From Alphaproteobacteria bacterium (GTDB lineage: Bacteria > Pseudomonadota > Alphaproteobacteria > GCA-2731375): a stretch of DNA of 64,000 nt. Made by a program: the position numbers and the translations under genes. Shown piece after piece: positions 1 through 64,000 of the stretch; position 1 is the stretch's first letter; the number at the start of each line of letters is the position of its first letter. The stretch lies in NCBI GenBank assembly GCA_965225945.1, contig CBDDBZ010000035.1, positions 288,001 through 352,000 on the forward strand, in the 5' to 3' direction. The notes beneath the pieces are model-generated. The model searched no databases, was not told the DNA's origin, and saw nothing but the letters and a program-made list of their open reading frames with translations.

Positions 1-1238
1 ACAAGGGCTTCACCGACGAGGCGGGGAGCCCGAGGCTCGGCATGAGCGGGCTCTACGAATACATGCCCGCCTTCCGCCCGGACGCGGAAGGGGTCGCCGC
101 CTGCGCCGAGCTGGCCTATGCCGAGCTGCTGCTCTCGGGCGTCACCACGCTGGTCGACCTCTCAGCTCCCTGGCCGGGCTGGGCCGACCTGATGGCCCGA
201 AGCGGGCTTCGCGGCGTGCTGGCGCCGATGTACCGCTCCGCCCGCTGGTACACGGCCAACGGCCACGAAGTGCGCTACGAATGGGACGAAGCGGCGGGGC
301 GCGAGGGCCTGGAGGCCGCACTTTCGGTGATCGAGGCGGCCCGCCAGCACCCCTCGGGCCGGCTTTCCGGCATGCTGTGCCCAAGCCAGATCGACACCTG
401 CACGGAAGAATTGCTCCGCGACAGCGTCGCCGCGGCCGAGGAGCGGGGATTGGCGATCCAGATCCATGCGGCGCAGTCGGTCGTGGAGTTCCAGGAGATG
501 ACCCGGCGCCACGGGATCACGCCGATCCAGTGGCTGGACGAAATCGGCTTCCTCGGCCCCGGGGCCATCGTCGGCCACGCGATCTTCCTCGACCACCATT
601 CCTGGGTCCGCTGGCATGGGCGGCGCGATCTCGACCTGCTGGCGAATAGCGGGACCTCGGTGGCGCATTGCCCGACCGTGTTCCTGCGCCGCGGCATCCT
701 GCTGGAGAGCCTGGGCGCATACCTCCGCGCCGGGGTCAATTGCGGCCTCGGCACCGACACCTTCCCGCACAACTTCCTGGAGGAGATGCGCCATGCCGCG
801 ACGATGTCGCGCGTCGCCTCGGGCGACGTGACCGACCTCGGCGCCGGCGACGTGCTGGATACCGCCACCCTCGGCGGCGCCAGGGCGCTGAAGCGCGACG
901 ACATTGGCCGGCTCGCACCTGGGGCCAAGGCCGATATCGTGCTGGTCGACGTCGCCCATCCGGCGATGCGCCCGGCCCGCGATCCCCTGAAGAGCCTGAT
1001 CTACGCCGCTTGCGATCGCGCCGTCAGCGAGGTCTATATCGGCGGGACGCGCGTGGTGGCCGACGGCGAGGTGCTGACCCTGGACCGGGCCGATGCGGCG
1101 CGCCGCGTACACGAGGCGCAGGCCCGCGCCGAAACCCGCGTCCCCGGGCTCGACTACGCCGGGCGCACGGCCGAGGAACTGGTGCCGCCGAGCCTGCCGC
1201 CGGCGCGACTGTCTCGAGGGGAGGAAAGCAAGCCATGA
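1..1238 (+). CDS. Amidohydrolase-family metallohydrolase (Atz/Trz-like), 5' end outside the window
   Basis: Frame is open from the window edge; motifs SGVTT, IHAAQS, GHAIF, GLGTD, GRLAPGAKADIV. Confidence 0.85.
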   Translation, partial: KGFTDEAGSPRLGMSGLYEYMPAFRPDAEGVAACAELAYAELLLSGVTTLVDLSAPWPGWADLMARSGLRGVLAPMYRSARWYTANGHEVRYEWDEAAGREGLEAALSVIEAARQHPSGRLSGMLCPSQIDTCTEELLRDSVAAAEERGLAIQIHAAQSVVEFQEMTRRHGITPIQWLDEIGFLGPGAIVGHAIFLDHHSWVRWHGRRDLDLLANSGTSVAHCPTVFLRRGILLESLGAYLRAGVNCGLGTDTFPHNFLEEMRHAATMSRVASGDVTDLGAGDVLDTATLGGARALKRDDIGRLAPGAKADIVLVDVAHPAMRPARDPLKSLIYAACDRAVSEVYIGGTRVVADGEVLTLDRADAARRVHEAQARAETRVPGLDYAGRTAEELVPPSLPPARLSRGEESKP

Positions 1239-2281
1239 GCGAAACAATCGTCGATCTCTATAGCGACACCGTCTCCCGGCCGACGCCGGCGATGCGCAGG
1301 GCAATCGCCGAGGCCGAGGTCGGCAACGAGCAGGCCTTCGACGATCCGACCGTCAACAAGCTCTGCGCCATGACGGCGGCGCTGCTCGGCACCGAGGACG
1401 CGGTGTTCCTGCCGTCCGGCACCATGTGCAACCAGATCGCCTTCCGGGTTTATTGCAAAGCCGGCGACGAGATCATCCTCGATAAGACGGCGCACCCCTT
1501 GAATTCGGAATCGGGGGGGCCCGCGGCGCTCTCGTCTTGCGCGACCCGGCCCTTGGATGGCGTACGCGGCATCTACACCGCCGAACAAGTCCGCGAGGCG
1601 ATTGCCGATCCCGGCCGCCGCCACGCGCCGCGCAGCCGGGTGCTCTCGGTGGAGAACACGTCCAATTCCGGCGGCGGCAAGATCTGGCCCGTCGAACGGG
1701 TGCGCGAGGTGACGGCGGTGGCCCATGAGCATGGTTTGAAGACTCACATGGACGGTGCCCGGCTGCTGAACGCGGTGGTCGAGACGGGCACGCCGGCGGC
1801 CGAGTATGGCGCCTGCTTCGATTCGCTCTGGATCGATCTCTCGAAGGGGCTCGGCTGTCCGGTCGGCGGCGTGCTCGCCGGCTCCAAGGGCTTCATCGAA
1901 GAGGCCTGGTTCTACAAGCAGCAGCTCGGCGGCGCCATGCGCCAGGCCGGCATCATCGCCGCCGCCGGCGTCCATGCGCTGGACCACCATGTCGAGCGCC
2001 TGGCCGAGGATCACGTCAACGCGCGCCGCCTGGCGACGCGCATTCGCGAGATCGAGGGCGTGGCGCTGGTCTATGACGAGATCGAGACCAACATGGTCTA
2101 TTTCGACGTCGCCGGCCTCAACCTGACGGCGGCCCAGACCCGCGACCGGCTGCGCGAGCACGGCGTTCACATCGGCGCCACCGGCCGGACGGTGATGCGC
2201 GCGGTGACCCACATCGACGTCGACGCCGCCGGCATCGAGACGGCGGGCGACGCGCTGGCGGCGGTGGCGGGGGAAGCCTAA
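1235..2281 (+). CDS. ltaE: Low-specificity L-threonine aldolase (PLP)
   Basis: DLYSDTVSRPT, PSGTMCN, HMDGARL, LSKGLGCPVG; ATGA overlap with the upstream stop. Confidence 0.85.
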   Translation: MSETIVDLYSDTVSRPTPAMRRAIAEAEVGNEQAFDDPTVNKLCAMTAALLGTEDAVFLPSGTMCNQIAFRVYCKAGDEIILDKTAHPLNSESGGPAALSSCATRPLDGVRGIYTAEQVREAIADPGRRHAPRSRVLSVENTSNSGGGKIWPVERVREVTAVAHEHGLKTHMDGARLLNAVVETGTPAAEYGACFDSLWIDLSKGLGCPVGGVLAGSKGFIEEAWFYKQQLGGAMRQAGIIAAAGVHALDHHVERLAEDHVNARRLATRIREIEGVALVYDEIETNMVYFDVAGLNLTAAQTRDRLREHGVHIGATGRTVMRAVTHIDVDAAGIETAGDALAAVAGEA

Positions 2282-2297
2282 GGGGTGCCGGACGGGT

Positions 2298-3443
2298 CTA
2301 CTCCAAGGTCTCGAACAGGCGGATCATCAGGGCGGCCCGCTCCTCCAGCGAGCTGAAGGTGATGTATTCCCAGTCGGCGTGCGCGCCGGCCCCGTCGGCG
2401 CCGAGGCCGTCGAGCGTCGGCACGCCGAGGGCGGCGGTGAAATTGCCGTCGCTGCCGCCACCGGTATAGGTGTCCTCCAGTTCGAAGCCGATCTCGGCGG
2501 CGAGGCCCTTGGCGTGCTCGAACAGCGCCTCGATCCCGGCATTCTTGACGAAGGGCGGCCGGTTCATGCCGCCGCTGATCTCCAGCGTCACGTCCGGATC
2601 GACGGCCTCCAGCGCCAACATCCGCCGGCACATCTCCTCGCCGCTCAGGGCGTCAGGCACCCGCATGTCGATCTCGGCCCGGCAATGGTGCGGCACCACG
2701 TTGACCATGGTCCCGCCCTGAACGAAGCCGACGTTGGTGGTGACGCCGGTCGCGAAATCGGTCATCGCCTCGATCGCCAGGATCTGCTGCGCCATCTCGC
2801 GCACCGCGCTGCGCCCGTCCTGGGGGCGGGAGCCGGAATGGGCCGACTGGCCGGTGATCGTCAGGTCGAAGCGCGCCACCCCCTTGCGCCCGGTGACGAT
2901 CTTGCCGCCGTCGCGCGCCGGCTCGGCCACCAGAACATACTTGTTGCGCAGCGCCTCGGCCTCGATCACCGCCCGGCTGGTGGGGCTGCCGATCTCCTCC
3001 TCCGGTATGAAGAGGAAGGTGATCGGCAGCGCCGAGGGGCGGCCCTCGCGCACCAGATGACGATAGGCGTAGTAGCCCAGATAGCCGCCCGCCTTCATGT
3101 CGTAGATGCCGGGGCCGTGCACCTTGTCGCCGTCGCGGCGCACCGGGTTGATATCGGCCAGCGAGCCGATTCGGTGCACCGTGTCGAGATGGGCGAGGAA
3201 GAGGATCCCCGGCCGCTGGCCGCCCCAGGGGCTGCGGCCCTTGAGGATATCGCCGTAGCCGTCCCGCCCCGGGGTCCGCTCGACCTCGGCGCCGAGCAGG
3301 CGCAACTCCGCCTCGACGTGGTCGACCATCGCGTTGACCGCCGCCGCGTCGTCGGTCGGGCTCTCGATCCGGACCCAACGGAGGAGCCCCTCGAGAATTT
3401 CCTCGCCGTTCACCACCGGGCGATTGCCGCTCTCGGCCATCAT
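2298..3443 (-). CDS. M20 family metallopeptidase (carboxypeptidase G2-like)
   Basis: HLDTV, GPGIYDMKAG, EEIGS, GGSDGNF; start moved to MMAESG. Confidence 0.85.
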   Translation of the reverse strand: MMAESGNRPVVNGEEILEGLLRWVRIESPTDDAAAVNAMVDHVEAELRLLGAEVERTPGRDGYGDILKGRSPWGGQRPGILFLAHLDTVHRIGSLADINPVRRDGDKVHGPGIYDMKAGGYLGYYAYRHLVREGRPSALPITFLFIPEEEIGSPTSRAVIEAEALRNKYVLVAEPARDGGKIVTGRKGVARFDLTITGQSAHSGSRPQDGRSAVREMAQQILAIEAMTDFATGVTTNVGFVQGGTMVNVVPHHCRAEIDMRVPDALSGEEMCRRMLALEAVDPDVTLEISGGMNRPPFVKNAGIEALFEHAKGLAAEIGFELEDTYTGGGSDGNFTAALGVPTLDGLGADGAGAHADWEYITFSSLEERAALMIRLFETLE

Positions 3444-3618
3444 CGCTTCTCCTTCGATGGGCCCATGATCCGCGTGCCTGGAATTGCGCGGCCCCGGTTC
3501 CCTCTCGGGCCCACGACGGGCGGTTCCGGAGCTTCGGAGACCACGAGAAAAAAACTTCGCCAACTGAGGTGATGACAATGAGGAGCGCCCGGACGCTTCG
3601 CAATCGCCATCCGAACCC

Positions 3619-5283
3619 TCAATCGTCGTCCGCCGCTTCCGCCGTCGTCGTGCCGTCATAGCCCCGGCGCCGATCCAACTCGATGCGGGCCGGGTCGCGC
3701 TCGCCCGGCGGCCCATAACCACCGCCACCCGGCGTCTTCACGTCCACCCAATCACCTGGCCGCAGCACATAGCCCTCGCCCTTGGAAAGGTGTTCCGGCA
3801 CCGTGCGGCGATTGCCTTGGCCGATCTCGATCTCGTTCACGGCGCCGGCCTCGCCGCCCAGCATGCCCGGCGGGCCGAAGCGACCGTGGTCCATCAAAAA
3901 CGACGCCTTGCCCTCGCCGCGCAACAGGCGGATCCGATAATCGACGCCGAAGCCGCCGCGATGGCGCCCCTGGCCGCCCGAGCCCTCGCGCAGCGCATAG
4001 CGCTCGAACAACAAGGGATAGTGCTGCTCCAGGATCTCGATCGGCTGGGTCTTGGAGATGCCGACCGAGGAGCAGCCGTTGGTCAGCCCGTCGGTCTCCC
4101 ACCAGCCGCCGTAGCCGCCGCCGGAGAAGAAATACATGATGTAGTCGCGATTCCCCTCGGGGTCGTGGCCGCCGAGTGCCAGGTTGCCGCTGGTGCCGGC
4201 GGGTGCTGCGAACATCCGCTCCGGGATCGCCTGGCCCATGGCACCGAACACCGCCTCCATGATCCGTTGCGCCACCTCCGCCGCGCAGCCGGCTACCGGG
4301 CGGGGATATTGGGCGTAGAGGAAGGTTGTGTCGGGCACCGGGATATGCAGCGGCTCGAAACAGCCGGCGTTGATCGGCACCTCGGGGAAGATGTGCTTGA
4401 TGGCGACGTAGACCGAGGACTGCGTCGTCGCCCAGACCGAGTTCATCGGCCCCCGGCAGGGCGGGCTGGAGCGGGAGAAGTCGAAGGTGATCTCGCCGCC
4501 CTCGATCCTCATGTCGAGGGCGATGTCGAGCGGCTCGTTCACCACGCCGTCGCTGTCGATATGGGCGGTGAAGGAATAGGTGCCGTCCGGCACCTCCGCG
4601 ATCCGCGCCCGCATCATTATGGCGGAGCGGGTCTTCAATTCCACGATTCCGGCGTCCACCGTCTCGGCGCCATGGCGGTCCAGAAGCGCGGTCAGCCGCT
4701 TCTCGCCGGTCTTGAGGGCGCCGATCTGGGCCCGGATGTCGCCGATCCGCTCCTCCGGCACGCGGATGTTGTTGAGGATGATGTCGACAATGTCCTGCAC
4801 GATTTCGCCGCGCCGCATCAGCTTCACCGGCGGCAGCCGGAGGCCTTCCTGCTGGATCTCCGTCGCCGTGGAGTTGAAGCCGCCGGGCACCATGCCGCCG
4901 GTATCCGGCCAGTGCCCAGTGTTCGAGAGCCAGCACCAGAGCCGGCCCCGGTAATAAAACGGCATCACCATCTTGACGTCCATCAGGTGGGTGCCGCCGA
5001 GATAGGGATCGTTCTGGATGATGATGTCGCCCGGCTCCAGGTCCCTCCGCCGCTCGATCACCGCTTGCGTCGCGAACTGCATGACGCCGAGGAAGATCGG
5101 CAGGCCCAGCTCGCCCTGGCTGATCATCTCGCCGGTGTCGCGGTGATAGATGCCGTTGGAGCGGTCGTAGGCCTCCGAGATCACCGGCGAAAACGACGTC
5201 TTCTCGTGCACCAGGTCCATCTCGCTGCAGACCTGGCGCAGGCCGTTCTCAATGACGGCGAGCGTGACCGGATCGAGTTCCAT
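3619..5283 (-). CDS. Hydantoinase B/oxoprolinase family protein
   Basis: NDPYLGGTHLMD, EGLRLPP, GRHRGGFG, TPGGGGYG. Confidence 0.9.
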   Translation of the reverse strand: MELDPVTLAVIENGLRQVCSEMDLVHEKTSFSPVISEAYDRSNGIYHRDTGEMISQGELGLPIFLGVMQFATQAVIERRRDLEPGDIIIQNDPYLGGTHLMDVKMVMPFYYRGRLWCWLSNTGHWPDTGGMVPGGFNSTATEIQQEGLRLPPVKLMRRGEIVQDIVDIILNNIRVPEERIGDIRAQIGALKTGEKRLTALLDRHGAETVDAGIVELKTRSAIMMRARIAEVPDGTYSFTAHIDSDGVVNEPLDIALDMRIEGGEITFDFSRSSPPCRGPMNSVWATTQSSVYVAIKHIFPEVPINAGCFEPLHIPVPDTTFLYAQYPRPVAGCAAEVAQRIMEAVFGAMGQAIPERMFAAPAGTSGNLALGGHDPEGNRDYIMYFFSGGGYGGWWETDGLTNGCSSVGISKTQPIEILEQHYPLLFERYALREGSGGQGRHRGGFGVDYRIRLLRGEGKASFLMDHGRFGPPGMLGGEAGAVNEIEIGQGNRRTVPEHLSKGEGYVLRPGDWVDVKTPGGGGYGPPGERDPARIELDRRRGYDGTTTAEAADDD

Positions 5284-5451
5284 GTTCTCTTACCTATCGG
5301 CTTGGGAGCGACAAGGCGCTTCGCATCGAACGTAGACGGCCCGGGAGTTTCGTCGATCGCCGGAGGGCGCCGGGCCGGGCGGGGCGTGGCGATCTAGCCG
5401 GTGTCGAGGGCGGGCACTTTCCTCGGAGTACCGGGCGAGCGGTCCCACATT

Positions 5452-5561
5452 CGTCATCGCGAGGTGCTGCGCGCCGTGGCGATCCAGGGGGGGTGCCTCC
5501 GTCGTCGATGCCGAGAGCGCGGCGCGACCGCCTGGATCGCCACGCTTCGCTCGCGATGACG
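5452..5561. repeat. Intergenic palindromic element (REP/RPE-like)
   Basis: Arm GTCATCGCGAG...CGTGGCGATCCAGG pairs with CCTGGATCGCCACG...CTCGCGATGAC; related single arm at 21006-21042. Confidence 0.7.
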
Positions 5562-5635
5562 GGGCTTTTTTCGGCATTGCACTTACCTTGCGACGGCTTT
5601 GACGTATCTGCGTTTCCATATGGCGCCACCGTGCC

Positions 5636-7687
5636 TCAGCCGCCGTCGACGGCGATGATCATGTTGCCGAATTCGTCGATAGCAGCGCTGGCGCCGGGGT
5701 CGACGAGGATGGTGGTGTCCGCCTGGACGACGATGGCGGGACCCTCGATTTCGTCGCCGGCCGCCAAACCGTCGCGCGCCAGGATCGGGGTCTCGACGAA
5801 GCCGTCCTCGAAATAGACCGGCCGAGTCGTGCCTGTGCCCGAGCCGCCGCCCGATTGGCCGCCCGCGCCGCCGCCGAGGCGGGCCAGGTCCAGCGCCGGG
5901 CGGCGGCCGAACACCGTGGTCCGGAGGTTGGCCAGGACCGGCACCATGTCCTCCAGCACGATCTCGAAGCGCTCCCGGTAGCGTTCCGCCAGACGCGCGG
6001 CGATTCGCTCGGGCGAAACGCCGGGGCCATCGATCACCATGCGAAAAACGTGGCTCTGGCCGCGGTAGAGCAGGTCCGCCTCGAACACCACCTCCACCGC
6101 TTCCGTCGCCACGCCCTCGGCGGCGATGGTCGCCCGCCCGCGCTCCGCCTGCTCGGCGAGGATGGCTTCGGCCTCGCCCGTGTCGACCTCGGCCAGCGGA
6201 CGCCAGAGGGTGGCGACATAGTCGTGGCGCAGGTCCGCCAGCACGCACCCCAAGGCCGAGGTGATGCCGGGAAAGCGCGGCACCAGCACCCTCGGGATGG
6301 CGAGCTCGCGGGCCAGCGCCACGGCATGCAGCGGCCCCGCGCCGCCGAAGGCGAAGAGGGCGAAGTCGCGCGGATCGTAGCCCTTCTCGATCGAGACCAG
6401 GCGGATCGCGGAGGCGAGCCGGTTGCCGGCGACGGCGAGGATGGCGGCGGCCGCGGCCACGGCGTCGAGGCCGAGGGGCGAGCCGACCTGGGCCAGCAGT
6501 GCCGCCTCGACCGCCCCCCCCGCCGCGCCGCCCTCGAGGCCGGCGAAGCCGGTCGGATCGACCCGCCCGAGAGCCAAGTTGGCGTCGGTCACCGTCACCC
6601 TATTCCCGCCCTTGGCGTAGCAGATCGGGCCCGGCTGGGCGCCCGCGCTCTCGGGCCCGACGCGGAGGATGCCGCCCTCGTCGACATGGGCGATCGAGCC
6701 GCCGCCGGCGCCGATGGTGTGGATGTCGACCATCGGCACCCTGACCGGCACGCCGTAGGCCAGGTCCTTCTCGGCCGAGATGGCGGGCTCGCCGCCCCGG
6801 ATCAGGCTGACGTCGAAGCTGGTGCCGCCCATGTCGCAGGCGATGAGGTCGGGGAAGCCGGATTGCGCGCCGATCCGGGCCGCCGCGATGGCGCCCGCGG
6901 CCGGGCCCGACATCACCGTCTGCACCGGCTGGCGGGCCGCCGCCGGCGCCGTCATGGTGCCGCCGTTGCCCTGCATCACCAGCAGCTCCCGGCCGTAGCC
7001 GGCAGCGTCCAGCCGTTCCGCGATACGGCCCAGATAGCGCGCCAGCACCGGCTGCACATAGGCGTTGACGGCGGCGGTGCTGCCGCGCTCGAACTCGCGA
7101 ACCTCGCTCAGAATCTCGCCGCTGGCGGTGACATAGTCGTTGGGCCAGACCTCGCGGGCGATGGCGTACGCGCGGCGCTCGTGCGCCGGGTTGGCGTAGG
7201 CGTGGAGGAAATGGATCACCACGGCCTCGGCGCCGAGCCGGATCAAGGTGCGAAGCGCGTCGCGCACCTCGTCCTCGTCGAGCGGCGTCACGATCCGGCC
7301 CTTGGCGTCCATCCGTTCCGCCACCTCGAGGCGGAGCTCGCGGTCGACCAAAGCCTCGAAGTGGCCGAACATGCCGTAATTGTTGGGCCGGGTGCGGCGG
7401 CCGAGTTCCAGGATGTCGCGGAAGCCCCGGGTGGTGATCAGGCCGACGCGGGCCCCCTTGCGCTCCAGCACCGAATTGGTGGCGATGGTGGTGCCGTGGA
7501 CGATCGCCGAAAGCTCGGGAAGTGCTGCCTGGGCGGCCTCCAGCGCGGCCATCACGCCCAACGATTGGTCCTCCGGCGTCGTCGCCACCTTGGCGACGCG
7601 GAAGCGGTCCGTCGTCGTATCGAGCACCACGAGATCGGTGTTGGTGCCGCCGACGTCGATTCCCGCCTGCCAATCGGTATCGCTCAC
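5636..7687 (-). CDS. Hydantoinase A/oxoprolinase family protein
   Basis: GIDVGGTNTD, HGTTIATN, SGPAAG, DMGGTSFD, GAGGGSIA; GTG start assumed. Confidence 0.9.
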   Translation of the reverse strand: MSDTDWQAGIDVGGTNTDLVVLDTTTDRFRVAKVATTPEDQSLGVMAALEAAQAALPELSAIVHGTTIATNSVLERKGARVGLITTRGFRDILELGRRTRPNNYGMFGHFEALVDRELRLEVAERMDAKGRIVTPLDEDEVRDALRTLIRLGAEAVVIHFLHAYANPAHERRAYAIAREVWPNDYVTASGEILSEVREFERGSTAAVNAYVQPVLARYLGRIAERLDAAGYGRELLVMQGNGGTMTAPAAARQPVQTVMSGPAAGAIAAARIGAQSGFPDLIACDMGGTSFDVSLIRGGEPAISAEKDLAYGVPVRVPMVDIHTIGAGGGSIAHVDEGGILRVGPESAGAQPGPICYAKGGNRVTVTDANLALGRVDPTGFAGLEGGAAGGAVEAALLAQVGSPLGLDAVAAAAAILAVAGNRLASAIRLVSIEKGYDPRDFALFAFGGAGPLHAVALARELAIPRVLVPRFPGITSALGCVLADLRHDYVATLWRPLAEVDTGEAEAILAEQAERGRATIAAEGVATEAVEVVFEADLLYRGQSHVFRMVIDGPGVSPERIAARLAERYRERFEIVLEDMVPVLANLRTTVFGRRPALDLARLGGGAGGQSGGGSGTGTTRPVYFEDGFVETPILARDGLAAGDEIEGPAIVVQADTTILVDPGASAAIDEFGNMIIAVDGG

Positions 7688-8115
7688 GCGTCTCTCCCGC
7701 TTCGTGGTGGGCGCATTCTGGCACCCGCGCGGCCCGCGCACCACCCGGCGGGCGCCGATGCCGAGGTGATCTTGGCCGACGTGAGTCGGGGCTCGGCGGT
7801 TTCCGCCGGCGGGCGGGTGGTAGCACCTCTCATGTCGGGAGCCGGGGGTGGAGTGGCCGTCGCCGGGCCCTGCCGGCCACGAGCGGGTGTCGCCAAATTT
7901 GACCGTTCAGGTTTCCCCAATATGTCGGCGGATCAGAGCAACTGAGCGACGATTCCAGCACCTCGAAGGCTTCGCTAGACTTCGACCCTGTCGGTGGGCA
8001 CGCGGAAATGTCCGGCGGCGATCGTCCCGGCGGACGTTGTCGATTGGCCAATGGCGACGATCTGGCAATCAGCACCACCCTGCGTTAATCTCATAGCGGT
8101 CAGGCGAGGGATGAC

Positions 8116-9906
8116 ATGGAGTTGCTCGCGCGCTTGGGACTCGAGCCCAACATATTCGACGGCCGCGTGGCCGTCGTCACGGGAGCGGCGCGCGGCATTG
8201 GTGAACAAGTGGCGCGTGGCCTGGCCAACCTCGGCGCCGACGTCGTCGTTCTCGATATTCTGCAGGAAGGCGAAGGGGTTGCCGCACAGATTCGGGGCAA
8301 TTCCCGCAACGCGACCTTCAAGCAGGTCGATCTCCGCGACATAGACGCTTTGGAACGCTTTCAAGACGAAGTCCTGTCCGAGCACGGCGCGGTCGACATC
8401 CTGGTAAACAACGCCTCCAAATTGCACTATGAGTATTTCCTAAACGCGCCCATCGATCTATGGGACGATCTGCACAATACCACGGTTCGTGCATCGACCT
8501 TTCTGATCCAGAAGTTTCTGCCGAAAATGCTCGAAAACCGCTTCGGCGTAATTTGCAACACCATCGCCGTCGATGTGTTGTCGCACGGCGCCCATTTCGC
8601 GGCCGCCATGGCGGGGCAAAAATCGATGGCCCTTTCGTTAGCCGGCGAAATTGGTAGCGAGAGCGGTGTCAGCGTATTCGGCTTCGCGCCAGGCGTTGTC
8701 GACACACCTCTGGTCCGCGACCTCGCGCCATTAGTGCCAAAATTCAGAGGCGTGACGCAGGAGGAATATATCAAGCATTTCGTGCAGAACCCGGGCTATG
8801 AAGGCTTGATGCCGGCGGAACACTGCGGTGCCAGTTACGTCTATTGCCTCGCGCATGCCAAAGCCTATCAAGGCCAGATCGCCGATGCTTTTCACCCCCT
8901 GATCAACCACGGAATCATTACGCCTGGGAATGACGAGGAGGAACTGCTCCGGGTCTCCGATAACGTCGATCCCTCGATCTGGCAAATTCACGACTACGTT
9001 CATGGCTTCTCGAACTTGAACCGAAATCTGGAGACGCGGATCGTCGAACGGACCAAGGAGCTGGAGGCGGCCAATCAAAAACTGGCTCAACAAAAACAGC
9101 ATATAGAGGATGTATCCACCAAGATATCCCGCTATTTGCCACGGCAGATCTATGAATCCATTTTTGCCGGAGAGATCGACACCGACATTGCGTCTCGGCG
9201 CCGAAACCTGACCATTTTCTTCTCCGACATCTGCGACTTTTCCCGCAAGACCGAACGGTTGGAGCCGGAGGCGTTGTCGGAGATTCTCAATAACTATTTC
9301 TCGGAGATGACCGAGATCGCTCGCGCCTACGGCGCGACCATCGACAAGTTCATTGGCGATGCGATTCTCATTTTTTTCGGCGACCCGAACACCGAGGGTC
9401 CAGTGAAAGATGGCGAAGCTTGCGTGGCCATGGCTATCGACATGCAACGCCGCATGGGCGCGTTACGGGACAGCTACGACCATCTTGGCTTGAACGAACC
9501 GCTGGAAATGCGCATTGGCATCAACAGCGGTTATTGCACGGTCGGAAACTTCGGTAGTTTCGAGCGCATCGACTACACAATCGTCGGCACCCCCGTGAAC
9601 ATCGCCTCGAGGCTGCAGGACGCCGGCGAGCCGGGTACGATCACAGTCTCTCGAAACACTCATGCGCTCGTCGCCGATCGGTTCGAGTTCGCTTCTCTGG
9701 GGCGTTTGCAGCTCAAGGGCATCGTGGACGAGGTCGATGCTTATCGAGTTCTGTTCGAGGCCGTGGAGGGCGCCGACGCGGCGACGACACCGGAGGGGCA
9801 GATGAGGGCATTGAAGGAGCGCCTCCGACGGCTCGACATCGACAAGCTTGGAGACGCGGAAAAGGATGAGTTGTTGAAATCCATGTCCAAGCTGCTCGGT
9901 CGTTGA
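8116..9906 (+). CDS. Fusion of SDR-fold domain, coiled coil and class III adenylate cyclase
   Basis: N-term TGAARGIG, DILVNNA, APGVVDTP; linker LETRIVERTKELE; cyclase FSDICDFS, DKFIGDA, MRIGINSG, DYTIVGTPVNIASRLQ. Confidence 0.85.
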   Translation: MELLARLGLEPNIFDGRVAVVTGAARGIGEQVARGLANLGADVVVLDILQEGEGVAAQIRGNSRNATFKQVDLRDIDALERFQDEVLSEHGAVDILVNNASKLHYEYFLNAPIDLWDDLHNTTVRASTFLIQKFLPKMLENRFGVICNTIAVDVLSHGAHFAAAMAGQKSMALSLAGEIGSESGVSVFGFAPGVVDTPLVRDLAPLVPKFRGVTQEEYIKHFVQNPGYEGLMPAEHCGASYVYCLAHAKAYQGQIADAFHPLINHGIITPGNDEEELLRVSDNVDPSIWQIHDYVHGFSNLNRNLETRIVERTKELEAANQKLAQQKQHIEDVSTKISRYLPRQIYESIFAGEIDTDIASRRRNLTIFFSDICDFSRKTERLEPEALSEILNNYFSEMTEIARAYGATIDKFIGDAILIFFGDPNTEGPVKDGEACVAMAIDMQRRMGALRDSYDHLGLNEPLEMRIGINSGYCTVGNFGSFERIDYTIVGTPVNIASRLQDAGEPGTITVSRNTHALVADRFEFASLGRLQLKGIVDEVDAYRVLFEAVEGADAATTPEGQMRALKERLRRLDIDKLGDAEKDELLKSMSKLLGR

Positions 9907-10312
9907 ACCCGCCGGGCCAAAGCTTGCCCGGAATACTCCCGCGCCAAGTGTCGCCTCGGTCGGGGATCGCCTGTCGGCCCCCTCTCGGGAAACGCCCGGA
10001 CCCGGAGGCGTTCTCGACCTCGATCGGGTGATTCCAGGTCTCGAACCGGCGGACGTTGGGCGTCGGTGGTGAACGCCCCGTCCCGCCGGGGCAGCCCTGG
10101 TCGATGCCGGTGTGGATGGTGGGGGGCGAGGGGTGCGCGAGGCGATAGGGTTGTGGGCTTCGAGCCGGCGCGCGCGCTCGTTTTGGCGAGCGACCGCGTT
10201 CATAATATGAACATCGAGGAGTTGCGCCATCGGCTTCGAGGCTGGAGAAGCCGGTGGCGGCGGGGGAATCGATGAAGCGCGGCGCCCTATCGTCGATTCG
10301 CGCGCCGCGTGA

Positions 10313-10432
10313 GAGGGTTTGGGGGCGGTGGACGCCTCGATCATGCCGGCGATTGTCGCCGGCAACACCAACGCGCCGGCGATCATGATCGGCGAGAAGG
10401 CGGCGGCGATGATCCTGGAGGACGCGGGGTAG
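10313..10432 (+). pseudogene. 3' fragment of a GMC (choline dehydrogenase-like) oxidoreductase
   Basis: Translates [39 protein letters not shown], the GMC C-terminal motif; rest of the gene absent. Confidence 0.8.
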
Positions 10433-10517
10433 GGGGTGGTGCTCCGCGCAATCTACAAGATAGCATAGGGCCGCGCGCCGCATCGGCTGCGCATCGCGAC
10501 GGGATCAGGGAGCATCG

Positions 10518-12506
10518 ATGCCCGACCACAGTGATTTTGCGAACCTGATCTGGCAGATCGCCGATCTGCTGCGCGGCCCATACCGACCGCCGCAGTACGA
10601 GCGCGTCATGTTGCCGATGACCGTGCTGCGTCGCTTCGACTGCGTGCTGGCACCCACCAAGGCGAAGGTGCTGGCCGAACACGAGCGACGGAGAGGCGGA
10701 CGGCTCAACGACGAAGCGCTCGACCAAATGCTGAATCGGAGGGCCGAACAGCGCTTCCACAACCACTCGCCGCTCGACTTCGAGAAGCTGAAGGGCGACC
10801 CCGACAACATCGCGCCGCATCTGGTCAGCTACATCAAGGGTTTCTCGGCCAACGTCCGCACCATCTTTGACTTCTTCGAGTTCGAGAACGAAATCGAGCG
10901 GATGCGCGAGTCGAATATTCTCTATCTCGTCGTCTCGAATTTCTGCGACGTGAATTTGCACCCGGATGAGGTGCCAAACGAGCAAATGGGACTGATCTTC
11001 GAGAACCTGATCCGCCGGTTCAACGAGCTAGCCAACGAGACCGCCGGCGACCATTTCACACCCCGCGAGGTGATCCGGCTGATGGTCAACTTGTTGTTCA
11101 TCCAAGATGACGAACTGCTGGCGACGCCGGGCGCCGTACGCAAGCTGCTGGACCCCGCGTGCGGCACTGGCGGCATGCTGGCCGAGGCGCAGAGCTATCT
11201 GCGTGATCACCATGCGGCGGCCCAGTTATACGTCTACGGCCAGGATTACAACAAGCGCGCCTACGCCACCGCAGCCTCCGACATGCTGATGAAGCAAGTA
11301 GACCACAACGGGGGCGACAACAACGTGCGCTTCGGCGACAGCTTCACGGACGACAAATTTGCGCCGGAGACCTTCGACTACCTGCTGACCAACCCGCCGT
11401 TCGGCGTCGATTGGAAACGGCAGCGAAAGGAACTCCGCAACGAGCACGAACGGCTCGGCTTCGCCGGCCGCTTCGGTGCCGGGTTGCCACGCATCAACGA
11501 CGGATCGCTGCTGTTCCTTCTGCACATGATCAGCAAGTTCGAGCCGGTGCTGCCCGATCAGCACAAGCACGGATCGCGGCTCGCCATCGTCTTCAGCGGC
11601 TCGCCGCTATTCACCGGCGGTCCCGGCTCCGGTGAGAGCGACATCCGCAAGTGGATCATCGAAAACGACTGGCTCGAAGCCATCGTCGCCCTGCCGGAGC
11701 AGATGTTCTATAATACCGGCATCGGCACCTATGTCTGGATTGTCGCCAACCGCAAGGAACGGAATCGCAAGGGTAACATTCAGCTCGTCGACGCGCGCGA
11801 ATGCTACGTGGCGATGCGCCGTAGCCTCGGCAACAAGCGCCGCAAGATCGGCGAGAAGGAGGACCAGTGCGACCAGATAGCCGAGATCGTGCGGACCTAT
11901 GGTGGCTTCGCGCACGGCGACACCTCGAAAATATTCGACAACGCCGCTTTCGGCTACACCCGCGTCACCGTCGAGCGCCCGCTACGCCTCTGCTATCGGA
12001 TGACGGTCGACGATAAAGCACGCTCCCTCGACGCCTGCCCGCACCTCCTCGACGACGTTCAGGCAATCGACGAAGCGCTAGGCCGCGAGCCGCAACACGA
12101 CTGGAACGCCCTCTGGACGGGCATCGCCAACTTGCTGCGTAAACGTGGATCGCGTTGGAAAGCGCCGGAGCAGAGCCTCTTCCGCAGTGTTTTCACGCAT
12201 AAGGACCCGGAGGCGGAACCCGTCGACAAAGGGGGCCGAGACGGAGGCTACGAGCCCGATCCCGACCTGCGCGACTTCGAGAATGTGCCACTCAAAGACG
12301 GCATCGAGGCCTATTTCGAGCGCGAGGTGCTGCCTCACGTGCCCGACGCCTGGATGGACCGCGGTAAGGACAAGGTCGGGTACGAGATCAACTTCAATCG
12401 TCACTTCTACAAGTACACGCCGCCGCGGCCATTGGAGAAGATTGACGCGGACCTGAAGCGGGCGGAGGAGACAATTATGCGACTCTTACGTGAGGTTACG
12501 GAGTGA
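10518..12506 (+). CDS. hsdM: Type I R-M methyltransferase subunit
   Basis: HFTPREV, DPACGTGGM, NPPF, MFYNTGIGTY, KVGYEINF. Confidence 0.95.
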   Translation: MPDHSDFANLIWQIADLLRGPYRPPQYERVMLPMTVLRRFDCVLAPTKAKVLAEHERRRGGRLNDEALDQMLNRRAEQRFHNHSPLDFEKLKGDPDNIAPHLVSYIKGFSANVRTIFDFFEFENEIERMRESNILYLVVSNFCDVNLHPDEVPNEQMGLIFENLIRRFNELANETAGDHFTPREVIRLMVNLLFIQDDELLATPGAVRKLLDPACGTGGMLAEAQSYLRDHHAAAQLYVYGQDYNKRAYATAASDMLMKQVDHNGGDNNVRFGDSFTDDKFAPETFDYLLTNPPFGVDWKRQRKELRNEHERLGFAGRFGAGLPRINDGSLLFLLHMISKFEPVLPDQHKHGSRLAIVFSGSPLFTGGPGSGESDIRKWIIENDWLEAIVALPEQMFYNTGIGTYVWIVANRKERNRKGNIQLVDARECYVAMRRSLGNKRRKIGEKEDQCDQIAEIVRTYGGFAHGDTSKIFDNAAFGYTRVTVERPLRLCYRMTVDDKARSLDACPHLLDDVQAIDEALGREPQHDWNALWTGIANLLRKRGSRWKAPEQSLFRSVFTHKDPEAEPVDKGGRDGGYEPDPDLRDFENVPLKDGIEAYFEREVLPHVPDAWMDRGKDKVGYEINFNRHFYKYTPPRPLEKIDADLKRAEETIMRLLREVTE

Positions 12507-13773
12507 ACGTGCTCAATAACGTTCAGCGACTTCGGCTCAAGTACGCCGCGACCATCAACGATGACGTACTGGGTGAAGAGACAGAGTCCGACTACGAGCT
12601 ACAGTATGTTGACATCGGCAACGTCGATTCCTCTGGCACAATCGATGAAATCGTAACGTATCGCTTCGCCGATGCACCCAGTCGAGCTCGGAGGCGAGTT
12701 CGTGATGGCGACGTCGTTGTTTCTTGCGTGCGAACCTACCTCCAAGCAATTGCACCGATTCAGACTCCCCCAAAAAACCTGATCGTATCAACCGGGTTCG
12801 CCGTAGTGCGTCCACGCGGTGACGTATTTGATGCTGGCTACTGTAAATATGCGTTGCGTGAACCCGCTTCCCTAGCGGAAGTGGAGATGCCCTCTGTCGG
12901 AGTCAGCTACCCAGCAATCAATGCTTCCGACCTCGCTGATATTGCGGTTTATTTGCCGCCGGTTCACCGCCAGTGTAGCATTGCCGACTTCCTCGACCGC
13001 GAGACGACTCTGCTGGATGCGCTAATGGCAGCGAAGGAACGACTACTTGAGATATTGGTTGAGAAGCGTCGGGCGCTCATCACACGCGCCCTTACCCGCG
13101 GCCTTGATCCCGACGTCCCTCTACGAGACTCCGGCAATCTCTCGCTCGGCGAAATTCCAAAGCATTGGAAAGCAACCCGGTTAAAGTTTTTCACCGAGGT
13201 TCGTGGCGGTTTGACTCTTGGTAAGAACTATAGCGCGGCAGAACTTGTTGAGTTTCCATACTTGCGTGTGGCCAATGTCCAGGACGGACACGTCGATCTC
13301 TCCGATGTCGCAACCGTTATGATCCCGCAATCGGAAGCAGATTCATGTTTATTGGCCGTCGGAGATGTTCTGATGAACGAAGGTGGAGACGCTGACAAGT
13401 TGCGCCGTGGCTGCATTTGGTACGGTAAAATTACCCCGTGTCTTCACCAGAATCACGTTTTCACGGTTCGTCCAAGGCACGTTCGATTCGATTGGCTGAA
13501 CGCATGGATTTTCACGAACGTTCCGAAGGTTTTTTTCAATCCCGAGCAAAACAATCGACGAATTTAGCATCGATTTCAGCGACCAACCTCAAAGAACTAC
13601 CGATACTACTCCCTACTGAAAATGAGCAACCCGCGATCCTCCAGCACATCGATGCGGAAACGACGAAGCTCGACACGTTGTACACTACAACAGAACGTGC
13701 CCTGGCACTGCTCAAGGAACGCCGCTTCGCCATCATCGCTGCGGCTGTTACTGGGCAGTTGGAGATTACGTGA
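12503..13773 (+). pseudogene. hsdS: Type I R-M specificity subunit, frameshifted at a T7 run (13530-13536)
   Basis: PSRARR, VSTGFAV, YLRVANVQDG, IIAAAVTG; split across ORFs 12503-13567 and 13438-13773. Confidence 0.85.
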
Positions 13774-13777
13774 CGCA

Positions 13778-15266
13778 ATGAGAATCCGTGAAACTCACTC
13801 TTCGCAACTATCGGGTCCATGCTGATCCCCAACCCTTTCAGTTCGCGGACCGCTTCACTGTCGTCGCCGGCGTCAACGGAACCGGCTGTGGCGGCTGTTC
13901 ACCGTCTGCACATGCAGATCGCCCCGAACCCGTTCCCCCATCGAAGGCTCACCCCGAGCGCGGCGGCGCACGGTGGGTAGCTCGCGCCGCCGTCGGAGAC
14001 CAAACCACCGGGTCGAGGGCAGCTGAGCGCCGCCGCATCGACCCTGGGCAGCACCGCGCTGACATGAGAACCGGTACCTGCTCGCGCACGTGCCTTGCGC
14101 CCCAGCCCGCGCGCGCCCTTGCTCTCCAGGACGTAGTCTCGTCCGCTTTCCCCAAAAGTGTCGCCGGCGCGCAGCGGCTATCGTTCAATAAAGACCTCGG
14201 ACGTGAATTTTGGCGCAACGTTCGCCGAGTTAGGCATGAAACCCTTGCCGTAAATTGCGCCGGGATTCCGCTTGAATATAAGCTGATCTACGATCCGGAG
14301 CGCCACCGGGTCTCGCCGACCAAACTACCAGCTGCGGTCATGCGCGAGGTAAGGAACGCTTACGGCGACCCTACCCGCGCCGACGACGCGGCGGCGCTGG
14401 CGGTCTATTATACGACGGATCGAGCGGGGTACCGACTTCCCAAGAAGCTACCGGTGGAGGTGCCGCACGGGCAGGCCGCCGCCTATACGGGCGCGCTCTT
14501 AAATCGCACCGTTAATTTTCGCGACTTTATGGCGCGATACCGAAGCGCGATTGTACTCGAACGTGAGACGCTCCGAGACAACCCGAGCTATCTCGGGGGC
14601 CACGCCGTCGAAGCAATATCGAGAGCCCTCACCACATTTCTCGGCGGATTCGAGAATCTACGTATTGAGGAAGAGCCGCTTCGCCTCTTGGTCGACAAAG
14701 CAGGAGTACCGCTAGATCTCTCTCAATTGTCAGAAGGGAAGCGCTCGTTTCTGGCGCTGGTGTGCGACTTGGGGCGGCGGCTGGCACTCGCAAATCCAAT
14801 GCTCGACAATCCGCTGCACGGCGCCGGCGTAGTTCTGATCGATGAACTGGAGTTGCACCTACATCCCGAGTGGCAACGCGAGGCCCGCGAGAAACTCCAC
14901 GAGGCATTCCCCAACATCCAGTTCATTGCGACCACTCACTCACCGTTCGTAATTCAGTCCCTACGACCGGGTGAGCTGATCAACCTCGACCCGGACGAAT
15001 TTAGCGAGTACGCAGACAAGAGCATCGAGGATATCGCCGAGAACGTGATGGGTGTGGATTTGCCACAAAAGAGCGAACGTTACCTCCAGATGATGAATGC
15101 GGCTGAGGCGTATTTTCGTCTGCTTCGAGAACCAGGCGCATTGACCGAAACCGCGGAGCAACGACTGAATGAGCTTGCGGCGCCGTTCAGCGACGACCCA
15201 GCGTTCCAGGCACTACTAAAACTTGAGCGCGAAGCACGGCGCGGAGGCGGCGATGGGACCCGTTGA
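13778..15266 (+). pseudogene. ABC/AAA ATPase (Septu PtuA-like) with disrupted N-terminus
   Basis: GVNGTG Walker A broken by foreign sequence; LSQLSEG, VLIDELELHLHP, QFIATTHSP; probable frameshift just after ATG 13778. Confidence 0.75.
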
Positions 15267-15936
15267 CAAAGGGGCGGCACCTCGTGTGTACGCAAATTAC
15301 CAAGATGCTGGGTCGGACCTTCAAAAACGGCTCGGCGACTACTGCAGCTATTGCGAGTGGCAGATCGAGACCTACCTCGCCGTCGAGCACATCCAGCCAA
15401 AGTCACACATGCTCCTCCTGGGCACGAGTTGGTCGAACTTTCTCTTGGCATGCGTCAACTACAATTCGAACAAAGGCAGCACCCCGGTCAACTTGTCGGA
15501 CTACTTCTGGCCCGACGTAGACAATACTCTACGCGCGTTCGAGCACGTCCCCGGTGGCTTGATTCGGCCACATCCGACCTTGGAGCCTCACTTGACGGCG
15601 AAGGCTCATGCAACAATCAGTTTGGTTGGGCTCGATCGTGATCCGGGCAATCCAGGAAGAGACCCCACGTTGCGCGACAATCGCTGGTATCGGCGACTTC
15701 GGGCCTGGCAGGTGGCCCAAAGATGTCGGAACAATGTCGCTGCGCAAGACACGGCTGAGATGCGTGACACTGTTGTGATGGTAGCGACCGGTCGTGGCAT
15801 TTTCTCGATTTGGTGCACCGTGTTTGCCGGCGACGCCGACATGCGCCGACGATTGCGGGAGGCGTTTGTAGGTACTCACGGAGGATCATTCGATGCGAAC
15901 GAAGACCTTGTACCCCGCGATGGGGGACAGGTGTAG
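15253..15936 (+). CDS. HNH endonuclease (PtuB-like)
   Basis: YCSYCE, VEHIQPK, WSNFLLACVNYN; overlaps the ATPase stop. Confidence 0.8.
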   Translation: MGPVDKGAAPRVYANYQDAGSDLQKRLGDYCSYCEWQIETYLAVEHIQPKSHMLLLGTSWSNFLLACVNYNSNKGSTPVNLSDYFWPDVDNTLRAFEHVPGGLIRPHPTLEPHLTAKAHATISLVGLDRDPGNPGRDPTLRDNRWYRRLRAWQVAQRCRNNVAAQDTAEMRDTVVMVATGRGIFSIWCTVFAGDADMRRRLREAFVGTHGGSFDANEDLVPRDGGQV

Positions 15937-15938
15937 CT

Positions 15939-18900
15939 ATGAGCGCGCCTAGACGCAACGAAGCGGCCTTCGAGACCGTTATCGAAGCGTACCTGTTACA
16001 AAACGGGTACGTGCCTGTCGCCCGCGAAGTTTTCGACCGCGAACGCGCGATCTTTCCGGAGACGGTACTCGCCTTCATCCGCGAGACCCAGCCCAGGGAG
16101 TGGGCCAAGCTGGAGGCCCTGCACGGTGACGGGACCGGCGCGCAGATACTGACGGATCTCTGCAAGTGGATGGACGCAAACGGCTCGCTCACCACGCTCC
16201 GCCACGGCTTCAAGTGCTATGGCCGCACGCTTCACTTGGGATTCTTCAAGGCGGCGCACGAGCTGAACCCCGATCTGGAGGCGCGCTACGCCGCGAACCG
16301 CTTGGGGATTACCCGACAATTGCGCTTCTCGCCGCGCTCTCGAAAGTCGCTCGACGTTGCGTTGAGCCTGAACGGTATCCCGATCGCCACTCTGGAGCTG
16401 AAGAACCAGCTCACGGGCCAGACGATCGAGGACGCGCGCCGACAATACAAGCAGGACCGCGACCCGCGTGAGCCGATCTTCGAGTTCAAGCGACGGTCGC
16501 TCGTGCATTTCGCTGTCGACACCGACGCGGTGCTAATGACGACGCGGCTGGCCGGCCCGGCGACCCACTTCCTGCCGTTCAACAAGGGCCATGACGGTGG
16601 TGCGGGCAACCCGCCCGACCCGGAGGGGCGCGGCTATCGCACGGCCTATCTCTGGGAGGACGTCTTGGAGCGCGACAGTTTGCTGGAGCTGCTTGCGCGC
16701 TTCATTCACTTGCAGACCGAGGAAAGGCGCGACGACCAGGGCCGCAAGGTGAAGAAGGAAAGCATGATCCTCCCGCGTTACCACCAGCTGGTGGCCGTGG
16801 GCACACTGGTGGACTCGGCGCGGCGTGAGGGTGTTGGGCACAACTACCTAATCGAGCACTCCGCGGGCAGTGGCAAAAGCAACACCATCGGTTGGATGAC
16901 TCATCGGCTGGCATCGCTGCACGACGCTGCGAACCAACGGGTGTTCGACAGCGTGATCGTGACCACCGACCGCGTCGTGCTGGACCAGCAATTGCAGGAC
17001 ACGATCTATCAGTTCGAGCACAAGCGCGGCGTGGTCCAGCGGATCGACGAAAGCTCGCGACAATTGGCGGAGGCGCTGGAAAGCGCGGTGCCGGTGATCG
17101 TCACCACCCTGCAGAAGTTTCCGTTCGTCTCGAAGCATCTGGCCAAGATGGCCGAGGAGCGCGGCGCGGGCGGCGACGGCACCTTGCCGACACGCCGGTG
17201 CGCGGTGGTCATTGATGAGGCGCACAGCTCACAAGGCGGCGAGACGGCCACGGACCTGAAGGAGGTCCTCGGAGGGAAGGGGCTGAGGGAGGAGGCCGTG
17301 CGTTACGCGGTGGAAGAAGATCTCGAAGACATGGAGGAGCTGTTCCGCAGCATGGCTAAGCGCGGCCGGCAAGCGAACCTGAGTTTCTTCGCGTTCACCG
17401 CAACGCCGAAACACAAGACACTTGCCGTATTCGGCCGCGATGGAGAGCCCGTGCATCGGTACACGATGCGTCAAGCCATCGAGGAAGAGTTCATCCACGA
17501 CGTCCTCAAGCACTACACGACCTTCGAAACGTATTTTCGATTGCTCAAGGCGTGCGAAGACGATCCCAACGTAGAACGAAAGAAAGGCGCGAAAGCGCTG
17601 GCGCGCTTCATGAAGTTGAACCCACATAATATCGCCCAAAAGACCGAGGTGATAGTAGAGCATTTCAACACGATGACGCGTCACAAGATCGGCGGTCGTG
17701 CGAAAGCGATGGTCGTGACCGGTTCGCGCCTTGAAGCAGTGCGCTACAAGCAGAGCATCGACCAGTACATCCGGCGAAAGGGATATCCGATCAAGACGCT
17801 TGTGGCCTTCTCCGGCATCGTGCAGGACGACAAGCTCGCCGGCGTGGCCTACACCGAAGAAGGCATGAACCAAGGCATCCGAGAGAAGGAGCTGCCGGAG
17901 AAGTTCGCCACCCCGGAGTATCAGGTACTGCTCGTGGCCGAGAAGTACCAGACCGGCTTCGACCAGCCGCTCTTGCACACGATGTACGTGGACAAACGGC
18001 TCGCCGGCATCCAGGCGGTGCAAACTCTGTCGCGGTTGAATCGCACCCACCCACTCAAGGAAGACACCTTCGTCCTCGACTTCGTGAACGACCGCGAGGA
18101 TATCCGCGACGCCTTCAAGACCTATTACGAAGGCGCCGAGATGGGTGACGAGGTCGACCCGGCGCGCATGTATCAAGTCAAGGGCGAGCTGGACGCGTCG
18201 GGCATTTACCTCGCAGAGGAGGTGGAGCGGTTCTGCTCGATCTATTTCAAGCCCAAGCAGCGGCAGAGCCCGGCCGACCACCAGGCGATGAACGCGATGC
18301 TCGATCCAGGGGTCGCCCGTTTCGCCAAGTTCCAGATCGAGGAAGAGGAGGAGGCGGAGCTATGGCGCGGCAAAGCGCGGGCTTTTCATAACCTTTATGG
18401 CTTCCTGAGCCAGGTGATCCCGTATCAGGACTCGGACCTGGAGAGACTTTACGTGTTCCTCCGCTATCTAGCCGCGAAACTGCCCAAACGGCGCGATGGC
18501 CCCGCCTACCAGTTCGATGACGAGGTTAGGCTCGAATACTACCGCTTGCAAAAGATCAGCGAAGGTTCGATCGGCCTCGGCGACGGCCGGGCTCGACCGC
18601 TCGACGGCCCGACCGAGGTAGGTTCTGGCCTAGCGCGTGAGCAACCGGTTCCCTTGTCACAGCTAATCGACCTGGTGAACGAGCGTTTCGGCACGGACTT
18701 CAATCAGGCAGATCAACTTTTCTTCGATCAGATCGTCGAAGCGGCAATGGCGGACGACGGTCTGCGGCAGGCGGCATCCGTAAATCCGGGCGACAAGTTC
18801 GAGCTTGTCTTCAAAAACCTGCTTCAGACACTATTCGTCGAGCGGATCGATCAGAACGAGGAAATATTCATCCGTTTCATGAACGATTCGTCGTTTCGTG

Positions 18901-18980
18901 AACTGGTTACATCCTGGCTAGCATCCGAGGCGTATCGCAAGCTACGCGAGGACCAACGTCAGGATGAACCGGTAGATTGA
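15939..18980 (+). CDS. hsdR: Type I R-M restriction subunit
   Basis: LELKN, HSAGSGKS, DEAH, FTATPK, TGFDQP, QTLSRLNR. Confidence 0.95.
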   Translation: MSAPRRNEAAFETVIEAYLLQNGYVPVAREVFDRERAIFPETVLAFIRETQPREWAKLEALHGDGTGAQILTDLCKWMDANGSLTTLRHGFKCYGRTLHLGFFKAAHELNPDLEARYAANRLGITRQLRFSPRSRKSLDVALSLNGIPIATLELKNQLTGQTIEDARRQYKQDRDPREPIFEFKRRSLVHFAVDTDAVLMTTRLAGPATHFLPFNKGHDGGAGNPPDPEGRGYRTAYLWEDVLERDSLLELLARFIHLQTEERRDDQGRKVKKESMILPRYHQLVAVGTLVDSARREGVGHNYLIEHSAGSGKSNTIGWMTHRLASLHDAANQRVFDSVIVTTDRVVLDQQLQDTIYQFEHKRGVVQRIDESSRQLAEALESAVPVIVTTLQKFPFVSKHLAKMAEERGAGGDGTLPTRRCAVVIDEAHSSQGGETATDLKEVLGGKGLREEAVRYAVEEDLEDMEELFRSMAKRGRQANLSFFAFTATPKHKTLAVFGRDGEPVHRYTMRQAIEEEFIHDVLKHYTTFETYFRLLKACEDDPNVERKKGAKALARFMKLNPHNIAQKTEVIVEHFNTMTRHKIGGRAKAMVVTGSRLEAVRYKQSIDQYIRRKGYPIKTLVAFSGIVQDDKLAGVAYTEEGMNQGIREKELPEKFATPEYQVLLVAEKYQTGFDQPLLHTMYVDKRLAGIQAVQTLSRLNRTHPLKEDTFVLDFVNDREDIRDAFKTYYEGAEMGDEVDPARMYQVKGELDASGIYLAEEVERFCSIYFKPKQRQSPADHQAMNAMLDPGVARFAKFQIEEEEEAELWRGKARAFHNLYGFLSQVIPYQDSDLERLYVFLRYLAAKLPKRRDGPAYQFDDEVRLEYYRLQKISEGSIGLGDGRARPLDGPTEVGSGLAREQPVPLSQLIDLVNERFGTDFNQADQLFFDQIVEAAMADDGLRQAASVNPGDKFELVFKNLLQTLFVERIDQNEEIFIRFMNDSSFRELVTSWLASEAYRKLREDQRQDEPVD

Positions 18981-19122
18981 GTAATCGCAACAGACGCCAT
19001 AAAGCGCAATATGTGGGATGGAATGTGGGGTATTGCGCCTTGGAAGGAGCATGAAGTTTGGTGGCCGTTGGACCCACCGCCACGCCGCACATCCCATCGC
19101 CCCAAACCAAGGGAGCCCCCCC

Positions 19123-19320
19123 ATGACCGACCGCTACACAAAAACCGTGCTGACCGTGATCGCCGCCGCGCTGGTGTGGCTCGCCGCCGGCCTCCCCGCC
19201 GCCGGCGCCTCGGGCGCGCAAGACGTCGTCGTCACCGAGATTACCTATAGCGCCGCCTCCACCCTCAGTAGCGTCGCCCACACCCTCGCGCGCAAAATCA
19301 ACGACGGGCGCTGCCGATAG
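19123..19320 (+). CDS. Small hypothetical membrane/secreted protein
   Basis: GGAG upstream; hydrophobic N-terminus MTDRYTKTVLTVIAAALVWLAAG. Confidence 0.55.
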   Translation: MTDRYTKTVLTVIAAALVWLAAGLPAAGASGAQDVVVTEITYSAASTLSSVAHTLARKINDGRCR

Positions 19321-19403
19321 GACCCCGCCCGGCCTCGCGCGCCCCGCGCAAATCGCGCCCGCCCTCGACGTCACCGCGATCAGCCATGCCGCTCCGCTCC
19401 GCC

Positions 19404-19616
19404 CGGTGATCACCGTGTTCATATATTGAACATGGGAGTTGCGCGCGGGCGCGCCGTGGGGGGGATCGAGGACGAGACGCTCGGGGGGGAGAGCGACCCC
19501 GGCACCCGAGCTTCGCGGCCCGCTCCCGAGCGAGACGCCCGAGCCCGCGTCCAACCGCCACGGCCTCGCGAATCCGCGCCGCTCGGTGATCACCGTGTTC
19601 AAATTTTGAACATGGG
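19404..19616. repeat. Two 33-bp direct repeats 180 bp apart with a palindromic GTTCA-N5-TGAAC core
   Basis: CGGTGATCACCGTGTTCA(tata/aatt)TTGAACATGGG at 19404 and 19584; related copy at ~10193. Confidence 0.75.
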
Positions 19617-19689
19617 CATCAGGCGCGAGAACCGCCCGCCGCGCGCCGCGAGAAACACGCCGCGGGGGGAGTGATTTTGTAACGGCTCG

Positions 19690-20912
19690 CACAGTACACG
19701 ACTCGTTCATGCTGGCTTTGGCCTGGGCACCTGGACTGGTGGTTTTCCGGGGACGAGGAAACGAATCAGCTCAATGGCTTGACGCCTGTCGATAGGATTG
19801 ACGAGCTGTCGCCTTATCCACTCGAAACCGTATCGGAAGATGGATTTTGCCATCCTTTTGTGGGTTTTGAGGCGGATCGGCTCGGCCTCGTGGAGCCAAT
19901 CGCCGACTTTGTGCGCCCAGCAGAAGGTGATGGAAAGGACGGCGGTGAGCTTGGAGATGCGCTCCGGGTCGGTCATGTGGGTGTCTTCGAGGTTGAAGCC
20001 ACGGGTTTTCAAGGCGGCGAAGAGGGTCTCGATTTGCCAGCGCTGGGCGTAGATGGCCAAGGCCTCCTCGGGCGCGTCGTTGGTCACGACGATCAACAGT
20101 TCGCCGGTCTTGAGATGGAGCGCGGCGACGAAGACGGGCCTGGCCTTGGGTTTTCTGGCCTCCGAGAGGCGCCTGGCGTTGGAGAGGATGCGGCTTTCCC
20201 CGGGTTTGAGGTCGCGAAACAGCTCCCTCGCCTTGACCATGCGACCACGCGTGTTGGCGATCTTGATGTTGGATCGGATGCGGATGTGAAAGGGGATGGC
20301 CTTTTCCTGCAACCATGCCAGCCAGGCGTCGCCGATGAATTCCCGGTCGGCCAGGAGGCTGGCGATCTTGTCGACCCCGAAGAGCCGGAGGACGTGTTCG
20401 AGGATCGCGATCCGCTCCTTGGTATTGGAATTGCCCGCCTTGTCGAGCACCCGCCAGCACACGGGAATGGCGATGGCGCGGTTGACGATGCCGATCATCA
20501 AGATGTTGACGTCGCGGCGACCCAGCCGCCAGTTGGTCCGGTCCATGGTCAGCCGCCACGGCCCCGCCTGGAGCCCCATCATCGCGACCAGGAACTCGGC
20601 GAGGCGATCGTAATCGAAATCGACTTGCTCGAAAAACCGTTGCAGGCGCCGATAGTTGGAGCTGGATCGCGCGCGCCCCGGAAAGTGGCAGGCCAAGTGA
20701 GAGAGGTTCACCGTCCGGGCGACGAACACGCCGAAGACCAAGACGCAAAGGCTCTCCAGACGGCTCTTGCGAAAGGCGAAGCCGCATCGTAGCGTCTCAC
20801 GCAGGGCGTTGATCGGGTTGTCTCGCATGATTTCCCTCTTGACTCGTCGTGGAGTGAATCGGGAATCCTACAACCTTTTCAACGTCCTACGTAAATGCCG
20901 TCGTGTACCATG
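19690..20912 (-). mobile_element. IS4-family insertion sequence, copy 1 (1223 bp)
   Basis: Imperfect IRs CACAGTACACGAC / GTCGTGTACCATG; 9-bp TSD AACGGCTCG (19681-19689, 20913-20921). Confidence 0.92.
19707..20828 (-). CDS. IS4-family DDE transposase
   Basis: MDRTNW, ADREF, YAQRWQIETLF (Y-R-E-K signature). Confidence 0.92.
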   Translation of the reverse strand: MRDNPINALRETLRCGFAFRKSRLESLCVLVFGVFVARTVNLSHLACHFPGRARSSSNYRRLQRFFEQVDFDYDRLAEFLVAMMGLQAGPWRLTMDRTNWRLGRRDVNILMIGIVNRAIAIPVCWRVLDKAGNSNTKERIAILEHVLRLFGVDKIASLLADREFIGDAWLAWLQEKAIPFHIRIRSNIKIANTRGRMVKARELFRDLKPGESRILSNARRLSEARKPKARPVFVAALHLKTGELLIVVTNDAPEEALAIYAQRWQIETLFAALKTRGFNLEDTHMTDPERISKLTAVLSITFCWAHKVGDWLHEAEPIRLKTHKRMAKSIFRYGFEWIRRQLVNPIDRRQAIELIRFLVPGKPPVQVPRPKPA

Positions 20913-21098
20913 AACGGCTCGATCAAAAGCCTTCATTTTCGGGCGATTTTGAGCGATTTTGAGGCCATAATGAGGCAACATGAGTACCCCTTTTCGCCGC
21001 CGCCCGGATCGCCGCGCTTCGCTCCGCTCGCTCGCGATGACGATTTCGGCGACGATCGGCCCCGTGAGCCGGCGTCGAATTCGGGAAGGAACACCCCC

Positions 21099-22043
21099 AT
21101 GACCACCCGCCCTCGCCACACCATCCACGCCCACCAGCACCATTTCGGCTGGGACAACGCCTTCCCGCCGGTGGCCACGATCGCGCCAGGGGACGAGATG
21201 ACCTTCGAGACCGTGGACGCCTCGGGCGGGCAGCTCTCGATGGACTCCACCGTGGCCGACGTCGCCGCGCTGGATTTCGCCAAGATCAATCCCGTCTCCG
21301 GCCCGGTCCGGATCGATGGCGCCGAGCCGGGCGACGCGCTGGTGGTCACGATGCTCGACTTCTCAGCTTCCGGTTGGGGCTGGACCGCGCTGATTCCGGG
21401 CTTCGGCCTGTTGGCCGACCAGTTCCCCGACCCGGCGCTGCAACTGTGGACCTACGATACCGAAAGCCTCGCGCCGGCGGCTTACGGCCCCGGCGGGCGG
21501 GTGCCCTTGAAGCCCTTGTGCGGCACCATCGGCGTGGCGCCGGCGGAGGCGGGGCCGCATTCGATCGTGCCCCCGAGGCGCGTCGGCGGCAACATGGACA
21601 TCCGCGATCTCGCCCGAGGCACCGTGCTGTATCTCCCTGTCGAGGTCAGCGGCGCGCTCTTCTCCGTCGGCGACACCCACGCGGCGCAGGGCGACGGCGA
21701 GGTCTGCGGCACCGCGCTCGAGAACCCGATGGCGGTCGCACTCCGCTTCGAGCTGGAGAAGGGGGCGGCGCCGGCCTTCCCGCGCTTCGAGACCCCCGGG
21801 CCGGTCAGCCGGCATCTGGACGCCGAGGGCTATCACGTCACCACCGGAATAGCACCCGACCTGATGGCGGCGACCCGCGATGCCGTCGCCGGGATGATCG
21901 ATCTGGTCTGCCGCCTGCACGGCCTTTCGGCGGCGCACGCCTACATGCTATGCAGCGTGGTCGCCGATCTCAGGATCTCGGAAGTGGTCGACCAGCCGAA
22001 TTGGGTGGTCGCCTTTTATTTCCCCAAGATCGTGTTCGAGTGA
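21099..22043 (+). CDS. Acetamidase/formamidase family protein
   Basis: GAEPGD, GGNMD, GDTHAAQGDGEVCGTA; AGGA before ATG 21099. Confidence 0.88.
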   Translation: MTTRPRHTIHAHQHHFGWDNAFPPVATIAPGDEMTFETVDASGGQLSMDSTVADVAALDFAKINPVSGPVRIDGAEPGDALVVTMLDFSASGWGWTALIPGFGLLADQFPDPALQLWTYDTESLAPAAYGPGGRVPLKPLCGTIGVAPAEAGPHSIVPPRRVGGNMDIRDLARGTVLYLPVEVSGALFSVGDTHAAQGDGEVCGTALENPMAVALRFELEKGAAPAFPRFETPGPVSRHLDAEGYHVTTGIAPDLMAATRDAVAGMIDLVCRLHGLSAAHAYMLCSVVADLRISEVVDQPNWVVAFYFPKIVFE

Positions 22044-22092
22044 CGATGGCGCCGGCCGGGCGCTCGCCGGCCGCCACCCGGAGTATCTCGCC

Positions 22093-23298
22093 ATGACGCG
22101 AACGAGCGAGCGTTGGCCGGTGATGCTGATCGCCGCGGCCGGCCTGATCACCCTGATCTCGGTCGGCACGCGGGCGAGCTTCGGCGTCTACCTGGGGCCG
22201 GTCACCGCCGACCTCGGTTGGGGCCGGGAGGTCTTCGCCATCGGCATTGCGTTGCAACAGTTGGTCTGGGGGCTGGCCCAGCCGCTCGCCGGCATGGTGG
22301 CCGACAAGTTCGGCGGCGCGCGGGTGATCGCCGCCGGCGCGGCCTGCTACGTCCTCGGTCTCTATCTCATGAGCTCGACCGATTCGGTGACGCATTTCAA
22401 CGTCTCGGCCGGGCTCTTGGTGGGGCTCGGGCTCGGCGGCACCGGCTATGGCATCGTGCTGGCGACCTTGGCGAAGGCGGTCTCGGAGGCGCGCCGCTCT
22501 CTCGTCATCGGCATCGGCGCGGCGGCGGGAAGCTTCGGCCAGTTCTTCATGGTGCCGGTAGGCCAAGCCTTTCTCGAGATGTTCGGTTGGCAGAACACCT
22601 TCCTCTGCCTGGCGGGAATAGCCCTACTGATGCTACCGGCCGCGATGGCGCTTCGGACCTCGCCCGCCGGCGCGAGCGGCGAGGGGTCGAGCCCGCAGAC
22701 CTTGCGGGCCGCGCTGCGCGAGGCGGTCGGCCATCGCGGCTACGTGTTGCTGACCTGCGGCTATTTCGTCTGCGGCTTTCATGTGGCGTTCATCGCGGTT
22801 CATTTTCCCTCCTATGTCGCCGACCGGGGGCTCACCAGCGGGCACGGCGCCTGGGCGATCTCGATCATGGGGCTGGTCAACATCCTGGGTGCCTTCCTCG
22901 CCGGCGCGCTCGGCGGTCGCTACAGCAAGAAGAACATTCTCTCGCTCTTATACCTGACGCGCTCGATCGTCATCACCGCGCTTATCCTCGCGCCGATGAC
23001 GGAGGCCGGCCTCTGGCTCTTCGCCGTCGTCTTCGGCTTCCTCTGGCTCTCGACGGTGCCGCTGACCACGGCGCTGGTCGGCGATATCTTCGGGCCCCGC
23101 TACATGGCGACGCTGGTCGGCATCGTCTTTCTCTCGCACCAGCTCGGCAGCGCCACCGGCGTCTGGTTCGGCGGCTATGCCTTTGACCTGACCGGCTCCT
23201 ACGATGTGATGTGGTGGTTCGCCGTGGCGCTCGGGCTGGTCGCGACGCTGCTGCACTGGCCGATCGACGAGCGCCGCGTGCGCCCCGCGACGGCCTGA
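22093..23298 (+). CDS. MFS transporter
   Basis: About 12 hydrophobic segments; GMVADKFG motif A; HQLGSATG. Confidence 0.88.
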   Translation: MTRTSERWPVMLIAAAGLITLISVGTRASFGVYLGPVTADLGWGREVFAIGIALQQLVWGLAQPLAGMVADKFGGARVIAAGAACYVLGLYLMSSTDSVTHFNVSAGLLVGLGLGGTGYGIVLATLAKAVSEARRSLVIGIGAAAGSFGQFFMVPVGQAFLEMFGWQNTFLCLAGIALLMLPAAMALRTSPAGASGEGSSPQTLRAALREAVGHRGYVLLTCGYFVCGFHVAFIAVHFPSYVADRGLTSGHGAWAISIMGLVNILGAFLAGALGGRYSKKNILSLLYLTRSIVITALILAPMTEAGLWLFAVVFGFLWLSTVPLTTALVGDIFGPRYMATLVGIVFLSHQLGSATGVWFGGYAFDLTGSYDVMWWFAVALGLVATLLHWPIDERRVRPATA

Positions 23299-23310
23299 GT
23301 TGCCTTCGTA

Positions 23311-24700
23311 TTACCGGCGCGGCTCCGGGGCCCGTTCGGCGGTGAACTTCAGCGGCGGATTGCCGAGCGTGTCCTGCACGAAGAAGCGGAGACGACCGCC
23401 CTTGGCCGCACCGGTAAAGTCGCGGGCGTGGCGCTCGGTCGCGCTGCCCAGCATGACCTTGAAGCTCTCCTTGAAGCTCACCACGCCGTCCTCGATCCGC
23501 CCGTCCTCGATCGCCCGGGTGGTCGCCGGATAACGCCGCTTGCTGTCCTTGGTGGAGCGCCGGGTGATCTGGCCGAGGAGCTTCGCGCCGATCACCTCGA
23601 ATTCGAAGTGGAGCCGGTAGCGCTCGTTCTTATCGAAGCGGTTGACCAGCACCTCGCTCTTCCAGCGCCCCTCGATCGCCGCGCCCGCGGCCTTGGGTGC
23701 CGGCGCCGGCTTCGAGAGTGCGGCGAGCCGCGATTTCGCCAGCGGTGCGAAGGTGCCCTTGGGAAACTGGTCCAGATAGGCCTGGAAGTTGGCGGCGGTC
23801 TCGCTCTTCTCGATCGCCTTCCAGAAGGCGAGTTCCATTTCGCGATCGGCCTTCACGCTTTCTTTCCCGGCTTTCTCTTGCCCGCCGCGCATGGCCTTGG
23901 ACGCGGGTTTGGGTCGCAAGACCACGGGCACGAAGATAAATTCGCCGCCCTCGTGCCCGGCCTTCTTGATGTCGGCGTATTGCGGCGTCTGGTCGGCGTT
24001 GACCACCACGGGCCGGCTGATCCGCTTGAACAGCGCGGTCCCTTCCAGCGGCTCGCCGTTATCGGCCAGCGCGGCGAGGAAGGCGTTGGCGAAGACCGAG
24101 TGGCCGCCCGGGCCCGCATCGGCCACCGGCTCCAGCCCACCCGAGACGATGGCGGTGCGCGAGCGCTTGGAGGCGATCCGTTTCAGCCAGGCGTCGCGCG
24201 CCTCGCCCGTGGGAAGCTCGCTCCTGGCCGACCTGACCAGGGTGCCGGAATAGCAGCTGTCGGCGATGATCATGACATGGCGTGCGTTCATCGCGTTGAG
24301 CCGCCGGGTCAGGTCCTCGTTGGCGATCCAGTTGAGGTCGTCTTCCAGCTCGGCGTCGATCGGCTGCCAGAAGCCGGTATTGGTCTGGCGGTCGAGCCAG
24401 CCGTGCCCGGCGCGGGGCGAAGCCAAATTTCCAGACCTCACGCTACACAAGCAGGATGTCCGCGCGGGTGGCGTTGCGAAGCAGGCGAACCTCGAAGCCG
24501 TAATGGGTCCGCAGCAGTTCGGCCACCGCCTCCGCGTCGCCGACGGCGGTTTCCAGCTTCGGCAGCAACAGGTAATCGTTGTTGCCGATCACCAGCGCGT
24601 GATAGCGCCCGAACTTCACTTCACCCGCGTTTCCCGGCGGGGCCAGCAGCACGCAGGCCAGAACGAGCCATCGCCCGATTTCGCGCAGTCGTCGGGTCAC
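23311..24700 (-). pseudogene. Secreted caspase-like (peptidase C14) protein, interrupted
   Basis: Signal peptide, ALVIGNNDY, AGHG and DSCYSG dyad; stop and frame change near 24415-24450. Confidence 0.8.
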
Positions 24701-24836
24701 ACCGTGTCTCCTCGTCGGTGGCGGAACGCGCGACGTGTAAAGTGTGCGACCGGCGCCGCGAACTTACAAGCTCGCGCCAGGCGGCTGGTCGATCCGAATT
24801 CCCGTCGAGCCCGCCACCGATGGCAAGAATGCGCCA

Positions 24837-24864
24837 TTGACATACTCCGCCAATGAACTACATT
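24837..24864 (+). promoter_or_regulatory. Putative sigma70 promoter of the toxin-antitoxin operon
   Basis: TTGACA-16 bp-TACATT, then GGAGG and ATG 24873; overlapping CATTG/CAATG inverted pair. Confidence 0.5.
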
Positions 24865-24872
24865 TTGGAGGC

Positions 24873-25223
24873 ATGGGCGAAGCGCTTCAGACCGTCGTCG
24901 AAACGCCGGAGTTCATATCGCAGGCGAAGCGACTCCTGTCGGAGGCTCAGAGTGACGAGCTGCTGTATCACCTGGCGGCCAATCCGACCGCTGGGGACGT
25001 CATACCCGGCACTGGCGGTGCCCGCAAATTGCGTTGGGCGCTTTCGGGTCGAGGCAAAAGCGGTGGCGTCAGAGTGATTACGTTCTATTCGGGCGCCACG
25101 ATCCCGGTGTTCTTGCTGGGTGTCTTTGCAAAGAACAGGAAGATCGACCTGAGCCAGGCGGAGAGAAACCAGTTGCGGGCTACGTTGAGCCAAATCGTGG
25201 CCGAGTATCGGAAGCGGAGATGA
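24873..25223 (+). CDS. RelE/HigB-family toxin
   Basis: [37 protein letters not shown]. Confidence 0.88.
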
Positions 25224-25528
25224 CGAGAATGAGCAGAGTTGGAGAAAGTATTCTTCGCGGTGCCCGAGAGGCCCTGGCTTATGCGCGTGGCGAGGAAACC
25301 GGTGCCGTCGTGCACCGGATCGCCGTGGTTCCCGCCGAGGTCGATGTCAAGCGGATCCGCGAGGCGAGCGGCCTGTCGCAGGTCCGCTTCGCCGCCACCT
25401 ACGGCTTTACCGTCGATGCGGTGCGAAACTGGGAGCAGGGACGCCGCAAGCCGGACCTCGCCGCCCGCACGCTCCTCACCGTCATCGAGCGCGAGCCGGA
25501 AGCGGTTCTGCGCGCGCTTGCGCGTTAG
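25220..25528 (+). CDS. HigA-like Xre-HTH antitoxin
   Basis: [24 protein letters not shown]; ATGA coupling, toxin-first order. Confidence 0.88.
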
Positions 25529-25541
25529 TGGATAGAATCCA

Positions 25542-26441
25542 CTAGCTTCGCGCGGGGCCGGGCCGGCCGGCGGTGAGGTAGACGCCGAGCAGGATCAGCG
25601 CCAGCGCGGCGAGGCCGTTCCAACTCGGCGCCTCCCCCAGCAGGACGCCGCCGAGACCGAGGGCGATCAGCGGCACCATGTAGTTGGCGAGACTGACGAA
25701 GGTCGCGCCCACCCGAGCGATGAGGGTGAAATAGATCGCCGTCGCCGCCGCCGTGGAGACGGCGCCGAGCCAGACCACCGCCGCGACCGCCAGCCATCCC
25801 GGCGCCGCCCGGGCGAAATCGGCTTCCTCGGCCATGGCCAGCGGGAACAGGTAGGCGGTGGCCAGCGCCGTGGTCGCGAGCGCGCTCGCCACCGGCGGCG
25901 TCTCGGGCATGCGCCGCGCGACGAGGGTGCAGACGGCATAGCTCAGGGCCGCGGCCAGCAACGCCAGTTGTGCCACCAGATCGGCGCCGAGACCGCCGAA
26001 CGCCTCGACGCCGACCAGCAGCACCACGCCGAGGAAGCCGAGTCCGACGCCGAGCAATCGCCGCGCCGAGAGCTTCTCGTCGCGGGTGACGAGGTGGGCC
26101 AACGGCAGCGTTATCAACGGCGTCGCGGCGATCAGGATCGCGGCGAGCTGGCTGGTCAGCCGCACCTCGCCCCAGGCGATCAGGGTGTAGGGCAGCGCGT
26201 TGGCCAAGAGCGCCACCAATGCGATCATCGCCCAGCGCCGCGCGCCCGCCGGCCAGGCGAGCTTGCGCGCCTTCATGACCACCAGCAGCACGGCGGCACC
26301 GATCGCGAGCCGGCCGAGCGTCAGCGTCGCCGGAGCGATCTCCACCACGGCGAGCTTGATCGCCAGAAAATTGCTGCCCCAGCAGGCGCCGAGCACGCCC
26401 AGCAGCAGATAGTCGCGCCCGCTCGCCCGGGGCGCGCTCAA
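25542..26441 (-). CDS. DMT/EamA family transporter
   Basis: WGSNFLAIK, about 10 TM segments, VLLGEAPS. Confidence 0.85.
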   Translation of the reverse strand: MSAPRASGRDYLLLGVLGACWGSNFLAIKLAVVEIAPATLTLGRLAIGAAVLLVVMKARKLAWPAGARRWAMIALVALLANALPYTLIAWGEVRLTSQLAAILIAATPLITLPLAHLVTRDEKLSARRLLGVGLGFLGVVLLVGVEAFGGLGADLVAQLALLAAALSYAVCTLVARRMPETPPVASALATTALATAYLFPLAMAEEADFARAAPGWLAVAAVVWLGAVSTAAATAIYFTLIARVGATFVSLANYMVPLIALGLGGVLLGEAPSWNGLAALALILLGVYLTAGRPGPARS

Positions 26442-26725
26442 CGGCCGGTGAACTCGGGCTCAGCCTTGGCCAGGGCGCGGGTGCCGAGCTGGAAATCCTC
26501 CGTGGCGAAGAGGAAGCTGGCGTCCCGGCGCATGGCGAAGCCGTTCGGCTTGAAGCGGCGCTCGCCCGGTGGCTCCGGCCGGCCGACGAAACGCCGGGCG
26601 CCGGTGGCCGAGATATCGGTGATCGCGCCGCGAATGTCGGAGACGTAGAGCGCGCCGCGGGCGGTCGCCAGAATGCATTCCGGGCGATAGAGGCCGCCCT
26701 CGCCGAAACTGATTTCGCCACCCAT
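26438..26725 (-). pseudogene. Chimeric remnant: SMP-30 paralog N-terminus joined to an enoyl-CoA hydratase-like C-terminus
   Basis: First ~70 aa nearly match the upstream SMP-30 gene; ends TEDFQLGTRALAKAEPEFTGR. Confidence 0.65.
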
Positions 26726-26748
26726 CGCCGTTCCCTCCCTTCGCCCCC

Positions 26749-27738
26749 TCACCAGTGCCAATGGACCATCGGCTGGCCGGCGACGGGGCTCGGGAAGCTG
26801 GCGATCGCGTCGCCGGCGATGAAGCCGAGATAGGCCGTCCGCAAATCCGCGCCGCCGAAGGCGAGGCTGGTGAGGTTTCGCAGCGTCGTGCCGTGCACCT
26901 CGTGCACCTTGGGGCCCGTCAGCTCGCCCGCCGCCAGCAGGCGCTCGACCTCGGCGATATGGGCCTCGTCGCCGTCCTCGAACACCAGGTGCTTCTCGCC
27001 CTCAGGCGTCACCCGCCAGATCCGGTTGGAGACCGGGCTGGTGATCCACATGCCGCCCTCCGCGTCGAGCGCGAGGCCGTCGGGAAAATCGCCCGGACCA
27101 AAGCTCGCCACCCTCTCGCGCCCGCCCAGCAGCCCATCGGCGCCGAGCCTGAAACGCGTCAGGCGCTTGCCCATGGTCTCGCAGACATAGAGCCACTCTC
27201 CAGCGGCGTCGATGCGGAACTCGTTGGTCCACACGAAGCCGTCGCCGACGATCCGCGCACCCCGGCCGCCCCGGCCGTCGACCAGGATGATGATCCCGTC
27301 GGCGCTATCGGCGCGAAAGCTGTGGCGCTCGCGCCGCCGCGTGGAGAGCGAGATCCAGACCCGATCGTCGCCGTCGAGCAGCACGAAGTTTGCCGGCGGC
27401 AGGGCCCAGCCGTCGAGTTCCACCAGGTAGGGCTCGGCCTCGCCGTCGGGGGAGAGCGCGAAGACCCCGCCCTCGGCCCCCTGGTTGGCGAACAGAAAGC
27501 TGCCGTCCCGACGCATGGCGAAGCCGTTCGGCTTGAAGCGGCCCTCGCCCGCCGGCTCCGGCCGGCCGATGAACCGCCGGGCGCCGGTGGCCGAGATCTC
27601 GGTGATCCCGCCGCGAATGTCGGAGACGTAGAGCGCGCCCCGGGCGGTCGCCAGAATGCATTCCGGGCGATGGAGGCCGCCCTCGCCGAAAGTGACGTCG
27701 TCGAGGCTCAGGCGAAAATCCACCGCGGCACTCGCCAT
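26749..27738 (-). CDS. SMP-30/gluconolactonase beta-propeller protein
   Basis: RPECI, PNGF, FPDGLALDAEG, TSLAFGGADL. Confidence 0.85.
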   Translation of the reverse strand: MASAAVDFRLSLDDVTFGEGGLHRPECILATARGALYVSDIRGGITEISATGARRFIGRPEPAGEGRFKPNGFAMRRDGSFLFANQGAEGGVFALSPDGEAEPYLVELDGWALPPANFVLLDGDDRVWISLSTRRRERHSFRADSADGIIILVDGRGGRGARIVGDGFVWTNEFRIDAAGEWLYVCETMGKRLTRFRLGADGLLGGRERVASFGPGDFPDGLALDAEGGMWITSPVSNRIWRVTPEGEKHLVFEDGDEAHIAEVERLLAAGELTGPKVHEVHGTTLRNLTSLAFGGADLRTAYLGFIAGDAIASFPSPVAGQPMVHWHW

Positions 27739-27748
27739 GGCCTCGCCC

Positions 27749-28639
27749 TCACGCCTCGACCAGGGGCACGATCAAGGCCGCCGCCGCCGCGCGAAATTCA
27801 TCCGCCATCGCCTCGGGCCGGCGGCGATCCAGGTTCAGCAGCACGCCATACTGGCTGAGCTCCGCCGACAGCACCCCGCTCCGTCGGTTGTAGAGTCGGT
27901 GGACGACGCGGATCGAGGAGCGGCCCAGATGCGCGAGCCCGCTCCTGACCTCGACCAGGTCGCCGGCCGAGAGCTCGGCGAAGAAGCCGAGCTGGAATTC
28001 GAAGGTCGAGAAGCCCAGCCGGCCCTCCCGCATCATCGTCGGCGTCATGCCCATATGTGCCAGGATATGGCCCAGCGCCGCCGTGAAGCGATGGACGTAG
28101 AACTGGAAGCCGACATGGCCGATGACGTCGACCTCCCAGGGTTTGGTCGTGTCGCGACCCGTCAGCACCAGCTCCGCATCCGCGCTCGGGGAGGGCCGAG
28201 GCTCCCTCGGATCGCCGTCCCAATCGATCTGGCGCGCGCGCAGGCGGTCCAGGTCGGCCATTGCGATCGGCTCCGATTTGCGCTTGGCCATGTCGAAGTG
28301 GATCATGGTCTGTTCCATCGTCGCGGCGAGCTCGCCGGTGGCCGAGTTGAACAGCTTGTGGCCGAGCTTGATCCGCTTGCCCTCGGCCTCGATCAGGCCG
28401 CTCGCGATCTGGAAGACGTCGCCGCCGCGCAACTCCGAGGCGTAGCGGACGTAGGCATCGACGGTGGCCAAGCCACGGCCCTCGCGTTCCATGTAGCTCT
28501 TGCCGAGGTCCAGCGCCTCGTTGCAGGCGAGGGAGGCATCCGAAAAGCGCTCGAAATAGTAGGCGACGGTGAAGTGCTCCACCGTGTCGCATTCCCACGC
28601 CGCCACCTGGCCGCGCACGGTCTCGATCATCTCGCCCAT
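27749..28639 (-). CDS. Tandem hotdog-fold thioesterase
   Basis: Two repeats: WECDTVEHF and WEVDVIGHV. Confidence 0.75.
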   Translation of the reverse strand: MGEMIETVRGQVAAWECDTVEHFTVAYYFERFSDASLACNEALDLGKSYMEREGRGLATVDAYVRYASELRGGDVFQIASGLIEAEGKRIKLGHKLFNSATGELAATMEQTMIHFDMAKRKSEPIAMADLDRLRARQIDWDGDPREPRPSPSADAELVLTGRDTTKPWEVDVIGHVGFQFYVHRFTAALGHILAHMGMTPTMMREGRLGFSTFEFQLGFFAELSAGDLVEVRSGLAHLGRSSIRVVHRLYNRRSGVLSAELSQYGVLLNLDRRRPEAMADEFRAAAAALIVPLVEA

Positions 28640-28724
28640 CACCCCTCCTCGTCTCGGCCGCGCCGTTTCCGGGCCGCCACCTTGCCTTCCCGCCCCGCTC
28701 CGGCGCAAGCCTCGGTGGGCGGGA

Positions 28725-29135
28725 ATGCCCCAAGCGCGGCCCTCCGGCGCGATGATCCGAAAGCGCGAGGTCGGCTTCCTCGACCGTGTCGACGGCCGAA
28801 GCGTGGAAGCCAGGCGGTACCGCGAAGTGTATCGACACCTGGTGTTCGCCATCGATGGCGACGCCGAACTCTACGAGGCCCAACGTCAGCTCGTCCGCAG
28901 GGCGTGCACCCTAATAGTGGAATCGGAGCGCATGGAGACGGCTCAGGCCAAGGGCGAGCAAATCGACTTCGAGACCTACCGCAAGCTCACCAACACCCTG
29001 TCACGGCTCTTCCGCGCCCTGGGCATCGAGACCACGGGTGTTGCCTCCACATCACCGGTCATGGCCCTGGACGAATATGTGGCCAGGCAGCAGCCGGAAG
29101 CCGGGGATCTGGGGGAGGGCGACGAGGCGGCATAG
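28725..29135 (+). CDS. Small hypothetical protein resembling prophage-associated ORFs
   Basis: DGRSVEARRYR...AQRQLVRRA...LTNTLSRLFRALG pattern recalled from alphaproteobacterial phage-like elements; not verified. Confidence 0.5.
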   Translation: MPQARPSGAMIRKREVGFLDRVDGRSVEARRYREVYRHLVFAIDGDAELYEAQRQLVRRACTLIVESERMETAQAKGEQIDFETYRKLTNTLSRLFRALGIETTGVASTSPVMALDEYVARQQPEAGDLGEGDEAA

Positions 29136-29458
29136 GGGGCAAATGGCGGAATGTCCGGCATCGCCGGTCTACGTCCGGTTGACCCCCAACAGTTGCCGTT
29201 ATATTAGGGAGCGCTAACAGGCGACTCCTTGACCCAAACCGGAAATCTGTGGACCCCTTTTCTTGAAGGGGCTAGCCTTAGCCTGAGGCGCCGCCAAGGG
29301 CAGAGGGGTCGTGTCTAGCTAGTTGGGCATTCGCCTCAACACGCCTACGCGGCCAAAGTAGTGGAGCTGCAGGCTCATGGTAAATCTGCTAACATCGTCG
29401 CTCGTACCGTAGGAGAGAAGAATCGGTCGAGCGAGCACCGTGCTGATCGTTCAATGTA

Positions 29459-30676
29459 CTAGTGTCCCGATTCCGAAGTTCGCATGATTTTCGCCTGCTG
29501 TTCAGCGATTTCGATTGTTCGGAGGCAGAAGCGCTGATCCTCAATCAATGAAGTGACGGTTTACTTCATGATGGCGCCGAGGATGTCATCGGCGGATTTG
29601 GTCCATTTGAAGGGTTTGGGGTTCTGGTTTGTCGTGTCGATGTAGTCGAGGATGGTGCGCTCCAACTCCTTGGTGGAGCGATGGACGCCGCGCCTGATCT
29701 GCTTGTCGGTCAGCAGCCCGAACCAGCGCTCGACCTGGTTGAGCCAGGAGGCGCTGGTGGGTGTGAAATGGGCCTGCCAGCGCGGCCGTTTGGCGAACCA
29801 GTCGCGGATCGCCTTGGTCTTGTGGGTCCCGTAGTTGTCCATGACGATGTGGATGTCGAGATCAGCAGGGACGTTCGCCTCGACGAGGTCGAGGAATTTG
29901 CGGAACTCTCGGGCCCGATGGCGCGGGAAACATTTGCCGATGATCTCTCCCGTGGCGATGTCGAGGGCCGCGAAGAGAGAGGTCGTGCCGTGGCGCTTGT
30001 AGTCGTGGCTGCGCCGCTCCGCCTGCCCGGGGCGCATCGGCAAGAGGGGCTGGGAACGGTCCAAGGCCTGGATCTGGCTCTTTTCGTCGACACAGAGAAC
30101 CAGGGCACGATCCGGCGGCGCCAAATACAGACCGACGATGTCGCGGACCTTCTCCACGAAGAAGGGATCGCTCGACAGCTTGAAGGTCTCCGAGCGATGC
30201 GGCTGCAAGCCGAAGGCCCGCCAGATGCGATGAATGGTCGAGGGCGCGTGGCCGCTCGCCCGCGCCATCGAGCGAAGGCTCCAATGGGTCGCGTCCGGCG
30301 GCGTCTCTTCCAGCGTCAGCCGGACCGCTTCCGCGATGGCGTCATCGCCGATTTGACGCGGCGCGCCGGGGCGGGGTTCGTCGTACAGACCGTCGAGGCC
30401 CTCCGCCGCATAGCGGCGACGCCACTTGCCCACGGTGTCCGCGCTCGCCTCGAGACGAACGGCGATCTCCTTGTTCTCCAACCCTTCCGCCGCCGCCAAG
30501 ACGATCCGAGCCCGCCGCGCAAGCCCCTGCGACGTCTTGCGACGACGAGACAGCGCCTCCAATTCGGCGCGCTCGTCATCGCTCAAAGAGATCGTCACCG
30601 CCACTCTCGCCATCAATCGCGCCTCCTGAAAACAAATAGAGATATAATCATATCAATTTATCGATCAGGACACTAG
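29459..30676 (-). mobile_element. IS630-family insertion sequence
   Basis: Ends CTAGTGTCC ... GGACACTAG; encodes an IS630 transposase. Confidence 0.88.
29561..30613 (-). CDS. IS630 transposase with C-terminus truncated by a short insert
   Basis: [34 protein letters not shown]; native tail RFCLRT...SESGH* lies past a premature TAA. Confidence 0.85.
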
Positions 30677-30735
30677 GCCTGAATATTACCGGTTATCCAA
30701 GCAAGGCGGCGTTGCCAGTAGGAAGGAACCAAAAC

Positions 30736-31938
30736 ATGTACAGCAGACTAATCAGCCTCTTTTTCGGGTTTTGGCTTGCGCAAGCATTAATGCCGGGCCA
30801 AGTATTTGCCGATCACAGGCCGAACAACATCGCCGTCATGGGCGGCTCGTGGTCTGTGACCGGGAAATACTTAGGAGCAGGCGACAGCTTCCTCAAGGGA
30901 CGAGAATTGTACGTCGAACAGCTGAATGCCAGGGGTGGCCTATTGGGTCACAAGGTCGAACTCAAAATCCTTGACGACAAGTCCGAACGGCGGAACGCTA
31001 TCAAACTGTACGAGAAGCTCATCACGGAAAACTCGGTAGACATTATCCTGGGGCCGTATACCAGTCACATAGCCGACGCTGTGGCGAATGTCATGGAACT
31101 CCATAAACGGCCGTTCATAGCTCTTGGGGCAGTTTCCCCGGTAATTTTTCAGAGAGGACGAAAATATGTTTTCAGACCGGTTAGTGTAGTCTCGCAAGAT
31201 TATCAGAAAGGCACACTTCTTCTCGCGAAACAGACGGGGGTATCGCATATCGCAGTTATCGGCATGGAGCACAAATTTCCCCGACAGGTTACCGAAGGTA
31301 CCTTGAAGTGGGCGCGAAAATATGGACTAGAGGTCGTTTTGCTCGAAATTTATCGGTGGGATGAAAAAGAATTCGTGGATTTGATACGAAGAATCGCGGC
31401 AAGCGGGGCGGAGGCGATATTTTCAAATGGCCAGTTTTTCGATTCGGTGTATCAGATCCGTCAGCTCCAGGAACAGAACATCGATCTAAGACTATTTTCG
31501 TCTGCCCTCGCGCCAGCCACCCCAGAATTCATTGACGAATTGGGGTCGTTAGCCGAATACGTTCTCGGATTCAGCCAGTGGCAGCCCAATCCAGAGCAAG
31601 GCTTTTCGAACATCGAAAATTTCATCGCGACATACAAAGACCGCTATGGCGCCGTGCCCAATTATCGTGCGGCTCGCGCGTATGCGGCGATGCAGGTATT
31701 GGAGGCAGCGGCAAAGCGGGCGGGAAGTTTCGATCCGCAGAAGCTGCGCGATGCGTTATCCTCTATCAGGGTTGACACTGTTATGGGGCCTTGGGAGGTA
31801 GACGATACCGGCTTCATGAGCACGCAGCCAACGATAATTCAGATCCAAAAGGGCCGGCGTGTGATCGTTTGGCCATCGCACTTGGCAGAGGCTCAGTTCT
31901 TACCGATGCCTAAATGGAAAGACAGGATCAAGAATTAG
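30736..31938 (+). CDS. Periplasmic solute-binding protein (LivJ/K-like)
   Basis: Signal peptide, NARGGLLG, DDKS, ILGPYTS, TVMGP, VIVWP. Confidence 0.85.
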   Translation: MYSRLISLFFGFWLAQALMPGQVFADHRPNNIAVMGGSWSVTGKYLGAGDSFLKGRELYVEQLNARGGLLGHKVELKILDDKSERRNAIKLYEKLITENSVDIILGPYTSHIADAVANVMELHKRPFIALGAVSPVIFQRGRKYVFRPVSVVSQDYQKGTLLLAKQTGVSHIAVIGMEHKFPRQVTEGTLKWARKYGLEVVLLEIYRWDEKEFVDLIRRIAASGAEAIFSNGQFFDSVYQIRQLQEQNIDLRLFSSALAPATPEFIDELGSLAEYVLGFSQWQPNPEQGFSNIENFIATYKDRYGAVPNYRAARAYAAMQVLEAAAKRAGSFDPQKLRDALSSIRVDTVMGPWEVDDTGFMSTQPTIIQIQKGRRVIVWPSHLAEAQFLPMPKWKDRIKN

Positions 31939-31973
31939 GTCAAGTTCGACATGCCAAGAATCATAATGGCAAC

Positions 31974-34129
31974 GTGCAACGGGCACAATTAACAGGCAAG
32001 GACAATCCGATAGAAAATACATCGCCGCAACGACAGACTCCGAAGTTACAAAGCATCAGCCGCCGCTTCAGTTTCGCCTTTATCGGCGTGGTGACTTTAT
32101 TGTTATTCGGTTTTGCGGCGGTCGTCATATTCATTAATGTTAGCGAAACGGAGAAGGAGTTAGAAAGACGATTGGATTATTCCTTGAATCTTTCCACGAC
32201 AAGTTTGCCCAAGGCGCTTTGGAACCTGGACAATGACGTTGTGGAAGATTTAGTTGCGGCATTATTCCTGGACCAAGCCATCATTCACGTAAGGGTTATG
32301 TGGGGAAAACAGGTCATTAGCGAGCAAACGCGGAAGAATTTTCACGGTACCGATTTCTCGGATCCCGACCGATCCTCTTCACTTATTATCAAAACGTCAG
32401 AAATTTCGGTCGAGAGCCAAAAACTGGGAACAATTCGCATCTCCATGTCCCGTGAGAGCGTCAGAAAAAAACTTATATTTAATATTGCCGGTATCGTAGC
32501 CTTGACGACTCTCATTATTTTAGGGATTTCCTGGACATCCATTGTGATCACAAAACGATATATCTCCCGGCCGCTGTCGCGGATCCAAGCATCGGCGACG
32601 TCGATTGCTCATGGTAATCTGGAAGCTCCCATCGAGATCAACGGTCGTGATGAGATCGGCACCCTGGCAAGGGACCTCAATGTCATGCGCGAATCGATCA
32701 AGGAGCTGTTTGAGGAGACTCGCGAAAGCAACGAAAAGCTAGAGGAGTACGGTCGGACCCTGGAACAGAGGGTCGAGGAGCGCACAGTGGAGCTCGCCGA
32801 AAAATCGAATACTCTCGAACAGCTCTCAAATCAGTTGGCAAAATACCTCTCGCCGCAGATCTACGATTCAATCTTTCTCAGCAAACAGGAAGTCAAGATT
32901 GCTAGCAGCCGAAAGAAGCTGACAGTATTCTTTTCCGATATAGCCGACTTCACGGAGACCGCAGATAGGTTGCAGTCGGAAGAACTGACTGAGTTACTCA
33001 ACCAATATCTCACCGAGATGTCCCAAATCGCGCTGGAATACGGTGCGACGGTAGACAAATACGTTGGCGACGCTATAGTCATCTTCTTCGGCGATCCAGA
33101 GAGCAAAGGCGTCAAGGAGGATGCTCTCGCTTGCGTTAAAATGTCTATCGCAATGCGATGGCGGATGAACGAGTTGCAACACGTCTGGCGGGACTCTGGC
33201 ATTGATAAAGCCATTGCATTGTCGGATGGGCATCCACACAGACTACAGACTACTGCACTGTTGGCAATTTTGGCAGCGAGACCCGGATGGATTACACCAT
33301 TATTGGCGGGGGCGTGAATCTCGCTTCTCGGCTTGAGACTGCGGCCACTCCGGGCGAGATCCTGATCTCATACGAAACTTTTGCTCATGTCAACGATCAG
33401 GTGGCTTGTGAGAAGCATGGAGAATTGGAAGTTAGGGGAATCTCTTATCCCGTTGTTACATACCCGGTTGATCTCCATGCTAATCTCGATGAAAAGTATC
33501 AACCCATCCACACCGAACTGTCGCATCTCAAAATCGATGCCAACCTTAATTTAAGGCTCAATTCGTGAATTGTAAGTATCAACCCATCCAGCTCACCGAA
33601 CTGTCGCAGTCTCAAAATCAGATCGCCAACCGTTTAAGTGCTTTTAATGTCGCCGCGAGCAGCGAACGGCGAGGAAGCGCCGCCGCTGACCCTGGGCAGC
33701 AATTGCGGTCTGCGGTAAGAGGCCGCGCTTCTTCGCCTTGCCGCCCCGGCCGGCTTGGAGCCCGCGCGCGCCCTTCCGGCTCCAGGACGTACTCCGACGA
33801 TCCCCTTGAGTAATTCCGGAACGCCGTGCTAGACAGGCCTTCACTACGTCGCCTACCGCTCAAAGGTCCTGCCGCAGCCCTTGCATTACCGCGCGAAACC
33901 GTTGCTGCGGACAGTCCACACCAAGCTCGATGCGGCCTTTGCGTCGCTCCGGCCCGACAGCACCGCGAGCGCCTCTGCGCGCGGTCATGCCGTCCATAAC
34001 CCAACCTCCACGAGCTTTAATGCATACAATTCACGAATTGAGCCTAATTTAATGTCGGCGAAGGAACGGCAGGAAGCTGCAATTGCTCTGCAAGAGGCCG
34101 CGGACCGCTTACTGAGGGTAATTCCATAG
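31974..34129 (+). pseudogene. Membrane HAMP-domain class III adenylate cyclase, frameshifted and interrupted
   Basis: Two TM helices, DEIGTLA, FSDIADFT, DKYVGDA, MDYTIIGGGVNLASRLE; AGACTAC duplication near 33240; tail NLMSAKERQ resumes at ~34046; start approximate. Confidence 0.8.
33555..34044. mobile_element. 490-bp element with ISL3-like ends and a garbled interior
   Basis: Perfect 20-bp TIR GGCTCAATTCGTGAATTGTA; 8-bp TSD TAATTTAA (33547-33554, 34045-34052). Confidence 0.75.
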
Positions 34130-34726
34130 ACAACTACGTCGCCTGAAACAATTGTTGCTAGATTGCGGCGGTCATGCGCAGAGCTTTAATGAGATGGTAG
34201 GACGCCGAAATAGGGATCGCAATTCTCTTTCATTCGGCGGTATATTAATTATGTCAAATGGTCTGCTGCCGAACGTAGACGGACACGTGGACAAATTCTT
34301 AGACGTGCTTTGAGTGTGCCATTTTGGGCGTTCAAGGATGACCGCAACAGCGCACGTCTCAAGCGAGGCCTGATCAAGGCGGGAATGCCCGAATGACCGC
34401 TCTTGTGCAGGTTTCTCGGATGCCTTGCCGGCATAGGGAGTGAGGCGCGGTGTTTGCCGGCGTCCGAGAAGCGCCAAGGCACGAAATCGCGGGATACAGG
34501 CGTCGCTATGGGGATTTGAGCGTGGCGTCGATGGTGGTGTCGTCTGGACCACCCGCATATGGGGCGTGAGGCGCCATAAGGAGATCGTCGAGCGCGGTGA
34601 AGCGTTGCCGAGGGGGGCACGAGCGGGGCCGGGGCGGCCAACGATGCCGCCGTTTTCGGTGTCCCGGGCGAGCGAAGTCGAGCGCCGAGGCTCGGCGGGG
34701 AAGGTGGCTGATGTTTTGGGTCGGTG

Positions 34727-35969
34727 TCATGAGCTATCGATGGCCTTCGGCGGTGAACGGGCCTTTGGTTGACAGCCGGCCTCGAAGACCTCGACGACGA
34801 TCATGGGACCGCCACAACGGGGGCACGGTCGGGCGCCCTGGCGTTGTTCCTCGGGAGGCTCCGAGGCCTCTTCCTCGCTGGCGTCGGGCGCCGGTGGTCC
34901 GCCGAGCAGTTCGCGAGCGCGTTTTATGTTGGCGGCGCGGTTGCCGTTTGCAAAGAGGCCGTAGTGTCGGATGCGGTGGAAGCCCTTGGGCAGGACGTGC
35001 ATGAGGAAGCGGCGGATGAACTCCGCGACATCGAGGGTCATGGTCCCGTAGCGCTCGGCGCCGTCGCGGCGGTAGTCCTTGCAGGTGAAGGTAACGGCGC
35101 CGTTGTCGAGGCGGAGCAAGCGGCGGTTGGAGATGGCGACGCGGTGGGTGTATCGGGCGAGGTAGGCGAGCACGGCCTCGGGCCCGCCGAAGGGGCGCTT
35201 GGCATAGACGACCCATTCACTCTTGCGCATGGGTGCGAGGAAGGTGCCGAACGCCGCCGGTTCGGCGAGGCCCGCGTGCTCGGCGAAGAACTTCAGACGT
35301 TCGGTCTCGTGGGCGGCGGCGAGCTTCTCGATGAAGAGCCGGCGGAAGAGGCGCGAGAGCACGCGGACGGGCAAGAAGAAGCCGGGCCGGCAGGCAATCC
35401 ATTCCGTGCCGTCCGGAGAGACCCCGCCGCCGGGCACGATCATGTGGATGTGTGGTGAGGCGCCGGTGCGCCATCGGTCCGAGCACGGCGCCGTAAAGCG
35501 TCATGGCCGAGCCCCAGGTGTGGAGCACGGCGGTGATGCCGATCTTGGCGCCGAGGTGCTTTGGATCGGCGGCGATGGTGATCATGGTCTCGGCGCTCGC
35601 CTTGAACAGGATGTCGTAGACGACGGCCTTGTTCTGGTACGCGATGTCGGCGATCGCCGCCGGCAGGGTGAAGACGAGATGGTAGTAGGGGACGGGCAGT
35701 AGTTCGGCCTCGCGCTCGGCCAACCAGTCCCGGGCCGCCGCCCCCTGGCACTTGGGGCAATGGCGGTTGCGGCACGAGTTGTAGGCGATCTGGGTGTGCT
35801 CGCAGTCCTCGCAGGCCAAGACGTGCCCGCCGAGCGCGGCCGTGCGGCAGCGCTCGATGGCGCTCATGACCTTCAGCTGTTGCAAGCTCACGTGGCCGGC
35901 ATTGGCCCGACGCCAGGCGGGGCCGAAGTCGCGGAAGATATCCGCGACCTCCAACCCATGGGCTGTCAC
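34727..35969 (-). pseudogene. IS91-family (Y2/HUH) transposase, frameshifted
   Basis: NSCRNRHCPKC, VLHTWG, PHIHMIVPGGG, YLARYTHR, HVLPKGFHRIRHYG; ~40-bp insert near 35455-35500. Confidence 0.85.
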
Positions 35970-35982
35970 GACCCGGCGGCGC

Positions 35983-36894
35983 TTACCCCGACGGCTTGGC
36001 CTTCTTCCGCTTCTTGCCACCGGGCTTGGACAAGAGATCCAGCGGACTCTCGATGGCGGCGATGGCGCCGGTCGCGACCCGGGTATAGCGCGCCGTGGTG
36101 TCGAGCTTGTCGTGGCCCAAAAGCGCTTGGATGTAGCGAATGTCGGTGCCGCGCTCGAGCAAGTGGGTGGCGAAGGAATGCCGCAACGAGTGCGGCGTCA
36201 CGTGCTTGGTGATCCCGGCGGCGGCCACCGCCTCCTCGAACAACCGGCTGAACTGCCGGGTCGTGGCGTGCCGCCCCGCCTCGCGACCGGGGAAGAGCCA
36301 GCGCTGTTGCGGAGGCACGCCCGCGTCGTGGCGGGTCGGGCGGGCCCGCCACCATTGCCTGAGCAACGCCAGCAGTCCCTTCGACAGCATCACGTTACGG
36401 TCCTTGCGGCCCTTGCCCTGGACGATACGGATGATGCCTTGGGCGCTGTCGATGTCGCCGACGCGCAAGCGCACCACCTCGCCCGCTCGCATGCCACAGC
36501 CATAGGCGAGCGAGAGCAGCGCGCGGGTCTTCAGGTTCCGGGCCATCACCAGGAGACGCTTGGCCTCGTCCTGGCTCATCACCTTCGGCAGCCTTTGCGG
36601 CTCGCGGATGTGGAAGATCTCCGCCGCGAGATCGAGCCGTCGCAAGGTCACGCGGAACAGAAAACGGAGCCCGGTCATGGTCCGGTTGCGGTTGCAGATG
36701 CTCATCCCGCTCTCCGCCAGATGAACTTGGAAGCGGCGGACGTCCTCGGCCACGGCGGTATCGGGCGAGCCATCCAGAAACACGGCAAAGCGCTCGCAGC
36801 CGCGGAGGTGGCCCTTCTGCGTGCCCGCCACCAGCTTGCGGGCGTTCATGTCCTCGATCATGCGCTGGCGCAATGGGGTCATCGTCGTCGTCAC
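35983..36894 (-). CDS. Tyrosine recombinase associated with the IS91-like transposase
   Basis: YGCGMR, GKGRKDR, HSLRHSFATH, LLGH, TTARY. Confidence 0.92.
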   Translation of the reverse strand: MTTTMTPLRQRMIEDMNARKLVAGTQKGHLRGCERFAVFLDGSPDTAVAEDVRRFQVHLAESGMSICNRNRTMTGLRFLFRVTLRRLDLAAEIFHIREPQRLPKVMSQDEAKRLLVMARNLKTRALLSLAYGCGMRAGEVVRLRVGDIDSAQGIIRIVQGKGRKDRNVMLSKGLLALLRQWWRARPTRHDAGVPPQQRWLFPGREAGRHATTRQFSRLFEEAVAAAGITKHVTPHSLRHSFATHLLERGTDIRYIQALLGHDKLDTTARYTRVATGAIAAIESPLDLLSKPGGKKRKKAKPSG

Positions 36895-37410
36895 GGAGAT
36901 GCTCCTTCCTGAGTTGAGGTCGACGAGACCTCAATGATCAGGAACGAGCGCTCGAAGTGTTATCGATGAAATCCACGGCGGTGGCTGGGCGCGCCATGAC
37001 CCCTCACCCACGAAATATCGCGTAGCGATTTAGTGCTATGGCTATACCACGACTCGGCCTCTCGGGCTCGGTTCGTCTGCTTTCACTGTGTACGGACATG
37101 TCGTACCGTGCCGAGTCGCGAATATGTTCCCGTCCTGGTAGGTGCTCAACAACGGTGGTTTTTGAGCGCCTCCGGCGATCGGTGGAAATCTGCCGATTCT
37201 GCCGGGTCAATTCCCCCTATCAAAACCTCAGGGCTCTCAGGCCCTTCAGCCAGCTCTTCCGGGAGGGTCAACCCCTTAATATTAGTACTAGATAATGTCA
37301 TGAGGAGTCCCGAGAGTATATCAGACATGATTGCGAGTTCGAACGCCAACGCCGAAGTCAAGCATCCATGCCGATGATCGGAATTCCGTCGGCGCCTCCG
37401 GCGTCGCCGG

Positions 37411-37863
37411 CTAGAGAAACGGCGCCATGCCCTCGCGCGCGAGTTGGTCGGCCGCCTCGTTGCCGGGATCGCCGGCGTGGCCCTTGACCCAGCGCCAATC
37501 GATCTCGTGGTCGGCGGCGAGCGTATCGAGGCGCCGCCAGAGGTCGGCGTTCTTCACCGGCTTCCTGTCGGCGGTGCGCCAGCCGTTCCGCTTCCAGCCG
37601 TGGATCCACGTCGTGATGCCTTTCTCGAGATAGACGCTGTCGGTATAGAGCCGCACCCGACAGGGCCGCTTCAGCGCCTCCAGCGCCCGGATCGCCGCCA
37701 TCATCTCCATCCGGTTGTTGGTGGTCGCGGCCTCGCCGCCGCAGATTCGCTTCTCGTGTTCGGCCGAGTGAAGCAGCACGCCCCAGCCACCCGGCCCCGG
37801 ATTGCCGGAGCACGCGCCGTCGGTGTGGATGGTGACGTCGGCGAGGCCCGCCTCGGTGGTCAT
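37411..37863 (-). CDS. rnhA: Ribonuclease HI
   Basis: [29 protein letters not shown]. Confidence 0.96.
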
Positions 37864-37868
37864 CGCGG

Positions 37869-38831
37869 TCAATCGAGCCCGTAGGCGCCGGTGCTGGTCA
37901 CCTGGCGGTGAAAGCGGAGGCGGGCGAGGTATTCGAGCGGGTCCTTGGGCTTGACCAGGGCGCCCTCCACCTGGTTCAACAAATCGTAGAGGCGGGTCAG
38001 CAAGAAGCGGAGCGCGGCGCCCCGCGCCAGCATCGGCAGGGCCGCCAACTCGCGCGGTTCCAGGTCCCGAACCCGGCGATAACCGGCCAGGAGACGTCGC
38101 GCCTTGGTGATGTTGAATTCGACGTTGTGCTCGAAACACCAGGCGTTCAGACAGATCGCGATGTCGTAGGCCAGCGCGTCGTTGCAGGCGAAATAGAAGT
38201 CGATCAGGCCCGATAGCGAAGCGTCCAGGAAGAAGACGTTGTCGGGAAAGAGGTCGGCATGGATTACGCCGTTCGGCAGATCCTCGGGCCAGGCGTCTTG
38301 CAGGACCTCGAACTCGCCGATGATTTCCCGCCGCAGGCCGGCGCGCACCTCGTCGGCGCGATGCGCGGTCTCCGCGACCAGGCCGGCCCAGCCCTCGAGC
38401 GATAGCGCGTTGGCGCGGCGAACCGGATAGTCGCGCCCGGCGAGATGCATTCGCGCGAGCGCGGCGCCGAGCGCCTCGCATTGCGATGGGCTCTGGCGGC
38501 GCGGCCAGTTGCCCTGGAGGAAGGTGCAGATCGCGGCGGGCTTGGAGACGAGGCGACGGAGCGCCTCGCCGTCGCGCGCGCTCACCGGCAGCGGGCAGGG
38601 CACGCCCTTGGCGCTCAGATGGCCGATCAGGCCCAGGAAGAACGGCAGGTCGGCCTCCGCCACGCGCTTCTCGTAGATCGTCAGGATGTAGAGGCCCTGG
38701 TCGGTCTGCAACAGGAAGTTGGAGTTCTCCACGCCCTCGGCGATGCCCTTGCAGGCGATCACCCGGCCGATGTCATATTCGGCCAGGAAAGTGGCGAGTT
38801 CGTCGTCCGATACGTCCGTGTAGACGGCCAT
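37869..38831 (-). CDS. thrB: Homoserine kinase (type II)
   Basis: [34 protein letters not shown]. Confidence 0.95.
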
Positions 38832-38851
38832 GGCGCGACGCGGGAGGGCGG

Positions 38852-39802
38852 CTATAGGGGCTCGCGCAGCTCGCGCGGCAGCTTGAAGAACACGTCCTCC
38901 TCGGCGACCGTGATTTCCTCCATCTCGATGGCGCGTCGATCGCGTAGCACGTCGATAACTTCCTCGACCAGGACCTCCGGGGCCGAGGCGCCGGCGCTGA
39001 TGCCGATGGTGTCGGCGCGCTCGATTTGCGCCCAGTCGAGATCGCCGGCACGTTCCACGAGATAAGCGTCCTCGCAGCCCGACTTCCGCGCCACCTCCAC
39101 CAGGCGGAGCGAATTGGAGGAATTCGGCGAGCCGATGGCGAGGAAGAGGTCGCAGCGCTCGGCGATCCGCTTCACCGCGGCCTGCCGGTTGGTGGTGGCG
39201 AAGCAGATGTCCTCCTTGCGCGGCCCGGCGATGGTGGGGAAGCGGTGGATCAGGGCGGCGATCATGTGCGCCGTCTCGTCGACGGAAAGCGTGGTCTGGG
39301 TGATGTAGGCGAGCTCGCGGTCCTCGGCCGGCTCCAGCGCCTCCACGTCGTCGGCCGATTCGACCAGCGTGATCGCGCCGGCCGGAAGCTGGCCGATGGT
39401 GCCGACCACTTCGGGATGACCGGCATGGCCGAGCAGGATCACGTGGCGGCCGTTGGCGAAATGATGCTCGGCCTCGCGGTGCACCTTGGAGACCAGGGGA
39501 CAGGTGGCGTCGATGTAGTAGAGGTTGCGATTCGCGGCGTCCACCGGCACCGACTTCGGCACGCCGTGGGCGGAGAAGATCACGTTCGCGCCCGGCGGCA
39601 CCTCCTCCAGCTCCTCGACGAAGATGGCGCCGAGCGCCTCCAGGCTCTCCACCACGTGGCGGTTGTGGACGATTTCGTGGCGCACGTAGATCGGCGCGCC
39701 GAAGCGTCCGATCGCCAGCTCGACGATCTGAATCGCCCGGTCGACGCCGGCGCAGAAGCCGCGCGGCGCGGCCAGGAGAATCTTCAACGGTCGCTTGTCC
39801 AT
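38852..39802 (-). CDS. ispH: 4-hydroxy-3-methylbut-2-enyl diphosphate reductase
   Basis: [33 protein letters not shown]. Confidence 0.97.
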
Positions 39803-39962
39803 CAGCCTCGCTCCCGCCCCTTGGCGCCGTCCGACGCCGGCCTCCTCGCGCGCTTGTACCCCGGCGGCGATCCGGCCTATGGTGGCCGCCGTCCCGCGGG
39901 GCTCCGGGCCGCCGCGCCCGGGTTCTTCTAATACAGGCGGGCATCCAAGGAAAGGGGAACCG

Positions 39963-40202
39963 ATGAGCGAGCCGGTCGTGGCACAGAAGTCACCCTTCGA
40001 GTTCGAGGTCGAGGAGGGGAGGAGCTATTGGTGGTGTGCCTGCGGCAAGAGCGCCAATCAGCCGTTCTGCGACGGCTCGCACAAGGACACCGAATTCACG
40101 CCGCTTCCCTACAAGGCGAAGCGCAGCCGCGCGGTCTATTTCTGCGGCTGCAAGAGGAGCGGTAATGCCCCGCTTTGCGACGGCACTCACAACGACCTCT
40201 AG
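39963..40202 (+). CDS. CDGSH iron-sulfur protein (two motifs)
   Basis: WCACGKS..PFCDGSH and FCGCK..PLCDGTH. Confidence 0.9.
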
Positions 40203-40312
40203 GACATGATCCCGGGGCTTATACCAACCGCCATGAATGGCGACCTCCCGCGCCGCCCGGGAGCTATGTCCGCTGCTATTATCCGCTCGCGAGACGCTCC
40301 AAGTGGGCGGAC

Positions 40313-40840
40313 ATGACGTCGCTCACGCGCGCCGGCGCCGTGGCGGGTCTGCTCGCGCTGCTCGCCGGTTGCGGCGTCTTCGACAAGGAACCGCCCAAAC
40401 CCTGTCCCGTCGTGCTGGTGCTGAAGGATGCGGCCGAGGTCGTCCGCTATCGGCCGGGACCGGGCCGCGACCTGCTCGACGTCGCCTACCGGGCCGGCTT
40501 CGGCGAGAACAAGCTCGAATGTCGTTACAAGGGCAATCGGCTCGGCGTCGCGCTCGACGTCGAGGTGGTGGTGGAGCGCGGCCCCGGAGCGGAGGCGGCG
40601 GAGGCGCGGATACCTTACTTCGTCGCTGTGCTGAACGAACGCCAAAAGGTTCTCGCCCGCGAGGTCTTCGAGGCACGTGTCGTCTTCGAGGAGGGTCGGC
40701 GGCGCGGCATTGCGAAGGAAGAGCTGACCCAGCGTTTTCGCCTCGAGGACTTTCAGACCGGCGCCAACTTCGAGATCGTCATCGGCTTCGAACTCGATCA
40801 GAGCGAATTGGACGAAAACCGCCGCCGCCAGCGTCGCTAG
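40313..40840 (+). CDS. Hypothetical lipoprotein
   Basis: LLAGC lipobox after a hydrophobic N-terminus. Confidence 0.7.
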   Translation: MTSLTRAGAVAGLLALLAGCGVFDKEPPKPCPVVLVLKDAAEVVRYRPGPGRDLLDVAYRAGFGENKLECRYKGNRLGVALDVEVVVERGPGAEAAEARIPYFVAVLNERQKVLAREVFEARVVFEEGRRRGIAKEELTQRFRLEDFQTGANFEIVIGFELDQSELDENRRRQRR

Positions 40841-41265
40841 CCCTGGATTACCGTCGGGGTCCAGAGGCCGAGGCGGCGTCGCACCCGATGCTCCGCCGTC
40901 TCGCTCTGATAGTGCGCCGGCGTCGCCGCCTCGGGAAAGTCGTGGGCGGCGTCGAACCAGCGGGTGTTGAGGGTGGCGTAGCCGTGCCCGTCGTCGGCCT
41001 CGAAATAGGCACCCATATAGGCGCCGCAGTCGCGACAGATCAGGAAGTCGGCCGTGCGGAGCCCGAATTGGTAGCGCTGGAGCCTCGAAGCCGCCCTCGC
41101 GGTGATCCTCGCCCGGCCGCCGTTGTCGCTCGTGGTGCGCGCGCCGTGGCCCCGACAGAAGCTGCAATCGCACGCGCGAACCCCCAGCTCGTCCGGGCTC
41201 TTGGCGCTTTCGAGCACCACTTCGATGGCGCCGCAGTGGCAGCGCCCGCCGTAAGCTCCCGTCAT
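40837..41265 (-). CDS. GFA/CENP-V family Zn protein
   Basis: GRCHCG, CDCSFC, CRDCG. Confidence 0.85.
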   Translation of the reverse strand: MTGAYGGRCHCGAIEVVLESAKSPDELGVRACDCSFCRGHGARTTSDNGGRARITARAASRLQRYQFGLRTADFLICRDCGAYMGAYFEADDGHGYATLNTRWFDAAHDFPEAATPAHYQSETAEHRVRRRLGLWTPTVIQG

Positions 41266-41397
41266 CGTGCCCTCCCCCGATCGAGGCCTCGAAGGCTGGT
41301 GATTGTAAAGCCAATTCGCGCCGCCGACGAGCTGGATCGGAATTGCGCCGGAGGCTATATGAAACGGCGTTTCGAGGACCACGACGGGGATCGAGTG

Positions 41398-41880
41398 ATG
41401 GACATACCGGCGCCGTTCGACGCCTATCGCGACGTCGTTCACGAGGATTGGATCGACTACAACGCCCATATGAACATGGGCTACTACATGGTGGTCTTCG
41501 ACTTCGCGACCGATGCCTGGTTCGATTATCTCGGGCTCGACCGGGCGCATCGCGACCGGCACCGGATCACCACCTTCACCGTCGAGGGCCACATCAACTA
41601 CATTCGCGAGCTCCGGGCCGGGGCGCCGCTCCGCTTCACCACGCGCCTGCTCGACTTCGACGCCAAGCGGATCCATTACTTCCACGAGATGTATCACGGG
41701 GAAGAGGGCTATCTCGCCGCGACCAACGAGTTGATGACGCTCCACATCTCCGAGGCGACCCGCCGCTCAGGCCCGATGCACGACGACATTCTGGAATGGC
41801 TGGCGGCGATCAAGGCGCGCCACGATGGGCTGGCGCCCGCGCCGCAGGTCGGCCGACGCGTGGGAATCGGCGCCGGCTAG
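41398..41880 (+). CDS. Hotdog-fold thioesterase
   Basis: WIDYNAHMNMGYY, DFDAKRIH. Confidence 0.8.
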   Translation: MDIPAPFDAYRDVVHEDWIDYNAHMNMGYYMVVFDFATDAWFDYLGLDRAHRDRHRITTFTVEGHINYIRELRAGAPLRFTTRLLDFDAKRIHYFHEMYHGEEGYLAATNELMTLHISEATRRSGPMHDDILEWLAAIKARHDGLAPAPQVGRRVGIGAG

Positions 41881-41969
41881 GCCGCCACCTGAAAGCCCGG
41901 GGCAAATCGTGCGGCCGTTGCACCGGCGCGCGCAACGTGGTGGCCTTGCCTGCTTTGTCGATCGACTGA

Positions 41970-43064
41970 TCAGGCCGCCTGGCCGAAGTCGATGACCGTG
42001 CGGATGACCTTGCCGTCCTTCATCGCCTGGAAGCCCTCGTTGATCTCCGCCAGAGGAATCGTGTTGGAGATCCAGTCGTCGAGGTGCAGGCGGCCCTGCA
42101 AGTAGAGCTCGATCAGCCTGGGCATGTCGACCCGGAAGCGGTTGGAGCCCATGGAGGAGCCCTGGATCTTGCGTTCGCGCAGGAAGTCGAAGCCGTGCAG
42201 CTCGATCTTCTGGCCGAAGGGCACCATGCCGACGAGCGTCGCCGTGCCGCCGATCCCCAGCATGGCGAAGGACTGCTCCGCCGTCTCCTTGAGGCCGAGG
42301 CATTCGATCGCGTGATGCACGCCGCCGCCGGTCAGCTCCTTGATTCGCTCCACCGGATCGCCGTCGGCCGGGTTGATGACCTCGGTCGCGCCGAGCTTGG
42401 TGGCGAGCTGCAGCTTCACGGGGTTGGTGTCGACGGCGATGATCCGGCCCGCGCCGGCGACATGGGCGCCGTTGATCGCCGCCATGCCGACGCCGCCGCA
42501 GCCGATCACCGCCACCGTCTCGCCGTATTTGACCTGGGCCGTGTTGACCGCCGCGCCGAAGCCGGTCATGACGCCGCAGCCGATCAGCGCCGCGCGGTCG
42601 AGCGGCATGTCCTTGCGGATTTTCACGATCGCGTTCTCGTGCACCAGCATCTGCTCGGCGAAGCTGGAGAGGTTGGTGAAGGTGTGGAGCTGGTCCGGCT
42701 TCTCCCACTCGAAGCGCTCGGCCTTGCCGGGCGGCAGTTTGACGTCGGTGTCGAGGCAGAGGTTGGGCCGGCCGGTGGTGCAGTTCTCGCAAACCCCGCA
42801 GAACACCGAGAGGCAGGTGACCACATGGTCGCCCGGTTTCACGTAGCTCACCTCGGAGCCCACCTGTTCGACGATGCAGGCGCTCTCGTGGCCCAGCACC
42901 ACCGGCAGGGGGTGGGGAAAGAGCCCCTCGATGAAGTGAAGGTCGGAGTGGCAGAGCCCGGCGACCGCGGTCCGCAGCAGCACCTCGCGGGCCGTCGGTT
43001 TGCGGACACCGACGTCCTCGATAACCAGTGGGGTGTTCACTTCGTATAGGACGGCGGCTTTCAT
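41970..43064 (-). CDS. Zn-dependent alcohol dehydrogenase
   Basis: LCHSD, GHES, structural Cys cluster, GCGGVG. Confidence 0.92.
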   Translation of the reverse strand: MKAAVLYEVNTPLVIEDVGVRKPTAREVLLRTAVAGLCHSDLHFIEGLFPHPLPVVLGHESACIVEQVGSEVSYVKPGDHVVTCLSVFCGVCENCTTGRPNLCLDTDVKLPPGKAERFEWEKPDQLHTFTNLSSFAEQMLVHENAIVKIRKDMPLDRAALIGCGVMTGFGAAVNTAQVKYGETVAVIGCGGVGMAAINGAHVAGAGRIIAVDTNPVKLQLATKLGATEVINPADGDPVERIKELTGGGVHHAIECLGLKETAEQSFAMLGIGGTATLVGMVPFGQKIELHGFDFLRERKIQGSSMGSNRFRVDMPRLIELYLQGRLHLDDWISNTIPLAEINEGFQAMKDGKVIRTVIDFGQAA

Positions 43065-43195
43065 CGTTTCCCTCCCTCTCGGCGCGTGATCCGGTTTCCG
43101 AGCCGAGGTTAGCGCGGATGGCGGGGCGACCGCCAGCCTTGCCCCGGAGCGCGGCGTCGGCGATGATTTCGCACCTGACCCCGAGGCGAGGCGGC

Positions 43196-44062
43196 ATGCG
43201 TTTTGAGAACGATATTCTGGGCCCCGGCTTCGCCGTCGAGATTCGCGGGTTGGATCTCGCCGGCCAGATCGACGACGAGAGTTTCGCGGCCCTGCGCGAA
43301 CTCTGGCTCCGGCACAAGGTCGCGGTCATTCGCGGCCAGAGCCTGAGCGACGATGCGCTGTACGCGCTCACCGCCCGCTTCGGGCCGCATTTCATCCACC
43401 TGCGTTCGCAGTTTCACAGCCCCGGGCGGCCGGAGATCATGCTGGTCTCCAACCTGAAGGAGGGAAATCGCGCGCTCGGTGCCTTGGGTGATGGCGTGCT
43501 GGGCTGGCACAGCGATCAGGCCTATACCCGCTGGCCGGTCTTCGGCACCCTGATGCACGCGCTGGAAGTGCCCGAGAGCGGCGGCGCCACGGAGTTCTCC
43601 GATCTCGCGGCGGCGCTCACCGGCCTGCCGGCGGCCCTTCGCCGACGGATCGAGGGCCGGCGCGTGGTGTTCTCGATCGCCGCCACAGTGAAGACCCAGG
43701 GCCTGCCGCTGCCCGCCGCTCAGCGCGAGCGGGCGCCCGACGTCAGCCATCCCTTGATTCGTGCCCATCCCCATCTCGAGCGCCCCTCGCTTTATCTCAG
43801 TCCCGACCACGCCATGGCCATCGAGGGCATGGAGGAGGACGCGGCGGGGGACTTACTGGCGGCGCTCGAGGCCCACGCCACCCGGCCCGAATATCTCTAT
43901 CGCCACGACTGGCGGGTCGGCGACGTCGTGATCTGGGACAATTGCGCCACGATGCACCGGCGCGACGACTTTCCAAGCAGCGAGCGCCGAGTGATGAAGC
44001 GCACCGGCTTCCTGCTACCCGAGGCGTTGGCGACCCCCCTCGCCGCGTCGTCACAACACTAA
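43196..44062 (+). CDS. TauD/TfdA Fe(II)/2-oxoglutarate dioxygenase
   Basis: WHSD, HPL, WDNCATMHRR. Confidence 0.88.
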   Translation: MRFENDILGPGFAVEIRGLDLAGQIDDESFAALRELWLRHKVAVIRGQSLSDDALYALTARFGPHFIHLRSQFHSPGRPEIMLVSNLKEGNRALGALGDGVLGWHSDQAYTRWPVFGTLMHALEVPESGGATEFSDLAAALTGLPAALRRRIEGRRVVFSIAATVKTQGLPLPAAQRERAPDVSHPLIRAHPHLERPSLYLSPDHAMAIEGMEEDAAGDLLAALEAHATRPEYLYRHDWRVGDVVIWDNCATMHRRDDFPSSERRVMKRTGFLLPEALATPLAASSQH

Positions 44063-44073
44063 GGAGGCACCTC

Positions 44074-44832
44074 ATGGCCAAGACGCCCGACTTCTTCAAG
44101 GACAAGACCATTCTGATAACCGGCGCCGGCAGCGGCATCGGCCGGGCCACAGGCCTGGTATTCGCCCGCGAGGGCGCGAACGTCGTCTGCGCCGACATCG
44201 ACGAGGCGGCGGCGGAACGGGTCGCCAACCAGGTAATTCAGCTCGGCGCCGGCGCCACTCACATCCGATGCGACGTGACCGAGCGGGCGGAAGTGGACGC
44301 CATGGTCGCGCATGCGGTTCAGACCTTCGGCCGGGTCGATTTCGAGCTCAACGCGGCCGGCGCGGTGCTCGCCCGCAAGCCCTTCCTGGAGATCAGCGAG
44401 GAGCTCTGGGACATGTCCTATGCCTTGAACGTCAAGGGCACCTTCAATTCCGCGCAGGCGATCATCCCCCACATGCTGGAAAACGATGGCGGCGTCATCG
44501 TCAACATCGCCTCCCTCGCCATCAAGATGGGTGGCGCCGGCCATTCGGTGCATTACGCCTCCGCCAAGGGCGCGGTGGATGTGATGACCAACGGCATCGG
44601 CCGCGAGTTCGCGCGGCGCGGCGTGCGCTGCCTGTCGATTTCGCCGGGTCCGGTGGACACGCCCTTCCACGCCGCGACACCACCCGAACTTCTCGAGTCC
44701 TTCAACGAGCAAGTGCCGATGGGTCGGATGGCGACGGCGGACGAAATCGCCGAGACCGTCCTCTTCGCCTGTTCCGACGCCGCCCCCTTCATGACGGCGG
44801 ACACCATATTCGTCTCGGGCGGCATGCGTTGA
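44074..44832 (+). CDS. SDR oxidoreductase
   Basis: TGAGSGIG, YASAK. Confidence 0.9.
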   Translation: MAKTPDFFKDKTILITGAGSGIGRATGLVFAREGANVVCADIDEAAAERVANQVIQLGAGATHIRCDVTERAEVDAMVAHAVQTFGRVDFELNAAGAVLARKPFLEISEELWDMSYALNVKGTFNSAQAIIPHMLENDGGVIVNIASLAIKMGGAGHSVHYASAKGAVDVMTNGIGREFARRGVRCLSISPGPVDTPFHAATPPELLESFNEQVPMGRMATADEIAETVLFACSDAAPFMTADTIFVSGGMR

Positions 44833-44953
44833 GGCCGCCATGCGGCGCGACGGCAAGGCGGCGCCGATCACCGGCGCCGGAGGCGGCATCGCCGCCGCCT
44901 CCGCGCGAGGGGTGGCGGCCTGATAGCAAGGTGAGCGGGGAAGTGAACGACGG

Positions 44954-45508
44954 ATGCGAAAGAAAATCTATCCCCTGGCGACGATCCTCATCGTCATCTG
45001 GGTCGTCGAGGGGCTCAACCTGGCGACGGGAAACAATCTCTACGTCTGGGGCATCCTGCCGCGCGATATTTCCGGCCTGATCGGCATCCCGCTCGCGCCC
45101 TTCATCCACGGCAGCCTGCTCCACGCGATCTCCAACACCCTGCCGCTCGTCATCCTAGGCGGCCTGGTGTTGACGACGGGGGAGCGGCGTTTCGTGCCGA
45201 CCACGATCGCGATCGTCGTGCTGGGCGGATTGCTGGTCTGGCTGATGGGCCGAGGCAACTTTCACGTCGGCGCCAGCGGCCTGGTCTTCGGCTATTTCGG
45301 CGTCCTGTTGACCCGCGCGGTGATGGAACGGAGCTTCCTCAAGATGCTGGTCGGCATCGCCGTCGTACTTTTTTACGGCGGCCTCATTTTCGGCGTGCTG
45401 CCGAGCCAGCCCCATGTCTCGTTCGAATCGCACCTCTTCGGTCTGCTGGCCGGCGTCGGGATCGTCTGGCTGGAGAACAAGCTCGACGATCCGCCCGAGA
45501 AGACATAG
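44954..45508 (+). CDS. Rhomboid intramembrane serine protease
   Basis: HAISN, GASG, SHLFG. Confidence 0.88.
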   Translation: MRKKIYPLATILIVIWVVEGLNLATGNNLYVWGILPRDISGLIGIPLAPFIHGSLLHAISNTLPLVILGGLVLTTGERRFVPTTIAIVVLGGLLVWLMGRGNFHVGASGLVFGYFGVLLTRAVMERSFLKMLVGIAVVLFYGGLIFGVLPSQPHVSFESHLFGLLAGVGIVWLENKLDDPPEKT

Positions 45509-45621
45509 AGCCTTTCAGGTCGCGCCCGCGTGGCCAATCCCGAAAGGCGCCGGGCCGGAGAGCGGGCGGGGTCGAGCCATCCCGAAAGCCGCGCCGGCGA
45601 GCGTCGCGATTCGGTCCGGGA

Positions 45622-46820
45622 CTATCTCCGCCGCGTGCCCGTCCACTCGATCGCGAGCGCCACGAGCAGCGCCAGCGCGCCGAGGCCAAAGAGCGCCACG
45701 TGGTCGCCGCTCTGTTCGAACATCCAGGAGAAGACGTAGGCGGCGATCGCCTGACCGATGGCGAACGCCGCGGTCGCCCGGCCCCAGGCGATGGCTTGGC
45801 CACCGGTATCCGGTGACGCCAGTTCGCGCACGCGACCTAATATCAAGATCACACAGCCCGGGACGGAAGCGCCGACGACGAGGCTGGAGACATGGAGGGC
45901 CAGGGTCCCGGCGCTCAGCCACGGCAGGCCGATCGCCGCCGCCTGGACGAGGAATCCCAGGCGTAGGGCCGGCGCCGCGCCGATCCGGTCGGCGATGCGG
46001 CCGGCAAGCACCGGGCCGACCAGGGCGCCAGCGCCGAACAGCACCCAATGGAAGGCGCCGGCCGGTACGCCCTGGCCCAGGCCACGGGCGACGAAATTGA
46101 CCAAGAAGACCATATGTGGCACCAGGCCGACGGCGTTCAGGCCATAGGCGAGGTAGACCGCGAGGAGGGCGCGCTCCGAACGAAAGCCAGCGGTGGCCAC
46201 CTCCCCCGCCTGGCGCACGCGGCGCCTCGTCGTGTCGGGCCATCCGCCCCAGCCGACGACCGTCAACGCCGCCGCCAGCAGGCCGAGAGCGATCCATGTC
46301 CAGAACAGCCCCGCCTCCAGGAGCATGGGCACCAGGGTGCCGGAAATTGCGATACCGAGTCCGACGCCGGTGAAGATCACGCCGCCGGCGAGGCCTCGAC
46401 GCGCCGAGGGCACGCGGGGCAACACGCTGGGTGCCGCCAGTGCCATCAAGACGCCGCCGGCGATTCCCGCGGCCAAGCGCCAGGCGAAGAACCAGACGAA
46501 GGCGAGGGGGCTTGCGCAGGCGAGAAGCGAAAGCGAGGGAGCAGCATCATCGAGCGGAGCACCAGGGGAGCGGAGAATTGCGCGGCGAGGCGTCCGGCGA
46601 GCAGCGCCCCGGCCAGGTAGCCGGCCAGATTGGCGGCGCCGAGATATGCGGCCTCGGAGCCGGTGAACCAGCCTCTCTCGACCAGGGCCGGAAGCAGCGG
46701 GGTATAGGCGAAACGGGCGAGGCCGATGCCGATCAGGAGCGCGACCAACGCGGAGATCGCGCCACGCCAAGGACCGGGCTCGGCGCTGGTCGGGGGCGGC
46801 GGAACGGCGGCGTTCTCCAT
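45622..46820 (-). pseudogene. YbfB/YjiJ-type MFS transporter, frameshifted near 46540
   Basis: GLARFAYTPLLP and ANLAGYLAG in one frame; remaining TM helices in another. Confidence 0.75.
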
Positions 46821-46874
46821 CGCTTTCGCCTCCCTCGCGGCATCGCGCGGTCTATCGGCGGCCCCGGGGCCGAG

Positions 46875-47027
46875 GGCTGGCGTCTCGCCACGGCGGAGAT
46901 CGGCTATCGCCTCCCCGGCCATCCCGCCCCGCCGCGGAGCCATATCTGGCGGGACGACGACCTGCCGCCGGACTATCCGACGCTGCAACGCTTCCACGCT
47001 TTCTGGGAAGCCAATCTGGTTGGGCCG
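46875..47027 (+). pseudogene. Degraded Usg-like remnant
   Basis: GWRLATAEIGYRLPGHP...DLPPDYPTLQRFHAFWEANLVGP resembles the Usg family; no start or stop. Confidence 0.6.
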
Positions 47028-47088
47028 GAGAGCGGGCCGGCCTCGGGGATTTTCGACGCCGACTCCGAGGCGCCCCGGCGCGCCGATT

Positions 47089-47919
47089 TCAAGCCAGGGG
47101 CGCGAAGAAGGCGATGGTGCGGACCTCGATGCTCTCCCTCGGGCGCGCATCTTCCGGGCTCGCCGGATTGCGAAACGCCGAATGCGCGGTGAAGCGGGCA
47201 CGGCCGTCGTCTTCCGAATCGTAGCACTTCAGCAGCATGACCTCGTCAGCTCCCATCTCGGGCACGTAGTACCAACGATGGGCCGAACTGTGGCGCACCG
47301 AATAGACCTCGCCCACGCGGTCGCTATAGATCAGATCCGTCGGCACGAAGTCGTCCGGCGCCATGCTTCGGGCATCGCATACGGCGAGCGGCGCGTCCTG
47401 CACCGGCCCGCGTATCGGCCGCCAGACGTTGATCAGGCAGAAGCGGTGTTCGAGCATCGCCTCGCCATCCCCCGGCGCCAACAGGTCGCGAACCCGCTGT
47501 GGGCCGGACTTCACGGTATAGTCGTTGTGAACGAAGCGGACCGGCATCCGGGCCCCGTTGCGTCCGACCTCCGCCCGGTTGGCGTTCCGGACGTTGTGGT
47601 CGAAGACGTGAACGCGCGCGGCGCCGGTCGCCGCCTTCACCATTCGGGCCGCCTCGTCGTAATAGACCGCCTCGACCTCGCCCGCGTCGTAGAAATCGCC
47701 CACCTCGCTCTCCTGGGTCAGCAACGCGAGGCCCTGGGCGTCGAGGGTCATGGTACCGGCGACGGCCCGGATATCGCGGATCGCCATCTCGTGAGCGACG
47801 GTTCGGGGGCGGCGTACCGGGCGCCCGTCGCTGGGCGGGTCGATATAGCTCTTGGGCGCGGTTTCGCTCGGATCGAGATAGTTCAAGATCGCCGTGACGT
47901 CGGCCTGGCTCTCGGGCAT
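47089..47919 (-). CDS. CmcJ/NvfI (AsaB-like) family oxidoreductase
   Basis: VFDHNVR, VHNDYT, NVWRP, PLAVCDA, HSAF, RESIEVR. Confidence 0.8.
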   Translation of the reverse strand: MPESQADVTAILNYLDPSETAPKSYIDPPSDGRPVRRPRTVAHEMAIRDIRAVAGTMTLDAQGLALLTQESEVGDFYDAGEVEAVYYDEAARMVKAATGAARVHVFDHNVRNANRAEVGRNGARMPVRFVHNDYTVKSGPQRVRDLLAPGDGEAMLEHRFCLINVWRPIRGPVQDAPLAVCDARSMAPDDFVPTDLIYSDRVGEVYSVRHSSAHRWYYVPEMGADEVMLLKCYDSEDDGRARFTAHSAFRNPASPEDARPRESIEVRTIAFFAPLA

Positions 47920-48125
47920 GACGCGCTTCCGCTCCGTTGTCGAGGGACCACCGGCGATCCGGTGGTTCGCCTCCGCTCCGGCCGGGACCCTATCGTGGGC
48001 CGCCTTCGTCGTCCAGTTGCACCAGGCTCGCAGCCCCGAACGGAATCTCCGCCGACGTGGATCAAGCGCTCGCGAAACGGCGAGAATTGCGCTATCTTCG
48101 CGAACGAGTCGAGGGGGAGGCGCGG

Positions 48126-48482
48126 ATGAAAGATCGCCCATATCTCAAGAAGAACGTCGGCGGCGAAGAAGAGGCCGGCGAGAAGGCGAAAGTAAGGCGC
48201 GGGAAATCCGGCGTCGGCATCGACGATATCATCAACTATGTGGTTTTGATCGCCGGCGTGGCGGCGATCGCCGCGTTGCTCGCGATCCTCGGCAAGCAGA
48301 GCATCGTCTTGCTGACACTGGCGGCGCCGGCGGCGATCTTCTGCTCCGGGCTGATGTGGGTCGGCTACCTCCGCGAATGGCGACCGATGGCGGCCCGGGT
48401 CATCGCCATCGCCGGCGGCCTCTGGGGGCTGCTGATCGGCGCCCTGATCCTGGTGATCCTGAAGTTCTTCAACGCTCTATAG
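48126..48482 (+). CDS. Hypothetical membrane protein
   Basis: GGAGG RBS; three hydrophobic segments. Confidence 0.55.
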   Translation: MKDRPYLKKNVGGEEEAGEKAKVRRGKSGVGIDDIINYVVLIAGVAAIAALLAILGKQSIVLLTLAAPAAIFCSGLMWVGYLREWRPMAARVIAIAGGLWGLLIGALILVILKFFNAL

Positions 48483-48635
48483 AGCGCATTGCCAGACCTG
48501 GCGGAACCGCCCGCTCCGCCTCTGGGTCACTTGCGAGGCTACCTTTCCAGGGTGGCCCGCAGCGGGCGCGAGGCGGCCGGGGAGTCGCCATTTAGGGCGG
48601 TTCGAATTATTTCACGGGCAGCTGTCTTGGCGGCC

Positions 48636-48665
48636 AAAAATTCGGGGCGCCCGAAGGCGCCCCGA
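48636..48665 (-). terminator. Rho-independent terminator after the OmpA-family gene
   Basis: Stem TCGGGGCGCC-cgaa-GGCGCCCCGA followed by a T-run on the minus strand. Confidence 0.7.
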
Positions 48666-48690
48666 TAATCGATCGAAGCGTCGACGCGGT

Positions 48691-49560
48691 CTATTCGAAC
48701 TCGACCTCGACGCGACGGTTGCGTTGCTCCCTGACGCCGTCGGCCGTCAGGCGTACCGGATCGTCCTCGCCGCTGAAATTGACGACGATGTTCTTGCCCG
48801 GAATGCCGCCGTCGGCGAGCAGGGCCTTCACCGCTTCCGCGCGCTCGCGAGAGAGCTTCAGGTTGTAGTCGCGGGCGCCGGAGGTATCGGTATGACCGGT
48901 GAGCCGGACAAACAGCGGCTTGTCGATCCCGTAATCCTTGAGGATCTGGATGATCGACTTGCCCGACGCCATGTTCGGCCGCGCGTCGTCGAAATCGAAG
49001 TAGACGATGTAGATGCCGTCGACGATCGTCGGCGGAGGCCCGGCGGCCATGGGCTTCGCCATGGCGGGAACCTGCGCCCGGAGCGAGTTCTCGACGAATT
49101 CCATCGCCGTCTCGAAGCTCTTGCGACAGGCGGCGATATCCTTCGGCTGAATGTTCTCTTCCTTCTCCTCCATCCAGCAGTCGAACATCGCCTGAGCACG
49201 AGCCATCGCCGTCGGGTTGGCCTTGCGGCCACCGATGTCGAGCGCGCGGGTCAGGCGCTGACGGGCGCCGGTGAGCAGGGCCACCGAGTCGCCGGGCAAC
49301 TCGCGGCTGGCGATGGTGTCCGGATTGACCACCTGGCCCTCGGCGGCATTGAGCGCCTTGGTGAAGAAGTGGTCGGAGTCACGCCAATCGTTTTCGGCCG
49401 CTTCGGCCTTGCCGAGCTGAACGTAGTTCTGCTGCAAGGCGCGGGCGAACGAATCACCCCTGTTCTCCATGCTGGCGATCTTGTCGCCGTTCATGGTTCC
49501 ACAGGCCGCAAGCAAGGTCGCAACCGCGCCGACGGCGGCAAATCGCAAGGTGAGACTCAT
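48691..49560 (-). CDS. OmpA-family lipoprotein
   Basis: LAAC lipobox; YFDFD, GHTD, NLKLSRERA, NRRVE. Confidence 0.88.
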   Translation of the reverse strand: MSLTLRFAAVGAVATLLAACGTMNGDKIASMENRGDSFARALQQNYVQLGKAEAAENDWRDSDHFFTKALNAAEGQVVNPDTIASRELPGDSVALLTGARQRLTRALDIGGRKANPTAMARAQAMFDCWMEEKEENIQPKDIAACRKSFETAMEFVENSLRAQVPAMAKPMAAGPPPTIVDGIYIVYFDFDDARPNMASGKSIIQILKDYGIDKPLFVRLTGHTDTSGARDYNLKLSRERAEAVKALLADGGIPGKNIVVNFSGEDDPVRLTADGVREQRNRRVEVEFE

Positions 49561-49779
49561 GGGACCCCCCGTGTGCAAGTCTTCCAATCCCTCTGGCACA
49601 AGGCTCCGGCGGCGTCCCGCTCCCGTTCGGCGTCCACGGTCAAGCGAGTGCCAAGTCCTTGTTTGCCAACGAACACTTCGCGCGGGTTCGACGCCGCCCG
49701 CGCTCCGATAGCAGCACCCTATAACATAGAAACGCCGCCGTCACTACATCCCGACGCGACCGATGGCGATCCCGTGTCG

Positions 49780-50604
49780 TCAGGGCGGTTCGAGATCGGT
49801 CGAACCCACCCGATCCCCCGGCCCGGCGCGATCGGGAACGAGACCGCCCGAAAGCGGCTCCCCCGGCACCTCGACCCGCTGGCTCGGCAGCAACAATCGG
49901 CGGAACTGGTCGAGGGTGATGGATCGCAGCACCACATGCTTGCCCCGGGTTCGCGCGCCGACCAGCTTGGCGCCGGCCCAGCGGCGCAGCAGGGCAGCCA
50001 GGATCTCCGCGCTGCTGGCCGTTTCCGGGCCGATCAGGACTGTCGGGCTCGGCGCTGGCGGCCGTCCATCCGAAGGAAGATCGCGCCACGCAGCACCTCT
50101 CGAGCCAGCGGTTCGAAAGGCGCGGGTCACGGGTCCGGTGAAGCGGGCGGCGACCCTCACCATGCGCTCCAGGCGACCGCCGCCGTTCCGCCTGAGGTCG
50201 AGGACGATCGGCGCTCCGCCCAGGCTCGCGATCGCGCTCTCGAGCTCGGCGACGACGCGGCGACCGAAACGGTCCAGGTGGATCACCCGGCCCTCGACGG
50301 CGAGGGAGGGAAGGTGGCGTTGTCGGCGGATGCTGTCGCTGTCGGGGCTCGCCACCTCATCGACGCGAGCGCCCCCGCCATGCGCCCGGGCGATCGCCAA
50401 ACCGGCGCAAACGGCGTCCTCGCCGCAGGCCGATGCCAGGGCCGCCGCGCTCGGCAGGCGATCGGGATGGAGCGCCGCGTCCCTGGCTTCCGTCAAAATC
50501 GCGGCGAGCGGCCGCGCCGTGGCGCTCGACCAGGCCGCCGGCCCGGCCAGCGGACAAAGGACGAGGCCGACGCCAGCCGTCAGCGGTCCGCTGACTCGCG
50601 CCAC
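49780..50604 (-). CDS. S41 (tail-specific protease-like) peptidase
   Basis: LDLRRNGGG, TASSAE, GARTRGK, GLVPD; start uncertain. Confidence 0.65.
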   Translation of the reverse strand: MARVSGPLTAGVGLVLCPLAGPAAWSSATARPLAAILTEARDAALHPDRLPSAAALASACGEDAVCAGLAIARAHGGGARVDEVASPDSDSIRRQRHLPSLAVEGRVIHLDRFGRRVVAELESAIASLGGAPIVLDLRRNGGGRLERMVRVAARFTGPVTRAFRTAGSRGAAWRDLPSDGRPPAPSPTVLIGPETASSAEILAALLRRWAGAKLVGARTRGKHVVLRSITLDQFRRLLLPSQRVEVPGEPLSGGLVPDRAGPGDRVGSTDLEPP

Positions 50605-50732
50605 TCGCCCAGCGTACCGCCCGGCCCGGCCGAACCAGTTCCCCGTGAAAAAGTCCTTCGCTTCGATCTGAATCCTTTTCCACATTCTCCAAACGGCGAA
50701 AAGGCGGCCCAGGGCGGCCGGCGAGTCGCCAT

Positions 50733-52694
50733 TTAGGGTGATGGGTATGACTCGGCGATCGAGCGCCGCAATCCCTCTATCGCCTCCGGATTGGCGAGCG
50801 AGGAGAGATCGCCCGGCGCCTCGCCGACCACGATGGCCCGCACGACGCGGCGCATGATCTTCATCGAACGGGTCTTGGGCAGATCTTCGACGAAGATCAT
50901 CCGGCTCGGCCGGAACGAGCGTCCCATGCCGCCGACCACCGCCCGGACCAGTTCGGCCGCCAAATCCTCGCTCGCCGACACCCCCGGCGCGGGCACGCAG
51001 ACGCAGCCGACCGCCTGGCCCTTGATCGAATCCGGCAGGCCGATCACGGCGGCCTCGCTGACCCGGCCGGTGGCCATCAGCAGGCCCTCGATCTCGGCCG
51101 GTCCCATGCGCTTGCCGGATACCTTGATCGTGTCGTCGGAGCGGCCGTGCACGTACCACAGCCCATCGGCGTCGCGGCTGGCCCAGTCGCCCTGGCGCCA
51201 GAGGCCGGGGAACATCTCCCAATAGGTCTCGATATAGCGCTCCGGATCCTTCCACAAGCCCCGGCTCAGGCCCATGGAGGGGTGGCGCAGCACCAGCTCG
51301 CCGACTTCGCCCGGGGCTACGCTCCGGCCGTTCTCGTCGACGATGTCGGCCGCCATGCCGGGAATCGAGCCGGCGAAGGAGCAAGGCTTCATCGCCGTCA
51401 GCAGGTTGCCGGCGATGATGCCGCCGCCGATCTCGGTGCCGCCGCACCAGTTGATGATCGGCACCCGCCGGCCGCATACGTGCTCGAAGGTCCAATGCCA
51501 GGCCTCGTCGGTCCACGGCTCGCCGGTCGAGACGACGACCCGAAGCCGGGAGAGATCGTGCCGGGCGACCTCCTCCGAGCCGTGGCGCATCAGCGTCCGG
51601 ATCGAGGTCGGTGCGGTGCCGAGGTGGGTCGCCTCGTGCTCGGCCGAGAGCCGCCACATCCGGCCGGGGTCGGGATAGTCCGGGCCGCCCTCCGCCAGCA
51701 CCAGGGTGGCGCCGAGGGCGCCGGCGGCGGCGCTGATCAGCGGCCCCACGGCCCAGCCGAAATCGGTGATCCAGAGCAGCCGGTCGCCGGGCTTCAGGTC
51801 CGCGTGGAGGTGGAAATCGCAGGCCGGCTTCACCGCCATGGCGCAATGCGTGAGAATCGTGCCCTTGGGCTTGCCGGCGGTGCCGGAGGTGTAGAGCAGG
51901 ACCGCCGGATCGTCGGCCGGCACGGCCACCGCCTCGGTCCGCGTCGCCTTGCCCGCGACCAGATCGCGCCAGGCGACGTCGCGCGACGACGTGGGCTCGA
52001 AGCCGTCGCCCAGATAGTCCGCGACGACCACATGGCGCAGCGTCGCAACCTTCTCGGCCGCCTGGTCCATGATCGATTTCATCTCGATCACCTGGCCCCG
52101 CCGGCGGCTGCCGTCGGCGGTGATCACCGCCTTCGCCTCGGCGTCGTTCAGACGGGTGGCGATCGCCTCCGGCCCGAAGCCGCTAAAGAGCGGCACCACG
52201 ACCGCGCCGATGTGGGTGACGGCGAAGAAGGCGGCTACCACCTCCAGGCTCATCGGCAGGAAGAGGCCGATGGCGTCCCCCCGGCCGAGGCCGAGCGAGA
52301 TCAACCCCTCGGCCAGACGGCAGGTCTCCGCGTCGAGTTCGCCGTAGGTCCAACGCCGGACCTCGCCGGTTTCAGACTCCCAGATCACCGCCGGCAGGGC
52401 CTCGATCTCGGAGCCCCGATGGCGGCTGAGACAGGCCATGGTCAGGTTGGTCTCGCCGCCCTCGCACCACTTGGGCCAGGGCTTGCCGTCGGAGAGATCG
52501 AGAACCGTGCGGTAGGGCTTGGCGAAGGGCGTGCCCAGGGTCTCGATGATCGCGTTCCAGAACCACTCGGGTTCGGCGTCCGAGCGGGCCACCAGGTCGG
52601 CATAGGTCTCGATCCCGTGCCGGCGCATGAAGGCCATCATGTTGGAGCGTTCCACCGCTTCCCTGTCCGGGTGCCAGACGAACGCGTCGGTCAT
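50733..52694 (-). CDS. Acyl-CoA synthetase (acetyl-CoA synthetase-like)
   Basis: YTSGTAGKPKG, GGTE, GRSDD, PKTRS. Confidence 0.9.
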   Translation of the reverse strand: MTDAFVWHPDREAVERSNMMAFMRRHGIETYADLVARSDAEPEWFWNAIIETLGTPFAKPYRTVLDLSDGKPWPKWCEGGETNLTMACLSRHRGSEIEALPAVIWESETGEVRRWTYGELDAETCRLAEGLISLGLGRGDAIGLFLPMSLEVVAAFFAVTHIGAVVVPLFSGFGPEAIATRLNDAEAKAVITADGSRRRGQVIEMKSIMDQAAEKVATLRHVVVADYLGDGFEPTSSRDVAWRDLVAGKATRTEAVAVPADDPAVLLYTSGTAGKPKGTILTHCAMAVKPACDFHLHADLKPGDRLLWITDFGWAVGPLISAAAGALGATLVLAEGGPDYPDPGRMWRLSAEHEATHLGTAPTSIRTLMRHGSEEVARHDLSRLRVVVSTGEPWTDEAWHWTFEHVCGRRVPIINWCGGTEIGGGIIAGNLLTAMKPCSFAGSIPGMAADIVDENGRSVAPGEVGELVLRHPSMGLSRGLWKDPERYIETYWEMFPGLWRQGDWASRDADGLWYVHGRSDDTIKVSGKRMGPAEIEGLLMATGRVSEAAVIGLPDSIKGQAVGCVCVPAPGVSASEDLAAELVRAVVGGMGRSFRPSRMIFVEDLPKTRSMKIMRRVVRAIVVGEAPGDLSSLANPEAIEGLRRSIAESYPSP

Positions 52695-52836
52695 TCTTGA
52701 ACTCCTGCCCTCGACGGCGGCGATTATCGACCCAAACCGAGGGTAAGGGAACGCCGGCGTCGCGCGGGTGGTTCAGCGGGTTCGATTTGTGCTTTAAATG
52801 CCGTGCAACGACAGTCGAGCCGGAGGAGCCGCCGCC

Positions 52837-54042
52837 ATGAGCGAAGCCTATATCTGCGATGCCATCCGCACCCCGATCGGCCGCTACGGCGGCGCGCTGG
52901 CCAAGGTCAGGACGGACGATCTGGGGGCGATCCCGATCCGCGCCCTGATCGAGCGTAACAGCAGCGTCGAGTGGGACCGGACCGACGAGGTGGTCTACGG
53001 TTGCGCCAACCAGGCGGGCGAGGATAACCGCAACGTCGCCCGCATGGCGGCGCTGCTCTCCGGCCTGCCGGAGGACGTGCCGGGCGCCACCATCAACCGG
53101 CTCTGCGGCTCCGGGATGGACGCCACCGGCTACGTCGCCCGCGCCATCCGCGCGGGCGAGGCGGACTTGGCGATCTCCGGCGGGGTCGAGAGCATGTCGC
53201 GCGCGCCCTTCGTCATGGCCAAGGCGGAGACCGCCTTCTCGCGAGCTTCCGAGGTCTACGACACCACGATCGGCTGGCGCTTCGTCAATCCGGCGATGAA
53301 GAAACAGTACGGCGTCGATTCGATGCCGGAGACGGCGGAGAACGTGGCCGAGACCTATCAGATCAGCCGCGCCGATCAGGACGCCTTCGCTGAACGCAGC
53401 CAGGCCCGCGCCGGCGCCGCCCAGGAGCGCGGCTTCTTCGCCGCCGAGATCACCCCGGTGACGATTCCCCGCCGCCGGGGCGACGATATCGTGGTCGCCC
53501 GCGACGAGCATCCCCGGCCGGAGACGACGCTCGAGGGATTGGCCGAGCTGGCGACGCCGTTCCGCGAGGGCGGCTCGGTCACCGCCGGCAACGCCTCGGG
53601 CGTGAACGACGGCGCCTGCGCCATCCTGCTGGCGAGCGAGCGCGGCGTGGCGGATCACGGGCTGGAGCCCCGGGCGCGCATCCTCGGCATGGCGACCGCC
53701 GGCGTGCCGCCCCGCGTCATGGGCATCGGCCCGGCGCCCGCCAGCCAGAAACTCCTGGCCCGCCTCGGCCTCGAGATGGCCGAGATCGACGTGATCGAGC
53801 TGAACGAGGCCTTCGCGGCGCAGTCGCTGGCGGTGACACGTCAGCTCGGTCTCGCCGACGATGCCGAGCACGTCAACCCGAACGGCGGCGCGATCGCGCT
53901 GGGCCATCCCCTCGGCATGAGCGGCGCGCGCCTGATCACCACCGCGCTGCACGCGCTGGAGGAGCGCGACGGCAAGCGGGCGCTCTGCACCATGTGCATC
54001 GGCGTCGGCCAGGGCATCGCCATGGTGATCGAGCGGGTCTGA
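52837..54042 (+). CDS. pcaF: 3-oxoadipyl-CoA thiolase (PcaF/PaaJ-like)
   Basis: QAGEDNRNVARM, NRLCGSG, NEAFA, GHPLG, MCIGVGQG. Confidence 0.85.
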   Translation: MSEAYICDAIRTPIGRYGGALAKVRTDDLGAIPIRALIERNSSVEWDRTDEVVYGCANQAGEDNRNVARMAALLSGLPEDVPGATINRLCGSGMDATGYVARAIRAGEADLAISGGVESMSRAPFVMAKAETAFSRASEVYDTTIGWRFVNPAMKKQYGVDSMPETAENVAETYQISRADQDAFAERSQARAGAAQERGFFAAEITPVTIPRRRGDDIVVARDEHPRPETTLEGLAELATPFREGGSVTAGNASGVNDGACAILLASERGVADHGLEPRARILGMATAGVPPRVMGIGPAPASQKLLARLGLEMAEIDVIELNEAFAAQSLAVTRQLGLADDAEHVNPNGGAIALGHPLGMSGARLITTALHALEERDGKRALCTMCIGVGQGIAMVIERV

Positions 54043-54127
54043 GTGTCCGAATACGAAATCGACCCACCGCTCGGGGGCGGCGCCAGACAGCTCGTGTCCC
54101 GCGCGTCATGTTCATGTTGACCATTGG

Positions 54128-55350
54128 CACAGTACACGACTCGTTCATGTTGGCTTTGGCCTGGGCACCTGGACTGGTGGTTTTCCGGGGACGAGGAAAC
54201 GAATCAGCTCAATGGCTTGACGCCTGTCGATAGGATTGACGAGCTGTCGCCTTATCCACTCGAAACCGTATCGGAAGATGGATTTTGCCATCCTTTTGTG
54301 GGTTTTGAGGCGGATCGGCTCGGCCTCGTGGAGCCAATCGCCGACTTTGTGCGCCCAGCAGAAGGTGATGGAAAGGACGGCGGTGAGCTTGGAGATGCGC
54401 TCCGGGTCGGTCATGTGGGTGTCTTCGAGGTTGAAGCCACGGGTTTTCAAGGCGGCGAAGAGGGTCTCGATTTGCCAGCGCTGGGCGTAGATGGCCAAGG
54501 CCTCCTCGGGCGCGTCGTTGGTCACGACGATCAACAGTTCGCCGGTCTTGAGATGGAGCGCGGCGACGAAGACGGGCCTGGCCTTGGGTTTTCTGGCCTC
54601 CGAGAGGCGCCTGGCGTTGGAGAGGATGCGGCTTTCCCCGGGTTTGAGGTCGCGAAACAGCTCCCTCGCCTTGACCATGCGACCACGCGTGTTGGCGATC
54701 TTGATGTTGGATCGGATGCGGATGTGAAAGGGGATGGCCTTTTCCTGCAACCATGCCAGCCAGGCGTCGCCGATGAATTCCCGGTCGGCCAGGAGGCTGG
54801 CGATCTTGTCGACCCCGAAGAGCCGGAGGACGTGTTCGAGGATCGCGATCCGCTCCTTGGTATTGGAATTGCCCGCCTTGTCGAGCACCCGCCAGCACAC
54901 GGGAATGGCGATGGCGCGGTTGACGATGCCGATCATCAAGATGTTGACGTCGCGGCGACCCAGCCGCCAGTTGGTCCGGTCCATGGTCAGCCGCCACGGC
55001 CCCGCCTGGAGCCCCATCATCGCGACCAGGAACTCGGCGAGGCGATCGTAATCGAAATCGACTTGCTCGAAAAACCGTTGCAGGCGCCGATAGTTGGAGC
55101 TGGATCGCGCGCGCCCCGGAAAGTGGCAGGCCAAGTGAGAGAGGTTCACCGTCCGGGCGACGAACACGCCGAAGACCAAGACGCAAAGGCTCTCCAGACG
55201 GCTCTTGCGAAAGGCGAAGCCGCATCGTAGCGTCTCACGCAGGGCGTTGATCGGGTTGTCTCGCATGATTTCCCTCTTGACTCGTCGTGGAGTGAATCGG
55301 GAATCCTACAACCTTTTCAACGTCCTACGTAAATGCCGTCGTGTACCATG
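54128..55350 (-). mobile_element. IS4-family insertion sequence, copy 2 (1223 bp)
   Basis: Same IRs as copy 1; 9-bp TSD GACCATTGG (54119-54127, 55351-55359). Confidence 0.92.
54145..55266 (-). CDS. IS4-family DDE transposase
   Basis: Same protein as 19707-20828 except the last residue (T vs A). Confidence 0.92.
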   Translation of the reverse strand: MRDNPINALRETLRCGFAFRKSRLESLCVLVFGVFVARTVNLSHLACHFPGRARSSSNYRRLQRFFEQVDFDYDRLAEFLVAMMGLQAGPWRLTMDRTNWRLGRRDVNILMIGIVNRAIAIPVCWRVLDKAGNSNTKERIAILEHVLRLFGVDKIASLLADREFIGDAWLAWLQEKAIPFHIRIRSNIKIANTRGRMVKARELFRDLKPGESRILSNARRLSEARKPKARPVFVAALHLKTGELLIVVTNDAPEEALAIYAQRWQIETLFAALKTRGFNLEDTHMTDPERISKLTAVLSITFCWAHKVGDWLHEAEPIRLKTHKRMAKSIFRYGFEWIRRQLVNPIDRRQAIELIRFLVPGKPPVQVPRPKPT

Positions 55351-55370
55351 GACCATTGGTTAACTTTTTT

Positions 55371-56966
55371 GTAACTGCCCAGGTACATGGTGGCCTTTTA
55401 GGCGGCGTGGAGACGCTCGATCAGGGTTTCGGGATTTTCCATGAGCGCCTGGATGATGTTCCAGCCCTGTTTTCTGGCGGTCGAGATGAAGCCGCGGACG
55501 GTGGCAAAGTCTTCGGCGCCTTTCTGGCTGCGGAAGCCGCCGGAGATTTTCTGCTTGACCTTCATCATGCGCCCGTCCTGCTCGGCCTGATTGTTGGTGA
55601 ACGGCACGGCGAAATTGATGAGGAAGCGCAGCGCGTCTTCCTTGTGTGTCTGAAGGCGCCGGAGAAGGTTGTGCCCGGTGCGGCGCGGCTTGCTTCCCCG
55701 GCGCTTGGCCTTGCTCGATCTGGGCGCAAGAGGAGGTTGTGCCTCGTGAAAGGCGATGCCCTCGGCCGTGATCGCGTCGTAACACCCTCGGAAGCGCTCG
55801 ACGAGGCCTGGTTTCAGCGCCACGCCCCGCTCCCGGGCGAGATTTACCGCGTGGCAGGCGCGGCGCAATAGTCTCTGCATCTTGCGTGCCCAGCCCTCCT
55901 TCTCGATCTCGATCAGGGCTTGCAACTCGCGCAGGTGATGGGCGTTGCACAGCGCGTGCCGTACGCCCTCCATCGTAAAGTACGGCTTCCAGTGGTCATG
56001 GACGACGATGCCGCCGACTCCGCCGAGCAGGCTGCCGCGTCGCTCCGAGACCCGATAGAAGGTCAACCGCGCGGTCGAGGCGACGTGCAACCATTGGGTC
56101 CGCCCGGCGATCCGCAAGCCGGTCTCGTCCATGTGCTTGACCGGCGCCGATTTCACCAGTTCGCGGATCACATCGACGACGCCTTGGACGGACTCGGCGC
56201 TGTTCCCGCCCATCCGCGCGAGGCTCGCCGGAGACAGTTCCGCCCCGAACAGATCCTTCATCAATTCAGCCAGGCGGTCCTCGGGCAGGAGTTGGTAGTG
56301 CGACAGGTAGACCACCATGGCTCCGATCCGAGCGCCGTATTGAACCGGGCCGGTGATGGCGACGGGAAAAGAAGCCCGAGTGTACGTGCCGCAATGCCCG
56401 CAACGGCAGCGATGCGCCCGATGCTCCGTGACCACCAGGGGCCGGGGCTCGGGTAGATCGAAAACCTGGCGGGCCCCATGGCCGGTAGCCATATCCGGCG
56501 TCAATCCCGAACCACACCACTGGCACGTCTCGGGATAATGGTCGACGGTGGCGTCGGGATCGGCGACTTGGCGCAGGGTCTCGCCCTTGTGGCCCTTTTG
56601 CCCGCCCGGCTTGCGGGCCGATTTCTTACGGAGGCTCCTGGTGCGCTTCTTTTTACCCGCCGGTGGCTTGTTCAATCCATCGCTCGACGGTGGCTTGCCG
56701 CTGTTCGTGCTGTTCAGGCCAAGCCGGCGCTCGAGTTCACCAAGCCGGAGTTCGAACTCGGCGAGCCGCGACCCTTGGGCCAGCACCACATCGATCAGCT
56801 CGTCTTTCGACAAAAAGGCAAGAACATCCCTATCCATCGAATCCTTAGAATCGACCAACCACCCTCTGTCAAACGAAATCTAGGCCGTCAGCGCCCCAAA
56901 CCCACAAAATCTGCCCCCAGAGACCCAATCCGCAGCCTCATCGAAATCAGCTACCTGGGCAGTTAC
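55371..56966 (-). mobile_element. IS66-family element, single-ORF type (1596 bp)
   Basis: Perfect 15-bp TIR GTAACTGCCCAGGTA; 8-bp TSD ACTTTTTT (55363-55370, 56967-56974). Confidence 0.92.
55398..56858 (-). CDS. IS66 transposase
   Basis: NSGKPPSSD, DETG, CNAHHLREL, TNNQAEQD, KQKISG. Confidence 0.92.
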   Translation of the reverse strand: MVDSKDSMDRDVLAFLSKDELIDVVLAQGSRLAEFELRLGELERRLGLNSTNSGKPPSSDGLNKPPAGKKKRTRSLRKKSARKPGGQKGHKGETLRQVADPDATVDHYPETCQWCGSGLTPDMATGHGARQVFDLPEPRPLVVTEHRAHRCRCGHCGTYTRASFPVAITGPVQYGARIGAMVVYLSHYQLLPEDRLAELMKDLFGAELSPASLARMGGNSAESVQGVVDVIRELVKSAPVKHMDETGLRIAGRTQWLHVASTARLTFYRVSERRGSLLGGVGGIVVHDHWKPYFTMEGVRHALCNAHHLRELQALIEIEKEGWARKMQRLLRRACHAVNLARERGVALKPGLVERFRGCYDAITAEGIAFHEAQPPLAPRSSKAKRRGSKPRRTGHNLLRRLQTHKEDALRFLINFAVPFTNNQAEQDGRMMKVKQKISGGFRSQKGAEDFATVRGFISTARKQGWNIIQALMENPETLIERLHAA

Positions 56967-56982
56967 ACTTTTTTACCTTTTC

Positions 56983-57357
56983 ATGGACAAAATCAGTCGA
57001 TTCAGTACCCTGCTCGGGGTGATTCGCGGGATGGGAGCCATGGAATTGAACCAAGATCCGATGCCGTTCGCTTCCGGTGCCTCGGCTGTGATCGGCACCC
57101 TGCTCGGGGTGATTCGCGGGATGGGAGCCATGGAATTGAACCAAGATCCGATGCCGTTCGCTTCCGGTGCCTCGGCTGTGATCGGCAAGCTCATGGTGCG
57201 ACTCCGGGGTGAGGGCCTGCTCCCCGAGGGTGTCGATGCCATCCTGCATACCGCGCTCGCCACCGTGGTGCCGCCGCGCCGGACCGTCGGCGGGCTCGCC
57301 GAGCTCTTTGGCGATCCCGGCCAGGGCGACAGGGAAGGCCTCTTGGCCGCCGCCTGA
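56983..57357 (+). CDS. Hypothetical protein with an in-frame 30-aa duplication
   Basis: Open frame only; start uncertain. Confidence 0.4.
   Translation: MDKISRFSTLLGVIRGMGAMELNQDPMPFASGASAVIGTLLGVIRGMGAMELNQDPMPFASGASAVIGKLMVRLRGEGLLPEGVDAILHTALATVVPPRRTVGGLAELFGDPGQGDREGLLAAA
57007..57186. repeat. Perfect 90-bp tandem duplication
   Basis: 57007-57096 equals 57097-57186. Confidence 0.95.
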
Positions 57358-57478
57358 CCGCGCTCCGCTCCCCTGCTCCTGCGATATCCGCGCCGCCGGC
57401 GCTGGACCCGCGTCGCCTTTCGACGGACGATGACGCCCGAGCGCGCCGACGGCGGACGCAAAGCGGAGGGAAGCATCG

Positions 57479-58249
57479 ATGAGCACCGACATTCGAACCG
57501 ATATTCTGGCCGGCCGAGTCGCGCTGGTGACCGGTGGCGCGCGCGGCAACGGCGCCGCGATCGCGCGGGGGTTGGCGCGGCACGGCGCCGCCGTCGCCGT
57601 CACCGACGTCAACCAGGCGGGCGCCGGCGAGGTCGCGGCCGATATCGAGAGCGACGGCGGCAAGGCCATGGCCCGCCATCTCGACGTGGTCGACCGGGGC
57701 GCCTGTTACACCGTCGCCGCCGCCGTCGCGTCCTCGCTCGGCGAGGTCTCCATCCTGATCAACAACGCCGGCATCATTTCGCGCGACGCGATCGGCGCCC
57801 AGGGCTATGGCGAAGGCTGGCGGCGGACCATGGACGTCAACCTGAACGGCGTGATGAACATGAGCGAGGCCTGTCTCGACCAGTTGCGGCGCACCGGCGG
57901 CAGCATCGTCAACCTGGCCTCGATCCGCTCGTTCATCGCGGCGCGGGAATCGGCCGCCTATTGCGCCTCCAAGGGCGCCGTGGCGATGGTGACGAAGGCG
58001 ATGGCGACGGAACTCGCGAGCGACGGCATCCGCGTCAACGCCATCGCGCCGGGTCTGATCGCGACCCCGATGACGACGGTGCATCGCGACAATCCGGAAA
58101 CCCTGGCGGCGTTTCTGAGCCGCGTCCCGCTCGACCGCGTGGGCGAGCCGGACGAGTTGGCGGGCCCCGTGGTCTTTCTGGTTTCCGAACTCGCCAGCTT
58201 CGTCACCGGCGTCGTGCTGCCGGTGGATGGCGGCCTGCTCGCCAACTAG
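57479..58249 (+). CDS. SDR oxidoreductase
   Basis: TGGARGNG, NNAG, YCASK. Confidence 0.9.
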   Translation: MSTDIRTDILAGRVALVTGGARGNGAAIARGLARHGAAVAVTDVNQAGAGEVAADIESDGGKAMARHLDVVDRGACYTVAAAVASSLGEVSILINNAGIISRDAIGAQGYGEGWRRTMDVNLNGVMNMSEACLDQLRRTGGSIVNLASIRSFIAARESAAYCASKGAVAMVTKAMATELASDGIRVNAIAPGLIATPMTTVHRDNPETLAAFLSRVPLDRVGEPDELAGPVVFLVSELASFVTGVVLPVDGGLLAN

Positions 58250-58367
58250 GGGAGGGGAGGGATGGCCGCCGGTCCGCTACGGCGATTATCTGATGGCGCG
58301 GCTCGACGTGAACTACGCCTATCGCGGCGGCGCCGGCGGCGAGGTCGATGTCGGCTGAACGATCCGA

Positions 58368-59183
58368 TCAGCTCCCGGAGCGCGTGGCGTCCCAGTAATC
58401 GGAATTGAGGGTGCCGAGGAAGCCGTCGTGCTTCGAGCGTAGGCAGCCCCTGAAGCTCGGCGGCGACAGCATGTAGGCCTGGGTGCCGCTACAGCCCTCG
58501 AAGGCCCGCTCGAAGAGGGCGCGGCCCTCGCGCGGCGTCATGGCGCCGTGCGTCTCGATGACGCGGTCATAGAGGACCTCGCGCTCATCCTCCGGGATCA
58601 GGTGCGAGGTTCCGAGCCGATTGACCATGGCCAGCGTCATCCGCGCCGCCGCCATGCGGGCAACGTCGCCGTCGACCAGCTTGGCGCCCATGCTCCTGAG
58701 ACTGTTGGTGACCAGCGTCCTCTCGGCATCGCCGAAGGGGCTGGGGTCGTCCGATTTGGCTTCGGGAAACAGCACCGCCTTGCGGCCGACCTCGACGAAG
58801 GCCTTGACCAATCCCATCGAATCGAATCGGTGGCTCGACATGGAAAGCCGCACCGCCACGTGGGTGCGGAGCGCCGTGAACGACAGTTCCCGCTCGGCGT
58901 CGAGCACCACCAGGCTGCCGTCCGCCCGTTCGCCCACCAACTTCAAGGCGCCGGCGTCGGCGATTGCGTAACGCTCACCCGGCTCCGGCGGGCGGCGCGC
59001 TTGCTGTAGGCAGAAGGCGCTGAACTCGGCCGCGCAGTCGGGGCCGAGGCAGGTCAACGGCACCGGGCCGGCGCTTGCCACCAGGGCGAGGGCCTGCGGG
59101 GCGGCCATCGCCGCGGCACTCAAAAGAGACAGCGCGCCGGCGCCCGTCAGCGCCAAGGCCAGGTCACGAATCGTTTTCAGCAT
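58368..59183 (-). CDS. Hypothetical secreted protein
   Basis: Signal peptide ending AMA-A; Cys-containing mature region. Confidence 0.6.
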   Translation of the reverse strand: MLKTIRDLALALTGAGALSLLSAAAMAAPQALALVASAGPVPLTCLGPDCAAEFSAFCLQQARRPPEPGERYAIADAGALKLVGERADGSLVVLDAERELSFTALRTHVAVRLSMSSHRFDSMGLVKAFVEVGRKAVLFPEAKSDDPSPFGDAERTLVTNSLRSMGAKLVDGDVARMAAARMTLAMVNRLGTSHLIPEDEREVLYDRVIETHGAMTPREGRALFERAFEGCSGTQAYMLSPPSFRGCLRSKHDGFLGTLNSDYWDATRSGS

Positions 59184-59413
59184 CGGGCTCGATCCTCGTC
59201 CGTCGCGCGAACTCTCGGCGCGTTTCAGGTGCGGCCCCCCGGCCCATCGGAGGGGCCATTTCAATCCGGGTCATGCTCCCACCGGCCATTGGCCGAGTCA
59301 ACCGAAAGCGGTTGATTCGACTGGCCTTTACGGACCGCCATCAAACCCTTCCCTAGGCTCGGATCATGCTCTGGGTCGGTTGGTATAATGGTCGCGCGAT
59401 TCGGAGCGAGGCG

Positions 59414-60181
59414 ATGGCCGACGGAACGACGATCTGGCACGAGCGCGGCGGCGGCGACGGCCTGACGCTCGTCCTCCTGCACGGCCTCGGCGCCAACGGC
59501 GCGGTGTGGGACGGCCTCCTGCCCCTCCTCGACGAACATTGGCCGGGGCGATGGATCATCCCCGATTTCCGAGGGCACGGCCGCTCGTTCCATCGCGCGC
59601 CCTACGGTATCGGGGTTCACGCGGCCGACGTGGCCGGCCTTTTCCGACAAGGAGACGAGGTGATCCTGGTCGGCCACTCGATGGGCGGCGCCGTCTCGCT
59701 CGCCCTCGCCACGGGCATGTTCGGAATCCGAGTGCGCTCCGTCGTCGCCTTCTCCATCAAGGTAGAGTGGAGCGAGGACGATCGTTCGAGAGCCGGCAAG
59801 ATCGCTGCCGCGCCGCCCCGCATGTTCGACGGCCGGGAGGCGGCGGCCGAGCGCTGCCTCCGCGTCGCCGGGCTCCACGATTTGCTGGCGCCGACAGCAC
59901 GCGTCGCGACCGTCGGCGTTGCCGAGGAAGAGGGCCGGTTTAGATTGGCGACCGATCCCCTCGTCAACGCCATCGGCGCCTATGACCTTGCCGCGATGAC
60001 GCGGGCGGCGCGCGCGCCCCTACGTCTTCTCGCCACGGAGAACGACCCCGTCGGACCCGTGACCGGCATGCGACGTCTCGGCCGGGAGGTCGAGGTGCTG
60101 CCCCGCCTCGGACACAATCCGCACGTGGAAGCGCCGGCGGTCTTCTGGCGAGCTGTCGCCGACCATCTGCTCGCGGCGTAG
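59414..60181 (+). CDS. Alpha/beta hydrolase
   Basis: LLHG, GHGRS, GHSMGG, GHNPH. Confidence 0.88.
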   Translation: MADGTTIWHERGGGDGLTLVLLHGLGANGAVWDGLLPLLDEHWPGRWIIPDFRGHGRSFHRAPYGIGVHAADVAGLFRQGDEVILVGHSMGGAVSLALATGMFGIRVRSVVAFSIKVEWSEDDRSRAGKIAAAPPRMFDGREAAAERCLRVAGLHDLLAPTARVATVGVAEEEGRFRLATDPLVNAIGAYDLAAMTRAARAPLRLLATENDPVGPVTGMRRLGREVEVLPRLGHNPHVEAPAVFWRAVADHLLAA

Positions 60182-60767
60182 GCGAAGCGGCCACGTGACG
60201 GCTTGCCCAAGGGCGTGGGTTTCACGACTATCGCTTCCACGCCCGGTGCGCCCGGGTGGTGTCGAAGAAATGGAGAAAAGCCCATGCGCATCGGTCTTGC
60301 GACTCCGCTTCCCGCCTACACCATCGACCCGGCGTTCATGGCACGAAAGGCCGAAGAGCTGGGGTTCGACTCGATCTGGTACGCCGAGCATCCGGCCGTT
60401 CCCGTCGAGAGCGACAGCCCCTTTCCGGCCACGGGCGGCGAGATTCCGTGGACCTACTCGCATTTCACCGACCCCTATATCGCGCTGGCGCGGGCCTCCG
60501 CCGTCACCACGACCCTGTTGCTCGCGACGGGCATCACCCTGGTTCCGCAGCGCAACCCGCTACTCCTGGCCAAGGAAGTGGCGGCCCTCGACCACCACAG
60601 CGGCGGACGCGCCATTCTCGGCGTCGGGACCGGCTGGTTGCGCGAAGAGGTCGAGATCTTCGGCGGCGACTTCCCCCGTCGTTGGACCCAGACCCGCGAG
60701 GCGCTGGACGTCATGAAGGCGCTCTGGACCAACGATATCGCCGAATTTCACGGCCAGTACTACGATT

Positions 60768-61522
60768 CTTGCCTATCCGGTTATCACCCACACCCACTAT
60801 ATGTAGTGTGCACCCATTTTCCTGAGTAAAGCTCGGTGCAGGTCGAAGCGGAGATATCTCCGGCGATGCCGAGCAGGGACTCGGACGGCATTGTAGCGCC
60901 TTTTAGGCGACACTTTAGCGTGGTGGAAATCCTAATCATTGAGTCGGATTTGGCAAAACGCCACGTTGCATAAAGGACCGTCACTTCATTGAAATTTATC
61001 TGAAATCGGAGGTGAACGACACCGATGGAATATTCCAGGAAATCAGAGCTTCATTGAATTGTAGGATTCGAGTGCCGGATTATTCACAAATAGCTCTGTG
61101 AACTGGTTTTCAAGTTCGCTCAATACGTCATATGAAGTAAACGGATTGAGGATCACGTTCTTGCGTGTCGCTTCGTCTTCGCTGCGACTCAAAACGCGCA
61201 GGAGACTAACAGGCGCGGACGGGTTCTTCGCAACGATTCGTGCCAGCGCGTCGCTTTCTTCGACTAGTGCCGTCAATCGCTCAGACGATGTCGTTTCATC
61301 AGCAGCTTCCCGTCTGGCCGTGGGTTTCTTCGTTTTTCCCTTGGTCGCCACCGTTCCGTCCCCCGATGTTAAGTACGTGACGTGAATTAAACTCCGGTTC
61401 GGTTTTCAGAACAATCAAGAATTAGCCGGATCGCCTCCTCAATGCGCCTGCGCCGGCCCTTGCCTGCAGTCCAAGGAGACACACTACATATAGTGGGTGT
61501 GGGTGATAACCGGATAGGCAAG
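60768..61522. mobile_element. Non-autonomous IS1595-like element with a passenger gene
   Basis: Perfect 43-bp TIRs starting CTTGCCTATCCGG; 8-bp TSD CTACGATT (60760-60767, 61523-61530); no transposase. Confidence 0.9.
61043..61351 (-). CDS. Leucine-rich-variant (LRV)-like repeat protein, passenger gene
   Basis: Repeats VAKNPSAPVSLLRVLS / VILNPFTSYDVLSEL / VNNPAL. Confidence 0.6.
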   Translation of the reverse strand: MATKGKTKKPTARREAADETTSSERLTALVEESDALARIVAKNPSAPVSLLRVLSRSEDEATRKNVILNPFTSYDVLSELENQFTELFVNNPALESYNSMKL

Positions 61523-61967
61523 CTACGATTTTCCGCCCGTCCGCTCTTTCCCGAAGCCGGCGCAAAAGCCCCACCCCCCGATCGTCATCGGCGGCGCGGC
61601 GAAGAACGTCTTGAAGCGCATCGTGGCGCACGCCGACGGCTGGCTGCCGAACCGGATCACGCCCGGCGATCTGGAAGTCCGTCGCCGCGAGCTCGACGAA
61701 CTGGCACGGGCCGCCGGCCGCGATCCCGAATCGATCACGATCTCCGTCTACGGCCAGCAGCCCGACCCCGCCCTGGTCCGATCGCTCATCGACGCGGGCG
61801 CGTATCGCGTCGTCGTGCGGCCGAACCATGTCGACACCGAGGCGGAGATGGGCGCGCAACTCGAAGGTATCGCCGAAGCCCTGTTCTAGCCCATGATCCG
61901 GCCGGTTGGCGACGTTGGCGCCGAGCACGCCCGAAGGACCACCAGCAACGAGGTGAGGCCCGAAGCG

Positions 61968-62969
61968 ATGACCCTAGACGTCGCCATGTACCATATCGCC
62001 CACGAACGCGTCGCCGATCGTCTGGCCGCGCTCGAGCTCCCCGTTCGCGTCCTTCCGCTGCACGAAGACGGCACCTGCCGGGTCGACGGCGAAAACCTGC
62101 CGCTCGGCGAGGTCGCGCCGGAGGCAGTCTGGCTCAGCCTGGAAGTGGCAACTAGCGGCCTGTTCGATGCCTGCATGGAGGCGGTCGCGGCCTCATCGAC
62201 GGTGAAGTGGCTGCAGACCTTCAACGCCGGTCTCGACCACCCGGGCTATCGGGCCATCGCCGCCGCCGGCATCCGCATCGGCGCCAGCAGCGCCCAGGCC
62301 GTGGCGATCGCGGAATACACCTTCGCCCAAGTGCTGAGCCTCTATCAGCCGATTGAGGCCCAGCGCGAGGCCCAGGCGCGCCGCGAATGGAAGCAGCTCG
62401 GCTTCCGCGAGCTTTCGCGCTCGACCTGGGTCATCGTCGGTTACGGCAACATCGGCCAGGAAGTCGGGTCAAGAGCCAAGGCGTTCGGGGCCCGGGTGCT
62501 GGCGGTGCGCCGCCGGGCCACGCCCTCGGGCCATGCCGACGCGGTCGGCACGCAAGCCGATCTGCCGGCCTATCTGGCCCAGGGCGACGTCGTGGTCCTG
62601 TCCTGCCCCCACACAGCCGAGACCGACCGCATGGTCGACCGGGACTTCCTCGGCGCGATGAAACGGGGCGCGATCCTGGTCAACGTCGCGCGTGGCGGCG
62701 TGATCGACGACGAGGCCCTGCTGGCGGCACTCGACGAAGGCAAGCTCCAGGCCGCCGTGCTCGACGTCTTCGATCCCGAACCGTTGCCGAGGAATAGCCG
62801 CTATTGGGACCATCCGAGGGTGCGCCTCACCGCGCACTCCTCCTTCGCCGGCGAGGCCACGGCGGAACGCGGCGACGCGCTCTTTCTCGCCAACCTGGCG
62901 CGCTATCTCGCCGGCGAGCCGCTGATCAACGAGGTCGATCTCGCGGTCTATCTCGACACCCTGCGCTGA
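61968..62969 (+). CDS. D-2-hydroxyacid dehydrogenase
   Basis: GYGNIG, NVARG, LDVFDPEP, TAH. Confidence 0.9.
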   Translation: MTLDVAMYHIAHERVADRLAALELPVRVLPLHEDGTCRVDGENLPLGEVAPEAVWLSLEVATSGLFDACMEAVAASSTVKWLQTFNAGLDHPGYRAIAAAGIRIGASSAQAVAIAEYTFAQVLSLYQPIEAQREAQARREWKQLGFRELSRSTWVIVGYGNIGQEVGSRAKAFGARVLAVRRRATPSGHADAVGTQADLPAYLAQGDVVVLSCPHTAETDRMVDRDFLGAMKRGAILVNVARGGVIDDEALLAALDEGKLQAAVLDVFDPEPLPRNSRYWDHPRVRLTAHSSFAGEATAERGDALFLANLARYLAGEPLINEVDLAVYLDTLR

Positions 62970-63083
62970 GGCCGACGTCCCAGCGGGCTATCCCGGTGCC
63001 GCTCGGCAGTCGTACCATGTCGTTCGACCGGGCGGGCACATGCGTCGTCGGCCGCTGATGCGCATTTCAAGAGGGAGACGGTG

Positions 63084-64000
63084 ATGAAGGCGGCGCTGAT
63101 CGAAAGACACGGCGGGCCGGAGGAGCTGGTGTATGGCGATGTGCCCGATCCGACCGCCGGGCCGGGCGAGATCGTCGTCGACGTCCATGCGGCGAGCGTC
63201 AACGCCGCCGACTGGAAGGTCCGCTCCGACAGCTACGGCTCGAGTTTGACCTTCCCCTATGTCCTGGGGCGGGACTTTTCCGGCCTCGTCGCCGAGCTCG
63301 GCCCCGGCGTCGAGGATTTCGCGGCGGGCGACGCGGTCTTCGGCGTCTGCGACGCCGGCCAGGAAGGGGCCTATGCCGAGAAGTTGGCGATCAAGGCCGC
63401 CATCGTCGCGGCCAAACCGGACTCGCTCTCACACCTCGAGGCGGCCTCGCTGGCGCTGATCGGCCTCACCGCCCTGATCGCCGTCGAGGACACCCTCGAA
63501 CTCCGGGCCGGCGAGACGATCCTGATCCAGGGCGGCGCCGGCGGTGTCGCCGGCTTCGCCGTGCAGCTCGCCAAGCACATCGGTGCCCGGGTGATCACCA
63601 CGGCGAGCGCCGCCAACCACGACTATCTGCGCGACCTCGGCGCCGACGAGATCATCGACTATAACGCCCGGGATTTCACCGAGGTGGTGTCGGACTGCGA
63701 CGCGGTATTCGATACCGTCGGCGGCGACGTCGCCGATCGCTCGTTCCGGGTGCTGAGGTCCGGCGGACGCGCCGCCTTCATCGCCTCCGGTGGCCAGGCA
63801 CCCACGCCGCCCGGCGACGACGTCCGCGCCCTTCGGCCCAATGTCGGGCGCGATCGCCCGCATCTGGAGCGCATCGTCGAACTGGTCGCGGCCGGCGCGG
63901 TGCGCGTGCCGGAGATCACGCGCTATCCCCTGGCCGAGGCGGCGGCGGCGCATCGGGTCAGCGAGGCGCGCCACCTGAGGGGCAAGCTGGTCTTCGAAGT
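63084..64000 (+). CDS. NADP-dependent MDR/quinone oxidoreductase, runs off the window end
   Basis: MKAALIERHGGPE, LGRDFSG, GGAGGVA, HLRGKLV; no stop before the edge. Confidence 0.85.
   Translation, partial: MKAALIERHGGPEELVYGDVPDPTAGPGEIVVDVHAASVNAADWKVRSDSYGSSLTFPYVLGRDFSGLVAELGPGVEDFAAGDAVFGVCDAGQEGAYAEKLAIKAAIVAAKPDSLSHLEAASLALIGLTALIAVEDTLELRAGETILIQGGAGGVAGFAVQLAKHIGARVITTASAANHDYLRDLGADEIIDYNARDFTEVVSDCDAVFDTVGGDVADRSFRVLRSGGRAAFIASGGQAPTPPGDDVRALRPNVGRDRPHLERIVELVAAGAVRVPEITRYPLAEAAAAHRVSEARHLRGKLVFE

What the first reader, a model, noticed from the sequence alone, without database searches (positions are those of the whole stretch)
8116..9906. Catalytically dead SDR domain fused to an intact adenylate cyclase: candidate NAD(H)/redox-sensing cAMP system
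Seen: a 596-aa ORF with no obvious TM helix. The SDR half keeps the cofactor-binding parts (TGAARGIG, Asp after beta2 in VVVLD, VDILVNNA, APGVVDTP). The catalytic YxxxK reads FAAAM and the usual NxSS reads NTIA, whereas the two ordinary SDRs in this window keep YASAK and YCASK. A coiled coil leads to a class III cyclase with both metal Asp (FSD, IGD), the ATP-specifying Lys (DKF) and NxxxR. Known: SDRs need Tyr/Lys for catalysis, an acidic residue at beta2 favours NAD(H), and NmrA/HSCARG are non-catalytic SDR-fold dinucleotide sensors. Inference: a pseudo-enzyme sensor coupling NAD+/NADH or a ligand to cAMP synthesis. I do not know this architecture as characterised.
Basis: partly seen in the sequence, partly recalled or inferred. 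Interest (0 to 1): 0.8.

Follow-up and report, generated by a model that had tools for sequence, protein, structure and literature searches.

The report
Dead-dehydrogenase sensor fused to adenylate cyclase
This gene encodes a soluble enzyme that makes the messenger cAMP and is probably controlled by a dehydrogenase-like domain that has lost its chemistry but kept its NAD pocket; related domains sit in front of many other bacterial signalling enzymes and look like an undescribed sensor family.

Summary
ORF 8116..9906 (+) encodes 596 aa: adh_short (17-203), a 53-residue helix with the S-helix "ERT" signature, and a class III cyclase (361-543).

The cyclase keeps both metal Asp, K411/T488 and N495/R499. 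Its closest solved relative is P. aeruginosa adenylate cyclase CyaB (E 5.8e-59).

In the SDR half all four catalytic residues are replaced (N/S/Y/K to T123/A151/F161/M165). The cofactor motifs are invariant. All 28 aligned homologues at 49% identity or more have lost them. The SDR half is about as conserved as the cyclase (61% vs 66%).

New here: the closest relatives of this SDR module among 1.84 billion representatives are mostly N-terminal modules of other signalling proteins. Of 80 scanned, 26 are histidine kinases, 4 PP2C, 4 GGDEF, 2 cyclases and 1 Ser/Thr kinase. They share a family signature and often lack the catalytic Tyr.

Best reading: a cytoplasmic, dimeric, one-component adenylate cyclase gated by a non-catalytic, dinucleotide-binding SDR-type sensor. 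The ligand is inferred, not shown. No description was found in six literature searches. Both genomic copies lie in mobile islands, and the gene is rare.

The parts
8116..9906 (+). Whole gene: 596-aa SDR-like sensor / S-helix / class IIIb adenylate cyclase / C-terminal helical tail (stop codon 9904-9906)
   Evidence: ORF list; Pfam; 66 of 120 listed clusters share both domains; AlphaFold model, mean pLDDT 83
8116..8925 (+). SDR-fold module, residues 1-270 (Rossmann core plus lid)
   Evidence: adh_short 17-203, E 7e-33; pLDDT mostly 85-97; Foldseek TM 0.83-0.87 to NAD-bound SDRs such as 6qhe and 6zzs; mean pairwise identity 61% in group A
8179..8256 (+). Dinucleotide-binding elements: TGAARGIG (residues 22-29) and the acidic residue after beta2 (D47)
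   Evidence: T22, G23, G27, G29 and D47 are invariant in all 40 aligned homologues. The rule 'acidic residue after beta2 = NAD(H); basic residue in the Gly motif = NADP(H)' comes from passages of PMC2792337. R26 is also present.
8482..8610 (+). Degenerate active site: T123 (Asn position), A151 (Ser), F161 (Tyr), M165 (Lys); the Ser-to-Tyr loop is 3 residues shorter than in classical SDRs
   Evidence: HMMER alignment to FabG 3ftp/1q7c; counts in A1: first 28 sequences T26/V1/A1, A23/G5, F28, M26/L2; shorter loop in the whole module family
8788..8814 (+). Family signature NPGYEGLMP (residues 225-233) in the lid region; the signature continues with HC.A...HG...PL..G(I/V)I to about residue 268
   Evidence: P226, G227, Y228, L231 and P233 are invariant in A1. 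The signature is shared by HK-, GGDEF-, PP2C-, STK- and cyclase-fused and stand-alone relatives and is absent from the 3 classical SDRs shown.
8926..8970 (+). Variable hinge, residues 271-285
   Evidence: pLDDT below 50 at 274-281; mean identity 27% over 271-295 in group A
8971..9129 (+). Signalling (S-)helix, residues 286-338, with NLETRIVERTKEL; ERT signature at 311-313 (nt 9046-9054)
   Evidence: A single helix 286-338 in the model. Among the 28 group A sequences: E311 26/28, R312 25/28 (plus 3 K), T313 28/28. ERT signature and S-helix contexts from passages of PMC1592074. Residues 285-290 touch in the predicted dimer.
9130..9192 (+). Pre-catalytic segment ISRYLPRQIYESIFAGE..., residues 339-359 (resembles the cyclase-transducer element; that name is recalled, not tested)
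   Evidence: L341 and P342 nearly invariant, G352 invariant; helix 343-350; 63% mean identity over 296-359
9193..9753 (+). Class III cyclase catalytic domain, residues 360-546: metal D371 and D415, substrate K411 and T488, transition-state N495 and R499
   Evidence: Pfam; all six residues identical in the 28 group A sequences; P. aeruginosa CyaB 3r5g E 5.8e-59 by sequence and TM 0.94, rmsd 1.2 A, 48% identity by structure
9754..9903 (+). C-terminal two-helix tail, residues 547-596 (..LKERLRRLDIDKLGDAEKDELLKSMSKLLGR); function unknown
   Evidence: Helices 559-572 and 580-595. Present in group A and absent in group B. Also matched in cyclases with other N-termini in related genomes, with query coverage to 591-595. 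37% mean identity.

Best explanation
The gene encodes a cytoplasmic, homodimeric, one-component signalling enzyme. Its N-terminal SDR-fold module can no longer carry out hydride-transfer catalysis, because all four tetrad residues are replaced by T/A/F/M. It still binds a nicotinamide dinucleotide, most likely NAD(H). The module dimerises through the classical SDR alphaE/alphaF four-helix interface. Helix alphaF carries the former Tyr/Lys positions and lines the nicotinamide pocket, so occupancy or redox state of the dinucleotide (or a ligand bound beside it) would change the interface. That change would pass through the parallel S-helix (ERT signature) and the pre-catalytic segment to a CyaB-type class IIIb catalytic dimer, setting the rate of cAMP synthesis from ATP. 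Shown here: the domain anatomy, the conserved loss of the tetrad, the conserved cofactor motifs, purifying selection on the module, the kinship of the cyclase to a proven adenylate cyclase, and the use of related modules as N-terminal domains of many signalling outputs. Inferred: dinucleotide binding, the identity of the signal, the direction of regulation, and the allosteric path.
For: (1) Anatomy: Pfam adh_short plus Guanylate_cyc. The AlphaFold model (pLDDT 83) shows the SDR module at 1-270, one helix at 286-338 and the cyclase at 360-546.
(2) Dead active site: alignment to FabG. In the 40-sequence alignment, all 28 sequences at 49% identity or more have F at the Tyr position, M/L at Lys, T/V/A at Asn and A/G at Ser. 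The paralogue in the same genome has L and M.
(3) Cofactor pocket under selection: T22, G23, G27, G29, D47, D72, N98, N99, A100, P192, G193 and T197 are invariant in all 40. Identity within group A is 61% for the SDR half against 66% for the cyclase, while the hinge is 27% and the tail 37%.
(4) Cyclase competent for ATP: D371, K411, D415, T488, N495 and R499 are present in 28/28. The best solved relative is P. aeruginosa adenylate cyclase CyaB (E 5.8e-59; TM 0.94), which has the same DYTI(I/V)G wording.
(5) Sensor role by architecture: with residues 1-296 as query, 76 cluster representatives score E<=1e-30. Of 80 top hits scanned with Pfam, 38 carry a signalling output C-terminal to the module: 26 HK-type, 4 SpoIIE/PP2C, 4 GGDEF, 2 cyclase, 1 Pkinase and 1 PAS only. 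All share the short Ser-Tyr loop and the NPGYxGLMP signature. The outputs seen here (HK, cNMP cyclase, PP2C, GGDEF) are among those the S-helix paper lists downstream of sensory domains (PMC1592074 passages).
(6) Repeated loss of catalysis in signalling fusions: the Tyr is lost in 19 of 25 HK-type modules (16 M) with Lys kept in 25/25. By contrast, 33 of 40 non-signalling relatives keep N-S-Y-K. A tree built without the four tetrad columns places the signalling fusions in one 57-row set (support 91), nested among intact-tetrad relatives.
(7) Dimer: a prediction of residues 1-345 x2 with NAD scored ipSAE 0.84 (median of 3 runs) against a best control of 0.00. This mark was reached by 20 of 30 proteins solved as pairs of one chain and 1 of 23 solved as single chains. 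The runs agree in at least 64% of contacts, and the partner pLDDT is at least 85. The interface is residues 107-136, 153-180 and 285-290. SDR dimers of this kind are solved many times, so the pass may be from memory and shows likeness only.
(8) The genome holds at least 6 cNMP-binding-domain genes that could read the signal.
Against: No binding or activity datum exists. The NAD riding along was not scored. Lys165, which in SDRs helps hold the nicotinamide ribose (established SDR knowledge, recalled), is lost in group A. The HK-fused relatives keep it, so cofactor affinity here may be weakened or the binding mode altered. R26 in the Gly motif is a feature associated with NADP(H) (PMC2792337 passage) and sits beside the NAD-type D47. 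The lid signature NPGYxGLMP is shared with intact-tetrad, enzyme-like relatives. This fits a common metabolite ligand as well as it fits dinucleotide sensing. The coiled-coil contacts beyond residue 290 were not confidently predicted. No conserved neighbouring gene points to a pathway. The tree is a 'quick' search, and the 57-row node is unstarred.
Confidence: 0.5

Rival explanations
1. Metabolite sensor. The module holds NAD(H) as a fixed co-ligand and senses a small molecule, the substrate or product of its enzyme-like ancestors, in the former substrate pocket under the NPGYEGLMP lid. cAMP then reports that metabolite rather than redox state.
For: The lid signature is conserved from intact-tetrad, enzyme-like relatives (33 of 40 N-S-Y-K) through all signalling fusions. 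GGDEF (4/4) and most PP2C fusions keep a full tetrad and could bind or even turn over a substrate. The polar catalytic residues are replaced by hydrophobic ones (T/A/F/M), which keeps a pocket rather than collapsing it.
Against: No substrate can be named. NCBIfam gives only sub-threshold hits to many SDR families, and all source names are generic. No conserved metabolic neighbours were seen. The strongest invariants are the cofactor contacts.
Confidence: 0.3
2. Constitutive scaffold. The dead SDR module serves only as a stable dimerisation platform that holds the cyclase dimer together. Activity is set by expression, or by bicarbonate/CO2 as reported for class IIIb cyclases (recalled).
For: A confident alphaE/alphaF dimer prediction (score 0.84 vs 0.00, with the caveats). 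Class III cyclases need dimerisation. The catalytic residues are lost. Both copies lie in mobile islands.
Against: A mere scaffold would not need invariant Gly-motif, D47, D72, NNA and PG..T residues across 40 sequences. Nor would it need an S-helix with the ERT signature, which the S-helix paper links to switching rather than plain dimerisation (PMC1592074 passages). The same module recurs before five kinds of regulated outputs.
Confidence: 0.1
3. Defence cyclase. This would be a Pycsar-type (PycC) pyrimidine cyclase belonging to the neighbouring restriction-modification island.
For: PADLOC PycC profile PDLC00734 scores E 1.3e-27 over residues 313-520. The gene lies at the edge of a low-GC island with a type I R-M system and an AAA_21 ATPase. 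Distribution is patchy.
Against: PycC profiles are class III homologues, so cross-hits are expected. The match to the proven adenylate cyclase CyaB is far stronger (E 5.8e-59), with the same Lys/Thr pair. No + strand ORF of 80 aa or more lies between 9906 and the hsdM start at 10518, so no cNMP-binding effector gene follows, and the two - strand ORFs there have no Pfam match. The paralogue is flanked by transposases, not defence genes.
Confidence: 0.04
4. Still an enzyme. The SDR half catalyses a reaction with non-canonical residues, so the protein is a bifunctional metabolic/signalling enzyme.
For: Some SDR-fold proteins use other active-site configurations (PMC2792337 passages). The distant group B keeps Asn, Tyr and Lys.
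Against: All four tetrad positions are non-polar or non-ionisable in 28/28 group A sequences. No alternative conserved acid/base is evident in the pocket region of the alignment. The HK clade lost Tyr independently.
Confidence: 0.04

Closest known systems
P. aeruginosa CyaB (PDB 3r5g) and other class IIIb adenylate cyclases (Spirulina CyaC, 1wc0)
   Same: The catalytic domain is closely related: E 5.8e-59 by sequence and 48% identity, TM 0.94 by structure. It has the same metal Asp, Lys/Thr substrate pair and Asn/Arg, and a homodimeric class III fold.
   Different: The closest cyclase relatives listed carry HAMP, PF11845, PAS or MASE2 (PF05230) N-termini, not an SDR module. CyaB's own N-terminus being MASE2 is recalled. 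This protein also has an extra 50-residue helical tail.
NmrA / NMRAL1 (HSCARG), CC3/TIP30, MAT2B: SDR-fold proteins acting as non-enzymatic NAD(P)(H) sensors
   Same: [quoted passage not shown]
   Different: Those are stand-alone proteins with near-untraceable sequence similarity to SDRs, and they act through protein-protein contacts. This module is a clear classical-type adh_short member (E 7e-33) that is covalently wired through an S-helix to an enzymatic output.
S-helix-coupled sensor-output proteins (PAS/GAF/HNOB sensor, then S-helix, then HK, cyclase, PP2C or GGDEF)
   Same: The same grammar: N-terminal sensory domain, parallel coiled coil with ERT signature, dimeric catalytic output (PMC1592074 passages).
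   Different: The sensory domain is SDR-like. That paper does not mention dehydrogenase, Rossmann or SDR (0 occurrences each).
Classical SDR enzymes (FabG, 3-hydroxybutyrate dehydrogenase)
   Same: Fold, Gly motif, NNA and PG..T motifs, and the predicted alphaE/alphaF dimer interface.
   Different: The tetrad is lost, the Ser-Tyr loop is 3 residues shorter, and there is a distinct lid signature. All NCBIfam hits are far below their curated cut-offs (for example 104 bits against 303).

Membership tests
SDR superfamily, classical type (Pfam adh_short PF00106) | Rossmann fold with N-terminal TGxxxGxG motif | tested here: met
   TGAARGIG at 22-29; Pfam score 114 bits against a cut-off of 26.6; Foldseek TM 0.83-0.87 to SDRs
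SDR superfamily, classical type (Pfam adh_short PF00106) | NNAG and PG motifs that frame the cofactor | tested here: met
   NNAS at 98-101 and PGVVDT at 192-197; N98, N99, A100, P192, G193 and T197 are invariant in 40/40
SDR enzymes (catalytically active) | Asn-Ser-Tyr-Lys catalytic tetrad (YxxxK) | tested here: not met
   T123, A151, F161 and M165 by alignment to FabG; the tetrad is lost in 28/28 close homologues
NAD(H)-preferring SDRs | Acidic residue directly after beta2, no basic residue in the Gly motif or after beta2 | tested here: inconclusive
   D47 is invariant, but R26 lies in the Gly motif; the rule comes from a PMC2792337 passage. Binding itself is not testable here.
Class III nucleotidyl cyclases (Pfam PF00211) | Two metal-binding Asp and the transition-state Asn and Arg | tested here: met
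   D371, D415, N495 and R499 in 40/40; Pfam score 92.5 bits against a cut-off of 21.9
Class IIIb adenylate cyclases (CyaB/CyaC type) | Substrate-defining Lys plus Thr in place of Asp (class definition recalled from Linder & Schultz 2003, not read here) | tested here: met
   K411 and T488 in 28/28; the same DYTI(I/V)G wording in CyaB 3r5g
Class IIIb adenylate cyclases (CyaB/CyaC type) | Makes cAMP from ATP | not testable with these tools
   Needs an enzyme assay or cya complementation
S-helix signalling linker | A helix of about 40 residues between a sensory and a catalytic domain, with a central ERT signature | tested here: met
   Helix 286-338; E311-R312-T313, with T313 in 40/40; definition from PMC1592074 passages
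Pycsar cyclase PycC | Adjacent effector gene with a cNMP-binding domain; pyrimidine specificity | tested here: not met
   No + strand ORF of 80 aa or more between 9906 and 10518; the next gene is hsdM; purine-type Lys/Thr pair as in CyaB. Specificity itself was not assayed.
NmrA-like non-catalytic SDR-fold sensors | Sequence membership in the NmrA family | tested here: not met
   No NmrA family among the Pfam hits at E<=0.1. It works like them but is not a member.

The most novel reading that the evidence does not exclude
The SDR-like module defines an unrecognised, widespread family of cytoplasmic dinucleotide-binding sensor domains. They would be derived from an enzyme-like SDR clade and would have lost catalysis repeatedly. 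Through the S-helix they would wire the cell's NAD(H) or NADP(H) state directly to every main bacterial signalling output: histidine kinases, c-di-GMP and cAMP synthesis, PP2C phosphatases and Ser/Thr kinases. This gene would be the most degenerate member, with all four catalytic residues lost.
Probability: 0.35. Interest if true: 0.85.

Novelty: new variant of a known kind. Interest (0 to 1): 0.66.

Why it matters
How bacteria couple the redox or dinucleotide state of the cytoplasm to second messengers and two-component signalling is known only for a few sensors, such as Rex and PAS-flavin or haem domains (recalled).

Here a clearly classical SDR domain, one of the commonest enzyme folds, appears to have been recruited as an input domain. 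It has a traceable path from intact-tetrad relatives to partly and then fully dead versions. It is combined with at least five output types.

If binding is confirmed, this adds a new input-domain family to bacterial signal transduction. It also gives a clean natural series for studying how an enzyme becomes a sensor. The S-helix coupling suggests portability, so it could offer a compact NAD(H)-responsive cyclase for use as a tool.

It also matters for annotation. Where these proteins carry a name at all, it is a generic one: 'SDR family NAD(P)-dependent oxidoreductase', 'adenylate cyclase', 'diguanylate cyclase (GGDEF)-like protein' or 'serine/threonine-protein kinase'.

Tried and rejected
(1) The search for related loci in genome contigs with the whole protein. 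96 of 168 matched stretches encoded relatives and 80 loci were kept, but all matched only the cyclase half (query residues from about 221-336 onward; mostly Psychrobacter and Alcanivoracaceae).

(2) Conserved gene context. The window copy is flanked by hydantoinase A/B (divergent) and hsdM. The paralogue is flanked by Mutator-family transposases. Nothing is shared, so no operon partner can be proposed.

(3) Distribution. A full-length match was found in 1 of 40 related genomes (G019, 73%). At E<=1e-90 none was found in 400 other genomes sampled across the class. These are 'not found in those searched', not proof of absence.

(4) Promoter and terminator scan of 7700-10600. There were 0 promoter-like sites (shuffles 0.7) and 1 terminator-like site inside the gene on the minus strand (shuffles 2.6), so it was uninformative. 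Rfam at E<=0.1 gave 0 matches in 7600-10600. No tRNA in 1-40000.

(5) The Pycsar/defence reading was rejected (see rivals).

(6) An artefactual fusion of two genes was rejected.

(7) Literature. Six full-text searches and term look-ups in four signalling or domain papers found no description of an SDR domain as input of a cyclase, kinase or GGDEF protein. The papers were PMC2853384, PMC9756655, PMC2447327 and PMC1183210. Subscription-only papers are outside that library.

(8) The search of earlier findings by words returned nothing.

(9) I first assigned the second substrate-defining position to T492. Counting back from N495 against the recalled mammalian C2 wording corrected it to T488, which is T in 28/28 of group A and D in 11 of the 12 others.

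(10) I did not use sequencing reads (look-up of sequencing runs, read laying), so expression is untested.
Full report
OBSERVATION

The window holds an ATG-started ORF at 8116..9906 on the + strand, 596 aa. Pfam finds adh_short at residues 17-203 (E 7e-33) and Guanylate_cyc at 361-543 (E 3.1e-26).

There is no transmembrane segment. The best 19-residue hydropathy mean is 1.19.

An AlphaFold2 model built on 40 homologues has mean pLDDT 83. It shows:
- an SDR fold at 1-270;
- a poorly defined hinge, with pLDDT below 50 at 274-281;
- one uninterrupted helix at 286-338;
- a short helix at 343-350;
- the cyclase fold at 360-546;
- two terminal helices at 559-595.

THE TWO HALVES

HMMER alignments to FabG structures place F161 on the catalytic Tyr, M165 on the Lys and A151 on the Ser. 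So the entire Asn-Ser-Tyr-Lys tetrad is gone.

The cyclase half is a close relative of the catalytic domain of P. aeruginosa adenylate cyclase CyaB:
- sequence E 5.8e-59;
- Foldseek TM 0.94, rmsd 1.2 A, 48% identity.

It carries the metal Asp D371 and D415, the substrate pair K411/T488 (the same DYTI(I/V)G wording as CyaB), and N495/R499. The link between a Lys/Thr pair and class IIIb adenylate cyclases is recalled from Linder and Schultz, not read here.

The PADLOC PycC hit (E 1.3e-27) is what a class III domain is expected to give. No effector gene follows.

HOMOLOGUES

Of the 120 best clusters returned for the whole protein, 66 carry both PF00106 and PF00211. I aligned 40 full-length ones.

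The 28 sequences at 49-80% identity to the query (about 592-602 aa, here called group A) all have:
- F at the Tyr position;
- M (26) or L (2) at Lys;
- T/V/A at Asn;
- A/G at Ser.

The 12 at 34-43% identity are P0061 plus an approximately 535-aa group B. They keep Asn, Tyr and Lys but have Ala for the Ser. All but P0061 have a Lys/Asp-type cyclase.

Across all 40, the cofactor-contact residues are invariant: T22, G23, G27, G29, D47, D72, N98, N99, A100, P192, G193 and T197.

Mean pairwise identity within group A:
- SDR module: 61%
- S-helix region: 63%
- cyclase: 66%
- hinge: 27%
- tail: 37%

So the dead module is under purifying selection about as strong as that on the catalytic domain.

Between groups A and B, the SDR modules are more alike (40%) than the cyclase domains (29%). 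This points to module shuffling.

A 59%-identical full-length paralogue lies on another contig of the same genome. It has L and M at the Tyr and Lys positions.

THE WIDER FAMILY (THE MAIN NEW RESULT)

I searched residues 1-296 alone against 1.84 billion cluster representatives. This gave 76 hits at E<=1e-30. Almost all of the best ones are much longer than an SDR, with the match at their N-terminus.

I scanned 80 of the 90 proteins P0122-P0211 with Pfam. I left out ten of 161-270 aa as short or fragmentary. The result:
- 26 histidine-kinase types (HisKA/HisKA_2 plus HATPase_c, often with REC or PAS);
- 4 SpoIIE/PP2C phosphatases;
- 4 GGDEF cyclases;
- 2 nucleotide cyclases;
- 1 Ser/Thr protein kinase;
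- 1 PAS-only;
- 42 with no second Pfam domain.

Among the 40 best of these, 30 have a signalling output.

All these modules share two features that the classical SDRs I included lack:
- a Ser-to-Tyr loop three residues shorter (8 classical SDRs compared);
- the signature NPGYxGLMP...HC.A...HG...PL..G(I/V)I (3 classical SDRs shown).

Tetrad states in 77 aligned modules (three N-terminally truncated ones left out):
- HK-type: Tyr lost in 19 of 25 (16 Met), Lys kept in 25 of 25.
- GGDEF: 4 of 4 N-S-Y-K.
- PP2C: 3 of 4 N-S-Y-K.
- Ser/Thr kinase: N-A-F-K.
- Proteins without a signalling domain: 33 of 40 N-S-Y-K.

I built a maximum-likelihood tree without the four tetrad columns, using a quick search and rooting on 8 classical SDRs:
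- The family separates from classical SDRs (100*).
- The intact-tetrad proteins form a basal grade.
- All signalling fusions fall in one 57-row set (support 91, not starred).
- Group A is a clade (99*).
- The Met-type kinases are a clade (96*).
- Group B clusters with a PP2C and the Ser/Thr kinase (98*).
- The cyclase P0061 pairs with a HisKA_2 kinase (100*).

So cyclase outputs were joined to this module at least three times, or outputs were swapped. The Tyr was lost independently in group A and in the kinase clade.

LINKER

Directly after the module, group A reads N-x-N-L-E-x-R-I-x-E-R-T-x-E-L. In the 28 group A sequences E311 is present in 26, R312 in 25 (plus 3 K) and T313 in all 28.

The S-helix paper describes this kind of element: a parallel coiled coil of about 40 residues with an 'ERT' signature. 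It sits between N-terminal sensory domains and histidine kinases, cNMP cyclases, PP2C phosphatases and diguanylate cyclases. Mutations of its R or T leave the output unable to switch off (PMC1592074, passages read).

The same wording follows the module in kinase (P0125, P0129, P0176), GGDEF (P0152, P0160) and PP2C (P0140) fusions.

That paper has no occurrence of dehydrogenase, Rossmann or SDR.

DIMER

I predicted residues 1-345 in two copies with NAD riding along:
- ipSAE 0.84 (median of three runs) against 0.00 for the best of three controls.
- This mark was reached by 20 of 30 proteins solved as pairs of one chain and by 1 of 23 solved as single chains.
- The runs agree in at least 64% of contacts, and the partner pLDDT is at least 85.
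- The interface is residues 107-136 (helix alphaE), 153-180 (the short loop and helix alphaF, which bears positions 161 and 165) and 285-290 (the start of the S-helix).

SDR dimers of this type are solved many times, so the pass may be from memory and shows likeness, not binding. Contacts along the rest of the helix were not confident. The ligand was not scored.

HOW IT MOST LIKELY WORKS

Shown:
- a soluble protein with a dead but conserved SDR module, an S-helix and a competent CyaB-type adenylate cyclase;
- a module family used as the N-terminal domain of many signalling outputs.

Inferred:
- The module still binds a nicotinamide dinucleotide.
- NAD(H) is favoured by the invariant Asp after beta2 (rule from PMC2792337, passage read).
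- R26 in the Gly motif keeps NADP(H) open.
- Because helix alphaF lines the nicotinamide pocket and also forms the dimer interface next to the S-helix start, occupancy or redox state of the cofactor (or a ligand beside it) could re-set the coiled coil and hence the catalytic dimer.

I put about 0.5 on dinucleotide sensing and 0.3 on a metabolite ligand with the dinucleotide as co-ligand. The lid signature shared with enzyme-like relatives speaks for the metabolite reading. I put 0.1 on a constitutive scaffold, and a few per cent each on a defence cyclase or a still-active enzyme.

The genome has 63 Guanylate_cyc matches (62 over the cut-off) and at least 6 cNMP-binding genes. This protein is therefore one input among many in a large cAMP network.

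CONTEXT AND DISTRIBUTION

G+C falls from about 0.70 to 0.58 at about 8000 and recovers at about 21000. That island holds:
- this gene;
- a type I R-M system: hsdM 10518-12506, hsdS 12503-13567, an AAA_21 ATPase 13788-15266 and hsdR 15810-18980;
- a DDE transposase at 19707-20828.

The paralogue is flanked by Mutator-family transposase genes.

A full-length relative was found in 1 of 40 related genomes. At E<=1e-90 none was found in 400 other genomes sampled across the class. Most homologues come from metagenomes. The gene therefore looks mobile and rare, with no conserved partner.

COMPARISON WITH WHAT IS KNOWN, AND NOVELTY

It works like two known things:
- S-helix-coupled sensor cyclases;
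- SDR-fold non-enzymatic dinucleotide sensors: NmrA, NMRAL1, TIP30 and MAT2B (PMC2792337, passages).

It is a sequence member of adh_short and of class III (CyaB-type) cyclases. It is not an SDR enzyme, not an NmrA-family member and not a Pycsar system.

Six full-text searches and look-ups in four surveys found no description of an SDR input domain. Database names, where any are given, are generic. The library lacks most subscription journals, so prior description cannot be excluded.

I rate it a new variant of a known kind: a new input-domain family within the familiar sensor, S-helix, output grammar.

Noticed in passing
window 8000-21000: A low-GC island (0.55-0.65 against about 0.67-0.74 in the flanks) holds this gene, a type I R-M system (hsdM 10518-12506, hsdS 12503-13567, hsdR 15810-18980) interrupted by an AAA_21/AbiEii-like ATPase gene (13788-15266), and a DDE transposase (19707-20828, minus strand).
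   Followed up: partly
window 32745-33463 (G000:C35:320745-321463): A second class III cyclase, related to this one (46% identity to residues 300-465), lies in another low-GC patch (29-35 kb, down to 0.48). Its Guanylate_cyc match is split over two frames: profile positions 5-93 in a 467-aa frame and 115-179 in a 119-aa frame. It is possibly frameshifted.
   Followed up: no
L089 7714-9519 (-) = G000:C31:78722-80518: A full-length paralogue (59% identity) with Leu/Met at the Tyr/Lys positions and TGAASGVG is flanked on both sides by Mutator-family transposase genes (one truncated) and a Mu-type transposase.
   Followed up: partly
whole genome G000: There are 63 matches to the Guanylate_cyc profile (62 over the Pfam cut-off) in a 6.27-Mb genome, but only 6 cNMP-binding-domain matches at E<=1e-5. 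This is a very large cyclase repertoire relative to the recognisable receptors.
   Followed up: no
proteins P0131, P0132, P0150, P0153, P0157, P0161, P0169, P0175, P0179, P0186, P0190 (relatives, not in the window): These are intact-tetrad relatives of 406-486 aa. They carry a C-terminal helical tail of roughly 130-170 residues with no Pfam match and a shared motif around (L/F).(R/K).(M/W/L/F)(A/V).(R/K)..F...(T/A/S)G. Other ~400-445-aa relatives without a second Pfam domain were not read. This may be an undescribed domain and a clue to the ancestral enzyme.
   Followed up: no
protein P0128 (relative, not in the window): The same SDR-like module and an S-helix-like linker are followed by a Cys-rich tail (..LPICSECK....CPIC..) instead of a catalytic output. 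This looks like yet another output type.
   Followed up: no
window 9754-9903 (residues 547-596): The conserved two-helix C-terminal tail also accompanies CyaB-like cyclases with other N-termini in related genomes (matches reaching query residues 591-595, for example G022:C150, G003:C68 and G004:C1). It belongs to the cyclase cassette, and its role is unknown.
   Followed up: partly
window 9907-10517: A 611-bp gap between the cyclase gene and hsdM has no + strand ORF of 80 aa or more. It has only long antisense ORFs without Pfam matches, no Rfam match and no terminator-like site.
   Followed up: partly
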